NCBI GenBank assembly: GCA_002811645.1
Contig: PDIP01000082.1
Span: 11,305 to 75,304, forward strand
DNA length: 64,000 bases
From: Corallochytrium limacisporum Hawaii
Lineage: Eukaryota > Protista > Pluriformea
Reading direction: 5' to 3'
In this document: positions 1-64,000 of the stretch, piece after piece
How positions within the stretch are numbered: the stretch's first letter is position 1
Layout of the letters: each line of letters opens with the position of its first letter
Notes under the pieces: model-generated
Databases searched by the model: none
Told to the model about the DNA's origin: nothing
The model's input: the letters and a program-made list of their open reading frames with translations, nothing else
Made by a program: the position numbers and the translations under genes

Positions 1-240
1 ATTTTTGTTGAACACCGGTTTTTCGAAATTCTGCACTTTTTTATTGAACAGAGGTTGGTAGCAAATTGCTATAGCCGGGGCAGCGCCAGACGTCAAGCCC
101 CCCACCGCGGCGACACATCATCGCTGTTTGTGGTGACAGACGTGTCCTCAACACGGGTAGCTACTTTGAGTCAGAGCTTCGGAACTGGCCATGATATCTT
201 CAGGCTGCTCACCCCAGATGCTACTACACATGGAAATGTG

Positions 241-807
241 ATGAAAAAGCTGGTCATCATGGCAGATACAGTGAGAGTTTCTGTAACTCCGCAAATCCGA
301 GCAGCTCTGCAAAGAGCTGTGACATGTGAAGGATCGGACGAGCAGCTCAGTAACCTTGAAACAGACTGCAGTACAGTAACATATGGTGATCTCAAGAATG
401 CTCTGACCCTTTTGCGGGGGGACCCGGTGAATGGTAAAGAGAAGTGGCACGTATGTGACATTTTGCGGGGTTCAGAGATAATCGAGGAGCCGCTGCCGCC
501 TGTTGAATACACAGAGGAAGAAAAGAGATACTATGACCGGTTAAGGGCCAAAGTCGAATGGAGAAACTATGAATGTATGGTTGAAGACATTACCGCAAAA
601 AACAAACAGACCACACCCATGGATTTGCAAGACGGGAGACGTGTGTTCAGCTTCTTCCTGAACTTTCTGGTGACCATTGTCGGTGTCGGGGTGGCTGTTT
701 TCTACGCAGCGGGAGACCTGCCGCTTACACAGAAAGTACTGACTGCGCTGGCTGCGTCACTCATCATCGCTGCCGTTGAAGTTTACTTCATCATTGTCCG
801 AAGCTGA
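241..807 (+). CDS. VMA12: V-ATPase assembly factor Vma12/TMEM199-like ER membrane protein
   Basis: First in-frame ATG at 241 of the ORF track entry 55..807 (a second ATG is at 259). Segment EEEKRYYDRLRAKVEWRNYECMVEDI followed by two C-terminal hydrophobic helices (FLNFLVTIVGVGVAVFY; LTALAASLIIAAVEVYFIIV) matches the Vma12/TMEM199 layout. Confidence 0.7.
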   Translation: MKKLVIMADTVRVSVTPQIRAALQRAVTCEGSDEQLSNLETDCSTVTYGDLKNALTLLRGDPVNGKEKWHVCDILRGSEIIEEPLPPVEYTEEEKRYYDRLRAKVEWRNYECMVEDITAKNKQTTPMDLQDGRRVFSFFLNFLVTIVGVGVAVFYAAGDLPLTQKVLTALAASLIIAAVEVYFIIVRS

Positions 808-903
808 ACAGGTCACAGCATGTATCGAAAGGTTCTCCGTAGGTAAAGTGTGCACTGCGCATGTATTTTCTCATCACCACATAAGTCCCAAGGTAACGGC
901 AGA

Positions 904-1908
904 TCATGCCACAAACACAACAAAGAAGATAAAGAAGAATAGAAGCACTCCAAACACCTTCAAGAAGAGCATACGATTGTTTGATATGCTCGTGAAGTAC
1001 TTCAGCAGCTCGTTGTGTGCTCCTTCAATGTTCATCTCGGCGTCCTGCACGTTCGCGTCAATGCGCATAATTTGTTCACCTTGTTCTTGTACCATGCGTG
1101 CAAGTTGTTGGAATACTGTTCCCAGCTCTGTGATGGTGCTTTCAATTTGGTTCACCGCTTCATGACGGCTCTGCAGGTACTCCTGGTTACCACCTTGTTG
1201 CATGTATTGCTGTCCCTGCGCCATACTACCACCCATGTCGATTCCTACATGGCCCTGGCTACCGGTTCCTCCGTCAGGTCCACCATATTGATCACCATAA
1301 GGGTTGTATGCATTTTGTGACTGTTGCCTGGCATGTTCCTGCATGAGCAGCGAGCTTTCCATGGGTGCATCACGGGTGTCTGCGCTGAATTGGCTTCGAC
1401 GGTCTTTCTGCTCCTGCAAGCTTTTGGTTCTAACCTCAAGAACATCCTTGAAGTCATTAGACATCTTTGCAAGACGTGTCTGCAGTTGGATGACCACGTT
1501 CTCGGTATGCTTTTGGTTTGAACTTCCCATGGTTGCGGCTCGGTTGCGAATGTGGCTCTGCAGCTGCCCGATCTGTTGATTCAAAGCATTAATATCTTGC
1601 TTGATGATATATGTAAGGTCCTGAATTTCCATATTATTGTCTTCAAACAAATTCTTCTTCTTGGCGAGCATGGTCAATTTTTCCAACTTCATGTAACATT
1701 CCTGAATAGATTTGCCAATGGTCTGTGCTGCTCTGGCGAACTCACTCTTCTGGTGAATAGGCTTTCCCGCGGAGCTGTGGGACTGCATGACACCTTTTCG
1801 GTCCTTAATATTGCGTGAAATGGAGAAAAACTCATTGGTTCGATCCCGAAGAGTCATGCCAGGACTCTGTCCTCCCAAAGGACTTCTGTTTGTGCGTGGT
1901 GAATACAT
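904..1908 (-). CDS. STX5: Syntaxin-5 / Sed5 cis-Golgi Qa-SNARE
   Basis: Sly1-binding N-peptide RDRTNEF, Habc region (KLEKLTMLAKKKNLFEDNNMEIQDLTYIIKQDI), SNARE motif (IESTITELGTVFQQLARMVQEQGEQIMRIDANV) and C-terminal TM anchor. In-frame ATGs at 1908 and 1857. Confidence 0.95.
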   Translation of the reverse strand: MYSPRTNRSPLGGQSPGMTLRDRTNEFFSISRNIKDRKGVMQSHSSAGKPIHQKSEFARAAQTIGKSIQECYMKLEKLTMLAKKKNLFEDNNMEIQDLTYIIKQDINALNQQIGQLQSHIRNRAATMGSSNQKHTENVVIQLQTRLAKMSNDFKDVLEVRTKSLQEQKDRRSQFSADTRDAPMESSLLMQEHARQQSQNAYNPYGDQYGGPDGGTGSQGHVGIDMGGSMAQGQQYMQQGGNQEYLQSRHEAVNQIESTITELGTVFQQLARMVQEQGEQIMRIDANVQDAEMNIEGAHNELLKYFTSISNNRMLFLKVFGVLLFFFIFFVVFVA

Positions 1909-2474
1909 GGTTGCTCCGGAGGCCAAACACTTTGTTTGCTGCTTAGACCGTTTCCTTGCTCATGCCATGATTAGTATTCTCTTTAATTAAATCGCATTGG
2001 CACTGCAGTCAAGTATAGCAATCTGGGTCTTTACAGAGCCACCAACTTTGAAATAAGTTTTCGTGTCATCTGCGTCTCCGTTCCTTGCTCTTGTTACAGA
2101 CGTGGCAAATATTGTTGGACTCGCAAAGCGAAAACATCAAGACGAAACGAGGCACCGCCTCGTCCCGCCCCCTCTCCCCCCCCCCCCCCCAAGGCGGTTC
2201 TCGTTCCCGAAAAATTCTATCGAGGAGAGGAAGAGCAAAATAGGGAGGAGCTGTACAAAAGCGCCGGCATCCACACCCACCCGCCTCCCTGCTCTACAGG
2301 TTGGCCGGGCCGCTTCACAAGTCCACGTCACCCCTCCGACCCCCTAACCTCATTCAGTCGCTTTGCAGGGATGCTTGCTAACTACATCAACGGGGTTTGC
2401 ACGTAGCGAGGACGGGTGTCATATTGTAATGATGAACTTCTTTATGGATTACCAAAATACCAGACCTAATCCAT

Positions 2475-4091
2475 TCAGGCTCCAACCAGCGCAGTTGGAG
2501 GAGCGACCTCGGGAACGCATCCGAGGATGAATGTGTTGGCCTTGAATGCCTGTTCAACGTCCGCTGCAGACATCTCTTGAGGTTTCTTCTTTACTGGATC
2601 AGGCGCTGCACCAGTGTCCTTGTACGCATCTTCTGGTTTGACTTCTTTAACGTTCTGAGAGGGCCCTGAAAGGACTTGTTGCGCAGCGGCAGGAGCACCA
2701 AATCCACCGAACCCACCGCCACCTGAGGGTGCTCCGAAGCCGCTGGACCCCGCTGGTGCTCCGAAGCCTCCTGCAGCGGCGCCGGCGGCGCCAAATCCGC
2801 CGGGCTGTGGCTGCATGGCTGGGGCAGCAAACCCGCCCGAGCTGGGTTGTCCAAATCCACTGCCGCTCGCCGGAGGGCCAAATCCGCCCGGTGCAGCAGT
2901 GCCTCCAAACCCACCGCTAGGCTGCTGCTGTTGACCCTGCTGTTGACCCTGCTGTGTGCCAGTGCTCGGGTGCAGCTCCGTAGTGAATATGCTACCCGCA
3001 GGGGCTGAAACTTTGAAAAACGGTTTCTCTCCTCGATGTGTCTTTCCGAGCATAACTTTCTTCAACCGGTTGATTTCTGCCCTCTTGTTGGTGATCATTT
3101 GTAGGGTATTGTTGTACTCTTGCATATACTGTTGCGACGAGTTGGAAGCCATAGCCTGGAGAGCTCTCAGGTGTACCTCTTCCGGACTCACATCATCGCT
3201 CAGTAACGATGGACTGAGGCCCATGCCGTAACATCCCAGTGGCCAACCGGCATGTGCAAAATCTTTTTGCAATAGTCCTTGTTGTTGATCCACTGTCTTT
3301 TCGTGGTCTTTCTTGCTTCCCTGCGGCTGCTGTCCTTGTCTGGCACCCGGTTGTGAACCAAAGCCGCCTGACCTGGCCGGTTGACCGAATGCCGAACCAC
3401 CAAAACCACCTGACGGCACCCCAAAGGAACCACCTTGCTGTTGCTGCTGTTGCTGCTGTTGCTGTTGTTGCTGCTGGCCTCCAAAGGGCGATGATCCAAA
3501 GCCACTGGTGTTCTGAGTGCGTCCGCCAAAACCGCCAGTACCACCACCCGTACCCCCGCTGCCGAACCCAGAGGAGCCGAATCCACTCTGCTGCTTTTGT
3601 TGACCACCGAAGCCACCACCCCCACCAAAACTGTTACCTCCACCGAATCCCCCTGGTTTCTGTTGACTTTGATTACCTCCGAATCCCCCTGGTTTCTGTT
3701 GACTTTGATTACCTCCGAATGCACTGGCCGAGCTTTGGCCAAACGCAGGCGCCCCGAACCCGCCGGGAGTATTTTGCGGCGGACCACCACCAAAGCCTGA
3801 TCCGCCAAAGCCACTCGAGCTGGTGCTGCTTCCGAAGCCACCTCCAGCTCCCTGTTTCTGCTGAGTATTTAAAGCAGAAAATGGATTACTGGTCTGTACA
3901 GCGCCACCGCCGAACCCACTCGATTGCGGCTGCTGTTGAGACCCGCCAAATCCACCACCCCAGCCAGGTTGCGCCTGCTGTCCTGTACCGCCGCCCGCAA
4001 CACTGCCTCCGGGCCCCTCATGTCGATATCGACAATTGGCTCCAAACTTGCATTTGCCCTGAGGCCAGAAGCGGCACAGTTGCTGGGACAT
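2475..4091 (-). CDS. NUP42: Nucleoporin NUP42/NUPL2 (Amo1-like): CCCH zinc finger + FG repeats + C-terminal Gle1-binding-like motif
   Basis: N-terminal CRFWPQGKCKFGANCRYRH (C-x8-C-x5-C-x3-H), many GFG repeats, central WPLGCYG...DVSPEEV block, and C-terminal FKANTFILGCVPEVAPP typical of NUPL2/Nup42. Confidence 0.85.
   Translation of the reverse strand: MSQQLCRFWPQGKCKFGANCRYRHEGPGGSVAGGGTGQQAQPGWGGGFGGSQQQPQSSGFGGGAVQTSNPFSALNTQQKQGAGGGFGSSTSSSGFGGSGFGGGPPQNTPGGFGAPAFGQSSASAFGGNQSQQKPGGFGGNQSQQKPGGFGGGNSFGGGGGFGGQQKQQSGFGSSGFGSGGTGGGTGGFGGRTQNTSGFGSSPFGGQQQQQQQQQQQQQQGGSFGVPSGGFGGSAFGQPARSGGFGSQPGARQGQQPQGSKKDHEKTVDQQQGLLQKDFAHAGWPLGCYGMGLSPSLLSDDVSPEEVHLRALQAMASNSSQQYMQEYNNTLQMITNKRAEINRLKKVMLGKTHRGEKPFFKVSAPAGSIFTTELHPSTGTQQGQQQGQQQQPSGGFGGTAAPGGFGPPASGSGFGQPSSGGFAAPAMQPQPGGFGAAGAAAGGFGAPAGSSGFGAPSGGGGFGGFGAPAAAQQVLSGPSQNVKEVKPEDAYKDTGAAPDPVKKKPQEMSAADVEQAFKANTFILGCVPEVAPPTALVGA
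3643..3714. repeat. Exact 36-bp tandem duplication inside the NUP42 FG region
   Basis: ccgaatccccctggtttctgttgactttgattacct at 3643-3678 and 3679-3714; encodes GGNQSQQKPGGF twice on the minus strand. Confidence 0.95.
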
Positions 4092-4372
4092 TCCTCTCTG
4101 ATTGAACTAAGATTATGTGCGCCCACCTCGTGATACTTTGACCATCGTGGCTGCAATCGAGAGTTTATATGACATTGACCTCTACTCCGATTTGAATAAT
4201 CCTAAACAAGGCTAAAGAAAGAAAAAATAAAATCACTTGAAATAGCTCACAAACACGGGATTGGTAACCATTGCGTGCTGAAAGGCTGCGGAGACAAGGG
4301 CATTTGGGTAAAAAGCACGGTTAGTAGCGTCCTCTAGCACTTTGCACACCAACCCCCCCCCCCTGGGGGCCA

Positions 4373-4455
4373 TCCCTCGTTTCCACACCCTGCCCAAAAA
4401 AGCGCGCCGTAGCTGGCAAGAAAAAGTAGAGGTCAATGTTCGGGAGTCTATTTTC
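4373..4455. repeat. 83-bp direct repeat, copy 1
   Basis: tccctcgtttccacaccctg...gggagtctattttc is identical to 7771-7853. Confidence 0.9.
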
Positions 4456-5198
4456 AACTACAGTTCTTGGGAACGGGACCGTTTGTACACTCATACGGTC
4501 AATGCACTTGAGATGGCATCTCCAGCCAATCAGAGTCATTACCTGGACTGTGTGTTTGATGATGCAAAACTCAAACAAGCCCGCCGGAAAAAAAAAAGAG
4601 GGAGAGGGTGTAGTGGTTCAGAGTGTGTGGGGTAAACACCGCATCGCACTACTGGCTTTTTTCGGACGAAACAGAGGCGGCCACCATCAGAACCCCAGTT
4701 CAAAATCCTCGACAGTTGGTTCTCTGGTGTCCCAGGTGCCGTGGTGTACTCGAAATTCCCATGAGAAAAATTTAGGGCGCTTGCAAGCAAGCCGGGGGGA
4801 GGGTCAGGAAAAGGATCAAGAACGACAGCGACAGGAATGACGATTGAACACCGCAAGGCTTCGAGGACGGGGAAATACCCGAGTCCTTGTGCGGCTTTCC
4901 AGTTTATGTACGGTGGTACCTCTATTCAATTTCACTGTGATGAATCCAGGTTGCGCTTGCGAACCCCTGGCTGGTCCCAAATGAAACCTTGTGGCCCCCC
5001 GGGGGGGGGGGCCGGGGCTTACCTCCGGTCCGCCTCGGATCGTCCAGAAGATTCATTGACTTTGTTCAGTGGGCTAAGCATTCCTTTCACCTGGCCGCAA
5101 GGCTGTGGTATTTTTGGAACAAGAGTCACTCACATGGTATTGAATATGACGTCGCAATAATTTTCGAACCATAGAAGTAGTGAAGACCTTAGACGACC

Positions 5199-6332
5199 AT
5201 GACTCTGTTGGCAATTGACTGGCAAGACGGCAAGCTCCGCATCCTGGACCAGATAAAGCTGCCTCATGAGACTGTGTACATCGACATCCTGGGGTACGAT
5301 GATGCTTTCAATGCCATCCGCGGTATGAAGGTGCGGGGCGCACCAGCCATCGGTGACGTGGCTGTGCTTGGACTGGTTGTGGAGTTTGCGAAGATGACCG
5401 ATTTGGACCTCGCCTCCTTCCTCGATAAGGCGATTGACATGTCGGAGTCCATGAAGGCGGCCCGGCCCACGGCTGTGAACCTGATGGAGGGCTGTGACCA
5501 GATGATTGCCAAAGCCGAAGAGCTGAAAGGAACCAACACGCCCACAAGTGAGGCCCTGCAACAGTTCGTGAAGGTCGCTGAGGCCCTCCTCGCGAGTGAC
5601 CTAGCTACCTGCAAGGCAATTGGTGACTGGGGTGCCAAATTCATTATGCAGCACCACGTTTCTTCTCAGGTCCCCAATGGCACCAGCAATGGTACCGAGG
5701 AAGGTAAGGTCCAGGTACTCACCCACTGCAACGCTGGAGCTCTGGCTACAGCTGGCTACGGTACGGCTGTGGGTGTGATCCGGTCCCTGCATCGGGACGG
5801 TGATCTGAATATGGCCTTCTGCACCGAGACCCGTCCTTATAACCAGGGTGCTCGCTTGACTGCATACGAACTGGTCTTTGATAAGATTCCGGGGACCCTC
5901 ATCACGGACTCCATGGTCAGCGCATTGATGCAGAAGGGATCTGTCGATGTTGTGGTGGTGGGAGCAGATCGTATTGCTGCCAATGGTGACACAGCCAATA
6001 AGATTGGCACCTATCAGCTGGCTATTGCTGCTAAGCACCATGGCATTCCATTCCTTGTCGCTGCACCATTCACTACCATCGATCTGAAGACGATAAAGGG
6101 TGCCGACATTGTCATTGAGGAACGGGCCGCCAAGGAACTGACCCATGTTCAAGGGGTACATGTGGCAGCGGAAGGCATCAATGTGTGGAACCCTGCATTT
6201 GATGTCACTCCCGCTGACCTGATTACCGGCATTGTCACCGAGTTTGGTGTGGTTAAGCCAACCAAGAGAGACGACGGGGCCGTGTTCTTCGATCTGCCCA
6301 CCTTCATGAAAAACGTTCAGGAGAAAGCATAG
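5199..6332 (+). CDS. MRI1: Methylthioribose-1-phosphate isomerase (methionine salvage)
   Basis: Motifs VRGAPAIG, RPTAVNL, THCNAGALATAGYGTA, ETRPYNQGARLT, GADRIAANGDTANKIGTY, NPAFDVTP. Confidence 0.97.
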   Translation: MTLLAIDWQDGKLRILDQIKLPHETVYIDILGYDDAFNAIRGMKVRGAPAIGDVAVLGLVVEFAKMTDLDLASFLDKAIDMSESMKAARPTAVNLMEGCDQMIAKAEELKGTNTPTSEALQQFVKVAEALLASDLATCKAIGDWGAKFIMQHHVSSQVPNGTSNGTEEGKVQVLTHCNAGALATAGYGTAVGVIRSLHRDGDLNMAFCTETRPYNQGARLTAYELVFDKIPGTLITDSMVSALMQKGSVDVVVVGADRIAANGDTANKIGTYQLAIAAKHHGIPFLVAAPFTTIDLKTIKGADIVIEERAAKELTHVQGVHVAAEGINVWNPAFDVTPADLITGIVTEFGVVKPTKRDDGAVFFDLPTFMKNVQEKA

Positions 6333-6489
6333 GTTGTTTTTCTAATGGTGGGGTCCAACGTAAATGAGCGCATATCATAAAGAACTTACATCTAGGAGCA
6401 TGTACATTCGGTTTTACTAATATCTGGTTCACGATTAAATACACATGGACTTTGGCCAAGCCGGTTCGCAAGCGGGGTTTTTGCTTTGT

Positions 6490-7482
6490 TTAGATCAAAC
6501 GCTGCACCACAGAGGCACCGATTAGACCGGCATCCTTTAGCGTCACGTTGTCATCTGTCAATTCCTTCGGCGGGAACGCAGACATAAGCTTGAAGCTCTT
6601 TCCCTCTGGCAGCTGCCGGGCAGCACTGACAAAGGCACGCACATCGCCCACTGTCTGTGTTTCGGTGAACCGTCCAATCATGCGAGTGCCGTCGTGGAGG
6701 CGAACTTGCAGGGATGTGGTAACGTCCGCTGCTGCTGCTGCATTACTCTCCGCGCTTGCCGCAATGGAGGCTGTTGCTGTGGTGGTGGTAGTGGTGGTGG
6801 TGGTGGTGGATGCTGCAGGGTCAGAGGACGACTCGGTCTTATTCCCCACAACACCTGGAGTTGGAGATCCCAGCATGTGACCCTGACCTGTGAATACGGC
6901 GCGTGGCCCAACCGGACGGCTCTTCTGCTCCTGGCGGTACGGTTCCTGGCGCCGATCAACAAGGTCTACTCCGATCTGTCCTGTTTGTGCAGAGCGTTCA
7001 ACAAGTTCCTGCGGAATCTCCCCACGATGTATGGACTGAAGAAACTCGGCGTTTTCGGGATCATCCAGGGCCCGCAGAGGCCCATCGTCAATTGAGAACC
7101 CATTGGCCCAGAAAGTCAGAGTAATCTTGGCGGGCTCCGAAGATCCGCCGGCTTCTTCCAAAGGCTTGTTGTCAACCACTTCTGAGGCTTCGTTTCCGGT
7201 GCCCAAGCGCATACCTGCACCCCGAAACACATTCTTTGCCTGGGCCGGGCGATTCTGTGCAAAGTCCTGCGCCACTTCCTCAGCTCCCTGGTTGCGTGCA
7301 GCCTCAAACACTCTCCGGATTACGTCATCTCGGTTCTGTCCTGAGCCCGCACGGTCCGGCCCGAGGATGGCCTGGCCACTATTTTCAGACCCACCTGCGT
7401 AGTACTCATTGCCACGGTCACCCTCATCAGGGCCTTTGTCCTCGTCGTTGCGATAGTCTCCCAGGCCAGTGATGCGAGGCAT
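6490..7482 (-). CDS. SEP-UBX p97/Cdc48 adaptor (p47/Shp1/p37 family), without N-terminal UBA
   Basis: YYAGGSENSGQ motif, SHP boxes (FRGAGMRLG, FTGQGHMLG), SEP domain (LTFWANGFSIDDGPLR...FLQSIHRGEIPQEL) and UBX domain (TTSLQVRLHDGTR...AFPPKEL). Confidence 0.92.
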   Translation of the reverse strand: MPRITGLGDYRNDEDKGPDEGDRGNEYYAGGSENSGQAILGPDRAGSGQNRDDVIRRVFEAARNQGAEEVAQDFAQNRPAQAKNVFRGAGMRLGTGNEASEVVDNKPLEEAGGSSEPAKITLTFWANGFSIDDGPLRALDDPENAEFLQSIHRGEIPQELVERSAQTGQIGVDLVDRRQEPYRQEQKSRPVGPRAVFTGQGHMLGSPTPGVVGNKTESSSDPAASTTTTTTTTTTATASIAASAESNAAAAADVTTSLQVRLHDGTRMIGRFTETQTVGDVRAFVSAARQLPEGKSFKLMSAFPPKELTDDNVTLKDAGLIGASVVQRLI

Positions 7483-7770
7483 TCTTTCTGTTTTCTTTTT
7501 GGTTGCTTCTACGCTCTATGTTTTCCAAGATGAAGCTTTTCCACTCCAAACCAACCGACACAGCTTTTGAATGTGTTGACTAAACAAGAAATACCTGTTC
7601 CAGTACATTACCAAAATTCTTTTGGTCTAGTGTTGAAGTCGTCGTTTCGACTAACTCACTCACGCACCACACGGAGCAAGATTGTTTTTAACTGCGGCTG
7701 CTGCTTCCATCGTCTTGCTCTCGCTCCGCTTGCGCTATTCTCCGCGACGCCCCCCCCCCCCCGGGGGGCC

Positions 7771-7853
7771 TCCCTCGTTTCCACACCCTGCCCAAAAAAG
7801 CGCGCCGTAGCTGGCAAGAAAAAGTAGAGGTCAATGTTCGGGAGTCTATTTTC
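7771..7853. repeat. 83-bp direct repeat, copy 2 (ends at an assembly gap)
   Basis: Identical to 4373-4455; truncated by the N-run starting at 7854. Confidence 0.85.
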
Positions 7854-8027
7854 NNNNNNNNNNNNNNNNNNNNNNNNNNNNNNNNNNNNNNNNNNNNNNN
7901 NNNNNNNNNNNNNNNNNNNNNNNNNNNNNNNNNNNNNNNNNNNNNNNNNNNNNNNNNNNNNNNNNNNNNNNNNNNNNNNNNNNNNNNNNNNNNNNNNNNN
8001 NNNNNNNNNNNNNNNNNNNNNNNNNNN
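7854..8027. other. Assembly gap
   Basis: Run of N. Confidence 1.
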
Positions 8028-8187
8028 CCCCGCCCCCCCCCCCCCCAACCATCATATGCTTCCTCGCAAGGTGACCGACCCTACAATTTCCCCTCTAGTT
8101 CTCCTTTTCCTTCTTTGGTTTCTTTTTCTTTCTTCGCGAACGTACGTGGTACCCACCACTCGAAGAGAAGCGAACAGGCACAGACAC

Positions 8188-8300
8188 AGAGAGAGAGAGA
8201 GCGAGAGAGAGAGAGAGAGAGAGAGCGAGAGCGAGAGAGAGAGCCAATCACCCTGCTGGCTGACCTGGCCTGGCCTGACCTGGCCTGGCCTGGCCTGGCC
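8188..8300. repeat. (GA)n microsatellite followed by a TGGCC/TGACC pentamer array
   Basis: Imperfect (GA)n at 8188-8243 and about 9 pentamer units at 8256-8300. Confidence 0.9.
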
Positions 8301-8890
8301 GCTGCTGCGGGCAGGTGGAGTCACCCACTTCCTCCTGCCGCGCTTTTTTGTGCGCGCGGCCTTTGGCTTCGCAATACTTTTGCCCCTCCCACTACACAGC
8401 CCGGCAAGAATTCGACCGGCAGCTTGAGGGAGGACGGGGTGGTGGTGGTTGTACCGCGCAGTGTTTTGCCATTTTTTCCTTAGCCACCGAGGGGGAGGAG
8501 GGCCCCCCGCCTGGGGGGGGGCCTCCGGGTGGCTCCTGGCTCCACAGTCCGTACCCGCCCGCAAGAACGAACCGGTTCCCAAATTTCAACTTTTTGCCGT
8601 TGATTGCGTGGCCGTTTCTCGGGCTTTCAGCCCAGGGTCCCCCCTCCCCCCCGGCGGGGGAGCAGTCAAGACCCCCTAGGGCCACCCGACAGCCAGCCTT
8701 CACTACAGTTCGGGCTGGCGGCAGGGTCTTAATCCTTTGTCAAGCGCTGGGTATATCAGAGCACTTTTTGCCCGGGTACGCCTGGGCCTTCTATTTGACG
8801 ATAGTATTGCCCGCCACAACCATGACAAGAGTGATAGACGATGTGAAAGGTACGCAAAATGGAGTACAGTGAGACTAGTGAGAAACCAGT

Positions 8891-11371
8891 ATGGACTCCT
8901 CGGTAATGGATTCCCCAAAGGGATCCGTGCCTGGTTCTACTTTATCAGGCATGAATGGCACCCAGGGTAATGACACACCCGCCTCTACTGGAAGTGAATA
9001 CAGTGTGGAAGACAAGTACAAAACGTTGTTGACAAAATTTGCGAAGCTCCGCGATGTGTACAAAGCCTGTAAAGCGGAACTCGTGAAGTCTCGAGAGGCA
9101 TCGGAGTCACTCGATCTTCAACTCAAGGACAAAGAAAGGGCACTGCGGCAGTATGTGGAGGAAATTGATCGTTTACAGTTCCGAGATAAGGAAAATCGCA
9201 AGAAAATTATAACTCTACAGAGGCATCTTTCAGAGCTGGGCGGTGGACAGCCGTCGCTGGCGGACACGTCATTAGATGAAGGCTCAGGGTCCAAACGAAG
9301 TGTGGCGGCTGCAGATCAACCTTCGTCAGCGCTAGGTCTGTCTTGGATCTTTGGTGGTAGCAGTACGAATAGTAACGCAAGGGATGTACACGTCAAGAGC
9401 GGCGATGCCAGTTCATCTGAGTTGGCCACCTTGCGCCGCCGCCTCCTGGAATTGGAAAGTGAGCTTCAAATGCGGGCAGAGGAAAATGTAGAACTTCAGA
9501 AGATTGTGCAGAAGATGCGGAGTGAGTCAACAAAACCCATGGAGAATATGTCATTGCGAGGCTCCAGTGCGGGCCCAGAGACTCTCCTCAACACACGGGA
9601 TTACAACGCATACAGAATCAGCGGGGCCGATAGCAATCTTGACGGCAACAAGGCACCGCGTGTCGAGGAACAAACTGCATTGAAATCCTTACCCACATCT
9701 CATCCGCGTGAACTGAACATGCTTAGGGATGAAAATGAGAAGTTGGCCGACTTGGTGTCCCAACTACGGTCCGCACTTCATGTACGTGAGGATGCGCTGA
9801 AGAAATGCAATAGTGAGATCGCGATACAGCAGAAGAAATTGAGATACCTTGAAGATTCCTTCCAGGCTCAAGCTCTCTTCTTGCTCGAAGAGGATGCGAC
9901 AAAGAGCGCTGATCTCGTGAGCGAGCCCAAGACGCCGTTGCGTGCGGTCGGTAAGAGTGACCGACAATCCTCCTTAGCTCGCCAGGAGCTCCTTGAGAGG
10001 CAACGCGAAGCCATTCTAACCCTCAATGCACACTACAGCACAATGACGGAGGGCGATGGAATGTCTCAAGTGAGAGGCCCTGAACCTTTAAGACCTTCGC
10101 TTTCGCGGGCCTATTCATTGGACACGGCTGTGGTGGCCGATAGTGTCGGGGATGGCTCTATTGGGACCGCGGATGAGAACAATGCTGGCGTTGTTCAAGC
10201 GCTCACCGAGGAGTTAGTTCACTTGCGAAGGAATCTGGAAGAGGTGAACCAAGCCCTGGATCTGGAAAAATTCCGCAACCAAAGGCAAACCCGTGATGCC
10301 ACTCGAGCAGCAGCGGGTGGCGGAATGGCTTCCCTTACAACGACCCCACGCGCGGATAGCACGTTGCCGCTGGGTTCATCCGGGGATGTACGGCATAATG
10401 TTGGTGGAGCTCAGCAAGGAAGCAGTGGTACCGCGGCGGTCGAAACCAACGTTATTGACATTCAAACGGTCCTCATGGGTGATATTTACGATGTCACCCA
10501 GATTGAAGCATTGATTACTCAGCGTATGGATCAATTGAGCCAAACCCTCACACACATTCTCCAGGACACAGTCCTGGATGGCGGTGACAATGGTAACGAT
10601 GCACACATTGCTCAACCGACAGATCAGCGAATCCTCGCCCATCAGCTGCAGACCATGCTCCGCGAATTGGCTTGGGAAGCAAAGACAGTGCTCTCGAGAG
10701 AGGTCTGCTCCTCAGCGGATCTGCAAACACTCTACGAACGCATCGATGAGCTGGTCGAGACCGAGACCAAATTGCGGCGAAGTTTGCGTAAGTCCATTGA
10801 AATCAACAAAGCTCTGCGAGAAGAGGCACAGAATACGACACGCTTGCACACTGAGCAGGTAGCACAAATGCGAGAACAGTTGGCTCAGCTCCAAGAGCAG
10901 GTTTCGAAGCAGCAGGCGGAGCAGCAAGCCAGACAAATAGCCATGAACGGAGAACAATCTACTGACACCGAAAACGCCGGAGATTTACAGAATGGGGACT
11001 CGGAGAATGCGCTCTACCGCAGCAACTGGAGTAGCTCGGAACCGACGTTAAGCGGTGGAACCAGCAAGATGGCCGCAGATACAATGGATGCGCAAATGAA
11101 CGACCTGAACAGTACGTTCGGAATCAGTGTTACTGGCGAGCCAACTTCCTCTGGCCAGCGAACGACAGCGCTGGCAGGAGCAACCAAGGGCACACCAGGC
11201 CTGACCGATCTGCCTTCCAAGTTCTTTGGTCGTTCGGTATCGAAGGACAATCCTGAGGACCCCAATGCTTCTGGTGCATCAACCGCTGCAAATGCATCTG
11301 TCGGTAGTGGCCTCAATTTCACAAGTTTTGGCACCCGTCTTGGTCTGGGACGTTCTACGAGCAATCGCTGA
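8891..11371 (+). CDS. PPP1R21: PPP1R21 (KLRAQ1 / FERRY Fy-2)-like coiled-coil protein
   Basis: N-terminal KYKTLLTKFAKLRDVYKACK...QLKDKERALRQYVEEIDRLQFR and ELQMRAEENVEL resemble the KLRAQ domain. C-terminal TTRLHTEQVAQMREQLAQLQEQVSKQQAE resembles the TTKRSYEDQ domain. Compared from memory. Confidence 0.7.
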   Translation: MDSSVMDSPKGSVPGSTLSGMNGTQGNDTPASTGSEYSVEDKYKTLLTKFAKLRDVYKACKAELVKSREASESLDLQLKDKERALRQYVEEIDRLQFRDKENRKKIITLQRHLSELGGGQPSLADTSLDEGSGSKRSVAAADQPSSALGLSWIFGGSSTNSNARDVHVKSGDASSSELATLRRRLLELESELQMRAEENVELQKIVQKMRSESTKPMENMSLRGSSAGPETLLNTRDYNAYRISGADSNLDGNKAPRVEEQTALKSLPTSHPRELNMLRDENEKLADLVSQLRSALHVREDALKKCNSEIAIQQKKLRYLEDSFQAQALFLLEEDATKSADLVSEPKTPLRAVGKSDRQSSLARQELLERQREAILTLNAHYSTMTEGDGMSQVRGPEPLRPSLSRAYSLDTAVVADSVGDGSIGTADENNAGVVQALTEELVHLRRNLEEVNQALDLEKFRNQRQTRDATRAAAGGGMASLTTTPRADSTLPLGSSGDVRHNVGGAQQGSSGTAAVETNVIDIQTVLMGDIYDVTQIEALITQRMDQLSQTLTHILQDTVLDGGDNGNDAHIAQPTDQRILAHQLQTMLRELAWEAKTVLSREVCSSADLQTLYERIDELVETETKLRRSLRKSIEINKALREEAQNTTRLHTEQVAQMREQLAQLQEQVSKQQAEQQARQIAMNGEQSTDTENAGDLQNGDSENALYRSNWSSSEPTLSGGTSKMAADTMDAQMNDLNSTFGISVTGEPTSSGQRTTALAGATKGTPGLTDLPSKFFGRSVSKDNPEDPNASGASTAANASVGSGLNFTSFGTRLGLGRSTSNR

Positions 11372-11725
11372 AAGCTTCGTAAGTGATTCCCATCGAGTGA
11401 GTGAATACTTGGAATGCGCAATGCATGGTGCAAGTTTACATGTGATTTACCAACTAATATGATGTGGAAGTCAATGCTGCTGATAAACCCAGTAGACGAT
11501 ACAAAAATGATTATGGTTTTGGTAGATAATTCAGAACCACATTCAACTTTTTTGTCATGTTTATTTACATAAATGGTCTCCGATGATATCTGCGCTCAAA
11601 GAGTCTTTGCGCTTGAACTGCTAGACATCAGAAGCGTGGCTGCGAAGTCGGGCTTTACGTCGCCTTCGCCACTGGCTCGGAAGGGTTGGTTGGATGGGTT
11701 CAGAAGGAAAGTGCCTTGGTAGACT

Positions 11726-13957
11726 CTAATCGATATGGGGAGGCGTAGGGAGCGCCCTCTTGGCACCTTTCACGTTCTCGTAGATCGGCTCAGCCTTCGG
11801 CTGGTGTCCGGGCGAATCGGTTTCGTTATGCGGACGCACCTCGTAGTAGTTGTCCTCCAGAGTACCAACGAAGACAATTTCATTGTCGTTGCTGAGGTTG
11901 TCCCCAGAAACGGTCGTTGCACCCAAACTGCCCCAGGCGTGCACTTTGGTGTCTGGCAGGGCTGGGAGCGGCTTATGGGGACCTGCCAAAGGGCTGGAGG
12001 CCTTCACGTCGGCAGGAACGGATCGATAACGAAGCAACTGGTGCTTTTTCGCTTTTGTGCTCCCACGGCGGACGTCTATAGGCCTGGCGTAGCCCTGGTC
12101 GTCGCAGGATGTCACAGTTGGACGACGTTGGCGGGGGCCGGCACGAGTACCCTGGGTCAGCGGAGAACCCGGCAAAGGTGTCATGTAACTGTGGGTGGAC
12201 GTGCTTCGCGAAGTGATCTGTTCTGCAGAGAAATAGCCAAGATCGTTTGCCTCTGCGCTTTCAATGACATCGGGGGAAGAACTGTCTCGTACGTCCAGCG
12301 CAGAGCATGAGGACTCAAAGGCTCTGTCTCTACTGCTTCCAGTGCTTTGGGGGACGCCAGCACTGTGGCTGGTCTCAATATTCTCACGGCAACCGGTTTC
12401 GGTTTGCTTACCACTGCTGCCGCTACTGCGATTCCGAGAGAGGCCCTTCCCTAAGAGATTGCCCTCGACACTCGGTGATTTGCCGCTCCGCTGACGTGCG
12501 AGCCGGCGGCGGTAGAGCACAATGCCAACAACTAATGCAGCGATCAAGGCAGAGCCGCCAACGGCAACGCCAACGACGATCAACGTGACATTACTGGCAC
12601 TGCTGGTCCCACCATCAGGGCTTGGGGAGGTGCTTGGTTGGGTCGCATTACTGCACACACTTGATGGATCAAAGTCCTTTGCACTGTTGTTTTCCTCGTT
12701 TGGGGTGCTGTCGCTGTTCATAAATTCCCAGTGACCATCACCGTCAGTGTCGCTGATGTTCAGAACGTAACACCAGCCCATTTGTTTCTCTCCCGTAGGG
12801 GAGTGATACTCACCATTGCAGGCCACGAGGACGCCACCATCTCGGTTTACATCTATGACACTTAGTCCTGCCTGGAAAGCATCACAGAGACCGGCCACAA
12901 TGTCATCACTGCCATCGTCCATGTCAAGCAACAGATTGTTGGCTGGATCACCGGCCTCACCGCTCCAAAGCTCATGGAGAACGCCAGCGGCCAGCGGGAT
13001 CGGAGTCTGAACTTGCCGTCCCGTTGCAGCAGGCGCAGAACGCTCGTTGGTTACACCAGTGCGCACAGAGTAAGCATCAATGAAACCATAACCACCTGAT
13101 AAGTCATCCCCACGCTTGTTGTGTCCAATGTACAGACTGTAGTCATTGCCATTGATCAATGGACTCCACTCCAAACTCAGGCCGTACAGTCCGTCATCGA
13201 TGGGGGACGGGTGGTTCAGGCGTTCCAGAAGCCGGGCATCATTCTGGTTAACCGTGGTATCGCCCAACTCATAGACCTCTACTACGCCAGCAGCATCAAA
13301 AACGTCCGAGAATGCGGCCACGGCTGCCTCCGAGTACGATACAGCAACGTAGCTACTGCCGGCCCCGTTCGCGGTCCAGGCGACCTCGCTCATCGTTCCG
13401 TTATAGTTATTCGCCACTGAGATCAGTGCGACCTCACGCCCAGTCCCTGGTACCGCTTCAATGCGAATGGAGTCATCCCCTGGGATACTAATCATCACCA
13501 TAGCGCCATCTTCCCGCAGGATGACCTGTTCACCGGTACGGTCGCCCTGGAAATCTCCATCATATTCGTCGAAGAGCTCGTAGTCGTTACTACCGTTGCG
13601 CTCGTAGATTAGCACCTCTCCAGTTTCTTCATTCGATCCAGGGCATCCAACCGCAATGCGACTACCATCTCCTGTCATGGAAACGGACGTGCCACATTGA
13701 GTATCCATGTTGTCATCATCCATGTCCGGAATAATTGTGTAGCCTAGCTCATAGTTCTGCAGCGCGTGATTATAATTGAATACGAAGATACGGCCTTGTG
13801 CATTGTCGATGCTATCCGATCGCAGATACCCAGGACACCCAACGGCAATCACTGCCGCGTCATTGCTCATTGCCACACTGGCTCCGCAATAGGCGAAGTC
13901 CTGTGGTTCGGGAGCAACCAATGCTCCGATAAAGCTTTGGATCTGCGCTTCCTCCAT
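11726..13957 (-). CDS. Single-pass membrane protein with FG-GAP-like beta-propeller ectodomain and Tyr/PxxP-rich cytoplasmic tail
   Basis: Repeats CGASVAMSNDAAVIAVGCPG...GRIFVF and CGTSVSMTGDGSRIAVGCPG...GEVLIYE plus degenerate copies; TM LIVVGVAVGGSALIAALVVGIVLY followed by RRR; about 260-aa disordered tail. No evident signal peptide, so the 5' end is uncertain. Confidence 0.8.
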   Translation of the reverse strand: MEEAQIQSFIGALVAPEPQDFAYCGASVAMSNDAAVIAVGCPGYLRSDSIDNAQGRIFVFNYNHALQNYELGYTIIPDMDDDNMDTQCGTSVSMTGDGSRIAVGCPGSNEETGEVLIYERNGSNDYELFDEYDGDFQGDRTGEQVILREDGAMVMISIPGDDSIRIEAVPGTGREVALISVANNYNGTMSEVAWTANGAGSSYVAVSYSEAAVAAFSDVFDAAGVVEVYELGDTTVNQNDARLLERLNHPSPIDDGLYGLSLEWSPLINGNDYSLYIGHNKRGDDLSGGYGFIDAYSVRTGVTNERSAPAATGRQVQTPIPLAAGVLHELWSGEAGDPANNLLLDMDDGSDDIVAGLCDAFQAGLSVIDVNRDGGVLVACNGEYHSPTGEKQMGWCYVLNISDTDGDGHWEFMNSDSTPNEENNSAKDFDPSSVCSNATQPSTSPSPDGGTSSASNVTLIVVGVAVGGSALIAALVVGIVLYRRRLARQRSGKSPSVEGNLLGKGLSRNRSSGSSGKQTETGCRENIETSHSAGVPQSTGSSRDRAFESSCSALDVRDSSSPDVIESAEANDLGYFSAEQITSRSTSTHSYMTPLPGSPLTQGTRAGPRQRRPTVTSCDDQGYARPIDVRRGSTKAKKHQLLRYRSVPADVKASSPLAGPHKPLPALPDTKVHAWGSLGATTVSGDNLSNDNEIVFVGTLEDNYYEVRPHNETDSPGHQPKAEPIYENVKGAKRALPTPPHID

Positions 13958-14411
13958 GCTCCTGCAATCTATTCAATCTAAGAGTATCCACTCCAAGAGA
14001 GCACTTTGGTCATTTGTATATTCCCAGTTCGAAATGAATTGCTGCTCAGAGATGTTAACAATATCGAACATTCGCAGCTACAAGCCCGATGGTTCCAAAA
14101 CCGTTCACAGTTCTCGTCCTCCACATACCATCACAGAGCTCAAATCCAGCATATTCAGGAATGGCCGCTGACTGTACTTGGATTACAGTGCTTATGTAGC
14201 AAGCTCATTTGAAATATGATATTTCGGTCTGCCCCATATCCCAGGTGTTACAAGGTCCGATGCGCGAGAGAACGGACGTTGTGAGTGTCCAGACGCACTG
14301 CGAGCTCGTTTCATCGCCTCCTTCCCCCCCTCCCAACCCCCACGGGGTGTTTGGGGCAGGTCTTTCCTCCCAGGCGCTCCCCGGCTTTCCCCTTCCCCCG
14401 ACCCCCAACCC

Positions 14412-14684
14412 NNNNNNNNNNNNNNNNNNNNNNNNNNNNNNNNNNNNNNNNNNNNNNNNNNNNNNNNNNNNNNNNNNNNNNNNNNNNNNNNNNNNNNNNN
14501 NNNNNNNNNNNNNNNNNNNNNNNNNNNNNNNNNNNNNNNNNNNNNNNNNNNNNNNNNNNNNNNNNNNNNNNNNNNNNNNNNNNNNNNNNNNNNNNNNNNN
14601 NNNNNNNNNNNNNNNNNNNNNNNNNNNNNNNNNNNNNNNNNNNNNNNNNNNNNNNNNNNNNNNNNNNNNNNNNNNNNNNNNNNN
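14412..14684. other. Assembly gap
   Basis: Run of N. Confidence 1.
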
Positions 14685-17600
14685 ATCAAGAGGGGGGGGG
14701 GGGGGGAAATAAAAATACACTTGCACTGGGGTTAAAACCCCTTAGTGGGCTCTCTTTAGTGTTCTCCTCTGTGGGTACCACGGCGTTATTGAGTGTGGCA
14801 CATCCCTGTGGCACGGCTTGGGCAGGTTCTGTACTACGAAACGTAAGGGGTCAGAGGGGTAGAGAATCTGCACTTGAACACGTTAAGTTCGCCATGTGAA
14901 CGAAAGTCGCGGTGAGATAGAGAAAGGGGATGGGATCGGAGGGGTTTGACTGTGTGTGGGTAGAAGCCGTGATTCACCGGCTCATCTCCCTCTGTGGGTC
15001 ATGCACTCCATCGTATCGCTCAAACTATGCACCATTAGCGACTCATATCTCTAACAGCTGCATGAACTTACAAATATGTAAGTGGGGTACTGAATCTTTA
15101 TCAATTGGATGATATTCGTGCACGCTTATCATGCCATGGGGTGAATCGCGAACAAATTTCCCCGTCACTCTATTCGCTGAGTTCATCATCGTCATCGGGT
15201 CCACAACAACTCCCTTCCCCTCCTCCTTATAGCCGGTATGGGACGGCTGTGAACCACCTTTGCCTGGCTTTGCCTGGGATGCCGCAGTGGGTTTATTAAA
15301 GCTGTTACCAACTATGCAGACTTGCGACTCCCGCCGATAAACAAATCGCGACAGCATCTGAAACTTGTGTCCTTCTTATCCCCCATTTCCTCTTCTTCGT
15401 ACGCCTTTGTCGGAGGTTGTGTGAACCTGAGCAAGACGACCCATGCTTCAGCGACTCGATGATCTTCCATTTATTCAACGTCTGCGGGATGTGCGCAGAG
15501 CCGCGGTGTCGTGGCGGGTGTGAATGGCAAATTATTGTTCCGGGAGAAAAGATAGGGTCTGTACCTCTTCGGCTTCCATACTGAAACTACTGCAGAGTCC
15601 GGTTCACCAGGTCTAGGCTCGTGGCACCTCCCTTGTGCGCGGTCAGATGCCAGAACTTCCCATCGCGGCAGTTTTTCTCACACAGGCAACGCACTCAGAG
15701 TGGCAAAACACGGGGGTACGTCGTCTGCGATGAATTCTATACGAAGGGTCCGTCGCGGAAGGAGTGTACTTTCTGTCACTTTCCAGTACGTGCGCACACC
15801 ACACACCAAATGTAAAAGATTTCGTAAGCAGCAGAGTTTAAAGCCTCCTAACCGCTCATCACGTAGGGACGCAATCCGGTGTCTCAGTGTTTGTACCACA
15901 GCCAGCCTACACGCTCGGTAGCAGTAATACCGTCATTTGGTGTAAGGGTGCGGAAGTGAACACTTTCTCGTTTTCAACTTCGGTTTGGATCGACAGGCAA
16001 AAGGTAACGCCCGCCAGAAGCAAGTAGTGCCCACTCGCTCCCTTTCACTCGATGGCTCCCATTTCCCACTGTTCAGAATTCTAAACCAAGCACAATAACA
16101 ACGAAGCATTCATTGCTTAAACCCGACGATTTCATCGTCAGCCGTCCCTCACGATGTCCCGGCCCGGTCGGAGACTCTACGTAAGAGGGTGCAGCTGAAA
16201 AGACAGGGCTTGGCCAGTAAATGCTCAGCAAAACTTGCACGCGAGGATTCTCTGCGTACGGTTGGGATCAAGTGGAAAACGATTGAAGGACCGGTAGCAG
16301 TCGCTCATTGCCGGTGGGTGAGGATTCACAGCAACCAAAGTAGACACACAGTCGCTTTGTCCAATGTGAACGACTATGACCACGTCAAATTGACGAGATA
16401 GGAAGAGACGCTGATCTTTTCCTTTGTATCGTCAGGGCTCACTCTTGAACTGCTGCTCTAACAGAGTGCAAGAGCATCTGTTGTTTTTGTTTGGCTGTTG
16501 CGGCGTAGTGGGGTGGTTGGGACTGTAGGCTATGATTTGCATACATGGGATGGAAAGAAGCAACGATGCTGTGATTGTGAATAGGATCGGATATATACGT
16601 ACAATACAGACAAAGCTGATCGCGGTGGAAGCTCGGATGACACTCTTTGTTCATTAATCTTAAAGTCCCCAACCAAGTGCGCCCATATAAACTTTCGTAT
16701 GTACGACGCCTACATCACACAGGCAGACGCCCTGCCACCATCGATTGGTTCTTCCACCGTCTGCCCCGTCAACCGTCCCAACGCTTCCGTCACACCTTGG
16801 AAGCACACAAATCGTAAACCAAACAAAAATCCTCGTTAGACATGCCAGCGGTCACCCACCACCACCAATAGATCCCACAGCAGAATCGCACACGAAACCG
16901 TTTCACAGCACATACAACTCCGACAGCATGCATACAACAAACAACGGAACATAACTGGCCCTCACGAATACGAAAGCCACCGTGGAAATGCTCAAAATGT
17001 GACACATGTCTGCGCAAGTTGACAGACGATATGTCCATTCTGCCAGTCTCCACTCTCTCTGTTCATTGGTTCTGCGTTGGTGTCGCTGTCCTACGCTTGC
17101 AATGTTGTGCTCCCAACATTCCCCTTACGGTGTCTTTTGAAGGCAGTGGTACTGCCTTTGTGTTCGTAAGTCTTTCAATTCCTTGTGTCCGTGGGAACTG
17201 ACCCGAGGATGGATTTGCAAGGTAAGAAAGGGCGACAATCATCCTATTCCAAACGATACCTGTCAATTTCTGAAATTCCGTTTAGCCCGTACACTTCATG
17301 TACAATCTTCACCAGGTACTGCACGCGTAGCAGAGTGGCTCCAAAGGAAGCTCTCCGCTCTCTGCTACACCACTGCACACTTTCGCAGCACGTTTCCTCT
17401 GGCAGCATTGGTGTTATCTGTCCTCGGAACCGCATGTCAGCCGTCTAAGCTGTTGTCGCCCATAAGCATCACATTGCCTTTCTTCCAACATCGGAACTTT
17501 CGCCATTAAAGGTTTCCGGCCGATCCTCTCGGCCGATCTAGTAGAGATGGGCCCCATGGACGCGTAGGCAAGCAAGCAACCCTTGCAGGCATCTTCCGAC

Positions 17601-17850
17601 GACCCTGCTCATAGGTTTCATTTACATACGAACGGCCTTCAGCGTGTGGTTATGAAATCAAGCTCTTTATCTTTCATTACTCTCAGATCTGAACACATCG
17701 AGACAAGTTATATATTTATACATTTAACTTCATTGATTGCTACACACGAGTGAACACGCCCTGACTCCCGAGCAAATCGGTCGGACCCAAGCCATGATCA
17801 ATCCCGCCTTGAATTGATTATGGGATTTTCTTAACGGTAGGCAATGCCCG

Positions 17851-19485
17851 TCATGCTCCTGCTTCTTGACCCTCCTTCGCAAACTTGCGTTGTATCAAAA
17901 GAAATCCCGAGGGTGGTGGTTCGATTGCCATGGACTCGGCGATATGGTCGGTATCCACATGACCTTCATAAACTTGTACAACTTCTGTTTTCTTCAATCC
18001 AGCGTCTTCGTCCGTCCAGCGGATCCACGATGGATGAAAGACAGTGAGATCTTCAGCCACACATCGATACTGTGCAAGTTTCCATGGCAAGTCTGCGACC
18101 GGTCGACGGTGTTCCAAAATCTTCGTAGAGCCCAGGAAACAAGGTGGCCCCATCGTTCGGACGTACACAGCGCATCCCTGCCGTGGAGCATCACTCGACA
18201 ACATTGACATGACCACTCCGCTGTGGTGCAGACCATCGAAGAATAGAATAAGACCAATGTTGATGACAGTCGAGACTCCAGCAACCCAAACGGGCAGGTT
18301 GTCTAGGGCTAGCAAAGAAGATCCCACTAAGGCTTGAGCCCCAAGCAGGTATCGGGGTTCCTGATGAGGGCTCAAAGAGAGGATTGCGACGGATAGGATC
18401 AGACAAAACACGGCACGTCGTGCGGTGGTCTGAGTGCTTCTGTTCCGCACAAAGCTATCAAAAGCAACCCACATAGCCAGAGCAAAGTAGATCGGCCCGA
18501 ACAACATGGGTCCATTCACTACCGCATGCAGCCAACGCGGATGCAGTCCGTGTTGTTCCAGATTGGCTTCATCTCCGTTGTATGCGATGAGATTGAATGG
18601 TGTCAAGAACAACTTGTTTGGCATCCCAGTCAGAAGTGCCTTAAGTTCCCTCAGGGTGGTGGTTACTGGAAGCCGATAACCCTCAGTTTCGGTACCCATC
18701 TTCCCGTGGTAGTACCACGTATCGATGACAAGGCAGATGAATGAAACATATGCAAATGCGACGGCCGCGTTCACGCACAACACCAGCAATTGATCAGGTC
18801 GCGTCCCGAAATGCCACAGTAGCAAAAGTATCATCGGTATCGCAAAGGCGAGCACCGTTGGGCGCACAAAGAAACCCAGTGCAAGCAGCGCTCCAAGTGC
18901 GACGGACCGCCACAGCAATGGTATGAAAGGGTGGCTAGGTTTGCTCATAAGTACATCCACCATGGCAAACGCGAGAGCAACAATTACCATCTCAATACCA
19001 TTTGTAAAAGAGTGTGTGCCCACAGTTATCGCACCTAATGACAGAGCGTTCCACAGCACCGGTGCCCAGGCCTTTTTTGACCGTGCACCGATGCGATACA
19101 ACATCAAGTCTACTATCAGGCCGAGTGCCAACATCCAGAGTCTAGGAAGAACCAGTCGCCAGTAAGGACTCAGTGATTGCATACAAGCGTAAATCTGATC
19201 ATCTTGACAATGAATAGATTGATAAGCGTAATATCCTGGCCCTGTAGCAAATGCTGCCGATACGAAGCTTCGATATGGTCCAGTGTTCGTTTCATGATCC
19301 CAATCCCATTCCCAGGTACTACACTGGTTAGATTTGGTTATCCAATTCCAAACCACTTGTGGGCCCTGAAAAAATTCATCCGGATGGATATATCCCACCT
19401 GCGGTGCCATGACGAGAGCTATCCGCAGTGCCACCAGCGCAGACCATGGCCAAAAGCCAAATTGATCGAACGTCTGCAATCTCAT
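17851..19485 (-). CDS. PIGZ: GPI mannosyltransferase 4 (PIG-Z/Smp3, GT22 family)
   Basis: GYIHPDEFFQ, TWEW, LPRLWM, HGLHPRWLHAVVNGPMLFG and HQEPRYL motifs; multi-pass hydrophobic profile. Confidence 0.9.
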   Translation of the reverse strand: MRLQTFDQFGFWPWSALVALRIALVMAPQVGYIHPDEFFQGPQVVWNWITKSNQCSTWEWDWDHETNTGPYRSFVSAAFATGPGYYAYQSIHCQDDQIYACMQSLSPYWRLVLPRLWMLALGLIVDLMLYRIGARSKKAWAPVLWNALSLGAITVGTHSFTNGIEMVIVALAFAMVDVLMSKPSHPFIPLLWRSVALGALLALGFFVRPTVLAFAIPMILLLLWHFGTRPDQLLVLCVNAAVAFAYVSFICLVIDTWYYHGKMGTETEGYRLPVTTTLRELKALLTGMPNKLFLTPFNLIAYNGDEANLEQHGLHPRWLHAVVNGPMLFGPIYFALAMWVAFDSFVRNRSTQTTARRAVFCLILSVAILSLSPHQEPRYLLGAQALVGSSLLALDNLPVWVAGVSTVINIGLILFFDGLHHSGVVMSMLSSDAPRQGCAVYVRTMGPPCFLGSTKILEHRRPVADLPWKLAQYRCVAEDLTVFHPSWIRWTDEDAGLKKTEVVQVYEGHVDTDHIAESMAIEPPPSGFLLIQRKFAKEGQEAGA

Positions 19486-21000
19486 AATCCCGAGAGTTGC
19501 GAACCCCTGGTGAAATCACATAGCCGTGTCTTCGGACCTGGACAGAGGTTAATGTATTTTGTGGACTTGAGCATAGTGTTCTTTGTACCCTCACAGCGTG
19601 TGCATGCGATAAACTACACAATCTTCGGGCTGTGCGGAGGTATGCATGCTTTTACTAGACACAAGGACCAGCCCAAAAAGACACTCGCCCGCCATCCACG
19701 CAGCAATCCTGCCTTAGTTCAGAAATGCTATTGCTGGGTATATTAAAACGGAAACCCTCTCCGTATTCCATACCATAAACAGTAAACTCATAGTCAATAC
19801 ACCACGTTCCACTCATTCGTTTGGGAACCCCTTTGCGCGACTCTCCTGCCATTTGTAAAAAGAGAACACGCTACAGCAAGCATTTCGACAGTTCTATGTA
19901 GTTTGAACGTCAGAAGTCAGTTTTGCTGTCTCTGCACTGTGTTTTCATTGGGCAAGATGACAAAGAAATCAGCTCCCTGCTGTCGTTTTGAAGGTCGTTC
20001 CGTACACAATACTAACTGCTTCACTCCCCCTCAACATGGTCCGAAGTGCTACTCCTGGACATACTCGCCGCCCAGTGCTCAGTTTCCCTTAGCCATGTCT
20101 GTGCCTACGGTTCTGTGTTATTGTGCACAGCCAGCTATCGTCAGAGTTCTGGGTGGGTGCGTAGCCAGCCAGCCATTCCCTGCGGACCACAAATTTGGCG
20201 GGTATTTTAATTCGTGTACTGCTGGCAGGGGGCCTTTTTTTGCCTTGGCGACGGGGACATCACAGTTCCTTCTTCCATCATACCGTCCGTTCTGACGGCC
20301 CTCCCCACCCAGGCCCAAAGCTTGCAACAAAGGCATAAAGGTAGGAGAGAAAACTATTGGCGGGTCTCGCCACCGTTCATATTGTTCAGAAGGCGGGCCT
20401 TTAGCCGCTTCGAGGAGCGAATTTGTGTTTCCATGCAGAGCGATTTGTCGAGCACAACCCCCCCCCCCCGGGGGGAATGGCGCGAGGTCACTATGTGGAG
20501 AGTGGGGCTTGCTGCAGTACCGGAATGAACCGTACTCAAATTGCCTACCCACTAAATACCTGCCACAGTCTCCAGGGCACACAGCAGGAGAACATTGACT
20601 ACCAATGCGACGGGGGAAATCGGGAGGGAGACAAAGTTGCAACGCGCAACGGGACCCAACCCGTTTGGACTCATCGGTTGCTTTGCCGGGGTCTCACCGG
20701 CCAAGCCGGCTAGTTGGCATATGTGACCGGGCAGCTTGCAGAGAGCATTCACGGATAGCTGGGAACGTAAGGCTGGATAGCCACTATGAACGGACTTCTT
20801 CTCGTCTTCTGAGAGCACACCATGATCCCTGTACAAGGTGTCAGCAAAGGAGTTTAGGACAAGGGAACCTAGCGAAATGGAATAGATCTATTCTTACCCA
20901 AGGCCGAAATGGTAGGTAAGATTCGAAATATGAGTTCGAGAACTGTATACGATATGGAGTGACGCGAATAATATTTCCTTTGTTTCGGCGCAACGGCACA

Positions 21001-24000
21001 ATGACGTCCACTGGCCGTATATTGCTCACCATCAGCCTAGTGGGCGTCAGCCTGGCAGCAATATATTATGCCCGGGAATTGCAGAGAGGCCGCTCGGACT
21101 TTTTCCGTAAGGAACTTCGTAAACAGTCGATAAGGGAGAAGCAGAGCCGCTCACGGTCAGCGTCTCCGACTGGCCGGGTGTTTAGATCAGTAAACCCCAC
21201 CAAACTGGACACAGGAGGTCTCCGGTCGTCCCTAAACCGGTCTCCATGGTCTATGTGCAGTGAATTCGAGCACTCCATGACACCTGAATCAAACTCTGCA
21301 CCGGATGTATCCATCGATTCCATTAAGGGAGAGCTGACACCTATGCAGGTACGTCAAGTGAGTCCTGCTGTAGAGGAATTGTCAGAGACAGAAATGCTTG
21401 GCAAGAGTGGTACGCCAGTACACGGCAGGCAGGACGCAAAGACTGCGTTTGGGTCTGAGGAGGACGATGAATTTTTGAGACTGGTTCGAAGCAGTATGGC
21501 AGCCATTGGTGTCAAAACTGATGCTTTCAGAGGAATTGGAGAAGAGAAATGTACTAGGAGGAGTAATTTGAGTGCATATTCATCATCAACATCACCGAAT
21601 TCGCCTCAGTTGACGTCTATTCTGAAGCAAGGACCTAGTATTAACCAAAGCCGTGTGCACTTTGACTTTGAAGAGTCAACTAGTGAGGATACTATTTCCA
21701 TGGAGAGAAGGTCCGCTGGAGTACTCCAGCACTCGGCAGACGCTGTGGAGGAGACGAAGACAGGCTTAGACAGCTCTTTCGCTGACCTTTCAGGATCCCT
21801 GGAAGCTGTACAGTCTCTGGAATCCCTCCACTCTACAGTGGGTGACACAGTGGTCGAGGGCAGTGATTTGGTCCCCACAATTCCAAGCTACCAAGCAAAT
21901 CCAATGTGCCAATCACCACTAGTTGCCATAAATCTAGAAGAGGGTCACAGCCATGAAAAGCTCGATGTCATTGTCCACCAAATCAATTGCTTTAGTAGTG
22001 GAGTAGTGGAGACACAACCGTGCGATCCCGCTAATGGTGCGCACATTCAGCCTGGATTCAAATCTTCGAAGGAGGAAGCAGTTTCAAGTATCAGTAGATG
22101 GTCTGTGTTAACAGAAGGTGGCATTCAAAAATCTGCCGGGTCTATCAACCGGAAGAGCTGCCTAGTCGTGTCTCAAGGTGATGGGCGCGATCCGCGGGAG
22201 TTTCCGGTGCAAGAAGGGCGGGCCGAAATGTGCCGTGGAGAAACCAACGAAGAAGACGCAGTAGCCAACAAATACACAACGGTGGAACAGCTCTTGATCA
22301 ACGGCAAGCCAGTTGGACCAGAAATTTGTGAGGATCCTGTGGTAATAGACGTGGAGCGTCTTCAGTCACAACACTTCCAGATCCACCAAAACAAGTTGGC
22401 AGACTCGCCGGAATCGCGATCCGAAAGTCCTACTGCATGGGACAAGCGAAGTGTTCTGAGCGGTACGGATCAATTTCATACCCCTGCTAGCTCGATCTTT
22501 GCTTCCCCAATGGTCTTAACCCCACGGGATGACGCCATATTCTCTGGACAACATGTAATGCCCGCTAATGGGCGATCAGTGCAGTCATCGGCAGCCGGCT
22601 TGAGTGCTGAGCAGCAGGCGGATGGAGTAGCTGGTGTAACGAAGGACAAATCGAATTTTCCTAAGTCTTTGGCTGCGGAATCAGTTAGAACTATGGCTAC
22701 ATCAGTTCATTCCATAACTTCTTTAGCTGTCCGTGATGCAGAATTGTCCATTCGGGAGCAGTTGGAACAGAGTCAATATTCACCTGGTGGTGACAGCGAC
22801 TGGGAAACTGTCACAACTCCCGGCAGCCACAGAGCCTTGGCAACAGAAAGTCCTGAGAAACCTCCTGACAGGGGAATTATTCTGCATGAATCCCCGATCC
22901 CGCTTGCTCAACAGCCGAGTTTGGCTAAACTGCGAAAACGTACCCGTACGAATGTAGGCGGCCTCGCCAGCGGAATGAATCTGCGGGACAATGCAACAAA
23001 TACGGAAGAGCCTCATGAAGGTGCCCACGAGGATGAAGTCACACAGACAGCCACTGATCTTGGTCTACCAATGGTTACGAGTGAGGTGGATAAGAGTGCT
23101 GGACAGGATGCAGTCACTGATACTAAATCGCCTGAAAAGAAGGTTTTGGCTGACGATGGACGCGGTGTTGAGCATGGTCGAAGCAGCGTCAGTGCACACC
23201 TAACCAGCTCTAGAGTACAGACAGCGATGCGCGCTGCATTTCTGACTCAAGACCTGCTGAGAAAAGCCGACGAAGCAGACCAAATCCTTGCCCGCTCTCA
23301 CAGCTTGCAGGATCTAAACAAAGAGACGCTCATGAGCATTCCCAAACTTACCCTTACGTACGGAGCATCAATTCGGGCTCTGACAACAGCCTGGAACTTC
23401 GTCCATAGTTTCAAGGGCAATGGAGGTCAACGACCGCTAAGCCAGGAACGAGTACTGCGTATTTTGGGATTTAAACCACCATATGGTGACATTCCATTCC
23501 AGCGCTTCATCGGCAACTCCACAATCCTGCAGTGGTGTACACAGCTCTCCAAACATCCCACGCATCGCAATCATGCCTTGAGTCTGGTGGCATCGTATGC
23601 GTGGAAACCAGCGCAGTATACTGGCATCCAACCGGAGTTTGGCCAAGAGTTTGAGACCCTGAGGCATCACATTGAGGATCCCGAGGCTGTTGTGATATAC
23701 CGCGCCTACAAAACCTATCTGGTCGCAGTGGGGACGTCCCGGAATGCTAAAGGTGAGGGTTTGATCGTCTTTGCCGACTGCAGTCGTCGTCGCCTGCGGC
23801 CTCTGCTCGAGGTCAGCGTAATGGACTTGCGTTTGGATTTGGAAACTAAACTGCCGATGGTGCGTGACATTCGCAACATGGCACGTGGCGTGTTCAAGGA
23901 CGACAGCAATACTGACAATGACTCCCCGCACTGCCTCTTTTTACTGAGAAAGGGACTTCCTGATGAGCTCGTCGGTACTGATGAAGACGAGGACATCATG

Positions 24001-24198
24001 CTCGTGGACCAACATAGTGCCCCACTGACTTCTCCACACACCTCTCCCGGAGACTCTCCATCCCGGAGGTCAGACAACCATACCCTTACCCCGCCGAGAA
24101 GCTCCCCGACATCGCCTGCGATGTGGGCACAGGCTCAGGACTTGTCGCTCCAACGCGCACACCACTCACCTCATCACAAGCCCAACACGATGAAATAG
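21001..24198 (+). CDS. Uncharacterised protein: N-terminal signal-anchor, long Ser/acidic disordered region, compact C-terminal domain
   Basis: Over 1000 open codons (first ATG at 21001). ILLTISLVGVSLAAIYY followed by basic residues. Globular-looking segment at about 23230-23960 that I do not recognise. Confidence 0.75.
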   Translation: MTSTGRILLTISLVGVSLAAIYYARELQRGRSDFFRKELRKQSIREKQSRSRSASPTGRVFRSVNPTKLDTGGLRSSLNRSPWSMCSEFEHSMTPESNSAPDVSIDSIKGELTPMQVRQVSPAVEELSETEMLGKSGTPVHGRQDAKTAFGSEEDDEFLRLVRSSMAAIGVKTDAFRGIGEEKCTRRSNLSAYSSSTSPNSPQLTSILKQGPSINQSRVHFDFEESTSEDTISMERRSAGVLQHSADAVEETKTGLDSSFADLSGSLEAVQSLESLHSTVGDTVVEGSDLVPTIPSYQANPMCQSPLVAINLEEGHSHEKLDVIVHQINCFSSGVVETQPCDPANGAHIQPGFKSSKEEAVSSISRWSVLTEGGIQKSAGSINRKSCLVVSQGDGRDPREFPVQEGRAEMCRGETNEEDAVANKYTTVEQLLINGKPVGPEICEDPVVIDVERLQSQHFQIHQNKLADSPESRSESPTAWDKRSVLSGTDQFHTPASSIFASPMVLTPRDDAIFSGQHVMPANGRSVQSSAAGLSAEQQADGVAGVTKDKSNFPKSLAAESVRTMATSVHSITSLAVRDAELSIREQLEQSQYSPGGDSDWETVTTPGSHRALATESPEKPPDRGIILHESPIPLAQQPSLAKLRKRTRTNVGGLASGMNLRDNATNTEEPHEGAHEDEVTQTATDLGLPMVTSEVDKSAGQDAVTDTKSPEKKVLADDGRGVEHGRSSVSAHLTSSRVQTAMRAAFLTQDLLRKADEADQILARSHSLQDLNKETLMSIPKLTLTYGASIRALTTAWNFVHSFKGNGGQRPLSQERVLRILGFKPPYGDIPFQRFIGNSTILQWCTQLSKHPTHRNHALSLVASYAWKPAQYTGIQPEFGQEFETLRHHIEDPEAVVIYRAYKTYLVAVGTSRNAKGEGLIVFADCSRRRLRPLLEVSVMDLRLDLETKLPMVRDIRNMARGVFKDDSNTDNDSPHCLFLLRKGLPDELVGTDEDEDIMLVDQHSAPLTSPHTSPGDSPSRRSDNHTLTPPRSSPTSPAMWAQAQDLSLQRAHHSPHHKPNTMK

Positions 24199-24904
24199 TG
24201 CGATCCTGAACTTCTGCCGCATGTTGGAAACACATAAATGCGTATGTACCATAGACTATCATCGTTAGATTATTTCGCCTTTCGCATCAAAGGGGCGCAC
24301 ACAAAGTGGTTTCATCCATCGCGTGGTTTAGGCTGGCTGGATAGCCTGGAGTGTTCTCCCGTTTCGGTACCGGCAGTGGGGGAGAGGGGAGAGTGAGCAG
24401 GGGCTTTATATGAAACCGGTCCCCAAGGCTGGTTGGCAGAAAGTGCGCGCTTTCGAAAATTTCGGAAGATCGATGGAGACACAAGAGGGAAGTGGAGAAA
24501 GGAAGGGAAGAGAGAGGCTCTTGTGCCAAACGGGCCCGCCCACCCCCCCCCCGGGGGGGGCCGTGTGTGCATTGGGACCTTGGAGCGCCCGGGGATGACC
24601 CACGAAGGGAGGGGGAGGGTTCCTGAATGAACTTGTCGCACATGCGCGGTGGGTCTCAGACTTAAGTCTGACTTCGCCATCCCCCACAGAAATGACATAG
24701 AGGGTGTTTAAGGCTTGACAATCTATCATATGCAAACACAGAGATACGGACTGTAGCCATTGACTTTCTCAAATTCGGGCATTAGCACTAAGTCCCGCTC
24801 AGTACTCGTTTATTCGCACTTAACTATGGTCCAAAAAACTATCACACAATGATACCCATTGAGACGATCTAGTTGTCAAAATATTGGTTGACCTTCTTTT
24901 CAAT

Positions 24905-27337
24905 ATGTCAGCAGGTACAGTACTGACAGCAAAGAGTGGTAACAGCAGCAAGCAGGCTGCAGTTGATCAGGAACTGCGCAGTGGGAGCAGTATCCTGGGA
25001 AGACGACTCGACTTGGTTAAAGCAACGTACACTGATTCATTCCTCGACGACCTGCGAGCACGTTACAAACCCATTAATCCAAACCATGTTAAAGCAGAAG
25101 TAATGTCTAGAAAACGCAGGATCAGTAATGGTGGAAGCAGTGCGAATGGGCAGGGTGTAGCTAATGGGAACGCACGCACCACCAGCAATAGTGCCGCAAT
25201 TGACGTACTCAACATGAACGGAGCTATGGCAAATAGTACAGGAACAAAAAAACAGAAGTTAACGACATCGTATGGGGTTGAAGGACTAGGATCAACGTCA
25301 TTTGTGCCCCTCAATTGGACTCGCAGCACAACAATTGGGGCATCGTTGCACAATCTTGGAAACACATGCTTCATGAATGCTGTGCTCCAGTGTCTCACTT
25401 ACACGCCACCATTAGCGGAAATGGGCCGCTCTAGCCTGCATCGGCGAAAGCCTCCGGGCTGTCAGTATACAAAGAAGCATGGGTCTGCCGTGCAGGAGAT
25501 CGTGCGCCAACGCAGCAAGCATCAGAACGATGCTAGCCGGCAGGATTTACGCACGTTCTGCATGCTCTGTGAGTTGGAGCGCCACATTGGGAGGGCCCTG
25601 GATGGCCACAAGGTGGCACTTAAGCCAATGAACATTATTTCAAGACTGAAAAGCATAGCGAAGCACTTTAAACTGGGACGGCAGGAAGATGCACACGAGT
25701 TTTTGGGATATGTTCTTGATCGTGCACACAATGCCTGCCATGGGGGAGAACACAAGGTGAAAGACATGCCTTTGAGTATGAAGCGGCAGAGTGTGGTTTA
25801 CCAATTGTTCAGTGGTATCATAGAGAGTCGTGTGGACTGTCTGAGCTGCAAATATCGGTCTGCCACAAAGCAAGTTTTCCTTGATCTCGCCGTTGACCTG
25901 AAGACAGGCAACCTGGTTGACTGCCTCCGGCAGATGATGGTGCCAGAGATCTTAGAGAAGAGCAACAGCTATCGCTGTGACAACTGTAAGAAGTTGGTGA
26001 GGGCCGCCAAAGGATTTGCGGTTTTGGAACCACCGCAGATCCTCATTTTCCACCTCAAACGTTTCAATCCCTTCGGCGGCAAAGTCAATCGCCACGTGTC
26101 CTTCCCCATGAGTGGACTTAATCTGAACTTCATGCTGGACGTCAACGTACCATCACCGATCAAAGCCAAGAAACAAGGGCACACTGGCCCGGGACCCATT
26201 TATGAGCTCTATGGCGTCATTGTCCACGAGGGCGGTAGTGTACACTCCGGACACTACTATGCGTATGTCAAAAACAGCAATGGGCATTGGTATTGCATGG
26301 ACGACACAACGGTAACACGTGTGAATGAAAGCACGGTCAGACGGGCTTCGGCATATCTCTTGTTCTACCGCGCAACAACAAGGTTATCATCCACAATCGC
26401 TCAGCATGGAGACGCAAAGATGAAGAAGACACCGGAACATCAACAACCGACATCCAAGAAAGAGAAGCATGGCCCCGCAGAGTCCCTCATGAAGACTGCC
26501 ACGAGTGCGGCATCGGCACTAATTGATGCAGCTGTAAAAGCCAGCTCAATGATCTTACCAAATATTTCTTCGAGCTCTGGGAACAATTCCACCAACTCTT
26601 CGCCAGTGAAAAAGGCCATGGAGAATGGTCATGTAGTCGATCACAATGGCGACAACAATGATGACGAAGAGCACATCTTTGCCTACAACGCTACTGGGCG
26701 ATGGGAAGTGCACGCAGATAGCGCGAAGCTACAGAAGGTTGCCACCAGTCCACCGACTCTGGCATCTGCTACAGCAAGTGTGGATGACATGTCTTCCTCT
26801 GGTTTCAAACTCGATCTGAAGATGAAGAATGGTGATGTTCGCGGGAAGCAGAAGGGCAAAATCAAGAAGAAGAAGAGGTTGGAGGGAGTTCCTGTGCGCA
26901 CAAAGTTCACTCCTGCAGCGGCCAAAGCACTCGGAAAAGCGCAGAATGAGGTGCACACCTGGGATAACCAGCAATCCAGTACACTGAGGGACCCATCTCG
27001 TAGCGCGGACACTGTATTAGGCTACCGATTGACCGAAGACGATGCCATGTACGATGCTGGTCGTGTAAAGAAGGTTAAGGCCACAAAGCCTAGTCGGCTG
27101 GACGTGTATACTTCCATCAAGGAGAGCAGTAGCGGCAATGTGTTTGACCGCGCCTCCAAGAATCTTAAGAAGCGGCGTGAGCATGAAATGGACGACGCCA
27201 ATGTAAATGCTCGTGGTCATCGGGGCTTTGGTGATCGCAAAAGCCATCGTAGCGGAGGTCGTGGAGGCCATCGTAGCGGTGAACATGCGGCCCGTGGTCA
27301 CCGTAGTGGACAACGAGGCCGTGGTCGCTTCGGTTAA
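24905..27337 (+). CDS. USP36: Ubiquitin-specific protease of the USP36/USP42 (nucleolar) group
   Basis: Cys box LHNLGNTCFMNAVLQCLTYTPPL, FCMLC, QEDAHEFL, His box HEGGSVHSGHYYAYVK; C-terminal YDAGRVKKVK as in USP36-type tails; RG-rich end. Confidence 0.85.
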   Translation: MSAGTVLTAKSGNSSKQAAVDQELRSGSSILGRRLDLVKATYTDSFLDDLRARYKPINPNHVKAEVMSRKRRISNGGSSANGQGVANGNARTTSNSAAIDVLNMNGAMANSTGTKKQKLTTSYGVEGLGSTSFVPLNWTRSTTIGASLHNLGNTCFMNAVLQCLTYTPPLAEMGRSSLHRRKPPGCQYTKKHGSAVQEIVRQRSKHQNDASRQDLRTFCMLCELERHIGRALDGHKVALKPMNIISRLKSIAKHFKLGRQEDAHEFLGYVLDRAHNACHGGEHKVKDMPLSMKRQSVVYQLFSGIIESRVDCLSCKYRSATKQVFLDLAVDLKTGNLVDCLRQMMVPEILEKSNSYRCDNCKKLVRAAKGFAVLEPPQILIFHLKRFNPFGGKVNRHVSFPMSGLNLNFMLDVNVPSPIKAKKQGHTGPGPIYELYGVIVHEGGSVHSGHYYAYVKNSNGHWYCMDDTTVTRVNESTVRRASAYLLFYRATTRLSSTIAQHGDAKMKKTPEHQQPTSKKEKHGPAESLMKTATSAASALIDAAVKASSMILPNISSSSGNNSTNSSPVKKAMENGHVVDHNGDNNDDEEHIFAYNATGRWEVHADSAKLQKVATSPPTLASATASVDDMSSSGFKLDLKMKNGDVRGKQKGKIKKKKRLEGVPVRTKFTPAAAKALGKAQNEVHTWDNQQSSTLRDPSRSADTVLGYRLTEDDAMYDAGRVKKVKATKPSRLDVYTSIKESSSGNVFDRASKNLKKRREHEMDDANVNARGHRGFGDRKSHRSGGRGGHRSGEHAARGHRSGQRGRGRFG

Positions 27338-27420
27338 GATCATATTTCATTCCATTTGTAGTTGAATATCTATAATGTATACGTTTTCTTTAATTCTTGT
27401 TCGTTGCCATTAGTATACAC

Positions 27421-27945
27421 TTAACGACCCATCTGATGGCTAAGGTCCAAGAGTAGTCCAGCCATCATGCTCCCGCGATTGCTAGCCGCTCCAAGCCAGC
27501 GCTTGCTTAACGGACGATTGCGGTCACACCTACCGTAGCCATTGTGGTACATACGCGCCAGGAGTACCATCGAATTGATATTTTGATGTTTTATTGCATC
27601 CTTTCGCACTTCCTCGCTTACCCGGCGTTCAAATTCACGGACGGCATGTGCCAGTGGGATTCTAGTTCCTTCAGATGGAGAATCTGCTGCACTGTCCTTA
27701 CCTCCATGCTTTGGTTTTGATTTCACCTTCGACTTTGCTTTCGAAGGCACGATACGCAACGGCGGGGTCTTCATCGCCATTTCTAAATGCCGGCTGTGAG
27801 ACAGGTATGCTGCCAACATGGCCAGTTTTGCCTCATTCATTTGATAGTACTTACTGTATACTGCCATTTCTCTTCTTACTGTTGTCACTTTATGACGCCA
27901 AGGACGGAGTCCCAACACCCTTTGCGTCATACTGTGAACATTCAT
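27421..27945 (-). CDS. Small Sel1-like repeat protein
   Basis: SMVLLARMYHNGYGRCDRNRPLSKRWLGAASNRGSMMA fits one Sel1 repeat. True start may be a downstream ATG. Confidence 0.65.
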   Translation of the reverse strand: MNVHSMTQRVLGLRPWRHKVTTVRREMAVYSKYYQMNEAKLAMLAAYLSHSRHLEMAMKTPPLRIVPSKAKSKVKSKPKHGGKDSAADSPSEGTRIPLAHAVREFERRVSEEVRKDAIKHQNINSMVLLARMYHNGYGRCDRNRPLSKRWLGAASNRGSMMAGLLLDLSHQMGR

Positions 27946-28549
27946 TGCTCTAGATCAAATTTCCCGTACGTATCATTGCGTCCCCATATAATGGATCCGA
28001 AAGGTCACACGAGCTCATTCCTGCGCACACCTCAAGCATTCTCCGAAGCTGTCGGATATACTTGATCACACGACTGAAGTACGTCTTCCAAATTTTCGAA
28101 TGTTGTTATCGGTTGAATTTCCTCCGGAAACAAGGACCGCTTTGTGCGGTAGGGCCGCGAACGTGCCTCCAGTTCGCGCTCTCATCTCCGCCCGCAGCTT
28201 TGTCTGCCTCCTTCCCCCTCTCCCCCTTCCCCGCTCTCCCACATCTCTCCCTTTTACTTAGTCGTTCGACTGTGAGCGGTTCCGGTACACGCATGTCGGT
28301 GTGTGAGAACCCCGGCACTCCTCTACGGGCCGAGGTGCCGGGGAGTCGAGCTTAGGAATGTCTTGGCCAAAATCTCGTGGCTCACTGTCCGTAGCGGAAG
28401 GGTTAGACGAATCCTGAAGTGCAGTTACTTGAGCCGAAATATTTCCTGTATAAAACGTGACATTATAAGATTGACTGAAACTGCGTTATCCGAAGAAGCT
28501 ATGGGTTACTACGCAGGTTACCGTTTTAAGAGGACGTAGTGCTTGCACC

Positions 28550-31500
28550 ATGAAGACGAGGTTCTCAAATTTGGACCTTCGGGCGATTTTGCCTGAACTA
28601 CGGTCACGATTGAATGGGTTGCGTCTGGCAAACGTCTACGACCAAAATGACAGAACATACCTCTTCAAGTTTTCTGGACAGGAGGGTCATAAGGAGCACT
28701 TGATCATTGAGAGTGGTCTTAGGATCCACCTGACACAGTACAGTCGTGATACAGGACAGATGCCAAATGCATTTAGCATGAAGTTACGCAAACATTTGCG
28801 GACATTACGTATCAATGACATTGAACAATTGGGTGTAGATCGTGCTATCGACATGTGCTTCGGGTATGGTGACAAAACATTCCATCTGATCATCGAGTTC
28901 TACGCAGCTGGCAACGTAATTCTCACCGACGGCGGGTATGTGATTTTAGCTCTACTGCGTACCCACAAAGCCAGCGGCGGTGAAGACGGCAATAACACGC
29001 ATGCTACATACGCTGTGCGCGAGGTATACCCGTTCAGTACAGCGAGAGTCAGCGATGATGTTGACTATGTTGCATTAGCGACGAGCGGAGAGGCCTTGCT
29101 GAGTGCTCCTGTGCAAGAGGGAGGCACGGACAAGAAGAGGAAGAAGAAAGGGCAATCCAATACGCTCAAGCGCTGGTTAACGATGGAGACAGAATTGGGT
29201 GCTGCGTTGGTGGAGGACGCATTAGTTCGGTCGGGTATTGATGCCAGTATGGATGCTGTCGACTTTATTCGTCAGAATCAGGGTGGTGTCCAAGGAGCCA
29301 TAGAGACCCTGAAGCCGTCCATCTCATGGGCTCTTGAACGCTTGCGGCAAGTTGATTTGCAGATCAGCAAAGGTTACATCTATTGTATACCTGCGCCTGT
29401 CCATGCTAGTGATGGCCCTCAGGAAGTGTACGAAGACTATGAGCCCATTGATCTCCAACAGAACACGGGAATGATCTGTAAGGACTTTGACACATTCAAT
29501 GCCGCAGTTGACGAGTTCTACTCCAAGCTAGAGGCACAGCGCAGTGATCTTAAGGCCATGCAGCAGGAATTGAACGTACAAAAGCGATTGGAGAGGCAGA
29601 AGGAGAAGTTACAGGAGAATCTGGACGAGTTCCAGAAGCACCAAGACGACAACCGTGTGAAGGCCACTATGCTTGAAGAAAACATTGATATTGCAGAAAA
29701 GGCACAATTGGTTATCAACTCCTTCATTGCTAATGGTATGAGCTGGAGCGAAATTGATCGGATGCTCCAGGAAGCAAAGGCCAAAGGAGACCCTACCGCT
29801 TCCTATATTCACGCCCTAAAGCTTGAGATGAACACGATCACTTTGCGTTTCCAGTTAGGAAACAATAACAGTGAGGACAGTATGAGTGACAATGATGAAG
29901 AGGAGAATGAGATTAGTGACGAGGACGAAGCACAAGCCAATTCAACGGTAGGACAATCAATACCGGAGGCTCAAGACGCATATATCAGCAGTGCAGACCG
30001 CAAGAAAATGGCCAAGAGGACACAAAGGCAGAATCAGAGTGCTAAGCGAGGGAACAAGCGAAGCAACAAGCTCAGTGCTCAAGAGCAGTTGCGGCAGCAG
30101 GGTATTGTGTTGGTAGACTTGGACCTTGGTCAAACCGTGTATGCAAACATCCGACGATATCATGATATGAAGAAAGTGGCTAGGAAGAAAGAGGAAAAGG
30201 CCCAAGATGCAACGGAGCAGGCTATGAAAAACGCGGAGAAGAAAGCCATGCAGGCATTGAAGGAAGTAAAGACTTCCAATGCTGTGCAGAAAATGCGCAA
30301 ACCTTTCTGGTTTGAAAAATTCTTGTGGTTTATTTCCAGTGACAACTACACTGTGGTTGCCGGCCGCGATGCGCAACAGAACGAGTTGCTAGTCAAGCGC
30401 TACCTGACCAAAACTGATGTATACGTCCATGCCGACATTCACGGTGCCACAAGTGTGGTCATTAAGAACCGGGTCACAGCCGGTGATGCCACCCCAGAGG
30501 AGCTACGTATCCCACCACGTACCCTCTACGAAGCGGGAACGATGGCCATGTGCCACTCTAGCGCATGGGATTCCAAAATTGTAACCTCAGCATATTGGGT
30601 GTACAGCCATCAAGTGAGCAAGACTGCCCCGTCAGGCGAATATGTGTCGACGGGAAGCTTTGTGATTCGTGGAAGAAAGAACTACCTTCCCCCATCCCAG
30701 CTCATCATGGGATACACTCTACTATTCCGCGTAGACGACACATGCATTGCTCGCCATTTAGGTGAGCGTAACGCCAAGGGTGTGGAGACCGAAAGTGAGA
30801 TTAGTAGCGCCCCCACAAACCCGGACCAGGACATAACTCACGAGGCTGTGGAATCTATGGATTCTGTACATGGTGACGGACATGGTACAGATGACGAAGA
30901 GCTCGGGGATCCTGCTGTGCTAGAAAATGGGATAGCCGATGATGAAGACAATAATGAGGACTCAGACTCCGACATTGAACTACCGGATACAGACCTGCGC
31001 ATGCAGCCTATTCTTGCGACGTCGACCCAACGGCAGGACGCTGACACAGATATCTTAGGGGAGACCTCTGCACAGGCCACAAAGTCAGTCTTTGATAAGT
31101 ATAACCTGTCCGAACAAGCTGATCACAATGAGGAAGATGATCATGATGAGCTTCCAGAAGCTCTTGCTCAACACATGAAGCTCGCGAAAGACACGGACAG
31201 CGGTGATGCGGAAGTAAACACCAAGAAGGGAGGCTATATCACCGCCAAACAGAGACGACTGATCAAGAAATACGGGCCCCAAGCTCTGGAAAATGAAGCA
31301 GAGCTCATGGCTAAAATGGACGAGGAGGAGGAGGCTGATACTGTTCATGTCACGCGCGGTATGGAAGTTGGACAGAAGAAGGCTACACTACCTCCACCGC
31401 CGCTCAAACGGGGTCAAAAGGGCAAGAGGAAGAAGATGATGGAAAAGTACAAGGACCAGGACGAAGAAGATCGCCGTCTGCGCATGCAGTTACTGAACCC

Positions 31501-32224
31501 TGACGGTAAACAAGGTGGATCAGGTGTCGACGACGGCGAGGACGACTGGAGCCTGTCAAAGAGCAAAGGAGGAAAAGGCAAGAAAAAAAACAAAAAGGAC
31601 AAGGGTAACAAGGCCAAGCAGATGCAGGAGACTCAGGCCAAGGCCCAGGAAAAACCTGAGGAATTGCGGCGCAACCTACCCCTGCCTGTCCCGAGTCCCG
31701 CGGAGCTGAGACAGCAGCAACAGGAGAAGAAGAAGCAAGAGCAAGAGCAGAAGAAGAAGGAACACGAGCTGGCCATGAGGACAAGCGGAGAATCCGAGAA
31801 GCTCTGTGCCGCGAATGAAGAGGAGGATGTAAAGAAAGTCCTAAAGGAGGAGGGCATTGAATTTCTTTCAGGCGAAGTTTTGCAGTCTCTGGACCAGATT
31901 GATGCGCTTACTGGTATGCCGTTTAACGACGATATCATGCAATATGCCCTGCCAATGGTTGCACCTTATGCCACGGTCGTTAACAACAAGTTCCGCCTGA
32001 AGGTCACTCCGGGCAGCCAGAAGAAAGGTAAGGCGGCACAATCGATAGTCCAAAGCTTCTTGCGCCAGAAAGATTGCACAGCACAAGAGAAGGACTTGAT
32101 CAAAGCCATCCGTGACCAGGACCTCATCGTTGGACTTCCCGGCAAGATTCGCGTCGCCGGTGTAGGTGTCACAGGCGGTGGTGCGAAAGGTGGCAAAGGA
32201 AAAGGTGGCGGAAAGAAGCGCTGA
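28550..32224 (+). CDS. NEMF: Ribosome quality control factor NEMF/Rqc2
   Basis: MKTRFSNLDL start, FSMKLRKHL, LGVDR, IEFYAAGNVILTD (NFACT-N); FWFEKFLWFISSDNY, GRDAQQNELLV, YVHADIHGA, QVSKTAPSGEY (NFACT-R); PMVAPY..KVTPG (NFACT-C). Asp9 and Asp97/Arg98 correspond to the Rqc2 CAT-tailing residues. Confidence 0.97.
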   Translation: MKTRFSNLDLRAILPELRSRLNGLRLANVYDQNDRTYLFKFSGQEGHKEHLIIESGLRIHLTQYSRDTGQMPNAFSMKLRKHLRTLRINDIEQLGVDRAIDMCFGYGDKTFHLIIEFYAAGNVILTDGGYVILALLRTHKASGGEDGNNTHATYAVREVYPFSTARVSDDVDYVALATSGEALLSAPVQEGGTDKKRKKKGQSNTLKRWLTMETELGAALVEDALVRSGIDASMDAVDFIRQNQGGVQGAIETLKPSISWALERLRQVDLQISKGYIYCIPAPVHASDGPQEVYEDYEPIDLQQNTGMICKDFDTFNAAVDEFYSKLEAQRSDLKAMQQELNVQKRLERQKEKLQENLDEFQKHQDDNRVKATMLEENIDIAEKAQLVINSFIANGMSWSEIDRMLQEAKAKGDPTASYIHALKLEMNTITLRFQLGNNNSEDSMSDNDEEENEISDEDEAQANSTVGQSIPEAQDAYISSADRKKMAKRTQRQNQSAKRGNKRSNKLSAQEQLRQQGIVLVDLDLGQTVYANIRRYHDMKKVARKKEEKAQDATEQAMKNAEKKAMQALKEVKTSNAVQKMRKPFWFEKFLWFISSDNYTVVAGRDAQQNELLVKRYLTKTDVYVHADIHGATSVVIKNRVTAGDATPEELRIPPRTLYEAGTMAMCHSSAWDSKIVTSAYWVYSHQVSKTAPSGEYVSTGSFVIRGRKNYLPPSQLIMGYTLLFRVDDTCIARHLGERNAKGVETESEISSAPTNPDQDITHEAVESMDSVHGDGHGTDDEELGDPAVLENGIADDEDNNEDSDSDIELPDTDLRMQPILATSTQRQDADTDILGETSAQATKSVFDKYNLSEQADHNEEDDHDELPEALAQHMKLAKDTDSGDAEVNTKKGGYITAKQRRLIKKYGPQALENEAELMAKMDEEEEADTVHVTRGMEVGQKKATLPPPPLKRGQKGKRKKMMEKYKDQDEEDRRLRMQLLNPDGKQGGSGVDDGEDDWSLSKSKGGKGKKKNKKDKGNKAKQMQETQAKAQEKPEELRRNLPLPVPSPAELRQQQQEKKKQEQEQKKKEHELAMRTSGESEKLCAANEEEDVKKVLKEEGIEFLSGEVLQSLDQIDALTGMPFNDDIMQYALPMVAPYATVVNNKFRLKVTPGSQKKGKAAQSIVQSFLRQKDCTAQEKDLIKAIRDQDLIVGLPGKIRVAGVGVTGGGAKGGKGKGGGKKR

Positions 32225-32383
32225 ATTTCCGCGGTCTTGAGAAGTCATGATCTCTCTCAATTCTTGAACTTATCTTGTTTTAATGATGTTTCTAGTAGAC
32301 TATAATACAGTGTTTTGTGATGGATATGATTATGACGACGGGATGCAACACGGTTTCAGATGCACATGCTATTTCTTGCGGAA

Positions 32384-35300
32384 TTACACCATGTCTTCAG
32401 CTTTCTCATCACGGGTCAGCAGATTCGTGGACTCCTCGGACTCTTCCTCATCCACTTTCATGGGGACCACGGCTGAGAGGATGATGCTGCTCCGACGCCG
32501 CTGTGGCTGGCGAGTCAGCCAGAAAGTCTTGTGGCTGCCACGGCCCTTGATCTCTACAGTTCCGCGTTCCTGTAGAAGGAAACCACCCTGCATACGGCCC
32601 AGGTTCTGGCGCACTGCGTCCGACACCTGAATGCGACTGGGTTCGGAAGTAGATTCCATGCGACTCGCGATATTGACAGCATCACCGATGACAGTGAAGC
32701 GTGGCTTCTTAACGTCACCGAGCAGACCGGCTACGCATGGACCAGCGTGGATACCGATGCGTAGCTGAATATCAGGCAGGACTTGGGCCACAGACTGAAG
32801 CACTTCAACAGCAAAGCTGCACACGCGCAGGGCCTGTTCCTCCGGGCTCACGTTACGATCCGGTACACCGCTAGTGGCCATGTACGCATCACCAATCAAT
32901 TCCATGCGGTAGATATTGTGCTGTCGAGCTAGCTCGTCCATCTCGGCGTACAACTCGTTCAAGGTGTTGATGACCTCAAAGGGTGGCCGCGCAGAGCAGT
33001 ACTTGGTGAAGGCCACAATGTCAGAAAAGAAGATAGTGGCCATGTCGTAGTTTTCGGGGACACACGGGTTGCCATTTTTCAGGTTCGCAGCAATTGAAGA
33101 AGGCAGTAGCGAGTTCAGCAGGGTGTCTGCGCGTTCCATTTCGGCATGCAAAAGAGCTGTGCGTTTGCGGACCGATTGTTCTAGATCTTCTGTGTAGGTG
33201 TGGAGCATGGTGGTTATCTTGTCAGTCATGCACTGTTGGGCATCGGGCAGTTTCTCCATGACGATCTTCAACTGCTCAACCGTTGGTCGAGACTCTGGGG
33301 CGGCAGACCAGCAAAGCTGCATGGCCTTGCAGTAGAGATTGCGAGCCTCACTACTCTGCACCTCAGATTCCTCGTTCTCGTACACGTTACTGGCATACTC
33401 CATTAGCGTGGACACATCGACGACCTCTTCAATGGAACCCACACTAGGACGTCCACGGCTCCAGTAGCCACGTCCCCGACGATCGCGGTGGCCAGTGGCT
33501 CCCTCGTCCGATCCGAACTTGTCGCCCTTCTCGCCATCGGCGTAGATTGTATCTGCATCGGAGTGATAGCTCATCTGGCGCAGGGCCGTGCGGTGGCGGT
33601 TTGTCGGTCGACGCATCGGCACAGTGGGTCGCATGTCTAGCTTTGCCACAGACTCCAGGAGAATAACTACCGGGGACTTGCCCAAAGGACCTACCTCAGC
33701 GGCCAGTGGACTACTGCGCTGGCGCACAGCGGACTGGTTGTTGCCGCCAGTGCTCTCTTCAAAGGCACTGTCCCTACCAACACTCTCTACGCCAGAAGCC
33801 AGCAGGGCATTCTCTAGGTAAACACCGGAAGTGGCATTCAGCAGCTCACTGTGAGGTTCTTGGTGGCGCAAAAGGTGATAAAGAATCATGGACATTGAGA
33901 ACATATCACCTTCCTTGGTGGGCTCAATTGTTAAATCACCCAGCTTCTGCTCCAGAGTTTTCTCCTTCTTCGGAAGCTTCTCCAGGCCTGCACTGCTCTT
34001 CTTGCGGCTAAAGAAGCTGTTAGTGCCGAAAAGACTGGTGCGAGGGCCACTGCGCCGGCTAGTGAAGCTGGAACGCGACATTGGGTAACTGACGGAGCTC
34101 TCAGGGGTAGTCATGGCAGGCTGCAGAGTGGAGCAGACACTTCCAGAGGCCGATTGCCGTGTCGGCACAGCCGTGTTGCGCGCCGCGTCAGACAAGTACG
34201 CAAAGTCCACCGTGTCCTCCTGCAAAAACCCGGCATCGGTGCCTTCCGATTCCTGATGCTCCGTAAAGACATGCGCGTATAGTTCCGGAGCGGACCACAT
34301 TAGGATATCCACGCCTTTGACATGACCATCGTGGCTTTCGTAGTCACGTACGGGCCTTCGGTCTATGGTCAAGTCGGGGTCAAAAATAACCAGGCGCAAG
34401 TTTTGGTTGACCTGGCAGCAGTGCGAGTTCAGGCGACCATGAGCACGGTTAAGCACGTTGTGCAGGTAGTCCATGCCCGAAATCAGATCCATGGCCATGG
34501 AAAGGGAGAAACGCCAACCCAGCGACAAGACACTGTCCTTTCCGAGAGAAATGTAGGAGGACAAGGTACCCTTCATTCCGGAGAAGTCAGACACAAAGCA
34601 CAGGGTCTCGGGGTCCATATCGGTGTTGATGCCGAAGAGAGTCATCAGGCATGGATTGCTGTGGTGACGGAAATCGTACAACATCTCAATATCCTTCTCA
34701 GATATGGTTGTGCCCTTGCGAGATATTCTACGAAGTATAACACGGCTCCCACGGAACTTGCCACACAGGTAGTCGGTGCCATTCACTGTGGACAGATGGC
34801 CACTATTCTCGCTAGCCATGCCGTAGTCCGACTCAGTCAGAATATTGCTGTTTTGATTGCCAAAGGCGGGTAGGGCACCAAGGGAATTGCGGCGCTCGCC
34901 ACGGAGAGGGTGAATCAGAGCGGGTACAGCTGTAGCACTGAGCTCCGAGTCGGCGGAAAGTTCGCATTCGTTCCTGTTCTCTTCGTTGTTGTTGTTGTTG
35001 TTGCTGCTACTGCTACTGCTTGCCTTACTGGGTGATGACTCTGCAGAGCTGGAAGATTCGGCCAGGTTCTGGTTGTTTGCAACTGACGATGACCTGATCA
35101 GCTCTTGGTTGTCGACTGACATCCTTCTTGGTGCGACTTCCTGGGTTTCGCCTGCCAGGCGGATGGCTCCCGCAACCATAGAATCATCGGCCGGATCCAG
35201 GTGTAGCATGTGATTTTCTGAGCCCTGCACAACAGCGATGTTAGTCAATTTCTGGAGCTCGCTTGCCTTGATGTTGTAGTTGAACTTGTTCAAGGCTTCA

Positions 35301-36805
35301 GCGCGCACACGCCTTCGCCGTTGCCTCATGAACAGGAATACGGCCACACCAGCCAGGATCAAGAGGACTGAAAGAGGAACCAATAGGAACAGCAGCATCA
35401 TGGAAAGGTTGTCATCGTTCTGCTGAGGCTCAGGTGTCCCAGTTTCCGTGGGAGTAAACTCTTCTGCGGAAGCCGAATACACAGAAAGCTGCGGTTCGCC
35501 AGTGTCGCCCACGCGACAGCGCATCTGAGATAAAATGCGCTTAACCAGTTTCTGTGTCCGCTCCTTCAGCGGCCTCGATCCAATTTCCTGCAGAATGGCC
35601 TGAGCCTCATTGCTCTCAAAAGTGAAGAGTATGGCGCGAGTCACGGCACGCAGACGATCACAGGCTGTGACATGCCGCTCCTCGTGCTCTTCGTGGGCTT
35701 GATCATCAGTGAATAGAACGGGCATCACCATGTGCAAGCAGGTCTGGATTGGGTATTCACCAAGGATCTCCGAGCCCACCTTTACTGGCTGCAGAATCAT
35801 GGGCACTTGGGAGGCACTATCAAATCCTGGTTCCTGAGCGTAGGCAAGATCTGTCCGAGTGTCCTGGAACGGAAGCTCCGACACTGACTGTACCCACGGA
35901 CCGGATAGAGGGATCAGATACGCACTGTGGTTTAGTGGCTGTGTCTGTACATCTGATGAAAAGGCAGACGGGAAGTGGTAGGTGCCACCAACATCCTGCA
36001 CGGCAGCCGTGCGAATGTCGTCAAAGCTCAGGTCAAAGTTGTGTACATTCAATACCGAGATACCCACGTAGCCCAGTGTGTACGGCATGTCCTTCACCGC
36101 TTCCATCATGCGAGTGGAACTGCCTGTCTGAAGGTGCGGCTCCACGAGGCCATTGCTGATGTCCTCATGGAGGTCTCGCCCGGTGTACAGGTTGAGAGAC
36201 TGTGTGGTACCCGCTCCTTGTGTTCTGACCACCAGCATGATCTCCTTCTCCGGCAACAAATTTGCAACTTCGTCGGTAGCCTGATCAGCAACTATACGGG
36301 GATCATTCCACATGGTGATCTCTCCGCTGAAAATTCCAGAGACTGTATCCCGACTGAATCTCACGCTGCCACCAAAGCGAGAGCTATTGGCATCTGTGGC
36401 CCCGTCTTCAGGTATGTGTGTCCCTAACAGTTCCGGAATGTTGTAGACCATTCCTGTCGGAGTTGTGTATATGGGCAAAACTGCTAACTGCTGTTTCGCC
36501 TCATCGTACATTTCCTGTGTTAATGGTAGTGATGTGAGTGCAAATGTGGCCGTTCCCTGCACCATCTCTGTTAGTCCCTGACTCGACGTCGACGGATCGT
36601 ACACCATAGATACACTCTCTGGTAGGAACAAACTGGGCCAAGTACTTAAGAAACCCAGGGCCTGTGAAGAACCGGCCCCAATAATATCCCAGCTGTTACT
36701 ACGGGGTTCTCTGGTGTGTAGGACAGGTGCTGCCGATACATGACATATTGTGCTGACCGCCACCCACAGTCCGAAACGGACCATGGAACTATTGTGTCCT
36801 GGCAT
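32384..36805 (-). CDS. Receptor-type nucleotidyl (probably guanylyl) cyclase: signal peptide, PstS-like ectodomain, TM, kinase-homology domain, signalling helix, class III cyclase
   Basis: PstS-like IIGAGSS...IFSGEITMWNDPRI...VVRTQGAGTT; TM LLFLLVPLSVLLILAGVAVFLFM; pseudokinase DLISGMDYLH..AHGRLNS, WSAPE, GDMFS, CWSAAPESRPT; EMERADTLLNSLLP; TIFFSDIVAFT, MELIGDAYM, RIGIHAGP, GDAVNIASRMES, IKGRG. Confidence 0.92.
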   Translation of the reverse strand: MPGHNSSMVRFGLWVAVSTICHVSAAPVLHTREPRSNSWDIIGAGSSQALGFLSTWPSLFLPESVSMVYDPSTSSQGLTEMVQGTATFALTSLPLTQEMYDEAKQQLAVLPIYTTPTGMVYNIPELLGTHIPEDGATDANSSRFGGSVRFSRDTVSGIFSGEITMWNDPRIVADQATDEVANLLPEKEIMLVVRTQGAGTTQSLNLYTGRDLHEDISNGLVEPHLQTGSSTRMMEAVKDMPYTLGYVGISVLNVHNFDLSFDDIRTAAVQDVGGTYHFPSAFSSDVQTQPLNHSAYLIPLSGPWVQSVSELPFQDTRTDLAYAQEPGFDSASQVPMILQPVKVGSEILGEYPIQTCLHMVMPVLFTDDQAHEEHEERHVTACDRLRAVTRAILFTFESNEAQAILQEIGSRPLKERTQKLVKRILSQMRCRVGDTGEPQLSVYSASAEEFTPTETGTPEPQQNDDNLSMMLLFLLVPLSVLLILAGVAVFLFMRQRRRRVRAEALNKFNYNIKASELQKLTNIAVVQGSENHMLHLDPADDSMVAGAIRLAGETQEVAPRRMSVDNQELIRSSSVANNQNLAESSSSAESSPSKASSSSSSNNNNNNEENRNECELSADSELSATAVPALIHPLRGERRNSLGALPAFGNQNSNILTESDYGMASENSGHLSTVNGTDYLCGKFRGSRVILRRISRKGTTISEKDIEMLYDFRHHSNPCLMTLFGINTDMDPETLCFVSDFSGMKGTLSSYISLGKDSVLSLGWRFSLSMAMDLISGMDYLHNVLNRAHGRLNSHCCQVNQNLRLVIFDPDLTIDRRPVRDYESHDGHVKGVDILMWSAPELYAHVFTEHQESEGTDAGFLQEDTVDFAYLSDAARNTAVPTRQSASGSVCSTLQPAMTTPESSVSYPMSRSSFTSRRSGPRTSLFGTNSFFSRKKSSAGLEKLPKKEKTLEQKLGDLTIEPTKEGDMFSMSMILYHLLRHQEPHSELLNATSGVYLENALLASGVESVGRDSAFEESTGGNNQSAVRQRSSPLAAEVGPLGKSPVVILLESVAKLDMRPTVPMRRPTNRHRTALRQMSYHSDADTIYADGEKGDKFGSDEGATGHRDRRGRGYWSRGRPSVGSIEEVVDVSTLMEYASNVYENEESEVQSSEARNLYCKAMQLCWSAAPESRPTVEQLKIVMEKLPDAQQCMTDKITTMLHTYTEDLEQSVRKRTALLHAEMERADTLLNSLLPSSIAANLKNGNPCVPENYDMATIFFSDIVAFTKYCSARPPFEVINTLNELYAEMDELARQHNIYRMELIGDAYMATSGVPDRNVSPEEQALRVCSFAVEVLQSVAQVLPDIQLRIGIHAGPCVAGLLGDVKKPRFTVIGDAVNIASRMESTSEPSRIQVSDAVRQNLGRMQGGFLLQERGTVEIKGRGSHKTFWLTRQPQRRRSSIILSAVVPMKVDEEESEESTNLLTRDEKAEDMV

Positions 36806-37224
36806 TGTGTCTGTGAATGGTCTGCGGGAACCCTATCCCTGTTGAGCCTTCATATCTAACTCCCAAACATTTTGACTTAAGATCCAGGTGACGTTCCTGT
36901 AGGTATGTGAATTTGTACCCTTGTGGATCACTTGATTCGTACACATGTAGGAACTCCCTCGCCTGTTGGACGATCGTATGGTTTCAGATAGCTTCAATCA
37001 ACAATCAATCGTGCTAGCAATATCAGGGAAATCGATGGACCTCGCGGAGCTGACCCTATTTGTCCTTCCACCGCGCTGTACCATCATAATCTCCATATGT
37101 TTTGTACGGTAGACGTGTCTCCTCTTTTCCCCTCCCCAAAGACAACCTTTCGATTGGCAGCAGGGGGAGGGTGATTCCACCAATTTGAAGGTTCGGTTCG
37201 TCTTCCCCCCCTTCCCCCCTCTCC

Positions 37225-37524
37225 NNNNNNNNNNNNNNNNNNNNNNNNNNNNNNNNNNNNNNNNNNNNNNNNNNNNNNNNNNNNNNNNNNNNNNNNNNNN
37301 NNNNNNNNNNNNNNNNNNNNNNNNNNNNNNNNNNNNNNNNNNNNNNNNNNNNNNNNNNNNNNNNNNNNNNNNNNNNNNNNNNNNNNNNNNNNNNNNNNNN
37401 NNNNNNNNNNNNNNNNNNNNNNNNNNNNNNNNNNNNNNNNNNNNNNNNNNNNNNNNNNNNNNNNNNNNNNNNNNNNNNNNNNNNNNNNNNNNNNNNNNNN
37501 NNNNNNNNNNNNNNNNNNNNNNNN
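37225..37524. other. Assembly gap
   Basis: Run of N. Confidence 1.
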
Positions 37525-38517
37525 CCCCGGGCCTTCTCCTCTCTCGCTTTCGCTGTGCCCCTCCCTTCCGGTTCAAGTCTCGTGGAGAGCACTCCCCTTT
37601 CAACAACCCCCTTCTTCCACTCCCCTCCTTCCCATGTCTCAGTTGGCTCTTCTACTCGTTGGTTCATAGTGGATGGGCAGGCAGGCACAGTCAATTCTGC
37701 TCCTCGGGCCTGGTCTTTTTTTTATCCCCAGTTCCACAGCTGGACGGAGGGAAGAAAAAAACATGGAAGCAGAGATGGAAGACAGTTCGTTCTGTCCTTC
37801 TCTCTTCTTTTTCTCACCTTCTCCATCCTTTCTCTGCCCAGGGGTGCGCAAGGGGAGCCGACATTCACTAGTACTCTCCATCGGAAAAGTCGATGGCACG
37901 GAGAGCACGTAGCGTGCGGTCCACGGGTCACGAGTATGATAGACCCCCTAGACGCATTGAAAGAGATCGGATTAGTACAGCATGAGGATGGCACACTGAC
38001 TGAGCGAGGATGTGAGGAGTGGCGAACGAATTGTGACGTAGAGCTGAGTGAGGTTGAAAGGTAGGCGGTACTCACGATGCGGCGCGATGTACCCCGCTAT
38101 GGAGGATCTCAGCGCAGACTGCCAGGGTGCACAGGGGACCCGGTACAGTCAGGACACAGAGGACGATGGAGGAAGCATATGTGTATGACAGCGGTAACGA
38201 TCAATGGATGCCTCGCACGTGTAATGGTGATGACCTAACTGCTGGGAGTTGGCCCGTTCTTCTTCCATTAGCACTGGGTTCGATGAGAGTTGTGCAGAAT
38301 AACAACGAAGACGACAGAGAAGGCACAAACAGATTGAAGACGGATTGCAGGGCACATGAACATAATTTCCTCGTCTACTCAGTCAACTGGTGACAATTGT
38401 GCCAGCCACACGCTCACTGACTCGGGGTTCTGTGTCTCTGTCTGCACTAGTTGTTTGGGATCGAATGGGTCGAGGGGGTCCTTTGCTCGCGCTCCCTCCC
38501 CACCTCCCCTGCAACTT

Positions 38518-38552
<35 letters not shown>

Positions 38553-38559
38553 CACACAC
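38518..38559. repeat. (CA)n microsatellite
   Basis: About 21 CA units with one CG interruption. Confidence 0.95.
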
Positions 38560-41096
38560 GAAGCTGTCCCTTCTCAACATGCGTGGCCGGTCCTCCCTTC
38601 TAGGTCATTTCTATATTTCTAACCCATTGTTGTCCAAGAGAAAACGTTGGGCAAGGATTTCATTAATGACAAGAGGGAACGTTCGACAGCAATGTGCCCA
38701 GGGAATGTCGTTGCATAGCTCTACACGAAGGAAAAAGGAAAGTTGCTGTCCGGAAGGAGTATAAAATCTCACAACCGCAACCCCCAAACCATGCCCAGCC
38801 AAAGCATACACCTCTCTTGCATGAACGAGGTGAGCACTCAACAAGTCTTCACCGGGCCGCCGGAACAGAACTGAAAGCGCTCTGTTTTCGATGATCTACA
38901 AAGACCGCCCCACTGTCCCCGTGCTCTTTGAACTCTGCACCTTCTCGCCGACACTTCCACATTCTCCAACGAAAATCGAGAATCCCGCGCTCGACCGGTT
39001 CGCCGACGCACATATCTGGCCAAACTTGATGCCACTACGGAGCGAAACACTGGACTTGCGCAGCATGTCCAGGACATGGGACCGTTTCGTCCTAAATACC
39101 GAAGCATTGGGGCTCCCGTGCGGGTGCGCGGTTGAAACAACCAGTTTTGCGCAGAGCGAGGAACTTGCCCAAGAGCGGTCCGGTCACAGATATCAATCCC
39201 GCAAAAGAAAAAGAGAAATGGCCCAGGGGGGGGAGGAGGGAGGAGAGAGAGAACAGAGGGAGGGGGGGCATATGCCATGACTCCTGTTGGATCGAAGAAT
39301 GCTGCCAAGGAACAGAATACCCAAGTGCAGTGACAGTTCTACTGCACCTCAGATCTGCCAATATGAGATAAAAGCTGCTTCCAATACTTGCAGCAGGAGG
39401 CAACCGTTGGTGAATGAAGGCAAGGGGGAAAAATTGACAGACGGCAGGAAAAGGGTATCAGTTTAAAATTGATGAGACTAAAAGGCTGTCGTGGGTATAC
39501 AAAACTAACGAGCAATTAAATAGGTAATGCTGCAAGCCCTTCAAAACGGACAGAGGGAGGTTGAAAAAAACAAGACTGTCGAGTTTAGTCGACGACACTT
39601 TCACGTATACCTGCTAATTGACTGATACCTCCAAATGACCTCCTTCCACCCTTATTTTATACCTAATATATAAGCTTCACCGAGAGGTAGGGGGTAAAAT
39701 CTGTATTTTGTGGGCACGGTTGGACACCTACCCACCCCCTGCCTCCCAGCACGGTTGTACAAGCCCAAGTGTAAAAAGTTTCAAAAACCAAAAAAAAATA
39801 AACAAAGAGTAAACAAAACTTCCTACATCCACCCTTCACCCAATACTCCGCCCCCGCCCCCCCCCCCCCCCCCCCCCCTTCTCCCAAGAAAGAGGGGGAG
39901 ATAGGGATTTGTCCCTCTCGGTGCTGTGTCTCCCTTCGAAGATTTCGCTCACTCGTGACGCCGCCCACCCGGTTCTTTGGTACAACACTATAGGGAGTGC
40001 TGTACATGTCCAGTGTTGCACGACCTTTGTGTAGCCTAGAAACAACCAAGCCGTCGTGTGTGGACAAAAAAGAGATAAAGGTCTGGGTTCTGTTTTGCGC
40101 CGTCAACAAGCCGATCTACGTTTTTGAAGCGTTCTAACAACCGCATACCCGCATCACTCGCAGGGAACATGACGAGGAATTGAATAAAGCCAAGGAGGTA
40201 TCAATATGGGGCAATGGTGGTCATCGTGGCGTACGGCATGGTGCGCTGACCATGTCCGGTTAAAAAGCAAAGAGGGTAAAAACACTCTGATCTCTTTGTG
40301 GCTGTGATATACCTCCGTCTCCGTACACTTTGTACGCCGTGCAATACTCCAGGCTCAGCGTAGGCCAAAGCGGCAAAAGGGCAAAAGTGAAAGGAAGGGA
40401 CGTTCCCCGGGGGGGGGGGGTTACAGGGAAAGCGAGGTCCCACCAGCTCTCTCCCATTTTTCCTTGTATTTTTCTCCGCGGCGGGGAGCAAAAGAGCAAA
40501 CCATCTGCAAGCCCCTTCGCTTCTTCTGCTTAATAACTTTTGAGGGGGCGGGTTGCTTCTTTGGTTTCTCGCACGACCGATTGATTTGTTCGGCCGGTGT
40601 GCCCGGTGGAAAAAAAGGGGGGGGGGGGGGGTTCAAAGCGTGTCGTCGTCGCTTTTCTCTCTCTGTCTCTCTGTCCATCGCTGGTTTGTTTCTCGTGCTC
40701 CCCCCCCGGGGCTATCGGTATCCAACAGCGAGTTGCATGTTGAACTGGAAGACGTAGCCCTTGCCCACGCATGGGGAATTCGTCAATGTTACCGAGGAGA
40801 AGACGGAATTGAGACAGCAATGTCAACCAAGTGGATGCCCACTCTTGCTTGTTGGTGAATACGTTTGTTATTGTCAGGAAGCTTGTCGGTGGGCATCCCA
40901 TGCAGGAGTGGCTGTCCCCGTCTTCTGTAACTATAGAAAAACCAGGTTCGATAGCCTTCGAGCACAGACAATTGCTGCCGCGACATTTGTGATCCCCTCG
41001 CGCGCTGTGAGCGGGAGCTCAACCACATAACCAAGAGTTTTTTTTCCCAAATGCTCGCGCAGATATTAGGACAGTATTCAATGACAAGTGCACAAT

Positions 41097-41221
41097 AAAT
41101 TGGGTCAAGCTCGTGCCCCCCCCCCCCCCCGGGGGGCCCCTTCGGTCCCCAGGGGGGNNNAAATTGGGTCAAGCTCGTGCCCCCCCCACCCCCCGGGGGG
41201 CCCCTACGGTCACCAGGGGGG
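41097..41221. repeat. About 60-bp near-identical duplication around a 3-N gap (41158-41160), probably a scaffolding overlap
   Basis: aaattgggtcaagctcgtg-Cn-G6-cccc...agggggg occurs on both sides of the gap. Confidence 0.8.
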
Positions 41222-43073
41222 ATGGTAGGGGAGAGAGCTGGGATTTGACAGAAGCAAAGTAATGATAGTTAGCGGGTTTGAAAGGTGTAACAGAGAAGGA
41301 TTCACACCATCCCGCCGGTGTTCGCGCATACCGCTGATCACATTCATACGTGGCAGTTGATACACCTGCACACGGCCATGTGTGTACCCGTCATGGTGCA
41401 GCCACAGTAATCGTGCGCTGTTGCCACAACGAACACAGAAATTCGTCTTGATGATGTCTGAAGGTAATGTCAAAGAAACGAAATAACTCAGCAGGAACTA
41501 CAGCTCCCCCTGGAACGAAGGCGGCCAAGCGAACAATATTTTGGAATGTTTGACTTTTTCCCTTCGCCTCCCTTTCCTTGGAGCTCGATTGTTGCCTAAC
41601 ACTTTAATCTCTTACACAATGTGCCAACAGCAGCAGCTACACCTCATTCATCGGTACTCACAGTTGCTTTGCTCACTACTTTTTCCGCGTTCAAAGGTTT
41701 AGCAGCAGTGGCATGCGATCCCGTTCCTCCGACACAAAAAGACAGCACTCCTTTCAATAATTTAAGAATGCTTTGGGTGGATCTTCGTGTGTGCAGGCAC
41801 GAGTTCGTAGATCCCCCTTCCAATCGCTGCGTGCCGTCCCTACCACAGCCAAAAGCGACAGTTTTCTTACCGGGCCGGCCGTTCCAAACTATGAAGGAAT
41901 ACTGAATTCTATCGGCAAACTACGGTAGTTTTTTTCTTTCCGTTTGTTCTTTGTGTGTGTAGCAATTTTCTTCTTCTTCTTTCTCCTGTATTTGTCGTAC
42001 CCAGTCTGAGAATCGAAGCGAACAGGTGTGGTCTCTGCTGCACATTGTCCCTACGATTCTGGGATCGAAGGATCATCATGGCCGGCATTTGTAATACGCT
42101 CACTGCAAAACCCTCAGACCTCTGGGCATCGATGCAGAATAGACTGGTGGCGGTGACATCTGTAGAATAAGGGGGTCACCCACAGCATCCGTAAACATCA
42201 TCAAGCTTGTGACAAACAGCACAGTGTCTGCTGCAACCAACCATTCATGCGTGCGTTCTGTTCTTGTGCGCTAAAACCTTTTCTGCACCAATACCATCTG
42301 TACGGGCCGTGACGAAGGACGTGTTGATCGTCCGCCCATTCCTTGCGATCGTCATCCAGCGAAGTTTGGTATCTTCGCTTCATCAACCTCCTTCACAGTG
42401 GCCCTCGTCCTCGTCATCGCTAATACTGACATGTATGGATGGCGAGTACATAAGCGAACCCCCCTTCACAGTGGCTTTGGCTTAGTATGTCCCGTACAAG
42501 ATGACCAAGGACACACGGTCCATGGAAGGTCCAATACTCGAGGCGTGTCTCCTCGCCCGCCCCCAATATACTTCCACCCCCCGAAATTCCCCTTTTCCTC
42601 CCCCTCCTTTGGTGGACCCCAAGGGCCTTGTTCCTTGGGCAATACAACAAAATGAGGTTCTCAGACACACTCACAGCGATCTAATTCAAAATAAGTAATA
42701 TTCCAGGGTTTTCAGTTTTTAAGCTAGTCAGAAACCGCCGCCCAGAAGGGCTGAGAGAGGGAGAGTGGGTGGGGGTATAGGAAACAAGGAGATGTAGTGT
42801 TAGGGAGAGTGGGCAGCAGAGCGCACACACAGCTGGGACTCCCGGTTTCTCATTCTTCAAGTACACCACCCCCCGGGCGGGGGGCGGCAGGGTGGAGACG
42901 ACGGTGCGGGAAGTCGTGTATTTCCAGGCGGCTGGATAGGAGCCCCGTTGTTTGTTATTGGCAGTGGTTTGGTTTCCTCCAAGGGGTATTTGGACTGCTT
43001 GTGGATGTGTAGTACTTATTGGATGTGCATAGCACGAAATCCTGAACAAGTTGGACAGACACTGAACTGCACC

Positions 43074-44195
43074 ATGTTACGGATCCAGTTCTGTAGGGGC
43101 CTCAGGCGAGGCATCGGGACCGCCTCTCGGTTCCGCAGCCATTCTCTGCACACATCAGGCTCAGTGTGCGGTCAGATTCCCCCGGAAGGCAGTGGAGAAG
43201 GGACTCCTTTAGGCGACAGCGAGTCAGGGTATGGGTTCACTAACACCCAGGCCATCATGCTATGGCACGAACATAGAAAGGAGACACTTTCTCCGGACCG
43301 CCAGGGATGGACCGTTATGCCGGGGGAAGTGATCACAAAGGGTCGGAATGTTGTCCCTTCGACTATTCGTAGACCCCCGTACGCACAACCTGAGGCAGGA
43401 GGGGATCCGGGACCGGGACCAGTTGAGGCGGAAGAAAAAGATGCAGAGACCCTGGACGCCATGCGTGTGGCTGGCAAGTTGGCCCGTCAGGCACTAGAGA
43501 TTGCCCACCAAACCGTCCAGCCGGGTGTCACGACCGAGCAGATCGACGCTGCCGTACACGATTTTGCCATAGCCAACGATGCGTACCCATCACCGCTAGA
43601 ATATCGACGGTTCCCCAAGTCGGTGTGCACGAGTGTCAATGATGTGGCTTGCCATGGCATTCCGGACGATCGAGTCTTGCGAGATGGGGATATTGTGAAC
43701 GTCGATGTGAGTCTATTCGTGGGTGAACATCATGGTGACTGCAGTGCAACCTTTGCGGTCGGAGAAATTGATGATGCTGCGAAGCGGCTTATTGAAACAA
43801 CACACCAGTGTCTATGGGAGGCGATTGAATCATGTGGTCCGGGGATACCGTACAGTACTATTGGCGAGGTTATCGTGCCCCTTGCCGGCCGTGAAGGGTT
43901 CAGTGTATCACCGTACTTCCTGGGACATGGCATTGGATCCTACTTTCACGGCCCACCACAAATATACCATGTCCCCACTGAGGGTGGTGGTGTGATGAAG
44001 CCGGGTCATGTGTTCACCATCGAACCCATCCTGCACGAGGACAGCAACGAGATCTTCATCTGGAAGGACGGCTGGACCGCGCAGAGCATAGACGGCGGAC
44101 GCAGTGCGCAAGAGGAACATATGATTGCCATCACCGAGGAAGGATATCAAGTCCTGACTCTGCTCAAGAGAGAACAAAATACAGTGTACTTCTAA
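43074..44195 (+). CDS. METAP1D: Mitochondrial methionine aminopeptidase 1D
   Basis: Arg-rich presequence MLRIQFCRGLRRG; AYPSPL, FPKSVCTSVN, CHGIPD, DIVNVD, GDCSAT, GHGIG, FTIEP, SAQEEH (five metal ligands present); no N-terminal zinc finger. Confidence 0.92.
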   Translation: MLRIQFCRGLRRGIGTASRFRSHSLHTSGSVCGQIPPEGSGEGTPLGDSESGYGFTNTQAIMLWHEHRKETLSPDRQGWTVMPGEVITKGRNVVPSTIRRPPYAQPEAGGDPGPGPVEAEEKDAETLDAMRVAGKLARQALEIAHQTVQPGVTTEQIDAAVHDFAIANDAYPSPLEYRRFPKSVCTSVNDVACHGIPDDRVLRDGDIVNVDVSLFVGEHHGDCSATFAVGEIDDAAKRLIETTHQCLWEAIESCGPGIPYSTIGEVIVPLAGREGFSVSPYFLGHGIGSYFHGPPQIYHVPTEGGGVMKPGHVFTIEPILHEDSNEIFIWKDGWTAQSIDGGRSAQEEHMIAITEEGYQVLTLLKREQNTVYF

Positions 44196-47100
44196 ACAGC
44201 CATCACACTCATGACAGGTAGACTCATTCCGCACGCCGCGCACCAGTTCTGGCTTTTCTTCTGATTCAAAGAATATATTTCATCAGCACGAAGGCAATAA
44301 AGTGAGTTTATTGAAGGCCCGTATACAAATATTGTGATTTGGCCCACGACCAGCAGGGAGAGATGTTGCAAGAGGGAGGGGAGGAAGATGGCTCTGTTGT
44401 CTCTGCTTGTTGGCTTGCTTATGTCTATCGGATGTCTCTGGGATGTGGTCTTCGTGCCACTAGCTCTACTCGCGCACTCTGCATGCTCATAGCCCATACT
44501 CTCTGGTACCCGCAGATCGACAGCGAAGTTCATCCGCTGCTTGTGCCAATAGCCACGGGGATTGAAACGCGCCTCTCGAACGCAAAAACCTCTGGATCCC
44601 TTCTTCTGAGATAAAATCCTTGAGTTAACCTCACTGTGGGGCTGTATTCATCCATATACTGGCTATCATCGGGTTTACGTCCATGGCGGCGGAGTCAATT
44701 GACGTTTGCTGCTGTTAACGGGTTTCCGGAAGCGCATGGTTCCTGGCTATTTCTACATTCTTGGTCTTTCCGTGAAATCGATTTCTGGCCCTCTCTCGAA
44801 CTTCGCCGATAGTTCATATACTTTTGCCCATTCATGCATTATCTGTGCGACCCCAGTTAACATTTTCTTGCGAAAACTCTTGGCGAGGGTTTAAAATTAG
44901 GCCCCAATCTCCCAAAACGGGGAACTCCAGAGGGCGAGGGTTGCTGTGTATGTAAGTCGTGAACTACATATTAGGGAAGTTCGCCACATATATCTATAAG
45001 AGAAATCTTGTTCCTATACCTAATAAATGTATAATGTAAATATGAAAATTCCCCTCCATCAGTCATGCACCACACCATCACCGTTAAGCCGTACGTTTCG
45101 ATTTAACTTACTATTGCCTCCCCCGCAATCTCTCTCTCTCTCACATTCTCACTCGCGCTCCAATCGAAAAGCTGTCAACGTTTTTCTGTGTCTCACCTTT
45201 GGTTTTAATTGTTGGTCCACGGTTATTATACAAACAGAGCGGAGAGCAGTGCGCTTACTTCGACCAAAGGAACCCCGTTTGCCCTTTGACTTGGTTTTCT
45301 TTGTGGGGGGGTGGGGGGGCTCTCGGGGGCAACCAGAGTGGGCATGTGCGTGTTGGCTCTTCGCATGTGGTCTGGCGACCTGCGGGATTCACCTGAACAC
45401 GGCCTCCTGCGTACTACTTGTACTAGAGTGGCTTCAGGTTCATAGTAGGCGACTTTTCCAAGACTTACTTCCAGTGGTGCGCAGCCAACTGCGAAACCGG
45501 AATCACAACGTTTTGGACCGTTCATTCTGAAGAGAGCCAGAGTGGTCCAGCAGTAGTAAGTCAGCTAAGGTCGAACTGGTGCCACTGTTTGAACTCTTGT
45601 ACCACCAGAAGATTAAGGAATTTTCCCTTCCCGCTTACAACGGAAAACCTTGAGTGATCCAACAAGAAAAAAAGGATAGTCCAATTCCTAATTTAATCTC
45701 GTCCTTCCCTCATCCAATCCCGCTCTGGGACATGGCACTCCGACTACGGAACTCGAAGGGCTGTCTGACTGAATCGACAACGGAGCTGACTCACTTATTC
45801 CGAATGAACTGCAAACTTCGAATTACTCGGTCTTTCTTCCCGGTCCATTTACCGGGGACCTCGGCGGAGGACAAAGTCCCCCCAACCCTTCCGTTTAACC
45901 CCCCCTAACCTCCTGGCCCCTCTTCGCCTTTCCTCCTGCCCATTTCGGAGTTTGCGGAGTGCAGGAAGAAAGGAAAACGAGAATCTTTGGTCTTTTTTCT
46001 AAGATGGCTTTTTTTTTTAGATACAAGGAGAAAAAAAAACCCCTCCAAGGCGAGAAAAAATCTTTCGCGGTTCATCCTTCATCGGGAGTGCGTCGTCGTG
46101 TGGTGAGCATCGCATGCACATATGCAGACAAACACCTAGAGAAGGCAAGAGGTTAAACTGCGGTGATCGAAGGCAGGCATCAGGACCGAATGATGGGGGG
46201 GGGGGACTCTTCTCCTTTGATCTCATGGGTTCTCTCGGCTTAACATGTGGTAGTTTGACTACATAATTAATTACAGTATGTGCTGGGGTTGTGGGCGAGA
46301 ACCCATGTGTCTCTCTCCTCTGCTCCCCCCCCTCCCCCTTCTCTCTCCACTCTTTTTCTTTCTGTTTGTCTCAAAGGTGTGTTAGGGACCTACCTTAGAA
46401 ACCCCCGGGAGACCCCCTCCTTTTTGCTCCCTCTGGCGCGGTGGCGGTCAGAAACACAGTGGCCTGGAACCCACCAAGGGCACTAACTGTAGCCACTCTA
46501 CTACATTTGCTGTCGGGTGCTGATGCGATCTCCATGGACCCTTGTGAGGGGGACGGGGGGTTATGAAGGGTTTCTTTCTGCAGGGCATCAGGATGGACAG
46601 TGCGCATGGTGAGTCAAGTCCCCCAAGCTTCCAACGTGCCCCGTGGACAAAGATATACAGATGCCCCCATTCAGTAATCAAAGTATGCCCCCACTGGACA
46701 GTCATCTCTACATATCTTCTTTTACCTTGCACCGGTGATGGACAATGTCTGATATTCCCTGCAGATTACCGTTTGTCTTGTCCAAGAGTTGGACTCGGGA
46801 TGGACAAGCTCAACGGAACCATTAGGTGATTTCGACATTGCTCATGGAGCGACTGCTGTCGACGGGTACCCTTTCCCGTGTTTTTTTTTTCCCTTGGTTC
46901 TTTCTGGGACTTTTTAGCTGGTCACATTCTGCATACGGTCGGGGTTTACAATAGCGTAACTCTTCCCACACTTTGGGGCCCCACCGACAACTTTGGCTAA
47001 TTCATCCAAGTGCCTTAAACTCTCTCTTCCCCCCCCCCCCCCGGCGGGGTCGCTTCTCCTTGTCCCAATCAACGTTTATATTTTTAGCTTGTGTGGCTGC

Positions 47101-47950
47101 AGCTGCTGCTGCTGCTGCGCCTGCCACACGTATTCACCTTTTTAACTCTGTGTACGCGTGGACGGCCCCCGCAGGCAACTCCCCCTCGTCTACACAGCGC
47201 ACAGTGGACACTCCGCCCCCTCTTCCACCCGCTTTTGCCCGTATAGATTCCTGCCCGATAGAGCCAATACAGGGTCCGCCCTATCGACGCTGCAAATCTT
47301 CAACCAAGAAGAAAAAAAAACACACACACACAAACCGTTGCAAAATTTCTTTTAGCAAAATACACTCACTACGGGTACGTCCAGGGTGATAGGTCGCCTA
47401 GGGAGGGCCCATGGAGTGTGACCTTGGGGCCTTGGGTTGGGTGGGGGTAAGGGGTTACGGAAGGGAAATGGTTAGGGTTAGGTAAAGGGAGAGGGGGGGG
47501 GGGGGGGGCGGGCATCTGAAGCCCAAGCGGAAAAAAAACGGGTGAGAAGAGCCAGAGGACTGCCAATTGCCTGGAGAGTCGGAGCCGCGCTCCCATATGA
47601 GACGTCTCAGACAGCACGACGTACGAAGGGCTTTGATACTCAGTCAGAGGGTTTCGGTTTGTTTGCAGAGATATGTTTTCCCTCTCTGAAGCGTACCGGA
47701 TCTGCGGGGTTGAAGCATTGGACATCTGCAATTACTTGGTAGGACCCTGTTCATTCGCGTTCTATGAGAGACGAGGTTGGTGTTTCCGCCGAGCGTACGG
47801 TAGCAGTAACTAGTTGGTGAGAGTGACAAGATTGAATTGACTTACATTACCGGATTCTTTATGTTATTGTATTCATGGATGCTTTAACTATGATGATGAT
47901 GCGGACTGCATTTGCTGGATTGAGTTTTTGTAATATTGAAGGCATGCAAC

Positions 47951-49171
47951 TTAGCTGATGATGCTAGCTCCAGCACCAGTGCGGAGCACACGGCTACGGT
48001 CCTTTTGGCGACGGTTCTGGAACCAAGTGCGTACAATCTTGGTGTCCAGGCCAGTTACGGCGCAAATGTGCATGATTGCCTCGCTGCTGGGCTTGGGGTT
48101 GCGCATGTAGCAGGCCTCAAGGTGCTGGCGAGTGGCACGGCCAATGGCGGTGCGGACGCGCTTGCCACGGCGGTTGGGGTTGTTGGCGTTGGAGTTGCTG
48201 CTCTTGGGCTGCACCTGGAAAACACCACGCTGGTAGTCATCCATGAGTTGACGCAGACGACCAATGAAGGCAATCTTGGCCTCACCATGCTTCATGCCCT
48301 GCTCAAATTGGCTGACACTGCTCTGGTCATACTTAATGGCCTCAGCAACATCAAACTGGGTCATCTTGCGCTCCATGCGCCACAGACGGAAGTATTCCTC
48401 GAAGCGCTCCTCAGGAACCTCATAAGGGTTCTTGGTCGCAATCAGGGTGGACTGGTTACCACCGTTCAGGCTGGCGCTGCCGGCAGAGGAGCGAATGTTG
48501 GACACCAAGCTATTGGTGGTGCTGTCTGCGGAGTCGGTAGCACTCAGGGTGGGATCCCGGAGACCGGCGTAGTAGTTCTGACCAAAGGGGTCAGCGGAGT
48601 AGGAGTCGCGGGAGCCTCCAAAGTGACGAGGCACGGCCATGTTCATGGGCACGCTGTGAGCCTGTTCACTGATCATCTGCCAGCGGCTACGGCCCTGAGA
48701 GTCGTAGTGAGACGTACCAGTGGTCTGGGCTTCCGAAGGAGTGGAGTATCCTGGGGCAGTCCACGGCACATTTGAGTAGTCAAAGTGTGGGCTGGCCGCG
48801 TCGTTGGCAGGAGCTTCGGACATGGCGGGAGTCTGACTGTAGTAGTTCTTTTCGTGCGGGGTCGCCGCAATAGTAGAAGGATAGGGGCTTGAGCTGGTGC
48901 CGCTGAAGCGCTGACTGTTGTTCTGCTGCTTTTGGTATTGGAGGACAGACGGCTGTTGGTTCTGCAGGTTCATGCTGCGCAGCTGCTGCTGGATGTGGTA
49001 CTGAGATTCCTGGTTGGTGGAAGTCTGCTGTTCAGTGGATGCTTCGACTTCAGTGTTAGTGCTCTCAGCAGCGGTTGTTGTGTTGCCAGTGTACCAGTTG
49101 CTGGTAGTATTGTCGGACAGCCAAGTGTTTTGCTGTTGCTGATATGTCAGAGGGGAAGTCTGTGTGGCCAT
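47951..49171 (-). CDS. POU-like homeobox transcription factor (POU-specific-like HTH + linker + homeodomain)
   Basis: Q/S/T/N-rich N-terminus; FEEYFRLWRMERKMTQFDVAEAIKYDQSSVSQFEQG (about 48412-48235); homeodomain RRGKRVRTAI...LEACYMRNPKPS...VRTWFQNRRQKDR (about 48173-47995). Confidence 0.88.
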   Translation of the reverse strand: MATQTSPLTYQQQQNTWLSDNTTSNWYTGNTTTAAESTNTEVEASTEQQTSTNQESQYHIQQQLRSMNLQNQQPSVLQYQKQQNNSQRFSGTSSSPYPSTIAATPHEKNYYSQTPAMSEAPANDAASPHFDYSNVPWTAPGYSTPSEAQTTGTSHYDSQGRSRWQMISEQAHSVPMNMAVPRHFGGSRDSYSADPFGQNYYAGLRDPTLSATDSADSTTNSLVSNIRSSAGSASLNGGNQSTLIATKNPYEVPEERFEEYFRLWRMERKMTQFDVAEAIKYDQSSVSQFEQGMKHGEAKIAFIGRLRQLMDDYQRGVFQVQPKSSNSNANNPNRRGKRVRTAIGRATRQHLEACYMRNPKPSSEAIMHICAVTGLDTKIVRTWFQNRRQKDRSRVLRTGAGASIIS

Positions 49172-49807
49172 TTTGTTATAGCTGTGTTCCTCGGTTATTG
49201 ATATGTAGCCGACGAGAATGAAACAAAATTGTACTGATCAAACCCATGAAGACGGATCGTAATACGATACACGGTTGTCCACTTATACCTTTTGCGCGTC
49301 TGGTCTCCAATCACAAACCAAGCTCAACCTGCATATTAGAGTTCGGAATCGCATGCCCTTTTCCCCTTATTCCCTTTTCGTTTGATGGCCGTCGTTCTCG
49401 GCTGGTCGGTAGCTTTGGAACAAGCAGGAGAATAACTTTACAAAAAGGGACGAGTCCGTTTCACGTACGCACACGGAGGATCCCCCCGTTTAACTCCTGG
49501 TAGAGGACAAGCCAATTTTCGTTCCAACTCCACCCACCCCCCTCCTTCTCCCTGCTTCTCCTCTTTCTTTTTCCTTCCTCCCTCGTCAACCCCACCCCGT
49601 ACCTCTAGACCTCTCATTCTCTCTCTCGCCCCTCGGCCGCTCTTTCCCTAGTTTTTCTGCCTATAGCTCGCTCGGGTCAGCGCCCCGGTTTCCCCCCCTC
49701 CCCCCGTTCCCCGCCCTCCTCCCTCTCCCGGCCGTATTTCTGGGCCGATAAGTAAGGGAACGGTCAGTGCATCCGTCGCCTTTCCCCCCCTTCCCCCCTC
49801 CCCCCCC

Positions 49808-50027
49808 NNNNNNNNNNNNNNNNNNNNNNNNNNNNNNNNNNNNNNNNNNNNNNNNNNNNNNNNNNNNNNNNNNNNNNNNNNNNNNNNNNNNNNNNNNNNN
49901 NNNNNNNNNNNNNNNNNNNNNNNNNNNNNNNNNNNNNNNNNNNNNNNNNNNNNNNNNNNNNNNNNNNNNNNNNNNNNNNNNNNNNNNNNNNNNNNNNNNN
50001 NNNNNNNNNNNNNNNNNNNNNNNNNNN
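49808..50027. other. Assembly gap
   Basis: Run of N flanked by C/T-rich tracts. Confidence 1.
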
Positions 50028-53000
50028 CCCCTTGCCCTCCCTCCCTCCTCTCTTCCCGGGGTGCTCCGTTCCATTCCTCCTTGCTCTTCTCCTTCCCCCC
50101 CTCCCTCTCCCGTCCCCCCTTTCTCCCTCGTTCTTGCTTTCCTCTTCTCGCTCTCTACTTTCCATTGTCCTCCCACCAGCACCTCAAAAATTCATCTCCT
50201 GTGGCTGTAGTCCAACGCATATACGCAAATTATAAACCATTGAAACTGAAGCATAATACCATCATAGACAGTGTTGTGATGATACAATACTGCGGATCCG
50301 AGTGTCTCTTTGCTTGCTGCTGTCTGGGATGAGCGCTGCGGACGGCACATACGTAGTATCAGTAAGAATGCAGCAGGACTCGATCCGTGATACTTGGTTG
50401 CATAACACTCTGGATTTCCCTCTTCCCCTCCCCCCCCTCCTCCCCCTTTTCTCCCTTCACCTCCTCCGCTCTTACGTGGGTTCTGCCATTTCCCTTTGGT
50501 CCCCCGGGTCTCCCCCCCCCCGGTCGCTCTCCCTAGGCATCCCATTCATTTCAAATCTCCTCCCATGACAAAGCCAAAATTGAAAATGAGAGATACAAAC
50601 ATGGCCATCCACGATGTGCAGGTGCAAATATTTTTGTCGCAGTATTCTCAATGAACTACTTTTCACCCCTGCCCATGTTCACAGTTCCTACGACCTTTTG
50701 ACGGTGCATTTTCTATGGCACCACAAGTATGCAAACCGAAATTTAAATTAGAGAGGTGGCAGTTGGAGCGATCAAAACGGCGGCCCTGCACCGACGCTGT
50801 GCAAGATTCAGTTCGGCCATTGCCGTTTCGGTTAGGTTTCGCTCCTTTTCCCCCATTTTGGGGCGCAAAACTCCTGTTGGAGAGCACCAAATTCATTAAT
50901 AGTTCCTATATACTCTATACCTCTCTCTACGAGTATTGTGGAAGGGAAAGGAGTAGGGATGGAGGGGAAAAGGGGAAGAGCGAGTGGAAGGGAAACTTTT
51001 CCCCCTTTCTCCTTTGGGCACTCTCACTTTGCGACAGAGAGCAGAGGGGAGGTTGAGCGAGCGAGAGGATAACCCCAGGAGAGAGCCAGTCAGTGCACTG
51101 AGTACTAAGTGTCGAGCAACGAGAGGAGGCGAGTAGATCTGTCAACCCGCGAGAAACATGAAAGACACAACGTGTTTCGAGATAACACAGGCGCAGGCCC
51201 GTACTGACCACCACGACCCAGCAGTGATCAGCATGGGCCTAACTGCCGTTATAGCCACAACTGATGCGCATCTGTGGACTCCGTGTTTCGGCACTTCCAC
51301 ATAGTCTCCGGCGGATGGATGTTTCATACAACAGTCAAGCAAAGTGCCACGGTATCACGGGGCCTCGGTATCAAGAAAGGAAATTAGGCGTTGAGTGGGA
51401 GGGGAAAAAGTTTATTGCTAATTTCGAAAGGAACGGGTCACCACGGTGGACTGTCAGTTCACGACAACTTCGTACTGTTTGTACAACAATCCCAAAACGA
51501 GTTTGTTGTGCCGGTGACTGTTTTGGTCACTAGTTTGAAATATCTCGCCCTATATTTTTTTCGTTTCTTTCGGTGGAACTGGATCCGTGGGGTTGGGTTG
51601 GGTGGGACTGAGCGTCAGTGGCTAGTTCGCCTTCTCTATCAGGGGGTAGAGGGGGTCGTGTGACGTTGCAAGTCGTATACAAAGAGCAACTGTGGACAGC
51701 AGGCTCACAGTGCGGTGGTGGGACGCACACGCAAATCCCGTAATAACCCACGAACGAACTTCGAGAGGAAACGGGGAGTTTCATTTGTGGCTTTGTATGA
51801 AAAGCGTTGTAGTCTTCGCGGCCTCTACAGTGTAACTGCATCAGGCAATGTGGCCTAGGATTCACAGACCGACGGGCATGGTCTTGTTATTGCACCAGTG
51901 CTCAACCTTTAAGCAAGCAAAACTCTGACACTCGCCAATGTTCGTTTCGCAGAGTTGAGCCGAGGAAACACCGGCGGAGAGGCACCGTAAGTGCTACTCT
52001 ACTGTTCGGATGGCAGCACAATTCTGCTCTTAACATGGTGAGAGGTCAGTCAGGCATGTGTCAGCTGAGGGCAATGCGCCTGTTTCTCCATGCTCCGAAA
52101 CGACGGGTACCATGGGATACGTCGAAGGTGGATATATATGTGGGAGGAAAGCAAAGGCAGATTTCGCAGCCTGCGCTTTGCCTGCGAGGAAGACGTTGCT
52201 CCTGCTGGGAACACCGTTAGGTGCGTCGACAGTGAGCCAGGACTGCAGACCTAGATAACTCCTCCTTATAGTGGCAACCGCAGCCTCCATACTTCAATGG
52301 AACACAGACATAGTCAGATATAGATCACTTTGATACGCACAGAGACATTCTTGGCTGCGCTGACCCATTATGTCTCAAGTGGAATCAATCAATGCTACTA
52401 GAGCACCAAGTAACAGAGAGGTCGAAGATTGCAGTTTGTATGGATGCTCCTTGGATGACGAAGCATGTGGATGGCGTGAATGTGATTGCGTAGCAGACTA
52501 TGCATGCAAGATAGGGTTGGGAAAATGCATTATGCGGTGATGAGAAGCAGTGTGCCACTTAAGCACCATGTATCATTTATATTTTATGTGGCTGTCGCAC
52601 ACCAACGATCATACCTCTCACACCCGCACCACTCCAATCAGTGAGGTCTGAGGTGTTTCTATATTTTACATATTTGGATCCATGTGACACCTGCTTCTTC
52701 ATTGTGTATATATGCATACACTATGAATGATCGCCAAAGCGCGCCGTTTTCTCATATAATGAAATGACGAAAGCAATTCTGTGGGCGGTGAATGTGATAC
52801 AACAACCCTATGCAGTAAGTCGCCTGGCACGTACTGACTAGTTTGCCAATGAATGACATGGGGTGAATGTTTTCTTGGGTACAAGAAGCAAAGTGAAGTG
52901 AAAATACTAACAAACAAGAGGATGAGAATGAGAATACAAGAACTTGAAGCAGGACAAACCTGCACGCGCGATGGAAGTCTGTGTCAATATAATTAATCAA

Positions 53001-53213
53001 CGCAATAGATTACACACCAGGGTGAAGTGAAATACCAGTTGACATAGGCAAAGCGCGTGTTTTACGCTATTCGCGTACCCTTCGGGCTTCACCATGCTCT
53101 CCCTTTCTTCTTGAAACGCCAATGGGTCTCGAAACGTTACGGCCAGACTGACGTACTTTCCCCAGTGCATTTCCGGTCCATGTCCGCCGTCCGGCCGCTC
53201 TCCGTTTGTTGGC

Positions 53214-53216
<3 letters not shown>

Positions 53217-53266
<50 letters not shown>

Positions 53267-53392
53267 CCGTCCCCATACCGTGGTGGGCGCACAACTCAAG
53301 AAAAAAATCCCGAACCCNNNNNNNNNNNNNNNNNNNNNNNNNNNNNNNNNNNNNNNNNNNNNNNNNNNNNNNNNNNNNNNNNNNNNNNNNNN

Positions 53393-53441
<49 letters not shown>

Positions 53442-53492
53442 CCGTCCCCCTACCGTGGTGGGCGCACAACTCAAGAAAAAAATCCCGAACCC
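53217..53492. repeat. (CA)n microsatellite plus about 50-bp flank duplicated on both sides of the gap 53318-53392
   Basis: (CA)n-tccgtcccc..gtggtgggcgcacaactcaagaaaaaaatcccgaaccc at 53217-53317 and 53393-53492, with one mismatch. Confidence 0.85.
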
Positions 53493-56400
53493 TAAAGACA
53501 ATTAGCCCCGGTTCGCAAAGTCCCCACTCCCACACGGTCAATCAGGAAGCGCACCCTCCAACTGCCACGCAGGAGCAGTGTTAGGAGTGGTAACACCGGT
53601 CCAGAGGGGAAGTTGGTGTTGGTCTGTGATTCTGTTTTTCTTCTACTGGCGGTACCCGAGCGATGGAAAAAATTGTCCCCATAAATTTGGTCTCGGGGAC
53701 GCGCCCCTCCCCGCATTTCTCCAGGGAGGAAGAATGTCTCTGTGCGTAACAAGAATGTATGGAACGCCCACAATGAATAGGGTCAAATTTTTGTGAGCGC
53801 CGATTTCTGGGTGTGTCGAACTGTGTATCCGGGTGTGGGGAAGGCGGACATTAGCATATCGATGTATGAGCTACTTTAACGAAGATGAAAGACAAGCGGG
53901 GCATCGTATGATTTCTTCACGTTTTTATCCGTGGACAATCATCAAATATTTCTACTACTTGTCTCATCATCTACTTGTTTTGTTCTAGGTACTTCCGTAC
54001 TGATTTGCTTACTTTCTACTTGTTACCGTTCTACGTCTTTTGTAAGAAACCTGTGCCTCAAAAGCACTCACGCCAAGTAGCATGCACCATCGACAACGCA
54101 GTGTCTTTTCTAATTGACCATATGGTCAAGTTAACACACTGCTAATAGTATTCCGATGTTTGAAATCACAACTCTCATTTTCTTCCCACTCTGTCTTCAA
54201 CCTCGTTCCTTTGGCTCAATGGACGAGGTAAGGTGTCCGGGCTGCGTTTGATGGCTTGTTGGGGCACACCCGCTTGACATAGAGTACGATATTCGCACTC
54301 CAAGTAACGGTTATCTCTGACGTCGTTCTGCTTGGGCATTCTAAGGCGCACAGCAGTTGCAAAATATTGGTTCATGCATAGGGCGTTGATCTCTGCGGTG
54401 ACGGTGCGATTGGAAATTGTTGGGCCCAACACTATGGTAGTACTGTTATAGTGCACGCCAGACAAGGAAGCCGCGTGACAGGGTCCTTTTGACTAACTTC
54501 GTTCCTTCCCCAATCGTTATCAGCAATTGGTCAAGATGGTATATATATATTTTTTTCTTGTTTTCTGCTTGAGTCATCATCCATCCCTGATATTTTCTAC
54601 TTCTGCGGCTGAAGACGTCGGGATCCCGCGCACGCAGATGGAACGGACATCCATGTTGCTTCCGGCAGTACCCTGGTAATGCAGTGTGGATGGATGCTTG
54701 TCCGATAACCAGGAAAACACACAGGGAACAGCTCTGTTCCGTGATTTTCCGGAAAAACAAGAGGCAAGGTAAGCATAACACACGAACAAAATACACACGG
54801 GAAATCCGCCAAGATTCAGGTTCATTGTATCCTCTTTGTCACCGCATGTGCGCGTTTCCGTAACCATCTGTGCACTACTACTGTGCCTCGTCTCCTTCGT
54901 CCTGGTGGATGGTGTCGGTGTCCGGGACGAGCACATGGTTCTTTCGCGATCAACAGAACCATCGAGAATGACATCAAACTCTCAGTTAGTCGAAACACAA
55001 CACCAACACCAAAGACAACTACGTACACCATTTCGCATCCACTCAGTATCAGTGTTGTACGTTGTGGACTAGGACAGTGCTGAGAAATAGTAGTAAATTC
55101 AGGAAAGGATGATGAATAGAATATCAAAAATGTAGTTGGGAACGAACAAGTAATGGACTTCAAGTTTTTGTCTATTACTGCTTGGAAGAAATGAACGCCA
55201 GATATAATGCAACTTTAACTACCAAGACATACCGCTCTGAGCTTGATCAGTCGACCGGCAAAAGATTACTAGGCTACTAATCCAAAGCATAATCTTCCAT
55301 GGTATCCTCAGCAACATAGCGGGAGTATTTGGAAATTCAGTACATTTTGTGTGGTCATTTTTAACAGGATATGTAAAAAGTTTGAAGATTACTCACGCAG
55401 TTATGACACATTATTTCCTTTCCGCCCACACCATCATCCTGCTTGCACTCAGACAGAAAGCCAACCCATATGCCACTTTGCCACCAGGGCACCGAACGAA
55501 CGATCCTAGTAGATTATATGAGGTGTCGGGCTTGCGGGGCAAAAAAGACAAGCCGAGCGGTAACATGGAGAACTATTTTGTCCTACGGGGAAATCGCTTT
55601 GAGACGCATTCTCCCTGTTTCTTTTCAGTCCGTGTTTCCCAAGGGAATCTAAAGTTTCCTTTGGCTTCTGGCTTGTTTTGTTCTTCCATTTCTTCCCATC
55701 TTCCTCTCGGCAACCAATCTGGTAAAATATGATACGTTAATTGCCTGCTCGCTTGACCCGAACACAAAGAAATTATGCAGGTGGTTACCAACCTGAGGGC
55801 TCCAACTCTTAATCTAGCATCGTTTGGATAATAATGTAACTACCACTCTTTTGACTGAAGTCCAATGAAGTCCACACCACATTTCCCGTGTCCCAAATGA
55901 AGAATGTTTGTCAGATTCGATGCCGCACCAGCTCACCGAATACTCCGATTCAAAATATGTTGCGCAAACTTCCGAAAAGGTCAGTATGCCAACTATTGCA
56001 GTCAATTATCTCAAATATAGTCTTGTGCATCGCGGTGTCACATACACCGATAGATACAATCCCCGTGATGACGACAAACACAGTCCCCGCGTCCCCCTAT
56101 CTAGAAACAAGTTTCTCCATTTGATAAAATTAATATTCAGTAATGGGCGCGGAAAAGATAGGGGTGAGCATATTCTCCCTTGGAAGGAAAACTTTGAAGC
56201 AAAATGATGGATCTTGGACGGGTCCCATTTTTTTTTGTTTTCAGGACCCCTTCTTCTGCATGCCTGCCATTGCAGCCACCGTCCGTCCATCTTAAGCGAT
56301 ACGCCCAGAGAGGAGTACCTAGCAAATTTGTGTGTGCCTACGGAGTACTGCACACGAAAGTCCGGAACACGCATTGCGGCACTCATCAATATTTATCAAA

Positions 56401-56726
56401 TAATAGGCCTTAATGTGTTGGAGGGCGGGAGACAACATGAAGATAGATTTGATTCCATGTGAAACACTAAGTTTGTTCTAAGTAACATAGTGGCGGGAGT
56501 GGCAGTTGCGAGCAAATCATGGGCATCCCCCAACCACCCAGTCAATTTAATGCAATCTATGAAGATACGAGATGAAGCACCCACCACTCCGCTTCACAGC
56601 ACTAGTGCGATACGACCGTTCACACCAGGGAGACCGTAAAAACTTGAGAGGATGTGAAGAAGGTGGCATGAACAGAAAGTCGTTGGTGCTCCGGCCCTCG
56701 GTGGGATCTGGCGAAAGAAAACAATG

Positions 56727-56730
<4 letters not shown>

Positions 56731-56780
<50 letters not shown>
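56731..56780. repeat. (GA)n microsatellite
   Basis: 25 perfect GA units. Confidence 0.95.
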
Positions 56781-56784
<4 letters not shown>

Positions 56785-59700
56785 GGAAGACGGTACTCCG
56801 TCAAAGGAACCCTTGATTCCTTCTGCAACACTGCTGCCGTCTCTTTGTTATTCTCAGTAACAACGTGGAGAAGGAAGGATGGAACCCTGAAGAATTTAAC
56901 GATGACTGGATTCTGCATAGAAAGTCTCTGTTGCACAAAACCTTCAACGCCAGGTGTTTTGCTTTAACCTGCCAATTTTTTTCGGCTTTTGCCATGAGTT
57001 ACCGGCGTTGTTGGCCGCTCCCTTTTTCGAATCAAAGAAGACTAGAAATTGGCCGCTCACCGAAAATGGATGAACGCGGATCCAAATATAAAAATATCAC
57101 TGCAGAAAAGAGATAGAGGAAACGTGGTAATACGATGGCTATGAATGCGCTCGATGTAGTGAAGCCTACTGCGCAATTTAGGAGGAGCGCGGCGAGGACA
57201 CGGAGCGGCACACCAACGAACTCTGCGAAGGGGTGGTACCGATGGTGTGTTTCTGGGAATCATCACTTGGATACAATACCGAGTTCCAACCAAGGTACTC
57301 CAGACCCGCGTAACAACCTGCTCACAATGGCTACTGAATTCAAGGGCGGCCGGGCACAAGCCATTCCAAAATGCACTGGAACTCACATGGCAGGGTCGAT
57401 GGAATGGGTCACTCCTCTTCAAACCGCAACTTTTCAGAGCAGGATGGGAAGAATTCAAACAAGAAAGGGCGTCTGCGTATCTGTGGAAAAATGCGGGAGA
57501 TCTCTTCCCCACCTGCTGCTCCTTCCTCTATTGTCGACCAGTCTATTCCATTTTCGATGGGCGGCGGCTGTGGCATGGACCAGTATTTAGAAACCATCAC
57601 ACGAGTCCGCTGGGCAGACATTTTCCTGTGTAAAGCATCGGATTTTGATGGGGTTGTCTAATACTCTCCTGTGTAAAGCATTCGAATATGTTGGTTGTCT
57701 AACTCTCCGGAATCGATGTCAAACGGGTCGCCTCTCCGTCCGTTCGATTTTGCAACTCCATATATTCTGTATGGGCGCCTTACGGTCATGTCACTCTTCA
57801 ATTTTCGATGCCCGGTCTTAGCTCTCCGGGTGGAACATTCCGTCACCACAAACTCTCGTCCCGGTTCATCACATACAGCCGTGCTGTGTCTCAGTGTTCA
57901 TGTGCCAATAGGCATCATCTGACCTACTGCCTGCTGGTTAATTTTCAACATCGGATGGACCTGTGAACCTCTTCATCCGTCCCGTTTGATGCACTTTTGG
58001 GTCGGAGGGTTGCTTTCTTTGGCAGGTCAGCAGGCCATAATAGCCATCGATTCGGAGGATGGGATGATGTGTTAGCTGGATGGCAACCCTGTTCAAGGAG
58101 GAGGGCCCAGCAGCGCAGTTCCAGAGACTCTTTCTGGCGAGTTTCTTTCATCCACAGCTGGCTGACTGGCTGACTGGCTGGGCGGTGATGCGGCCGGATA
58201 CTCTGCTGATTGGGTACACCGTCATCGCGGAGTGTTCAAGCCGTTGGTCGGGAATGAGTAATTGACCGGAGCTGATGGGGTAGGGTTGGTCGAATAGTAA
58301 TTGTTTCTGTTCCGACAACAGATGATATCCGACGAGACCGAAATGAATTGGACAAATCCTCCTCTCTCAACCACACACTGCAGTCCCGTTCTCCTTTCAC
58401 TCTCCTCCTATGCTACATGCCTCCGTCTGTCTATCACTCTCCGCTCCATCTGTGCCTGTGGTCCATTCAATACTTGTTGTCTCCGTTGCCGGAGTACAAC
58501 CTAAGCACCTCATGCACCGCGGGTGTATTGTCCGCTGCAAGTTCGAAGAAACAGAGAGGATGGCGCACCGGAGAGTGGAGTGGGAGACGATGGCAGTGCC
58601 AGATTGTCAAGTTACTACGACCTTCCACAAACTCTTTGCTCACCACCCGGATTGCATCCGACCAATGAGGATCCCGTCTATCACAGGGTTGCACATGAAT
58701 GTGCACAAACACCAGCCAACGACAACGAGGAAGTAACCACGGAAAACGACTGGGATCATGACATGCATCCTGGAGTGCAAGACTCCCTTGTGTGTAAGTA
58801 TTATCTCCACTACTCAATACAAACTTGTTTCCACCTTTATGGTTTCCAAGCATTCGAGTTCGGAATGTGAGCGGGCAAGGGAGACTGGTGGCAGGGGAGC
58901 AGGGAGTGCTCGGCATTCTCTTTCTCCAAAGTCGGATGTCACCGAGGATTGAAGGTGGGACTTGAATACTAAATGAATGTAATATTTTTCCACTTTGCTG
59001 ACCAGGAGTATGCTTCCCCCCTCCTCCTCCCCCAAAAGGAGGTTTGGTGCTCCTCCTCTCGGGTCCTTTTGGTCCCGAGTGGCACACCAACGATGACGTT
59101 CGTCAGCCGGAGCGGGGGCACACAGATCAAGGAACTCAGCAAAGCCGCAATGCACTGGTCGTTGGTCCCACACAAGCGGCAATGTCTCACACACCGGGCG
59201 CACGAAGAGTCCGAAGTCTCACACAGAGCAGCACCATGCCCCGGTGAACGGGTGAGCCACAACGTTTTGGTTGCTTGTCGCGTATAAATATGAGCGGTCA
59301 GTCACTTTCGCGAGGTGGTACAAGCGGAGCGCGGCCCTGAGTGAAGTCACGAGGTGCCCCAGTTTTTTGGAATTTTTCTTGAGATGCAGAGATATAGGGA
59401 AAAAGATTCGGCGGGCAAGTAATCTTATGGAATCACTGTACCTCAACAAAATGAAGAGAGAAAAATAGGTTTTCACTTTACATCAAATATTTATGGGACC
59501 ACACTGCATGTTGTCCCTGCTCGTTGCTCACATTCGCGAATCCTTTATCACCAACATGTGTGTGTGCTCGTAATTATCCGGCCCCACCATCACCATTCGT
59601 CATGGGATGTGTGTGAACATCCGCAAGGGAAACACGCGTACTAAAGTGGTGTGAATCCCCGCGGTGTTTGAATATGCTCGGCAGGGGTTGGGCAGAGTGT

Positions 59701-61922
59701 CTCGCAGAAACCTTGACCTAATCATGAGAGCATGCGACGCAGTACCGTTGTTTTACAAACACTCAGCCAGCTTTCTCGTCTTTGTCTCCCGCTTCCATCG
59801 ATCTCTCCTTGGATAAGATTCTGTCCAGGCCCCTGCCTTCTCTTTGCTTCACGGAAAATGGATAGGGGAGGAAATGACTCTTAAAAAGTGAAAAATTGGT
59901 TGATCAACAATCCAAACAGGTAGTCGCCTGCTGTTGCAATCATCGGCAAGCGTATCTCCCTCTCTGATAGTGTAAGGGAAAGGCCTAGAAGCGAGAACCC
60001 GCATCCCCCCCCGGGGGGAGGGGGCCGGGAGGGAATTACCAGAGTGTTACAGTTCGGTTGTACTCAGAAGTGAGCGCGACATGGTGGCGAGCCATAACGC
60101 ACAGAGCAGCACATACAAAGGCAGAAATTTTCTGGTTCCGAAAAAGACGTGTCCATCTGTAAAACCAAAAGCCTTATAGGGCTAAAAGACTACCCACAAA
60201 TTCTGTCTATACCTTGTATTTTTGATGCTGGATCAGTTTCCCGGTTGTGTATTATCTCAGTCGCAACACCACATCCGTCGGTGTCAGGGTTATAGCTTTG
60301 TCTCTGTTTGGTTCTATTGGGGTTCGTGATTTCTGTGTAATACATGGTCACAATACACGTAAACAATGGAAAATACAGTGACACTGGCTGGAAACCAACG
60401 TTGCGTTCCTGAGGCCCTGTACCAACGTGTTCCGCCGCAGCATCTATACCGGTGAGCTGTGCTGTGCTGTGTTGCGCGGTGGCTCGGACTGCGCACATAC
60501 TGCTTTTGGGATCCCACATGAAGTAAAATTTAGGAGCACTTAGCAGGCGAAACGGAGAGAGAGTGAGAGACCGCGTACAGGACATATCTGTTTCGTCAGA
60601 AAGAAACACCTATTCACAAGGGACCTCCATAAATGGGAACGAAAACCATGGTTTTCCTTCCAGCTCCGTTCAACTTGCCATAGTTTTTGTTTACACAACT
60701 CGGCATTTTTTGCCAGGCCCACCATGGCGCTCGTGCAAAAACTTCACTTCGTGGAATCAAAAACAGTAGCCAAAATTGACTAACAGTCAGTCAGTACTGA
60801 AATTTTCTTCTAAGGGAACGGATGGGGAAGTCCACTTCCACCCACGGTCACATATCTCCTCAGGGGAACCCCTCACCACTACAGAACATCCTTCTGCCAT
60901 CATCTTCACCATCATCAACATCAATCAATCTACAGACATCTATTGCCATGTCAAAACACCGCATTTCCAACAGCCGCATTCACAGTCGCAGCTGGTCTTG
61001 CACGAGCGCCGGACTTGGGTGGCATACAAGGCCAAACATTCACTTCATCTGCGGGCATCAATGATGCAGTTCTAGATTTGATTAGGAGGTGTTAGGTGAC
61101 TCGCTGGGGGAACTCGCTGGGGAGACGAGTCTTGGCCAGGAGGATGGGGCTCGCAAGGCAGTGTTTGGTGATGGCGAAGTGATCTTCCTTACGCTCAGTG
61201 TTGCTTCTGTGTGACTATCTATCACCCTTGCCCTCCGTGTTCGTACCATATTTCTTAGTGTCAAGCTCCCTACATTTGTCCTGAACCCTGCTATCTCAGT
61301 TGTCCAGTGCCCTGCTCCCTGCATGCTCCCCCGGCCTATACCCAATACCAATTTTCCCCTTTCCCTCTTGTTCTGGTCTGTTTGTCTTATTGTATTAATT
61401 CAACATCCAGCTCCCCCCAACACGTATGGTCGCACGCGCAGACTCTTCATTCTTTTTTCTTCCAATACTTCATCATTCTCAGTGTTTCCTCCCCCGCCCT
61501 TCTCTTAGAGTTTACGTTAGACGCAAGGCCAGGCCGTGAGTCATTTGGGGCCACCTTATTGGACGGACAGATTGGGTGCAGCTTGTTGTATGTCCTGCTG
61601 CTTCTTCTTTAGTATCTCAACAAACCTGGATCTCTACGGCGACTGCAGGGTATCGAGAAACACGGTAGCCAAATTGACTGAGAACGGACGACTTGAGCAT
61701 GGACAAGAAGTTTGGTGCCAGTTCTGGTGTTGGACCACAGTCATGCCTCCATATCTCTCTTCCTCACCATAAGTTTGTTCAAAAAGTTCCGCAAAAAAAT
61801 CAAGAGGACAAGAAATTGAAGGGACCAAGTAGATTACACTCGGGACAGAATTCATACAAGAGCGAGAGATAACGCGTGAGAGGGAGAGAAAGGGACAGGC
61901 AGAGACACACAGACTCTCCTCC

Positions 61923-61929
61923 CTCTCTG

Positions 61930-61972
<43 letters not shown>

Positions 61973-61992
61973 GTGTCTCGCTCTCGCTCTCT
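61923..61992. repeat. Imperfect (CT)n microsatellite
   Basis: CT-rich dinucleotide tract with GT interruptions. Confidence 0.9.
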
Positions 61993-64000
61993 TAGAAAGG
62001 GAGAGCCAGCAAGCGAGCACAGCTTCTGGGCAGTCATGAAAGATCCGAAAAGAGGTGTAAACCTGACTAAGATAAATCCATTATGTATGTATGCGGGTGT
62101 GGAGTTCCCGTTGTCGACCGATCTGAGAGACGAGCGACGCGGATCTGTTGCAACAGGGTAATCGTGTCTCCTTCCACCAACCCACACACACAAACATCCA
62201 CAAAGTGTCGTAAACTCTGGTGATGATCATTTACTGGTTCTATCGAGGTTAGACGGCACGCTTCGGAAAAGATGGATATTCATATACGATACAAACACGT
62301 ACAAGCGCAAGCTCAACAGTTGTGTTCGGCATATTAGTCATTTGAATTTTAGTAGCCATAAATATGTATGTACCTACGCGAAGTTTGGAAGATACATTTC
62401 GAAAGGGAATATGGCAAAAAGTAAAGAATGGCGGGCCCAGGTGAATGAAAATTTCCAAAGGCCGTCTACAGCCCCCCCCCTGCCTTCCCTGCACGGCGGA
62501 GAACGTAGAAAAGCGCAAGGAAAGAGTGACCACCCTCCACACAGTTTCAACAATTTCATATGATTTGATGAACGAACAAATGAATTCTTGGGTGGGTCCC
62601 GATCTAGCCGCCTCCTTGGATCTGAGCGCGCATGTGTGTGTCTATGAATGAGACTGTGTGGGCCAGTTCTAGAACGACTTCAGTTCGATGCCACACCTCG
62701 CCAATGTAGTTACACAAACCGGTCCGCGACCGAGGAGGGTGACGAAAACTGCAAAGTTTCGCCCAAGAAATGACAATTTTACGGCAAACAACCTCGAACG
62801 GGTAATCACGAAGACCGGTTTGAGTCGCGACACATCGATACTGTTGGGTACGGTGAATTACACTTCATAATTGCAAGGTTATAATTATTATTCTCAGGAG
62901 GCTTTCAAAAAAAATCACTTGCCAATTATAAACATTTGCAACCGTATCTTACCATTCTGATAGTAATGCTGTTGTATCAGGCAGTCGCACTTGCCAGGAA
63001 TGTACCTTAATATTTATTTCCGCTTTGTCCTCAAACGTGTAGAATGTGTGCCTATGTCTTACCGCACATACCAGTGGCGTAGCCCACGCGTTTCCGTTCT
63101 ACTGAGAGCAGCTGCATTAATGGATCGCTTTTTTGGACATTGGCTCTGGAGTCTGTTATGAAGATGTTCTGGAGTAAATTTTCTCTTGTAATCTTCTATT
63201 TTTCATAATGTATATTGGTGATGGATGTGTTTCTGAGCACTTTCTTGTTGGGATGGGATCGGAGACCGTTACCTATTTTGTAGTCATAGAAAAAGTATCT
63301 GTGTGGACACGGTGGTTAAGTTCATCATGCCAGAACTTGCCTCATACCATCGAGCAGGAGCGTCAGTCAACCAGCCATGAGGAGCATCCTGATGGGATGA
63401 AAGCAATTGGAACGGGGAAGTTCAGATGCGCTGCACAGTGAAATGTCTACACACCTTTGTGGGCGAGAGCCATGCGCTACTTGTAGCCTTCCTTTAGTGT
63501 ACGACTCATTAAGATGTGTGAAGAATGTTGCAGCTGTGCGTTCGAATGCGTGTAGCGGTTCACACGGCGGTCAGCAAGTGCCCTGTTGCCCCATATCTCT
63601 CCCCTGCCAGTTTGACTCTTATAATATCCACAATGAATGGGGAAAAAGTTTATCAGCATACGTCTATGAATGATTGCCACTTGTGCCTCACATTGCCACC
63701 GGGCGTTCGCTTACAACTTCCGCAAATTTCGCGCACCAACCGATGTTATCCGAGTCCACTGACTCTCCTCCTTTGCACATAGCCTGCCAGTAGAATTTGC
63801 CAGCAAATCCCCCAGCGTTTTGTTTTCTTTTTACGTAGTGTCTCCATGCTCTTTCCGTTTCATGTCACTCACCGCCCCATTCCCTGCTATCCGATTCTAA
63901 CTGTGAACGGCAAAGAGTATTCTTTTACTCGCGAGAGAAAGATCGCGGAGGCCGAGTAAGTCTGACCAGCCCCCCACCCTCTCGTTTATTTTCTTTTTCG

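Follow-up and report, generated by a model that had tools for sequence, protein, structure and literature searches.

Does a single gene of the unicellular holozoan Corallochytrium limacisporum join a PstS-like, phosphate-binding type of ectodomain to the cytoplasmic machinery of an animal receptor guanylyl cyclase (GC), and if so, what might such a receptor sense, and does it bear on the origin of receptor GCs? The locus lies near the middle of a 64,000 nt stretch of contig PDIP01000082.1 (the window), and all coordinates given below are positions in that window.

Gene and protein layout

The gene is real and native to C. limacisporum, as favoured by its composition and its eukaryotic housekeeping neighbours. 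Its 4422 bases form one continuous frame with zero N, and neither a stop codon nor an assembly gap occurs inside the 1473 aa ORF (32384–36805). In GC and GC3, neither half of the gene falls outside the values seen in the neighbouring eukaryotic housekeeping genes. Contigs from two public runs (presumed RNA) are colinear with the coding sequence and show no joints; the region 35380–35870, around the transmembrane (TM) helix and its junction with the ectodomain, is spanned by none of them. There is an N-run on the upstream side, 420 bases before the start codon. A protein of the same length, with the same three Pfam families, is present in a public protein collection. The parts follow each other in the order signal peptide, PstS-type ectodomain, one TM helix, Ser/Asn-rich juxtamembrane stretch, pseudokinase, signalling helix and class III cyclase:

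32384–36805, minus strand: whole coding sequence, 1473 aa plus stop, intron-free, single ORF
36731–36805, minus strand: predicted signal peptide, about aa 1–25, read from sequence; hydrophobic core FGLWVAVSTICHV, then SA/AP
35471–36694, minus strand: PstS-like Venus-flytrap ectodomain, about aa 38–445 (Pfam, TIGR00975, phmmer, AlphaFold, Foldseek)
36530–36532, minus strand: Ser92 codon, at the PstS Asp56 position (alignment A1)
36206–36229, minus strand: anion-loop motif VRTQGAGT, aa 193–200, equivalent of E. coli PstS R135–T141
35327–35407, minus strand: single TM helix, aa 467–493, read from sequence; RQRRRR next on the cytoplasmic side
34805–35326, minus strand: juxtamembrane region, aa 494–667, rich in Ser, Asn and Ala (computed composition), with poly-S and poly-N runs
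33242–34804, minus strand: kinase-homology (pseudokinase) domain (KHD), aa 668–1188, with two large inserts (Pfam, motif alignment A4)
33059–33241, minus strand: signalling helix/dimerisation linker, aa 1189–1249, terminating in LLNSLLP (HNOBA tail, alignment A2)
32513–33058, minus strand: class III nucleotidyl cyclase domain, aa 1250–1431 (Pfam Guanylate_cyc, alignment A2)
32387–32512, minus strand: C-terminal tail, aa 1432–1473, acidic and basic

One hydrophobic stretch can be read between the ectodomain and the KHD, as in the RGC group. The Pfam search gave no match for the juxtamembrane region (aa 494–667), which may carry phosphorylation sites, and no family match for the C-terminal tail (aa 1432–1473).

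A paralogue with the same layout is found on another contig, and is colinear with this protein across the membrane-proximal ectodomain, TM helix (the two TM regions align), KHD and cyclase. All catalytic residues of the paralogue cyclase are likewise in one chain. Its ectodomain is without the entire R-x-D-G-S-G-T loop but the layout is kept, indicating that the fold persists when the anion site is lost.

The ectodomain and its anion pocket

By sequence and predicted fold, the ectodomain is of the PstS type (type II PBP), as proposed in the initial annotation, and not of the ANF-receptor type. Pfam PBP_like_2 matched aa 40–262 (E 8.6e-16; 58.9 bits, above the cut-off of 27), and phmmer against solved PstS chains gave E 3.8e-6. 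The NCBIfam PstS model TIGR00975 also matched (E 2.7e-18), its 66.1 bits being far short of the equivalog cut-off of 205. The AlphaFold model (pLDDT 78.9, pTM 0.81) was built from an input alignment of PstS proteins and leans towards the PstS fold for that reason. In a Foldseek search of the PDB the best 49 matches were all PstS/PhoX/DING, with TM-scores by target of 0.72–0.82 in the best 20, and the Atlas fold matches were PBP_like_2 clusters. The motifs that had been aligned with PstS by eye (GAGSS, aa 43–47; YDPSTSSQG, 69–77; YNIPEL, 121–126; IFSGEITMWNDPRI, 158–171; VRTQGAGT, 193–200) are all in place, and HMMER aligns them identically to solved PstS chains. No Pfam match to ANF_receptor was found in this protein, nor was there any to PF01094 in the 24.1 Mb genome assembly. 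PstC (TIGR02138) was also without a match in the assembly, so the PstS-like domain does not pass its ligand to an ABC importer.

The ectodomain has the same fold, lobe order and hinge motif as bacterial PstS and agrees with it at five cage positions. Unlike the PstS of PstSCAB, the Corallochytrium domain is joined covalently to a TM helix and signalling module, carries an insert of about 45 residues and is longer in its membrane-proximal part. The model has a low-confidence insert at about aa 289–335; the membrane-proximal helices are conserved and flanked by a pair of Cys.

The phosphate cage of E. coli PstS, which we take to consist of T10, F11 NH, S38, D56, R135, S139, G140 and T141, with D137 in a salt link, is partly altered. 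In the columns of alignment A1, five positions are kept (S47, Q48 by its backbone, S74, R194 and G199/T200) and three are replaced (D56 by S92, D137 by Q196 and S139 by A198). Asp56 is the one acidic residue of PstS that chooses protonated phosphate over sulfate. Among the 70 single-domain homologues examined, 67 have Asp or Glu at its position, and none combines the loss of the Asp56, Asp137 and Ser139 equivalents. Phosphate specificity, high-affinity binding included, appears doubtful because these three residues are Ser, Gln and Ala here, and the ectodomain could be ligand-less. According to PDB titles among the Foldseek matches, E. coli PstS variants D56N and D137N/G/T were crystallised with phosphate, so such single changes need not abolish binding. 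The retention of most of the cage, and of the strongly conserved hinge motif IFSG.IT.WNDP.I, despite long divergence suggests selection on the pocket. The earlier proposal of a phosphate or related anion receptor wired to an animal-type GC module is partly supported: the fold and the GC module agree with it, and phosphate sensing is possible, with five cage positions kept and three replaced.

Pseudokinase, linker and cyclase

By its alignments, the cytoplasmic half is kin to animal receptor GCs. Among solved structures it is closest to NPR1 (E 2.8e-67) and GC-C (E 8.8e-65), with two stretches matching each, and the E-values of both are better than those of the adenylyl cyclases by over 20 orders of magnitude. 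In the protein collection, animal receptor GCs are colinear with it at 38–40% identity from the C-terminal KHD tail through the linker to the end of the cyclase match. The predicted animal-type order, from the TM helix through an HGR pseudokinase and LLNSLLP helix to a class III cyclase, is colinear with that of animal receptor GCs.

Pfam PK_Tyr_Ser-Thr matched aa 704–845 (E 1.6e-8). In alignment A4, HRD is HGR (HGRLNS, aa 789–794), the catalytic-loop Asn is lost, VAIK is VILRR and DFG is FDP; APE is kept. The domain is predicted to be catalytically dead, and its binding of ATP is uncertain because the VAIK Lys is Arg. The stretch HGRLNSHCC aligns with HGNLKSSNC of animal receptor GCs, and the KHD core is 27% identical (55 bits) to that of a Capitella receptor GC, the C-lobe tail being conserved as well. 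The linker (LLNSLLP at aa 1229–1235) is colinear at 40% identity with the Capitella and Athalia receptor GCs (A2); the HNOBA tail match (aa 1189–1242, E 8e-4) is below the Pfam cut-off.

The Guanylate_cyc match (aa 1250–1431, E 1e-50) completes the three Pfam families anticipated for this protein, all of which were matched. Alignment A2 places the metal residues at D1262 and D1306, the base specifiers at E1302 and T1371, and R1349, N1378 and R1382 at the other catalytic positions, so that one cyclase chain would hold the complete catalytic set. Adenylyl cyclases have Lys at the position of Glu1302, Glu being the GTP-type specifier. The nucleotide made is presumably rather than certainly cGMP, because the second base specifier is Thr and not the Cys of animal GCs.

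In common with animal receptor GCs (NPR1/GC-A, GC-C), the protein has single-pass topology, an HG.L..S..C pseudokinase loop, the C-lobe tail, the signalling helix and a class III cyclase predicted to be homodimer-competent. It differs in having a type II PstS-like fold where they have an ANF_receptor ectodomain, T1371 where they have Cys as the second base specifier, and a KHD with large inserts and Arg for the VAIK Lys. It also occurs in a unicellular holozoan, while the RGC group is mainly metazoan as reported in PMC8449880.

Signal, relatives and origin

The best explanation, to which we give about even odds (roughly 0.5), is a single-pass receptor GC in which a PstS-derived ectodomain for a small ligand acts through a dead KHD to yield cGMP. 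The two-lobed (Venus-flytrap) ectodomain would bind a small extracellular ligand. A tetrahedral oxyanion is the most likely, phosphate being among the candidates, and the specificity would be changed or looser than that of PstS. Within a homodimer the ectodomain would close or re-orient, and the single TM helix would transmit this movement to the catalytically dead KHD, from which the coiled signalling helix would relay it to the class III cyclase, itself a homodimer. The resulting cGMP could be read by the genome's many cNMP-binding proteins; at least 10 genes carry such domains. In this scheme we infer the ligand class, direction of regulation, dimerisation and nucleotide.

It is rather unlikely that the ectodomain is instead a degenerate, ligand-less scaffold or dimerisation module, with intracellular control (by ATP, partner proteins or phosphorylation of the Ser-rich juxtamembrane stretch), as in some animal orphan GCs. 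Such a state would agree with the three lost cage residues, the paralogue that keeps its layout without the loop, and the long branch (1.25) of the query in the domain tree, but not readily with a cage and hinge motif that are mostly retained after long divergence. A dedicated high-affinity sensor that reports extracellular phosphate availability as cGMP is unlikely. PstS is the nearest family in sequence and fold, R194, S74, G199, T200 and S47 are kept, and E. coli PstS with D56N or a change at D137 holds phosphate in crystals; however, the residue that selects phosphate over sulfate is Ser here, Ser139 is Ala, the score is 66 against 205 bits at the PstS equivalog cut-off, and the full-cage relatives from Fabomonas, Chromosphaera, Diplonema and Rigifila are better candidates.

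Thr1371 in place of the animal-GC Cys would fit a protein that is not a guanylyl cyclase, making cAMP or both nucleotides, or being inactive alone and working only as a heterodimer with the paralogue. Glu1302, the presence of every catalytic residue in one chain here and in the paralogue, and the large E-value lead of NPR1/GC-C over adenylyl cyclases make this improbable. That a PstS-like gene was fused to a cyclase gene by an assembly or gene-model artefact is highly improbable: the unspanned region at 35380–35870 and the upstream N-run leave room for it, but the frame is unbroken, the paralogue is colinear from the membrane-proximal ectodomain to the cyclase, and independent proteins of other organisms also combine PBP_like_2, kinase and cyclase.

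These proteins, found in Fabomonas tropica (P0042/P0183) and in a Logan transcript (P0056, unidentified transcriptome), show that the architecture is not unique, contrary to what the initial annotation implied. A literature search found no description of a PstS–pseudokinase–cyclase receptor. The Fabomonas and Logan proteins share with the Corallochytrium protein the order of PstS-like ectodomain, TM helix, kinase fold and cyclase, as well as the Glu/Thr specifiers. They differ in having two tandem PstS-like domains, at least one with a full phosphate cage, where Corallochytrium has one domain, and their kinases (HGD in Fabomonas, HRD in Logan) retain the catalytic Asp, unlike HGR. Their cyclases are just 29% identical to that of Corallochytrium, and against its KHD their kinases score 26–27 bits, compared with 55 bits for an animal KHD.

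In the ectodomain tree, the receptor domains of eukaryotes group as a clade (SH-aLRT 96), and the topology that includes the query in this group has a log-likelihood higher by 44.9 units (p-AU 0.84). The cyclase tree groups the query weakly with the Logan protein (80/89), on long branches. A bearing on receptor GC origin is plausible, and the trees leave that origin undecided. Receptor GCs, together with the RGC group of pseudokinases, are regarded as essentially a metazoan feature. An RGC-like pseudokinase and cyclase in a unicellular holozoan that branches deeply would put the cytoplasmic module before animals, and a different ectodomain class in a genome without ANF_receptor would show that the sensor domain is exchangeable. 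A speculative and rather doubtful scenario derives the animal module from an older, eukaryote-wide receptor with PstS-like ectodomain, TKL-like kinase and Glu-Thr cyclase, whose ancestral job would have been extracellular phosphate/oxyanion sensing via cGMP. Fabomonas would retain the active kinase and intact cage, Corallochytrium would be an intermediate (dead RGC-like kinase, PstS-derived ectodomain), and only along the stem leading to animals would the ANF-receptor ectodomain have taken its place. Corallochytrium is transfectable, making the hypothesis testable in the native organism.

Extracellular phosphate sensing by eukaryotic cells is still poorly understood, and in several lineages of protists PstS-like ectodomains are coupled to cyclases, kinases, class C GPCRs and TRP-like channels, which provides testable receptor candidates, the intact-cage proteins of Fabomonas, Chromosphaera, Diplonema and Rigifila being better placed as phosphate sensors than the Corallochytrium gene. 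In other protists these ectodomains are also joined to 7tm_3 GPCRs, TRP-like channels and ANF_receptor domains, most with the full cage. Class C (7tm_3) GPCRs with PBP_like_2 ectodomains occur in chytrid fungi and Plasmodiophora (PMC3251606, PMC4815078); they have the PstS-like sensor in common with the Corallochytrium protein, but their output is a seven-helix GPCR and not a cyclase. The receptor cyclases of Acanthamoeba and giant viruses have an extracellular receptor domain, one TM helix, and kinase and cyclase inside (PMC4053784). Their cyclase sits between two kinase domains, an order different from that of the Corallochytrium protein and in agreement with the initial annotation on amoebae and mimiviruses.

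Gene, domain order and neighbourhood

The putative receptor guanylyl cyclase is encoded by a single ORF of 1473 codons (window 32384–36805, minus strand) containing no internal stop codons and no assembly gaps. Its N-terminus reads as a predicted signal peptide, and one hydrophobic stretch (aa 467–493) is followed by RQRRRR. Four Pfam matches lie in this order along the protein:

aa 40–262, PBP_like_2 (E 8.6e-16)
aa 704–845, PK_Tyr_Ser-Thr (E 1.6e-8)
aa 1189–1242, HNOBA C-terminal helix (E 8e-4, under Pfam's cut-off)
aa 1250–1431, Guanylate_cyc (E 1e-50)

A position check located every motif quoted in the initial annotation where it had been placed and, with the single ORF and the domain families, confirmed the observation of a PstS-type receptor cyclase gene.

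Housekeeping genes of eukaryotic type surround the gene (eIF2B, an Alg9-like mannosyltransferase, a UCH protease, NEMF, methionine aminopeptidase and a homeobox gene), and both its GC and its GC3 fall inside the range of these neighbours. The receptor gene is convergent with the NEMF/Rqc2 homologue (28550–32224, plus strand). With only about 160 bases between the two stop codons (window 32224–32384), the 3′ untranslated regions have to overlap or be very short. On the upstream side, a 300-N assembly gap (window 37225–37524) lies 420 bases from the start codon and leaves the promoter region incomplete in the assembly.

The juxtamembrane region (aa 494–667; window 34805–35326, minus strand) carries poly-Ser and poly-Asn runs. 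In animal GC-A the juxtamembrane segment is phosphorylated, and because the position is the same, this region could be a candidate for regulatory phosphorylation.

Parts of the gene occur in two public sequencing runs from 2015; these parts match the genome exactly or almost exactly, in colinear order and without joints, consistent with an intronless gene. Coverage is in pieces and at low depth, with 35380–35870 uncovered. The 3′ end of NEMF next door is covered several times more deeply than the receptor gene, which would fit RNA but proves nothing. As the RNA nature of the runs is a guess, the data are kept as contigs and depth is patchy and low, neither the presence nor the level of transcription can be read from them.

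Ectodomain fold and relatives in other eukaryotes

The proposed PstS-type ectodomain was borne out by sequence and fold comparisons. In addition to the Pfam match, the NCBIfam PstS equivalog model gave E 2.7e-18 (66 bits, against a cut-off of 205), and the only PDB sequences matched by the ectodomain in phmmer were PstS proteins (best E 3.8e-6), the alignments containing the same motif pairs that had been matched by eye. An AlphaFold model built from an 84-sequence alignment (mean pLDDT 78.9, pTM 0.81) retrieved PstS, PhoX or DING phosphate-binding proteins as its first 49 Foldseek matches in the PDB (best 8ods, E 1.4e-19; TM by target 0.72–0.82 among the best 20). The clusters retrieved by an Atlas fold search with the model were of PBP_like_2 type; one of them, from chytrids, combines 7tm_3 with PBP_like_2 and covers model residues 6–433. 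The fold result is not independent of sequence homology, since the input alignment consisted of PstS relatives; that homology is significant by itself. The PstS fold extends over about aa 38–445 and contains an insert (about aa 289–335) for which the model is poor.

A word-index search with the full-length protein found no match beyond the protein itself, and the ectodomain alone found five distant PstS proteins (27–28% identity). As these matches were uninformative on fusions, an exhaustive ectodomain search was used, giving 524 proteins at E ≤ 0.001, the long ones being eukaryotic receptors:

Chromosphaera perkinsii P0034 (EukProt), 2386 aa: four PBP_like_2 domains, Ephrin_rec_like repeats and a TRP-like channel part; best match, E 2.6e-17
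Fabomonas tropica P0042/P0183: two PBP_like_2 domains, kinase and cyclase
Logan transcript P0056 (L026:116–4240, SRR24908191): two PBP_like_2 domains, kinase and cyclase, laid out as in Fabomonas tropica
Blyttiomyces and one further protein: PBP_like_2 and 7tm_3
Rigifila: PBP_like_2 and ANF_receptor
Entosiphon and Diplonema proteins: long matches in this search

Atlas feature searches added PBP_like_2 + kinase clusters (Discosea) and Chlorophyta kinase + cyclase clusters named for phosphonate-binding protein. On the sequence evidence, the architecture is not unique but has relatives in other protists, which together indicate a broader group of PstS-based receptors in eukaryotes that has yet to be studied. 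PBP_like_2 domains on class C GPCRs are on record in Spizellomyces (PMC3251606) and Plasmodiophora (PMC4815078). The amoeba and giant-virus cyclases that the initial annotation cited as having another domain order correspond to receptor cyclases of Acanthamoeba and giant viruses with two kinases, one on each side (PMC4053784). A literature search reaching few subscription journals found no description of a PstS–pseudokinase–cyclase receptor and no paper on the cyclases of Corallochytrium.

The ectodomain most likely belongs to an old family of eukaryotic receptor domains. In a quick tree of 84 PstS domains (LG+G4), the eukaryotic receptor domains formed a clade (SH-aLRT 96), and the free search placed the Corallochytrium domain beside, not inside, it. 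A constrained tree holding the domain within the clade gained 44.9 log-likelihood units over the unconstrained one (p-AU 0.84), which shows that the free search had missed a better solution; the receptor clade and this better tree together argue for the old family. A recent transfer from bacteria is unlikely: the best match is the holozoan Chromosphaera protein at E 2.6e-17, single-domain proteins reach 7.6e-12 or weaker, and the base composition of the gene is native.

The PstS-type pocket and its probable ligand

In E. coli PstS, phosphate is held by a cage of T10, the F11 backbone, S38, D56, R135, S139, G140 and T141, with D137 salt-linked to R135. These positions were read off the columns of an alignment of PstS-type domains.

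Cage positions of E. coli PstS and the corresponding residues of the Corallochytrium ectodomain
T10: S47, kept (conservative)
F11 (backbone): Q48, kept (backbone contact)
S38: S74, kept
D56: S92, changed
R135: R194, kept
D137: Q196, changed
S139: A198, changed
G140: G199, kept
T141: T200, kept

The changed positions are conserved among the 70 single-domain homologues in the alignment: Asp or Glu occupies position 56 in 67 and position 137 in 62, and 61 have Ser at position 139. Asp56, the sole acceptor of the cage, is credited with the preference for protonated phosphate over sulfate. Going by PDB titles, the PstS mutants D56N and D137N/G/T were crystallised with phosphate, so single cage changes need not abolish binding. 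The proposal of a phosphate sensor is weakened by the altered cage (S92, Q196, A198); the probable ligand is some small oxyanion. PstC has no match in the genome, and the domain is therefore not an importer subunit.

Most domains of the long eukaryotic proteins keep the full cage. The Fabomonas and Logan proteins combine tandem PstS-like domains with intact cage, a kinase with the catalytic Asp and a Glu/Thr cyclase, and are better candidates than the Corallochytrium protein for an extracellular phosphate-to-cGMP receptor. The cage is full in two of the three tabulated domains of P0034 (which has four), the third having Ser at the D137 position; P0034, from another single-celled holozoan, is a candidate for a channel that senses phosphate or is gated by it.

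The cytoplasmic half, its paralogue and other cyclases

The cytoplasmic half proved to be of the animal receptor type, as proposed, in protein, PDB-sequence, pairwise and motif comparisons. A word-index search with aa 660–1440 ranked animal receptor cyclases (ANF_receptor + kinase + cyclase) first, at 38–40% identity and a best E of 2.9e-65, with bacterial PAS/GAF cyclases after them. Among PDB sequences, NPR1 (E 2.8e-67) and GC-C (E 8.8e-65) matched in two stretches each, followed by adenylyl cyclase 5 (4.7e-43). A Capitella receptor cyclase is colinear through the kinase-homology domain (KHD) core (27% identity, 55 bits) and the C-lobe tail, linker and cyclase (40%). The Fabomonas and Logan cyclases, in contrast, share 29% identity with the Corallochytrium cyclase, and their kinases score 26–27 bits.

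By its motifs the KHD is a pseudokinase: the catalytic loop has HGR, the VAIK Lys is Arg and DFG is FDP; APE is kept. The loop reads HGRLNSHCC, compared with HGNLKSSNC in animal receptor cyclases and HGDLKSLNI and HRDIKSPNV in the Fabomonas and Logan proteins. One chain of the cyclase carries the metal residues D1262 and D1306, the Glu specifier E1302, and R1349, N1378 and R1382, so two complete sites are expected in a homodimer. The Cys specifier of animal guanylyl cyclases is replaced by Thr1371, as it is by Thr in the paralogue, Fabomonas and Logan proteins. cGMP is the likelier product, and cNMP-binding domains occur in at least 10 genes of the genome.

Most likely, ligand would change the PstS-derived Venus-flytrap, and the change would be relayed by the TM helix, then the pseudokinase and lastly the signalling helix, reaching a guanylyl cyclase that would work as a homodimer. 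The original interpretation stands in its architecture and both homologies, but phosphate sensing is weakened and the architecture has protist relatives. The RGC kinase group is described as mainly metazoan (PMC8449880); the Corallochytrium receptor sets an RGC-like module outside animals, joined to a different sensor.

The genome has 14 cyclase-domain matches and one PBP_like_2 match. ANF_receptor (PF01094) has no match at E ≤ 0.001 in the whole 24,109,830-base assembly, which holds two RGC-like pseudokinase-cyclase genes without any ANF_receptor match. The second of these and three further cyclase genes are:

L017:1863–6626 (contig C231, about 190863–195626), 1588 aa: paralogue, laid out as the receptor
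L021:2805–6362, minus strand (contig C235), 1186-aa ORF: dCache/PDC-type sensor (E 4e-8, under Pfam's cut-off), then cyclase
L024:3305–9568, plus strand (contig C230), 2088-aa ORF: two cyclase domains, with a cNMP-binding domain near the N-terminus
L018:3987–8231, minus strand (contig C184): RA-LRR-PP2C-cyclase protein

The paralogue is 45% identical to the receptor in linker and cyclase and 27% in the KHD (loop HGRLNPHSC), has the same Glu/Thr pair, and resembles it in the TM helix and membrane-proximal ectodomain. The two cyclases paired (97/95) in a tree of 27 rows, from which the Fabomonas cyclase was left out as its match is split by an insert; this tree does not settle the relation of the receptor to animal receptor cyclases, rhodopsin-guanylyl cyclases or the Logan protein. 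Against the PstS profile the paralogue ectodomain gives only a weak match (hhalign 58.8%, E 9.4e-5), and its R-x-D-G-S-G-T anion loop has been lost. Its low-confidence model (pLDDT 62.5) still has PstS as best structural match, and as modelled it appears to be a PstS-like fold that has degenerated strongly and carries large inserts.

The L021 ORF places a bacterial-style predicted extracellular sensor on a eukaryotic cyclase. The L024 ORF may be a cyclic-nucleotide-regulated cyclase of the twelve-helix type. The L018 protein has, in a holozoan, the layout of the fungal Cyr1-type adenylyl cyclases.

What the first reader, a model, noticed from the sequence alone, without database searches (positions are those of the whole stretch)
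47990..48415. Proto-POU transcription factor: repressor-length POU-specific-like HTH joined to a POU-type Q50 homeodomain
Seen: a bipartite DNA-binding region, FEEYFRLWRMERKMTQFDVAEAIKYDQSSVSQFEQG...LRQLMDDY, then a 21-aa linker, then RRGKRVRTAI...LEACYMRNPKPS...VRTWFQNRRQKDR. Established: animal POU-specific domains read F.K.FK.RRI.LG.TQADVG.ALG.LYG..FSQTTICRFE and POU homeodomains read RKRTSI...LE..F...PKPS...VRVWFCNRRQK. The homeodomain here shares the POU-typical RTxI, PKPS and NRRQK but has T47/Q50 in place of V47/C50. The first domain keeps the helix-1 Arg, both helix-start Gln and the FE Glu, but lacks the roughly 6-residue insertion in the HTH turn that separates POU-specific domains from lambda/434 repressor (XRE) HTHs, and has Q for the recognition-helix Arg. 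Inference: this may be a structural intermediate between XRE-type HTH and POU-S in a unicellular relative of animals, with non-octamer specificity. Non-animal POU-like factors have been reported in unicellular holozoans, so novelty depends on the phylogeny.
Basis: partly seen in the sequence, partly recalled or inferred. Interest (0 to 1): 0.88.

Follow-up and report, generated by a model that had tools for sequence, protein, structure and literature searches.

The report
POU-like two-part gene switch, protist
A single-celled relative of animals expresses a gene regulator with a bacterial-repressor-type DNA-binding domain tethered to a homeodomain that groups next to animal POU factors, so it may be an early relative of that family, though a separate origin is not ruled out.

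Summary
Window 47951-49171 (minus strand) is an intact, intronless 406-aa ORF, covered end to end by transcript-sized contigs.

- **Domains.** It encodes a disordered S/T/Q/N-rich N-terminal half, a four-helix HTH (residues 254-314), a 21-aa linker and a 60-aa Q50 homeodomain (336-395).
- **Homeodomain.** It is sister to all sampled POU homeodomains (support 97/89 and 99/94). AU tests cannot reject an Islet/LIM placement (p 0.065-0.21).
- **HTH.** It does not match Pfam Pou and lacks the 6-residue POU-specific insertion. By sequence it is nearer bacterial XRE proteins (24-27 bits) than POU-specific domains (11-13 bits).
- **HTH fold.** The model, made without POU sequences, has POU-specific domains as its best solved-structure matches (Z 9.3-9.9). 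Profile comparison places it between XRE and POU-specific.
- **HTH family.** Its only close relatives are two Syssomonas proteins that have no homeodomain.

Verdict: a real POU-like bipartite transcription factor in a Corallochytrium-like holozoan. It is most likely a sister lineage of the POU class. Independent fusion remains a serious rival. It is a new variant of a known kind. The scan had separately noted a SAM-CUT-homeodomain gene on other DNA of this genome.

The parts
47951..49171 (-). Complete intronless ORF of 406 aa (ATG at 49171-49169; stop codon included at 47951-47953)
   Evidence: the ORF listing. The same protein is returned as P0001, held in EukProt.
47871..49231 (-). Inferred unspliced transcript of about 1.36 kb (about 60 nt 5' UTR, about 80 nt 3' UTR)
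   Evidence: Contigs of runs X1 and X2 cover 47871-49231 only. There is no cover over 46200-47870 or 49232-49700, and no joints. The runs are only guessed to be RNA, and contigs do not give the strand.
48425..49171 (-). N-terminal half (residues 1-249): S/T/Q/N/A-rich low-complexity region, probably a disordered regulatory or activation region
   Evidence: Composition S 15.7%, T 12%, Q 10.8%, N 8%; no Pfam domain. The function is inferred.
48230..48412 (-). Four-helix XRE-type / POU-specific-like HTH domain (residues 254-314; helices 254-267, 272-279, 283-290, 296-314)
   Evidence: AlphaFold models; HTH_31/HTH_3 sub-threshold; family alignment A1 with Syssomonas; structural matches.
48302..48325 (-). 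Predicted recognition helix QSSVSQFE (residues 283-290). Gln at the Oct-1 Q44 position is kept; Ser replaces T45; Gln replaces R49.
   Evidence: Alignment to Oct-1; helix limits from the model.
48167..48229 (-). 21-aa flexible linker (residues 315-335)
   Evidence: Block mean pLDDT about 53 in the linker and no secondary structure; coordinates.
47987..48166 (-). 60-aa homeodomain (residues 336-395) with R5, T6, I8, PKPS at 24-27, T47, Q50, N51 and RQK at 53-55
   Evidence: Pfam PF00046 at 54-58 bits; residue numbering; phylogeny.
47954..47986 (-). Short C-terminal tail (residues 396-406)
   Evidence: Translation.

Best explanation
This is a real, transcribed, intronless gene of a Corallochytrium-like unicellular holozoan. 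It encodes a sequence-specific transcription factor with a POU-like bipartite DNA-binding region.

A disordered S/T/Q/N-rich N-terminal half is followed by a four-helix HTH of the XRE / lambda-434-repressor type. A 21-aa flexible linker joins this to a classical 60-aa Q50 homeodomain.

Inferred mechanism: as in POU factors, the two tethered helix-turn-helix modules each place a recognition helix in the major groove and read adjacent half-sites.
- The homeodomain (R3 and R5 in the N-terminal arm, Q50, N51, R53) should read a TAAT-type core, as the Q50 choanoflagellate POU does.
- The HTH keeps the Gln pair that POU-specific and 434 repressor domains use, but has Gln where POU-specific has the guanine-contacting Arg49. 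It should therefore read something other than ATGC, and the factor should not prefer the octamer.

Evolutionary reading: the homeodomain is sister to all sampled POU homeodomains. The gene is therefore best read as a sister or stem lineage of the POU class. Its HTH is still repressor-length: it has no POU-specific insertion.
For: - **Gene is real and expressed.** Intact ORF. Transcript-sized contigs in two runs cover only 47871-49231.
- **Domains.** Homeodomain at 54-58 bits; HTH_31/HTH_3 at E 9e-5 and 4e-4. Two AlphaFold models have pLDDT 89.6 and 87.7 and show four helices, a linker and three helices.
- **Resemblance to POU across both halves.** The best PDB sequence hits are all POU proteins. 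Oct-1 and Pit-1 align collinearly over query residues 8-145 of the 159-aa segment. The whole-region model matches POU structures over about 145 columns, ahead of HNF-1, DUX4 and Onecut.
- **Homeodomain ancestry.** The best single-domain hit among 1.84 billion representatives is P0143, a Pfam-verified Pou + Homeodomain protein (52.3 bits). ML trees give query + 7 POU 97/89 (38 rows) and 99/94 (62 rows), with the POU-only clade at 88/80 and 96/86. K25, D41 and R46 are POU-diagnostic residues that the query shares.
- **HTH.** hhalign scores to POU-specific 58.4 over all four helices, and to an XRE set 69.0 over helices 1-3 only; POU-specific to XRE scores 38.1. The top three of 48,161 PDB chains by VIA-align are POU-specific domains (Z 9.9, 9.7, 9.3; bacterial XRE proteins at or below 7.3). 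Foldseek TM normalised to the query is 0.75-0.79, with rmsd 1.1-1.2 A over 65-67 columns for Pit-1 and Brn-5, against 0.50-0.64 for XRE proteins.
- **Precedent.** Q50 and TAAT binding in choanoflagellate POU (Gao et al. 2024, PMC11564870).
Against: - Pfam Pou gives no hit on the protein or anywhere in the genome, even at E <= 10.
- The HTH lacks the 6-residue insertion typical of POU-specific domains.
- The HTH family profile scores bacterial XRE proteins at 24-27 bits but POU-specific domains at only 11-13 bits, and the divergent environmental ones below 0.
- A POU-specific profile scores this HTH (9 bits) and its Syssomonas relatives (14-16 bits) no higher than its best non-POU hits in the PDB (12-16 bits).
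- Prokaryotic HTH_3 models in the ESM Atlas fit the fold at TM 0.64-0.75, so the structural preference for POU-specific holds only among solved structures.
- The only close relatives of the HTH (Syssomonas P0052 and P0119) carry no homeodomain.
- AU tests do not reject query + Islet or query + LIM-type (p 0.15, 0.065, 0.19, 0.21).
- The trees lack choanoflagellate POU sequences and the ANTP, PRD, SIX, CUT and HNF classes.
- No comparable gene was found elsewhere.
- DNA binding itself is untested.
Confidence: 0.55

Rival explanations
1. Independent (convergent) fusion. Pluriformea (Corallochytrium + Syssomonas) own a lineage-specific XRE-type HTH family that moves between proteins. In Corallochytrium one copy became joined to a homeodomain from the LIM/POU-related part of the homeobox tree. 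The protein works like a POU factor, but its bipartite architecture is not inherited from a common ancestor with POU. This would parallel the separate assembly of repressor-fold + homeodomain in the CUT and HNF1 classes.
For: - The HTH family occurs once and twice per protein in Syssomonas, with no homeodomain.
- The HTH scores higher against bacterial XRE proteins than against POU-specific domains and has the XRE-length turn and the XRE-like 'FE.G' motif.
- Islet-type LIM homeodomains score as high as the best POU homeodomain (52.1 against 52.3 bits).
- AU tests do not reject LIM or Islet placement.
- The same genome has a second, unrelated repressor-fold + homeodomain gene (SAM-CUT-like-HD), with no detectable similarity between the two HTHs. 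Such fusions therefore recur.
Against: - ML trees place the homeodomain with POU at 97/89 and 99/94, and its five nearest rows by path length are all POU.
- Domain order and linker length match POU.
- The HTH aligns to POU-specific across all four helices but to XRE over three only.
- The best solved-structure matches are POU-specific domains.
Confidence: 0.35
2. A secondarily simplified true POU gene. The ancestor had a canonical POU-specific domain with the insertion and Arg49. The Corallochytrium lineage then lost the insertion and drifted back towards the generic XRE consensus.
For: POU-specific domains are clearly plastic in divergent lineages. P0143 and P0162 lost Q44, T45 and R49 and have A50. 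P0137 has T47 and 'FESG' after the recognition helix.
Against: The insertion-free form is conserved at 41-48% identity between Corallochytrium and three Syssomonas domain copies. Those proteins are not POU proteins. A precise 6-residue loss followed by convergence on XRE-like motifs needs more steps than retention. The homeodomain branches outside all sampled POU sequences, not within them.
Confidence: 0.05
3. The HTH is not a DNA-reading module. It is a protein-interaction or dimerisation module, as some XRE-fold domains are (MBF1/EDF1 on the ribosome; antitoxin partners). Only the homeodomain binds DNA.
For: MBF1/EDF1 appears among the structural matches (Z 7.4). The best sequence matches are the antitoxins HipB and HigA2. 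Helix 4 is one long amphipathic helix.
Against: The residues that POU-specific and 434 repressor domains use on DNA are kept and are invariant or nearly so in the family: the helix-1 Arg, the Gln at the start of helix 2, and the Gln at the start of helix 3. HipB itself is a DNA-binding repressor. The tether length suits two-module binding.
Confidence: 0.05

Closest known systems
Animal POU-class transcription factors (Oct-1, Pit-1, Brn, Oct4)
   Same: The order is N-terminal four-helix repressor-fold HTH, flexible linker, then homeodomain. Alignment is collinear over both halves. The homeodomain motifs RTxI, LE, PKPS, LD and NRRQK are shared. The homeodomain is sister to the POU homeodomains in ML trees. 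POU-specific domains are the best solved-structure matches of the HTH.
   Different: There is no Pfam Pou match. There is no 6-residue extension of helix 2 and the turn. T45 is Ser and R49 is Gln in the recognition helix. The homeodomain has T47/Q50 instead of V47/C50. Octamer binding is therefore not expected. The organism is outside animals and outside Choanozoa.
Choanoflagellate POU factors of Mylnosiga fluctuans and Salpingoeca helianthica (Lopez-Escardo 2019, PMC6792448; Gao 2024, PMC11564870)
   Same: They are non-animal, have a Q50 homeodomain and branch at the base of POU. S. helianthica POU binds TAAT-like sites rather than the octamer. This is the nearest functional precedent.
   Different: Those proteins pass Pfam Pou and keep Q44, T45 and R49. 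The present HTH does not pass, and it has no insertion. Their sequences could not be fetched here, so they are not in my trees.
Bacterial and phage XRE / Cro-C1 HTH proteins (HipB, HigA2, 434 repressor, C-proteins)
   Same: They give the best sequence matches of the HTH profile (26.8 bits for HipB; 24-27 bits for small XRE proteins). The helix-turn-helix spacing is the same, and they share the '[ST]Q..[IV]S..E.G' type of motif.
   Different: The domain has four helices with one long helix 4 rather than five. It is eukaryotic and fused to a homeodomain. No close bacterial relative was found (best 33% identity and 27 bits).
Islet-type LIM-homeodomain proteins
   Same: Homeodomain similarity equals that of the best POU hit (52 bits). 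They share Y20, the TGL motif before helix 3, and Q50. The AU test cannot exclude a sister relation.
   Different: There are no LIM domains. The genome's own LIM-HD gene is a separate locus (L003). The ML tree places the query with POU.
CUT (Onecut, SATB) and HNF1 classes
   Same: These have the same general design: a repressor-fold domain upstream of a homeodomain. They are neighbours of the query by language-model features. CUT domains are structural matches at Z 7.7-8.4.
   Different: There is no Pfam CUT or HNF-1_N hit. No Onecut or HNF1 homeodomain appears among the 60 PDB sequence hits listed, the weakest of which scores about 20 bits. The homeodomain here is a typical 60-aa domain without their atypical residues or insertions.

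Membership tests
POU class (POU-specific domain + POU homeodomain) | POU-specific domain recognised by Pfam PF00157 at or above 27 bits | tested here: not met
   No Pou hit on the protein or the isolated segment at E <= 10. No Pou match in the whole genome at E <= 10. A small POU-specific HMM built here gives 9.1 bits.
POU class (POU-specific domain + POU homeodomain) | Extended helix 2 and turn of the HTH (about 6 extra residues compared with lambda/434 repressors) | tested here: not met
   A 6-residue gap in the query against Oct-1 and other POU proteins appears in three alignments. The model shows a 3-residue turn.
POU class (POU-specific domain + POU homeodomain) | Base-contacting residues Q44, T45 and R49 of the POU-specific recognition helix | tested here: not met
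   Q44 is kept, T45 is Ser and R49 is Gln. R20, Q27 and E51 equivalents are kept.
POU class (POU-specific domain + POU homeodomain) | Four-helix fold that superposes on solved POU-specific domains | tested here: met
   Model made from pluriformean sequences only, pLDDT 87.7. POU-specific domains rank 1-3 of 48,161 chains (Z 9.3-9.9). TM normalised to the query is 0.75-0.79. This is not exclusive: prokaryotic HTH_3 models reach TM 0.64-0.75.
POU class (POU-specific domain + POU homeodomain) | Homeodomain groups with POU homeodomains in phylogeny | tested here: inconclusive
   ML trees: query + 7 POU at 97/89 and 99/94, with the query sister to POU. AU tests do not reject Islet or LIM placement (p 0.065-0.21). 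Sampling lacks choanoflagellate POU sequences and several animal classes.
POU class (POU-specific domain + POU homeodomain) | POU homeodomain signature residues (RTxI, PKP[ST], V47, C50, NRRQK) | tested here: inconclusive
   RTAI, PKPS and NRRQK are present; T47 and Q50 replace V47 and C50. C50 is not universal in non-animal or divergent POU proteins: Q50 in choanoflagellates and A50 in P0143.
POU class (POU-specific domain + POU homeodomain) | Domain order HTH - flexible linker - homeodomain | tested here: met
   21-aa low-confidence linker between the two folded modules. It sits inside the range of linker lengths in the POU rows of alignment A3.
POU class (POU-specific domain + POU homeodomain) | Binding to the ATGCAAAT octamer | not testable with these tools
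   Needs EMSA, SELEX or PBM. Sequence predicts no octamer preference (R49 to Gln, C50 to Gln). Choanoflagellate POU already lacks it.
XRE / Cro-C1 HTH superfamily (Pfam HTH_3, HTH_31) | Match to HTH_3 or HTH_31 over the curated cutoff | tested here: inconclusive
   The query scores 20.8 and 23.2 bits against cutoffs of 23 and 27. Its Syssomonas family member P0052 passes (36.3 and 39.6 bits). The family profile hits HipB at E 3.7e-5 in the PDB.
XRE / Cro-C1 HTH superfamily (Pfam HTH_3, HTH_31) | Five-helix bundle of the classical lambda/434-type domain | tested here: not met
   The model has four helices, the fourth being 19-20 residues long. hhalign to XRE stops after helix 3.
LIM-homeodomain class | Two LIM zinc-finger domains N-terminal to the homeodomain | tested here: not met
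   No LIM hit on the 406-aa protein. The genome's LIM-HD gene is elsewhere (L003).
CUT and HNF1 classes | CUT (PF02376) or HNF-1_N (PF04814) domain, and their atypical homeodomains | tested here: not met
   No such Pfam hit at E <= 10. The homeodomain is a standard 60-aa WFQN type.

The most novel reading that the evidence does not exclude
The gene is a surviving pre-POU form. The tethered HTH-homeodomain unit already existed near the root of Holozoa, before the split of Pluriformea from the line leading to animals. Its HTH was then still an ordinary repressor-length XRE-type domain. The POU-specific hallmarks (helix 2 / turn insertion, Arg49, later Cys50 and octamer reading) were added stepwise on the line to Choanozoa and animals. 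This would move the origin of the POU architecture well below the Choanozoa node given by Lopez-Escardo 2019 and Gao 2024. It would also give a living intermediate that links POU-specific domains to XRE-type HTH domains.
Probability: 0.4. Interest if true: 0.8.

Novelty: new variant of a known kind. Interest (0 to 1): 0.62.

Why it matters
POU factors were long treated as an animal invention. [quoted passage not shown] How the POU-specific domain arose from a repressor-like fold is not addressed in the papers read here (PMC4245813, PMC6792448, PMC11564870); I believe it is still open.

This gene sits in a much deeper holozoan branch. It combines a homeodomain placed next to POU with an HTH that lies, by profile comparison, between XRE and POU-specific domains.

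If the kinship holds, the two-module design predates Choanozoa, and the order of later changes (insertion, Arg49, Cys50, octamer reading, Sox partnership) becomes testable by biochemistry and ancestral reconstruction. If the design is convergent, it is a clean third or fourth case of the same solution: a repressor-fold domain tethered to a homeodomain. The same genome also carries a CUT-like example.

Stable transfection of Corallochytrium has been reported (Kozyczkowska et al. 2021, listed among the references of PMC13366479). In vivo tests are therefore feasible.

Tried and rejected
- **Word-indexed protein searches.** The bipartite region found only itself. The HTH family alignment found only two small XRE proteins, at 26-27 bits and 32-33% identity. 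No close bacterial donor was seen, so a recent horizontal transfer is not supported, but the tool's sensitivity is low.
- **Metagenome DNA scan with the HTH alignment.** 338 pattern matches, none a relative.
- **Metagenome scan with the homeodomain alignment.** 80 loci with NRRQ-type homeodomains. None has an A1-type or POU-specific-type domain upstream, and all are less similar to the query (at most 32.5 bits) than POU or Islet. They served only as extra rows in the tree.
- **L052 and L055.** These carry a fragment very like the query's helix 3, but lie in an intron-rich, low-GC eukaryote. Only one short exon was recognisable. I dropped them and joined no exons.
- **Own-genome search.** It found no second copy of the HTH and no canonical Pou domain.
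- **Identity of the P0137 organism.** Its neighbouring RMC1 gene is only 28% identical to this genome's, so it is not a close relative. The organism remains unknown.
- **Language-model neighbours** (HNF-1_N, CUT, Pou, Onecut) all scored below 0.9 and were used only as leads.
- **Gao et al.** No supplementary files are held. I could not see which species their Fig. 6 marks as 'POU-like (homeobox without POUs)', nor fetch the choanoflagellate POU sequences.
- **The two HTHs in this genome.** BLASTP between this HTH and the CUT-like segment of the SAM-CUT-HD gene found no alignment.
- **Artefact or pseudogene** was considered and rejected.
Full report
**1. What is in the sequence**

The finding's coordinates (47990-48415) lie inside a 406-aa ORF on the minus strand, 47951-49171, which starts with ATG.

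Pfam gives a Homeodomain at residues 337-392 (54-58 bits against a cutoff of 22.9). It gives sub-threshold HTH_31 and HTH_3 matches at 260-293 (23.2 and 20.8 bits on the isolated segment). Pou, CUT, HNF-1_N and LIM do not hit, even at E <= 10.

The first 249 residues are S/T/Q/N-rich and have no domain.

Contigs of two public runs from 2015 cover 47871-49231 and nothing in the flanks laid (46200-47870 and 49232-49700), with no joints. That is the footprint of an unspliced mRNA of about 1.36 kb. The runs are only guessed to be RNA, and contigs give no strand.

**2. The organism**

The assembly has 24,109,830 bases in 286 contigs. This matches the 24.1 Mb reported for Corallochytrium limacisporum (PMC5560861). 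Long single-exon ORFs and holozoan-type genes surround the locus. The protein is held in EukProt. The only close relatives of its HTH come from Syssomonas multiformis, which from my own knowledge is the sister of Corallochytrium within Pluriformea. The species name is therefore an inference.

**3. The bipartite region as a whole**

phmmer of the last 159 residues against all PDB sequences returns POU proteins as the best hits (Oct4, E 4.8e-12). Oct-1, Pit-1, POU2F3 and Brn-type proteins align collinearly over both halves, with one 6-residue gap in the query inside the HTH.

An AlphaFold model of residues 245-400 has pLDDT 89.6. It shows four helices, a low-confidence stretch and three helices. 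Its best Foldseek matches are POU domains over about 145 columns, followed by HNF-1A, DUX4 and Onecut. That alignment contained POU rows, so I repeated the test on the HTH alone (section 5).

**4. The homeodomain**

The exhaustive search of 1.84 billion representatives is dominated by multi-homeodomain proteins, so I re-ranked the hits one domain at a time.
- Best is P0143 at 52.3 bits. It comes from a metagenome contig and passes Pfam Pou (41 bits) as well as Homeodomain; it has A50.
- Islet-type LIM homeodomains follow at 52.1 bits.
- Animal POU homeodomains score 35-44 bits.

The genome has only six homeodomain matches. One of them is a separate LIM-HD gene.

ML trees (IQ-TREE, LG+C20+F+G4) give these results.
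- With 38 rows, the query groups with all seven POU homeodomains at 97/89, and the POU-only clade has 88/80.
- With 24 environmental NRRQ-type homeodomains added (62 rows), the figures are 99/94 and 96/86.

The query is thus sister to the sampled POU homeodomains. It shares the POU-diagnostic residues K25, D41 and R46.

There are two limits. AU tests do not reject query + Islet (p 0.15 and 0.19) or query + LIM-type (p 0.065 and 0.21). The sampling also consists of the nearest hits only. It lacks choanoflagellate POU sequences and the ANTP, PRD, SIX, CUT and HNF classes, although those classes score lower against the query in the PDB list.

**5. The HTH**

It belongs to a small family, alignment A1. 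The other members are three domain copies in two Syssomonas proteins, at 26-44% identity in the alignment (41-48% in the search). Invariant residues include F, R, W, R, T, Q, V, Y, F, E and G. A Syssomonas-only profile scores the query at 71.8 bits. Those Syssomonas proteins have no homeodomain.

By sequence, the family is of XRE type.
- Its profile hits HipB and HigA2 in the PDB at 24-27 bits, and POU-specific domains at 14-18 bits.
- In a local test, small XRE proteins score 24-27 bits, canonical POU-specific domains 11-13 bits, and the divergent environmental ones below 0.
- In the other direction, a POU-specific profile scores these HTHs at 9-16 bits. That is no better than its best non-POU hits in the PDB, at 12-16 bits.
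- As a control, a typical bacterial XRE repeat shows no POU hit among its 60 listed PDB matches.

Profile-profile scores place the family between the two others.
- A1 against XRE: 69.0, over helices 1-3 only (42 columns).
- A1 against POU-specific: 58.4, over all four helices (61 columns).
- POU-specific against XRE: 38.1.

The XRE control set is narrow (one protein's repeats plus two small proteins), so these numbers are illustrative.

By structure, the result favours POU-specific only among solved structures.
- A model built from the four pluriformean sequences alone has pLDDT 87.7 and four helices, the last 19 residues long.
- VIA-align against 48,161 PDB representatives ranks POU-specific domains first to third (Z 9.9, 9.7, 9.3). 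MuB-N follows (9.2), then the SATB1 and Onecut CUT domains (8.4 and 7.7), MBF1/EDF1 (7.4), and bacterial XRE proteins at 7.3 or lower.
- Foldseek gives TM normalised to the query of 0.75-0.79 for POU-specific domains, with rmsd 1.1-1.2 A over 65-67 columns for Pit-1 and Brn-5. Bacterial XRE proteins give 0.50-0.64.
- In the ESM Atlas, however, prokaryotic HTH_3 models reach TM 0.64-0.75 over 57-67 residues.

**6. How it probably works (inferred)**

Two HTH modules joined by a 21-aa tether would bind adjacent half-sites, as in the Oct-1 and Pit-1 complexes.

The homeodomain has R3 and R5 in its arm, plus Q50, N51 and R53. This is the usual TAAT-reading set. The Q50 POU of S. helianthica binds TAAT-like motifs and not the octamer (PMC11564870).

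The HTH keeps the equivalents of Oct-1 R20, Q27, Q44 and E51, but has Ser for T45 and Gln for R49. From my own knowledge of the 434 repressor complex, Gln at these two helix-3 positions matches Gln28 and Gln33 of that repressor. I therefore expect a half-site other than ATGC. The N-terminal half is probably a regulatory or activation region.

**7. Comparison with what is known**

Lopez-Escardo et al. 2019 found Pou + Homeobox in Mylnosiga and dated the Pou domain to Choanozoa (PMC6792448). Gao et al. 2024 added S. helianthica. They searched Corallochytrium by BLASTP with POU5F1 and reported a reliable hit only in Mylnosiga. Their Fig. [quoted passage not shown]

I found no paper describing an XRE-type HTH upstream of a POU-like homeodomain in Corallochytrium.

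Membership in the POU class as defined fails on three tested features: the Pfam Pou match, the insertion, and the contact residues. I therefore do not file the gene as a POU gene. It has the same two-module design as one, so I expect it to bind DNA in the same way. Its homeodomain is the closest outgroup to POU in my sampling.

**8. Weighing the readings**

Three lines of evidence point to kinship with POU, though the first two both rest on the homeodomain:
- the homeodomain tree;
- the nearest single homeodomain belongs to a Pou-positive protein;
- the shared order, linker and four-helix shape.

Against kinship:
- the HTH has XRE-like sequence;
- the same HTH occurs free of any homeodomain in Syssomonas;
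- the AU tests are non-significant;
- many losses would be needed in the intervening lineages, although POU is already patchy, being present in 2 of 22 choanoflagellates;

I put the sister-of-POU reading at about 0.55 including the mechanism, independent fusion at about 0.35, and the remaining readings at about 0.05 each.

**9. Verdict**

This is a new variant of a known kind. Its interest is moderate to high for people who work on animal origins, because the decisive tests (full phylogeny, wider sampling, SELEX) are straightforward.

Noticed in passing
L008 = G000:C264:3090-6278, ORF L008:364-2103 (+), outside the window: A 580-aa ORF with a SAM domain (27 bits), a weak CUT-like HTH (17.2 bits, below cutoff) and an atypical homeodomain. 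The homeodomain has an insertion between helices 2 and 3 and YYSN in place of WFxN. This is a second repressor-fold + homeodomain gene in the same genome.
   Followed up: partly
window 44196-47950 and 49172-64000: The gene sits in a gene-poor stretch of about 20 kb within an otherwise compact genome. No ATG-started ORF of 200 aa or more lies on either side; there is only a 207-aa TTG ORF at 58467-59090. An N-run lies near 49.8-50.0 kb.
   Followed up: no
window 32384-36805 (-): A 1473-aa receptor-type guanylate cyclase with an N-terminal PBP_like_2 (phosphate-binding-protein-like) domain, a kinase-like domain and a cyclase domain.
   Followed up: no
P0052 and P0119 (Syssomonas multiformis, EukProt): These proteins carry two copies and one copy of the same HTH family and no homeodomain. 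The first copy in P0052 has a slightly longer turn (YTYC). Whether the transcripts are complete is unknown.
   Followed up: partly
P0143, P0162, P0163 (JGI metagenomes and MERC); L093: An environmental lineage of Pou + Homeodomain proteins with A50 (VRVWFANRRQK). Their POU-specific domain has lost Q44, T45 and R49. The organism is unknown. They are the closest homeodomains to the query.
   Followed up: partly
P0137; L091 (ENA metagenome scaffold, 10.4 kb): A divergent, intronless 631-aa POU protein with T47/C50 and 'FESG' after the recognition helix. It lies beside a single-ORF RMC1 gene, so the host looks like an intron-poor eukaryote. Its RMC1 is only 28% identical to this genome's.
   Followed up: partly
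window 48134 and 49029: Run X2 differs from the window at two places inside the ORF (G>A and T>G on the + strand). By my count the first is a third-codon position in the homeodomain and the second is a second-codon position near residue 48. These are probably strain differences.
   Followed up: no
L052 and L055 (metagenome contigs Ga0049108 and Ga0049107): A short exon encodes LDRETVRTWFQNRRQK, which is very like the query's helix 3. It lies in an intron-rich eukaryote of about 44% GC. The rest of the gene was not recognisable.
   Followed up: partly
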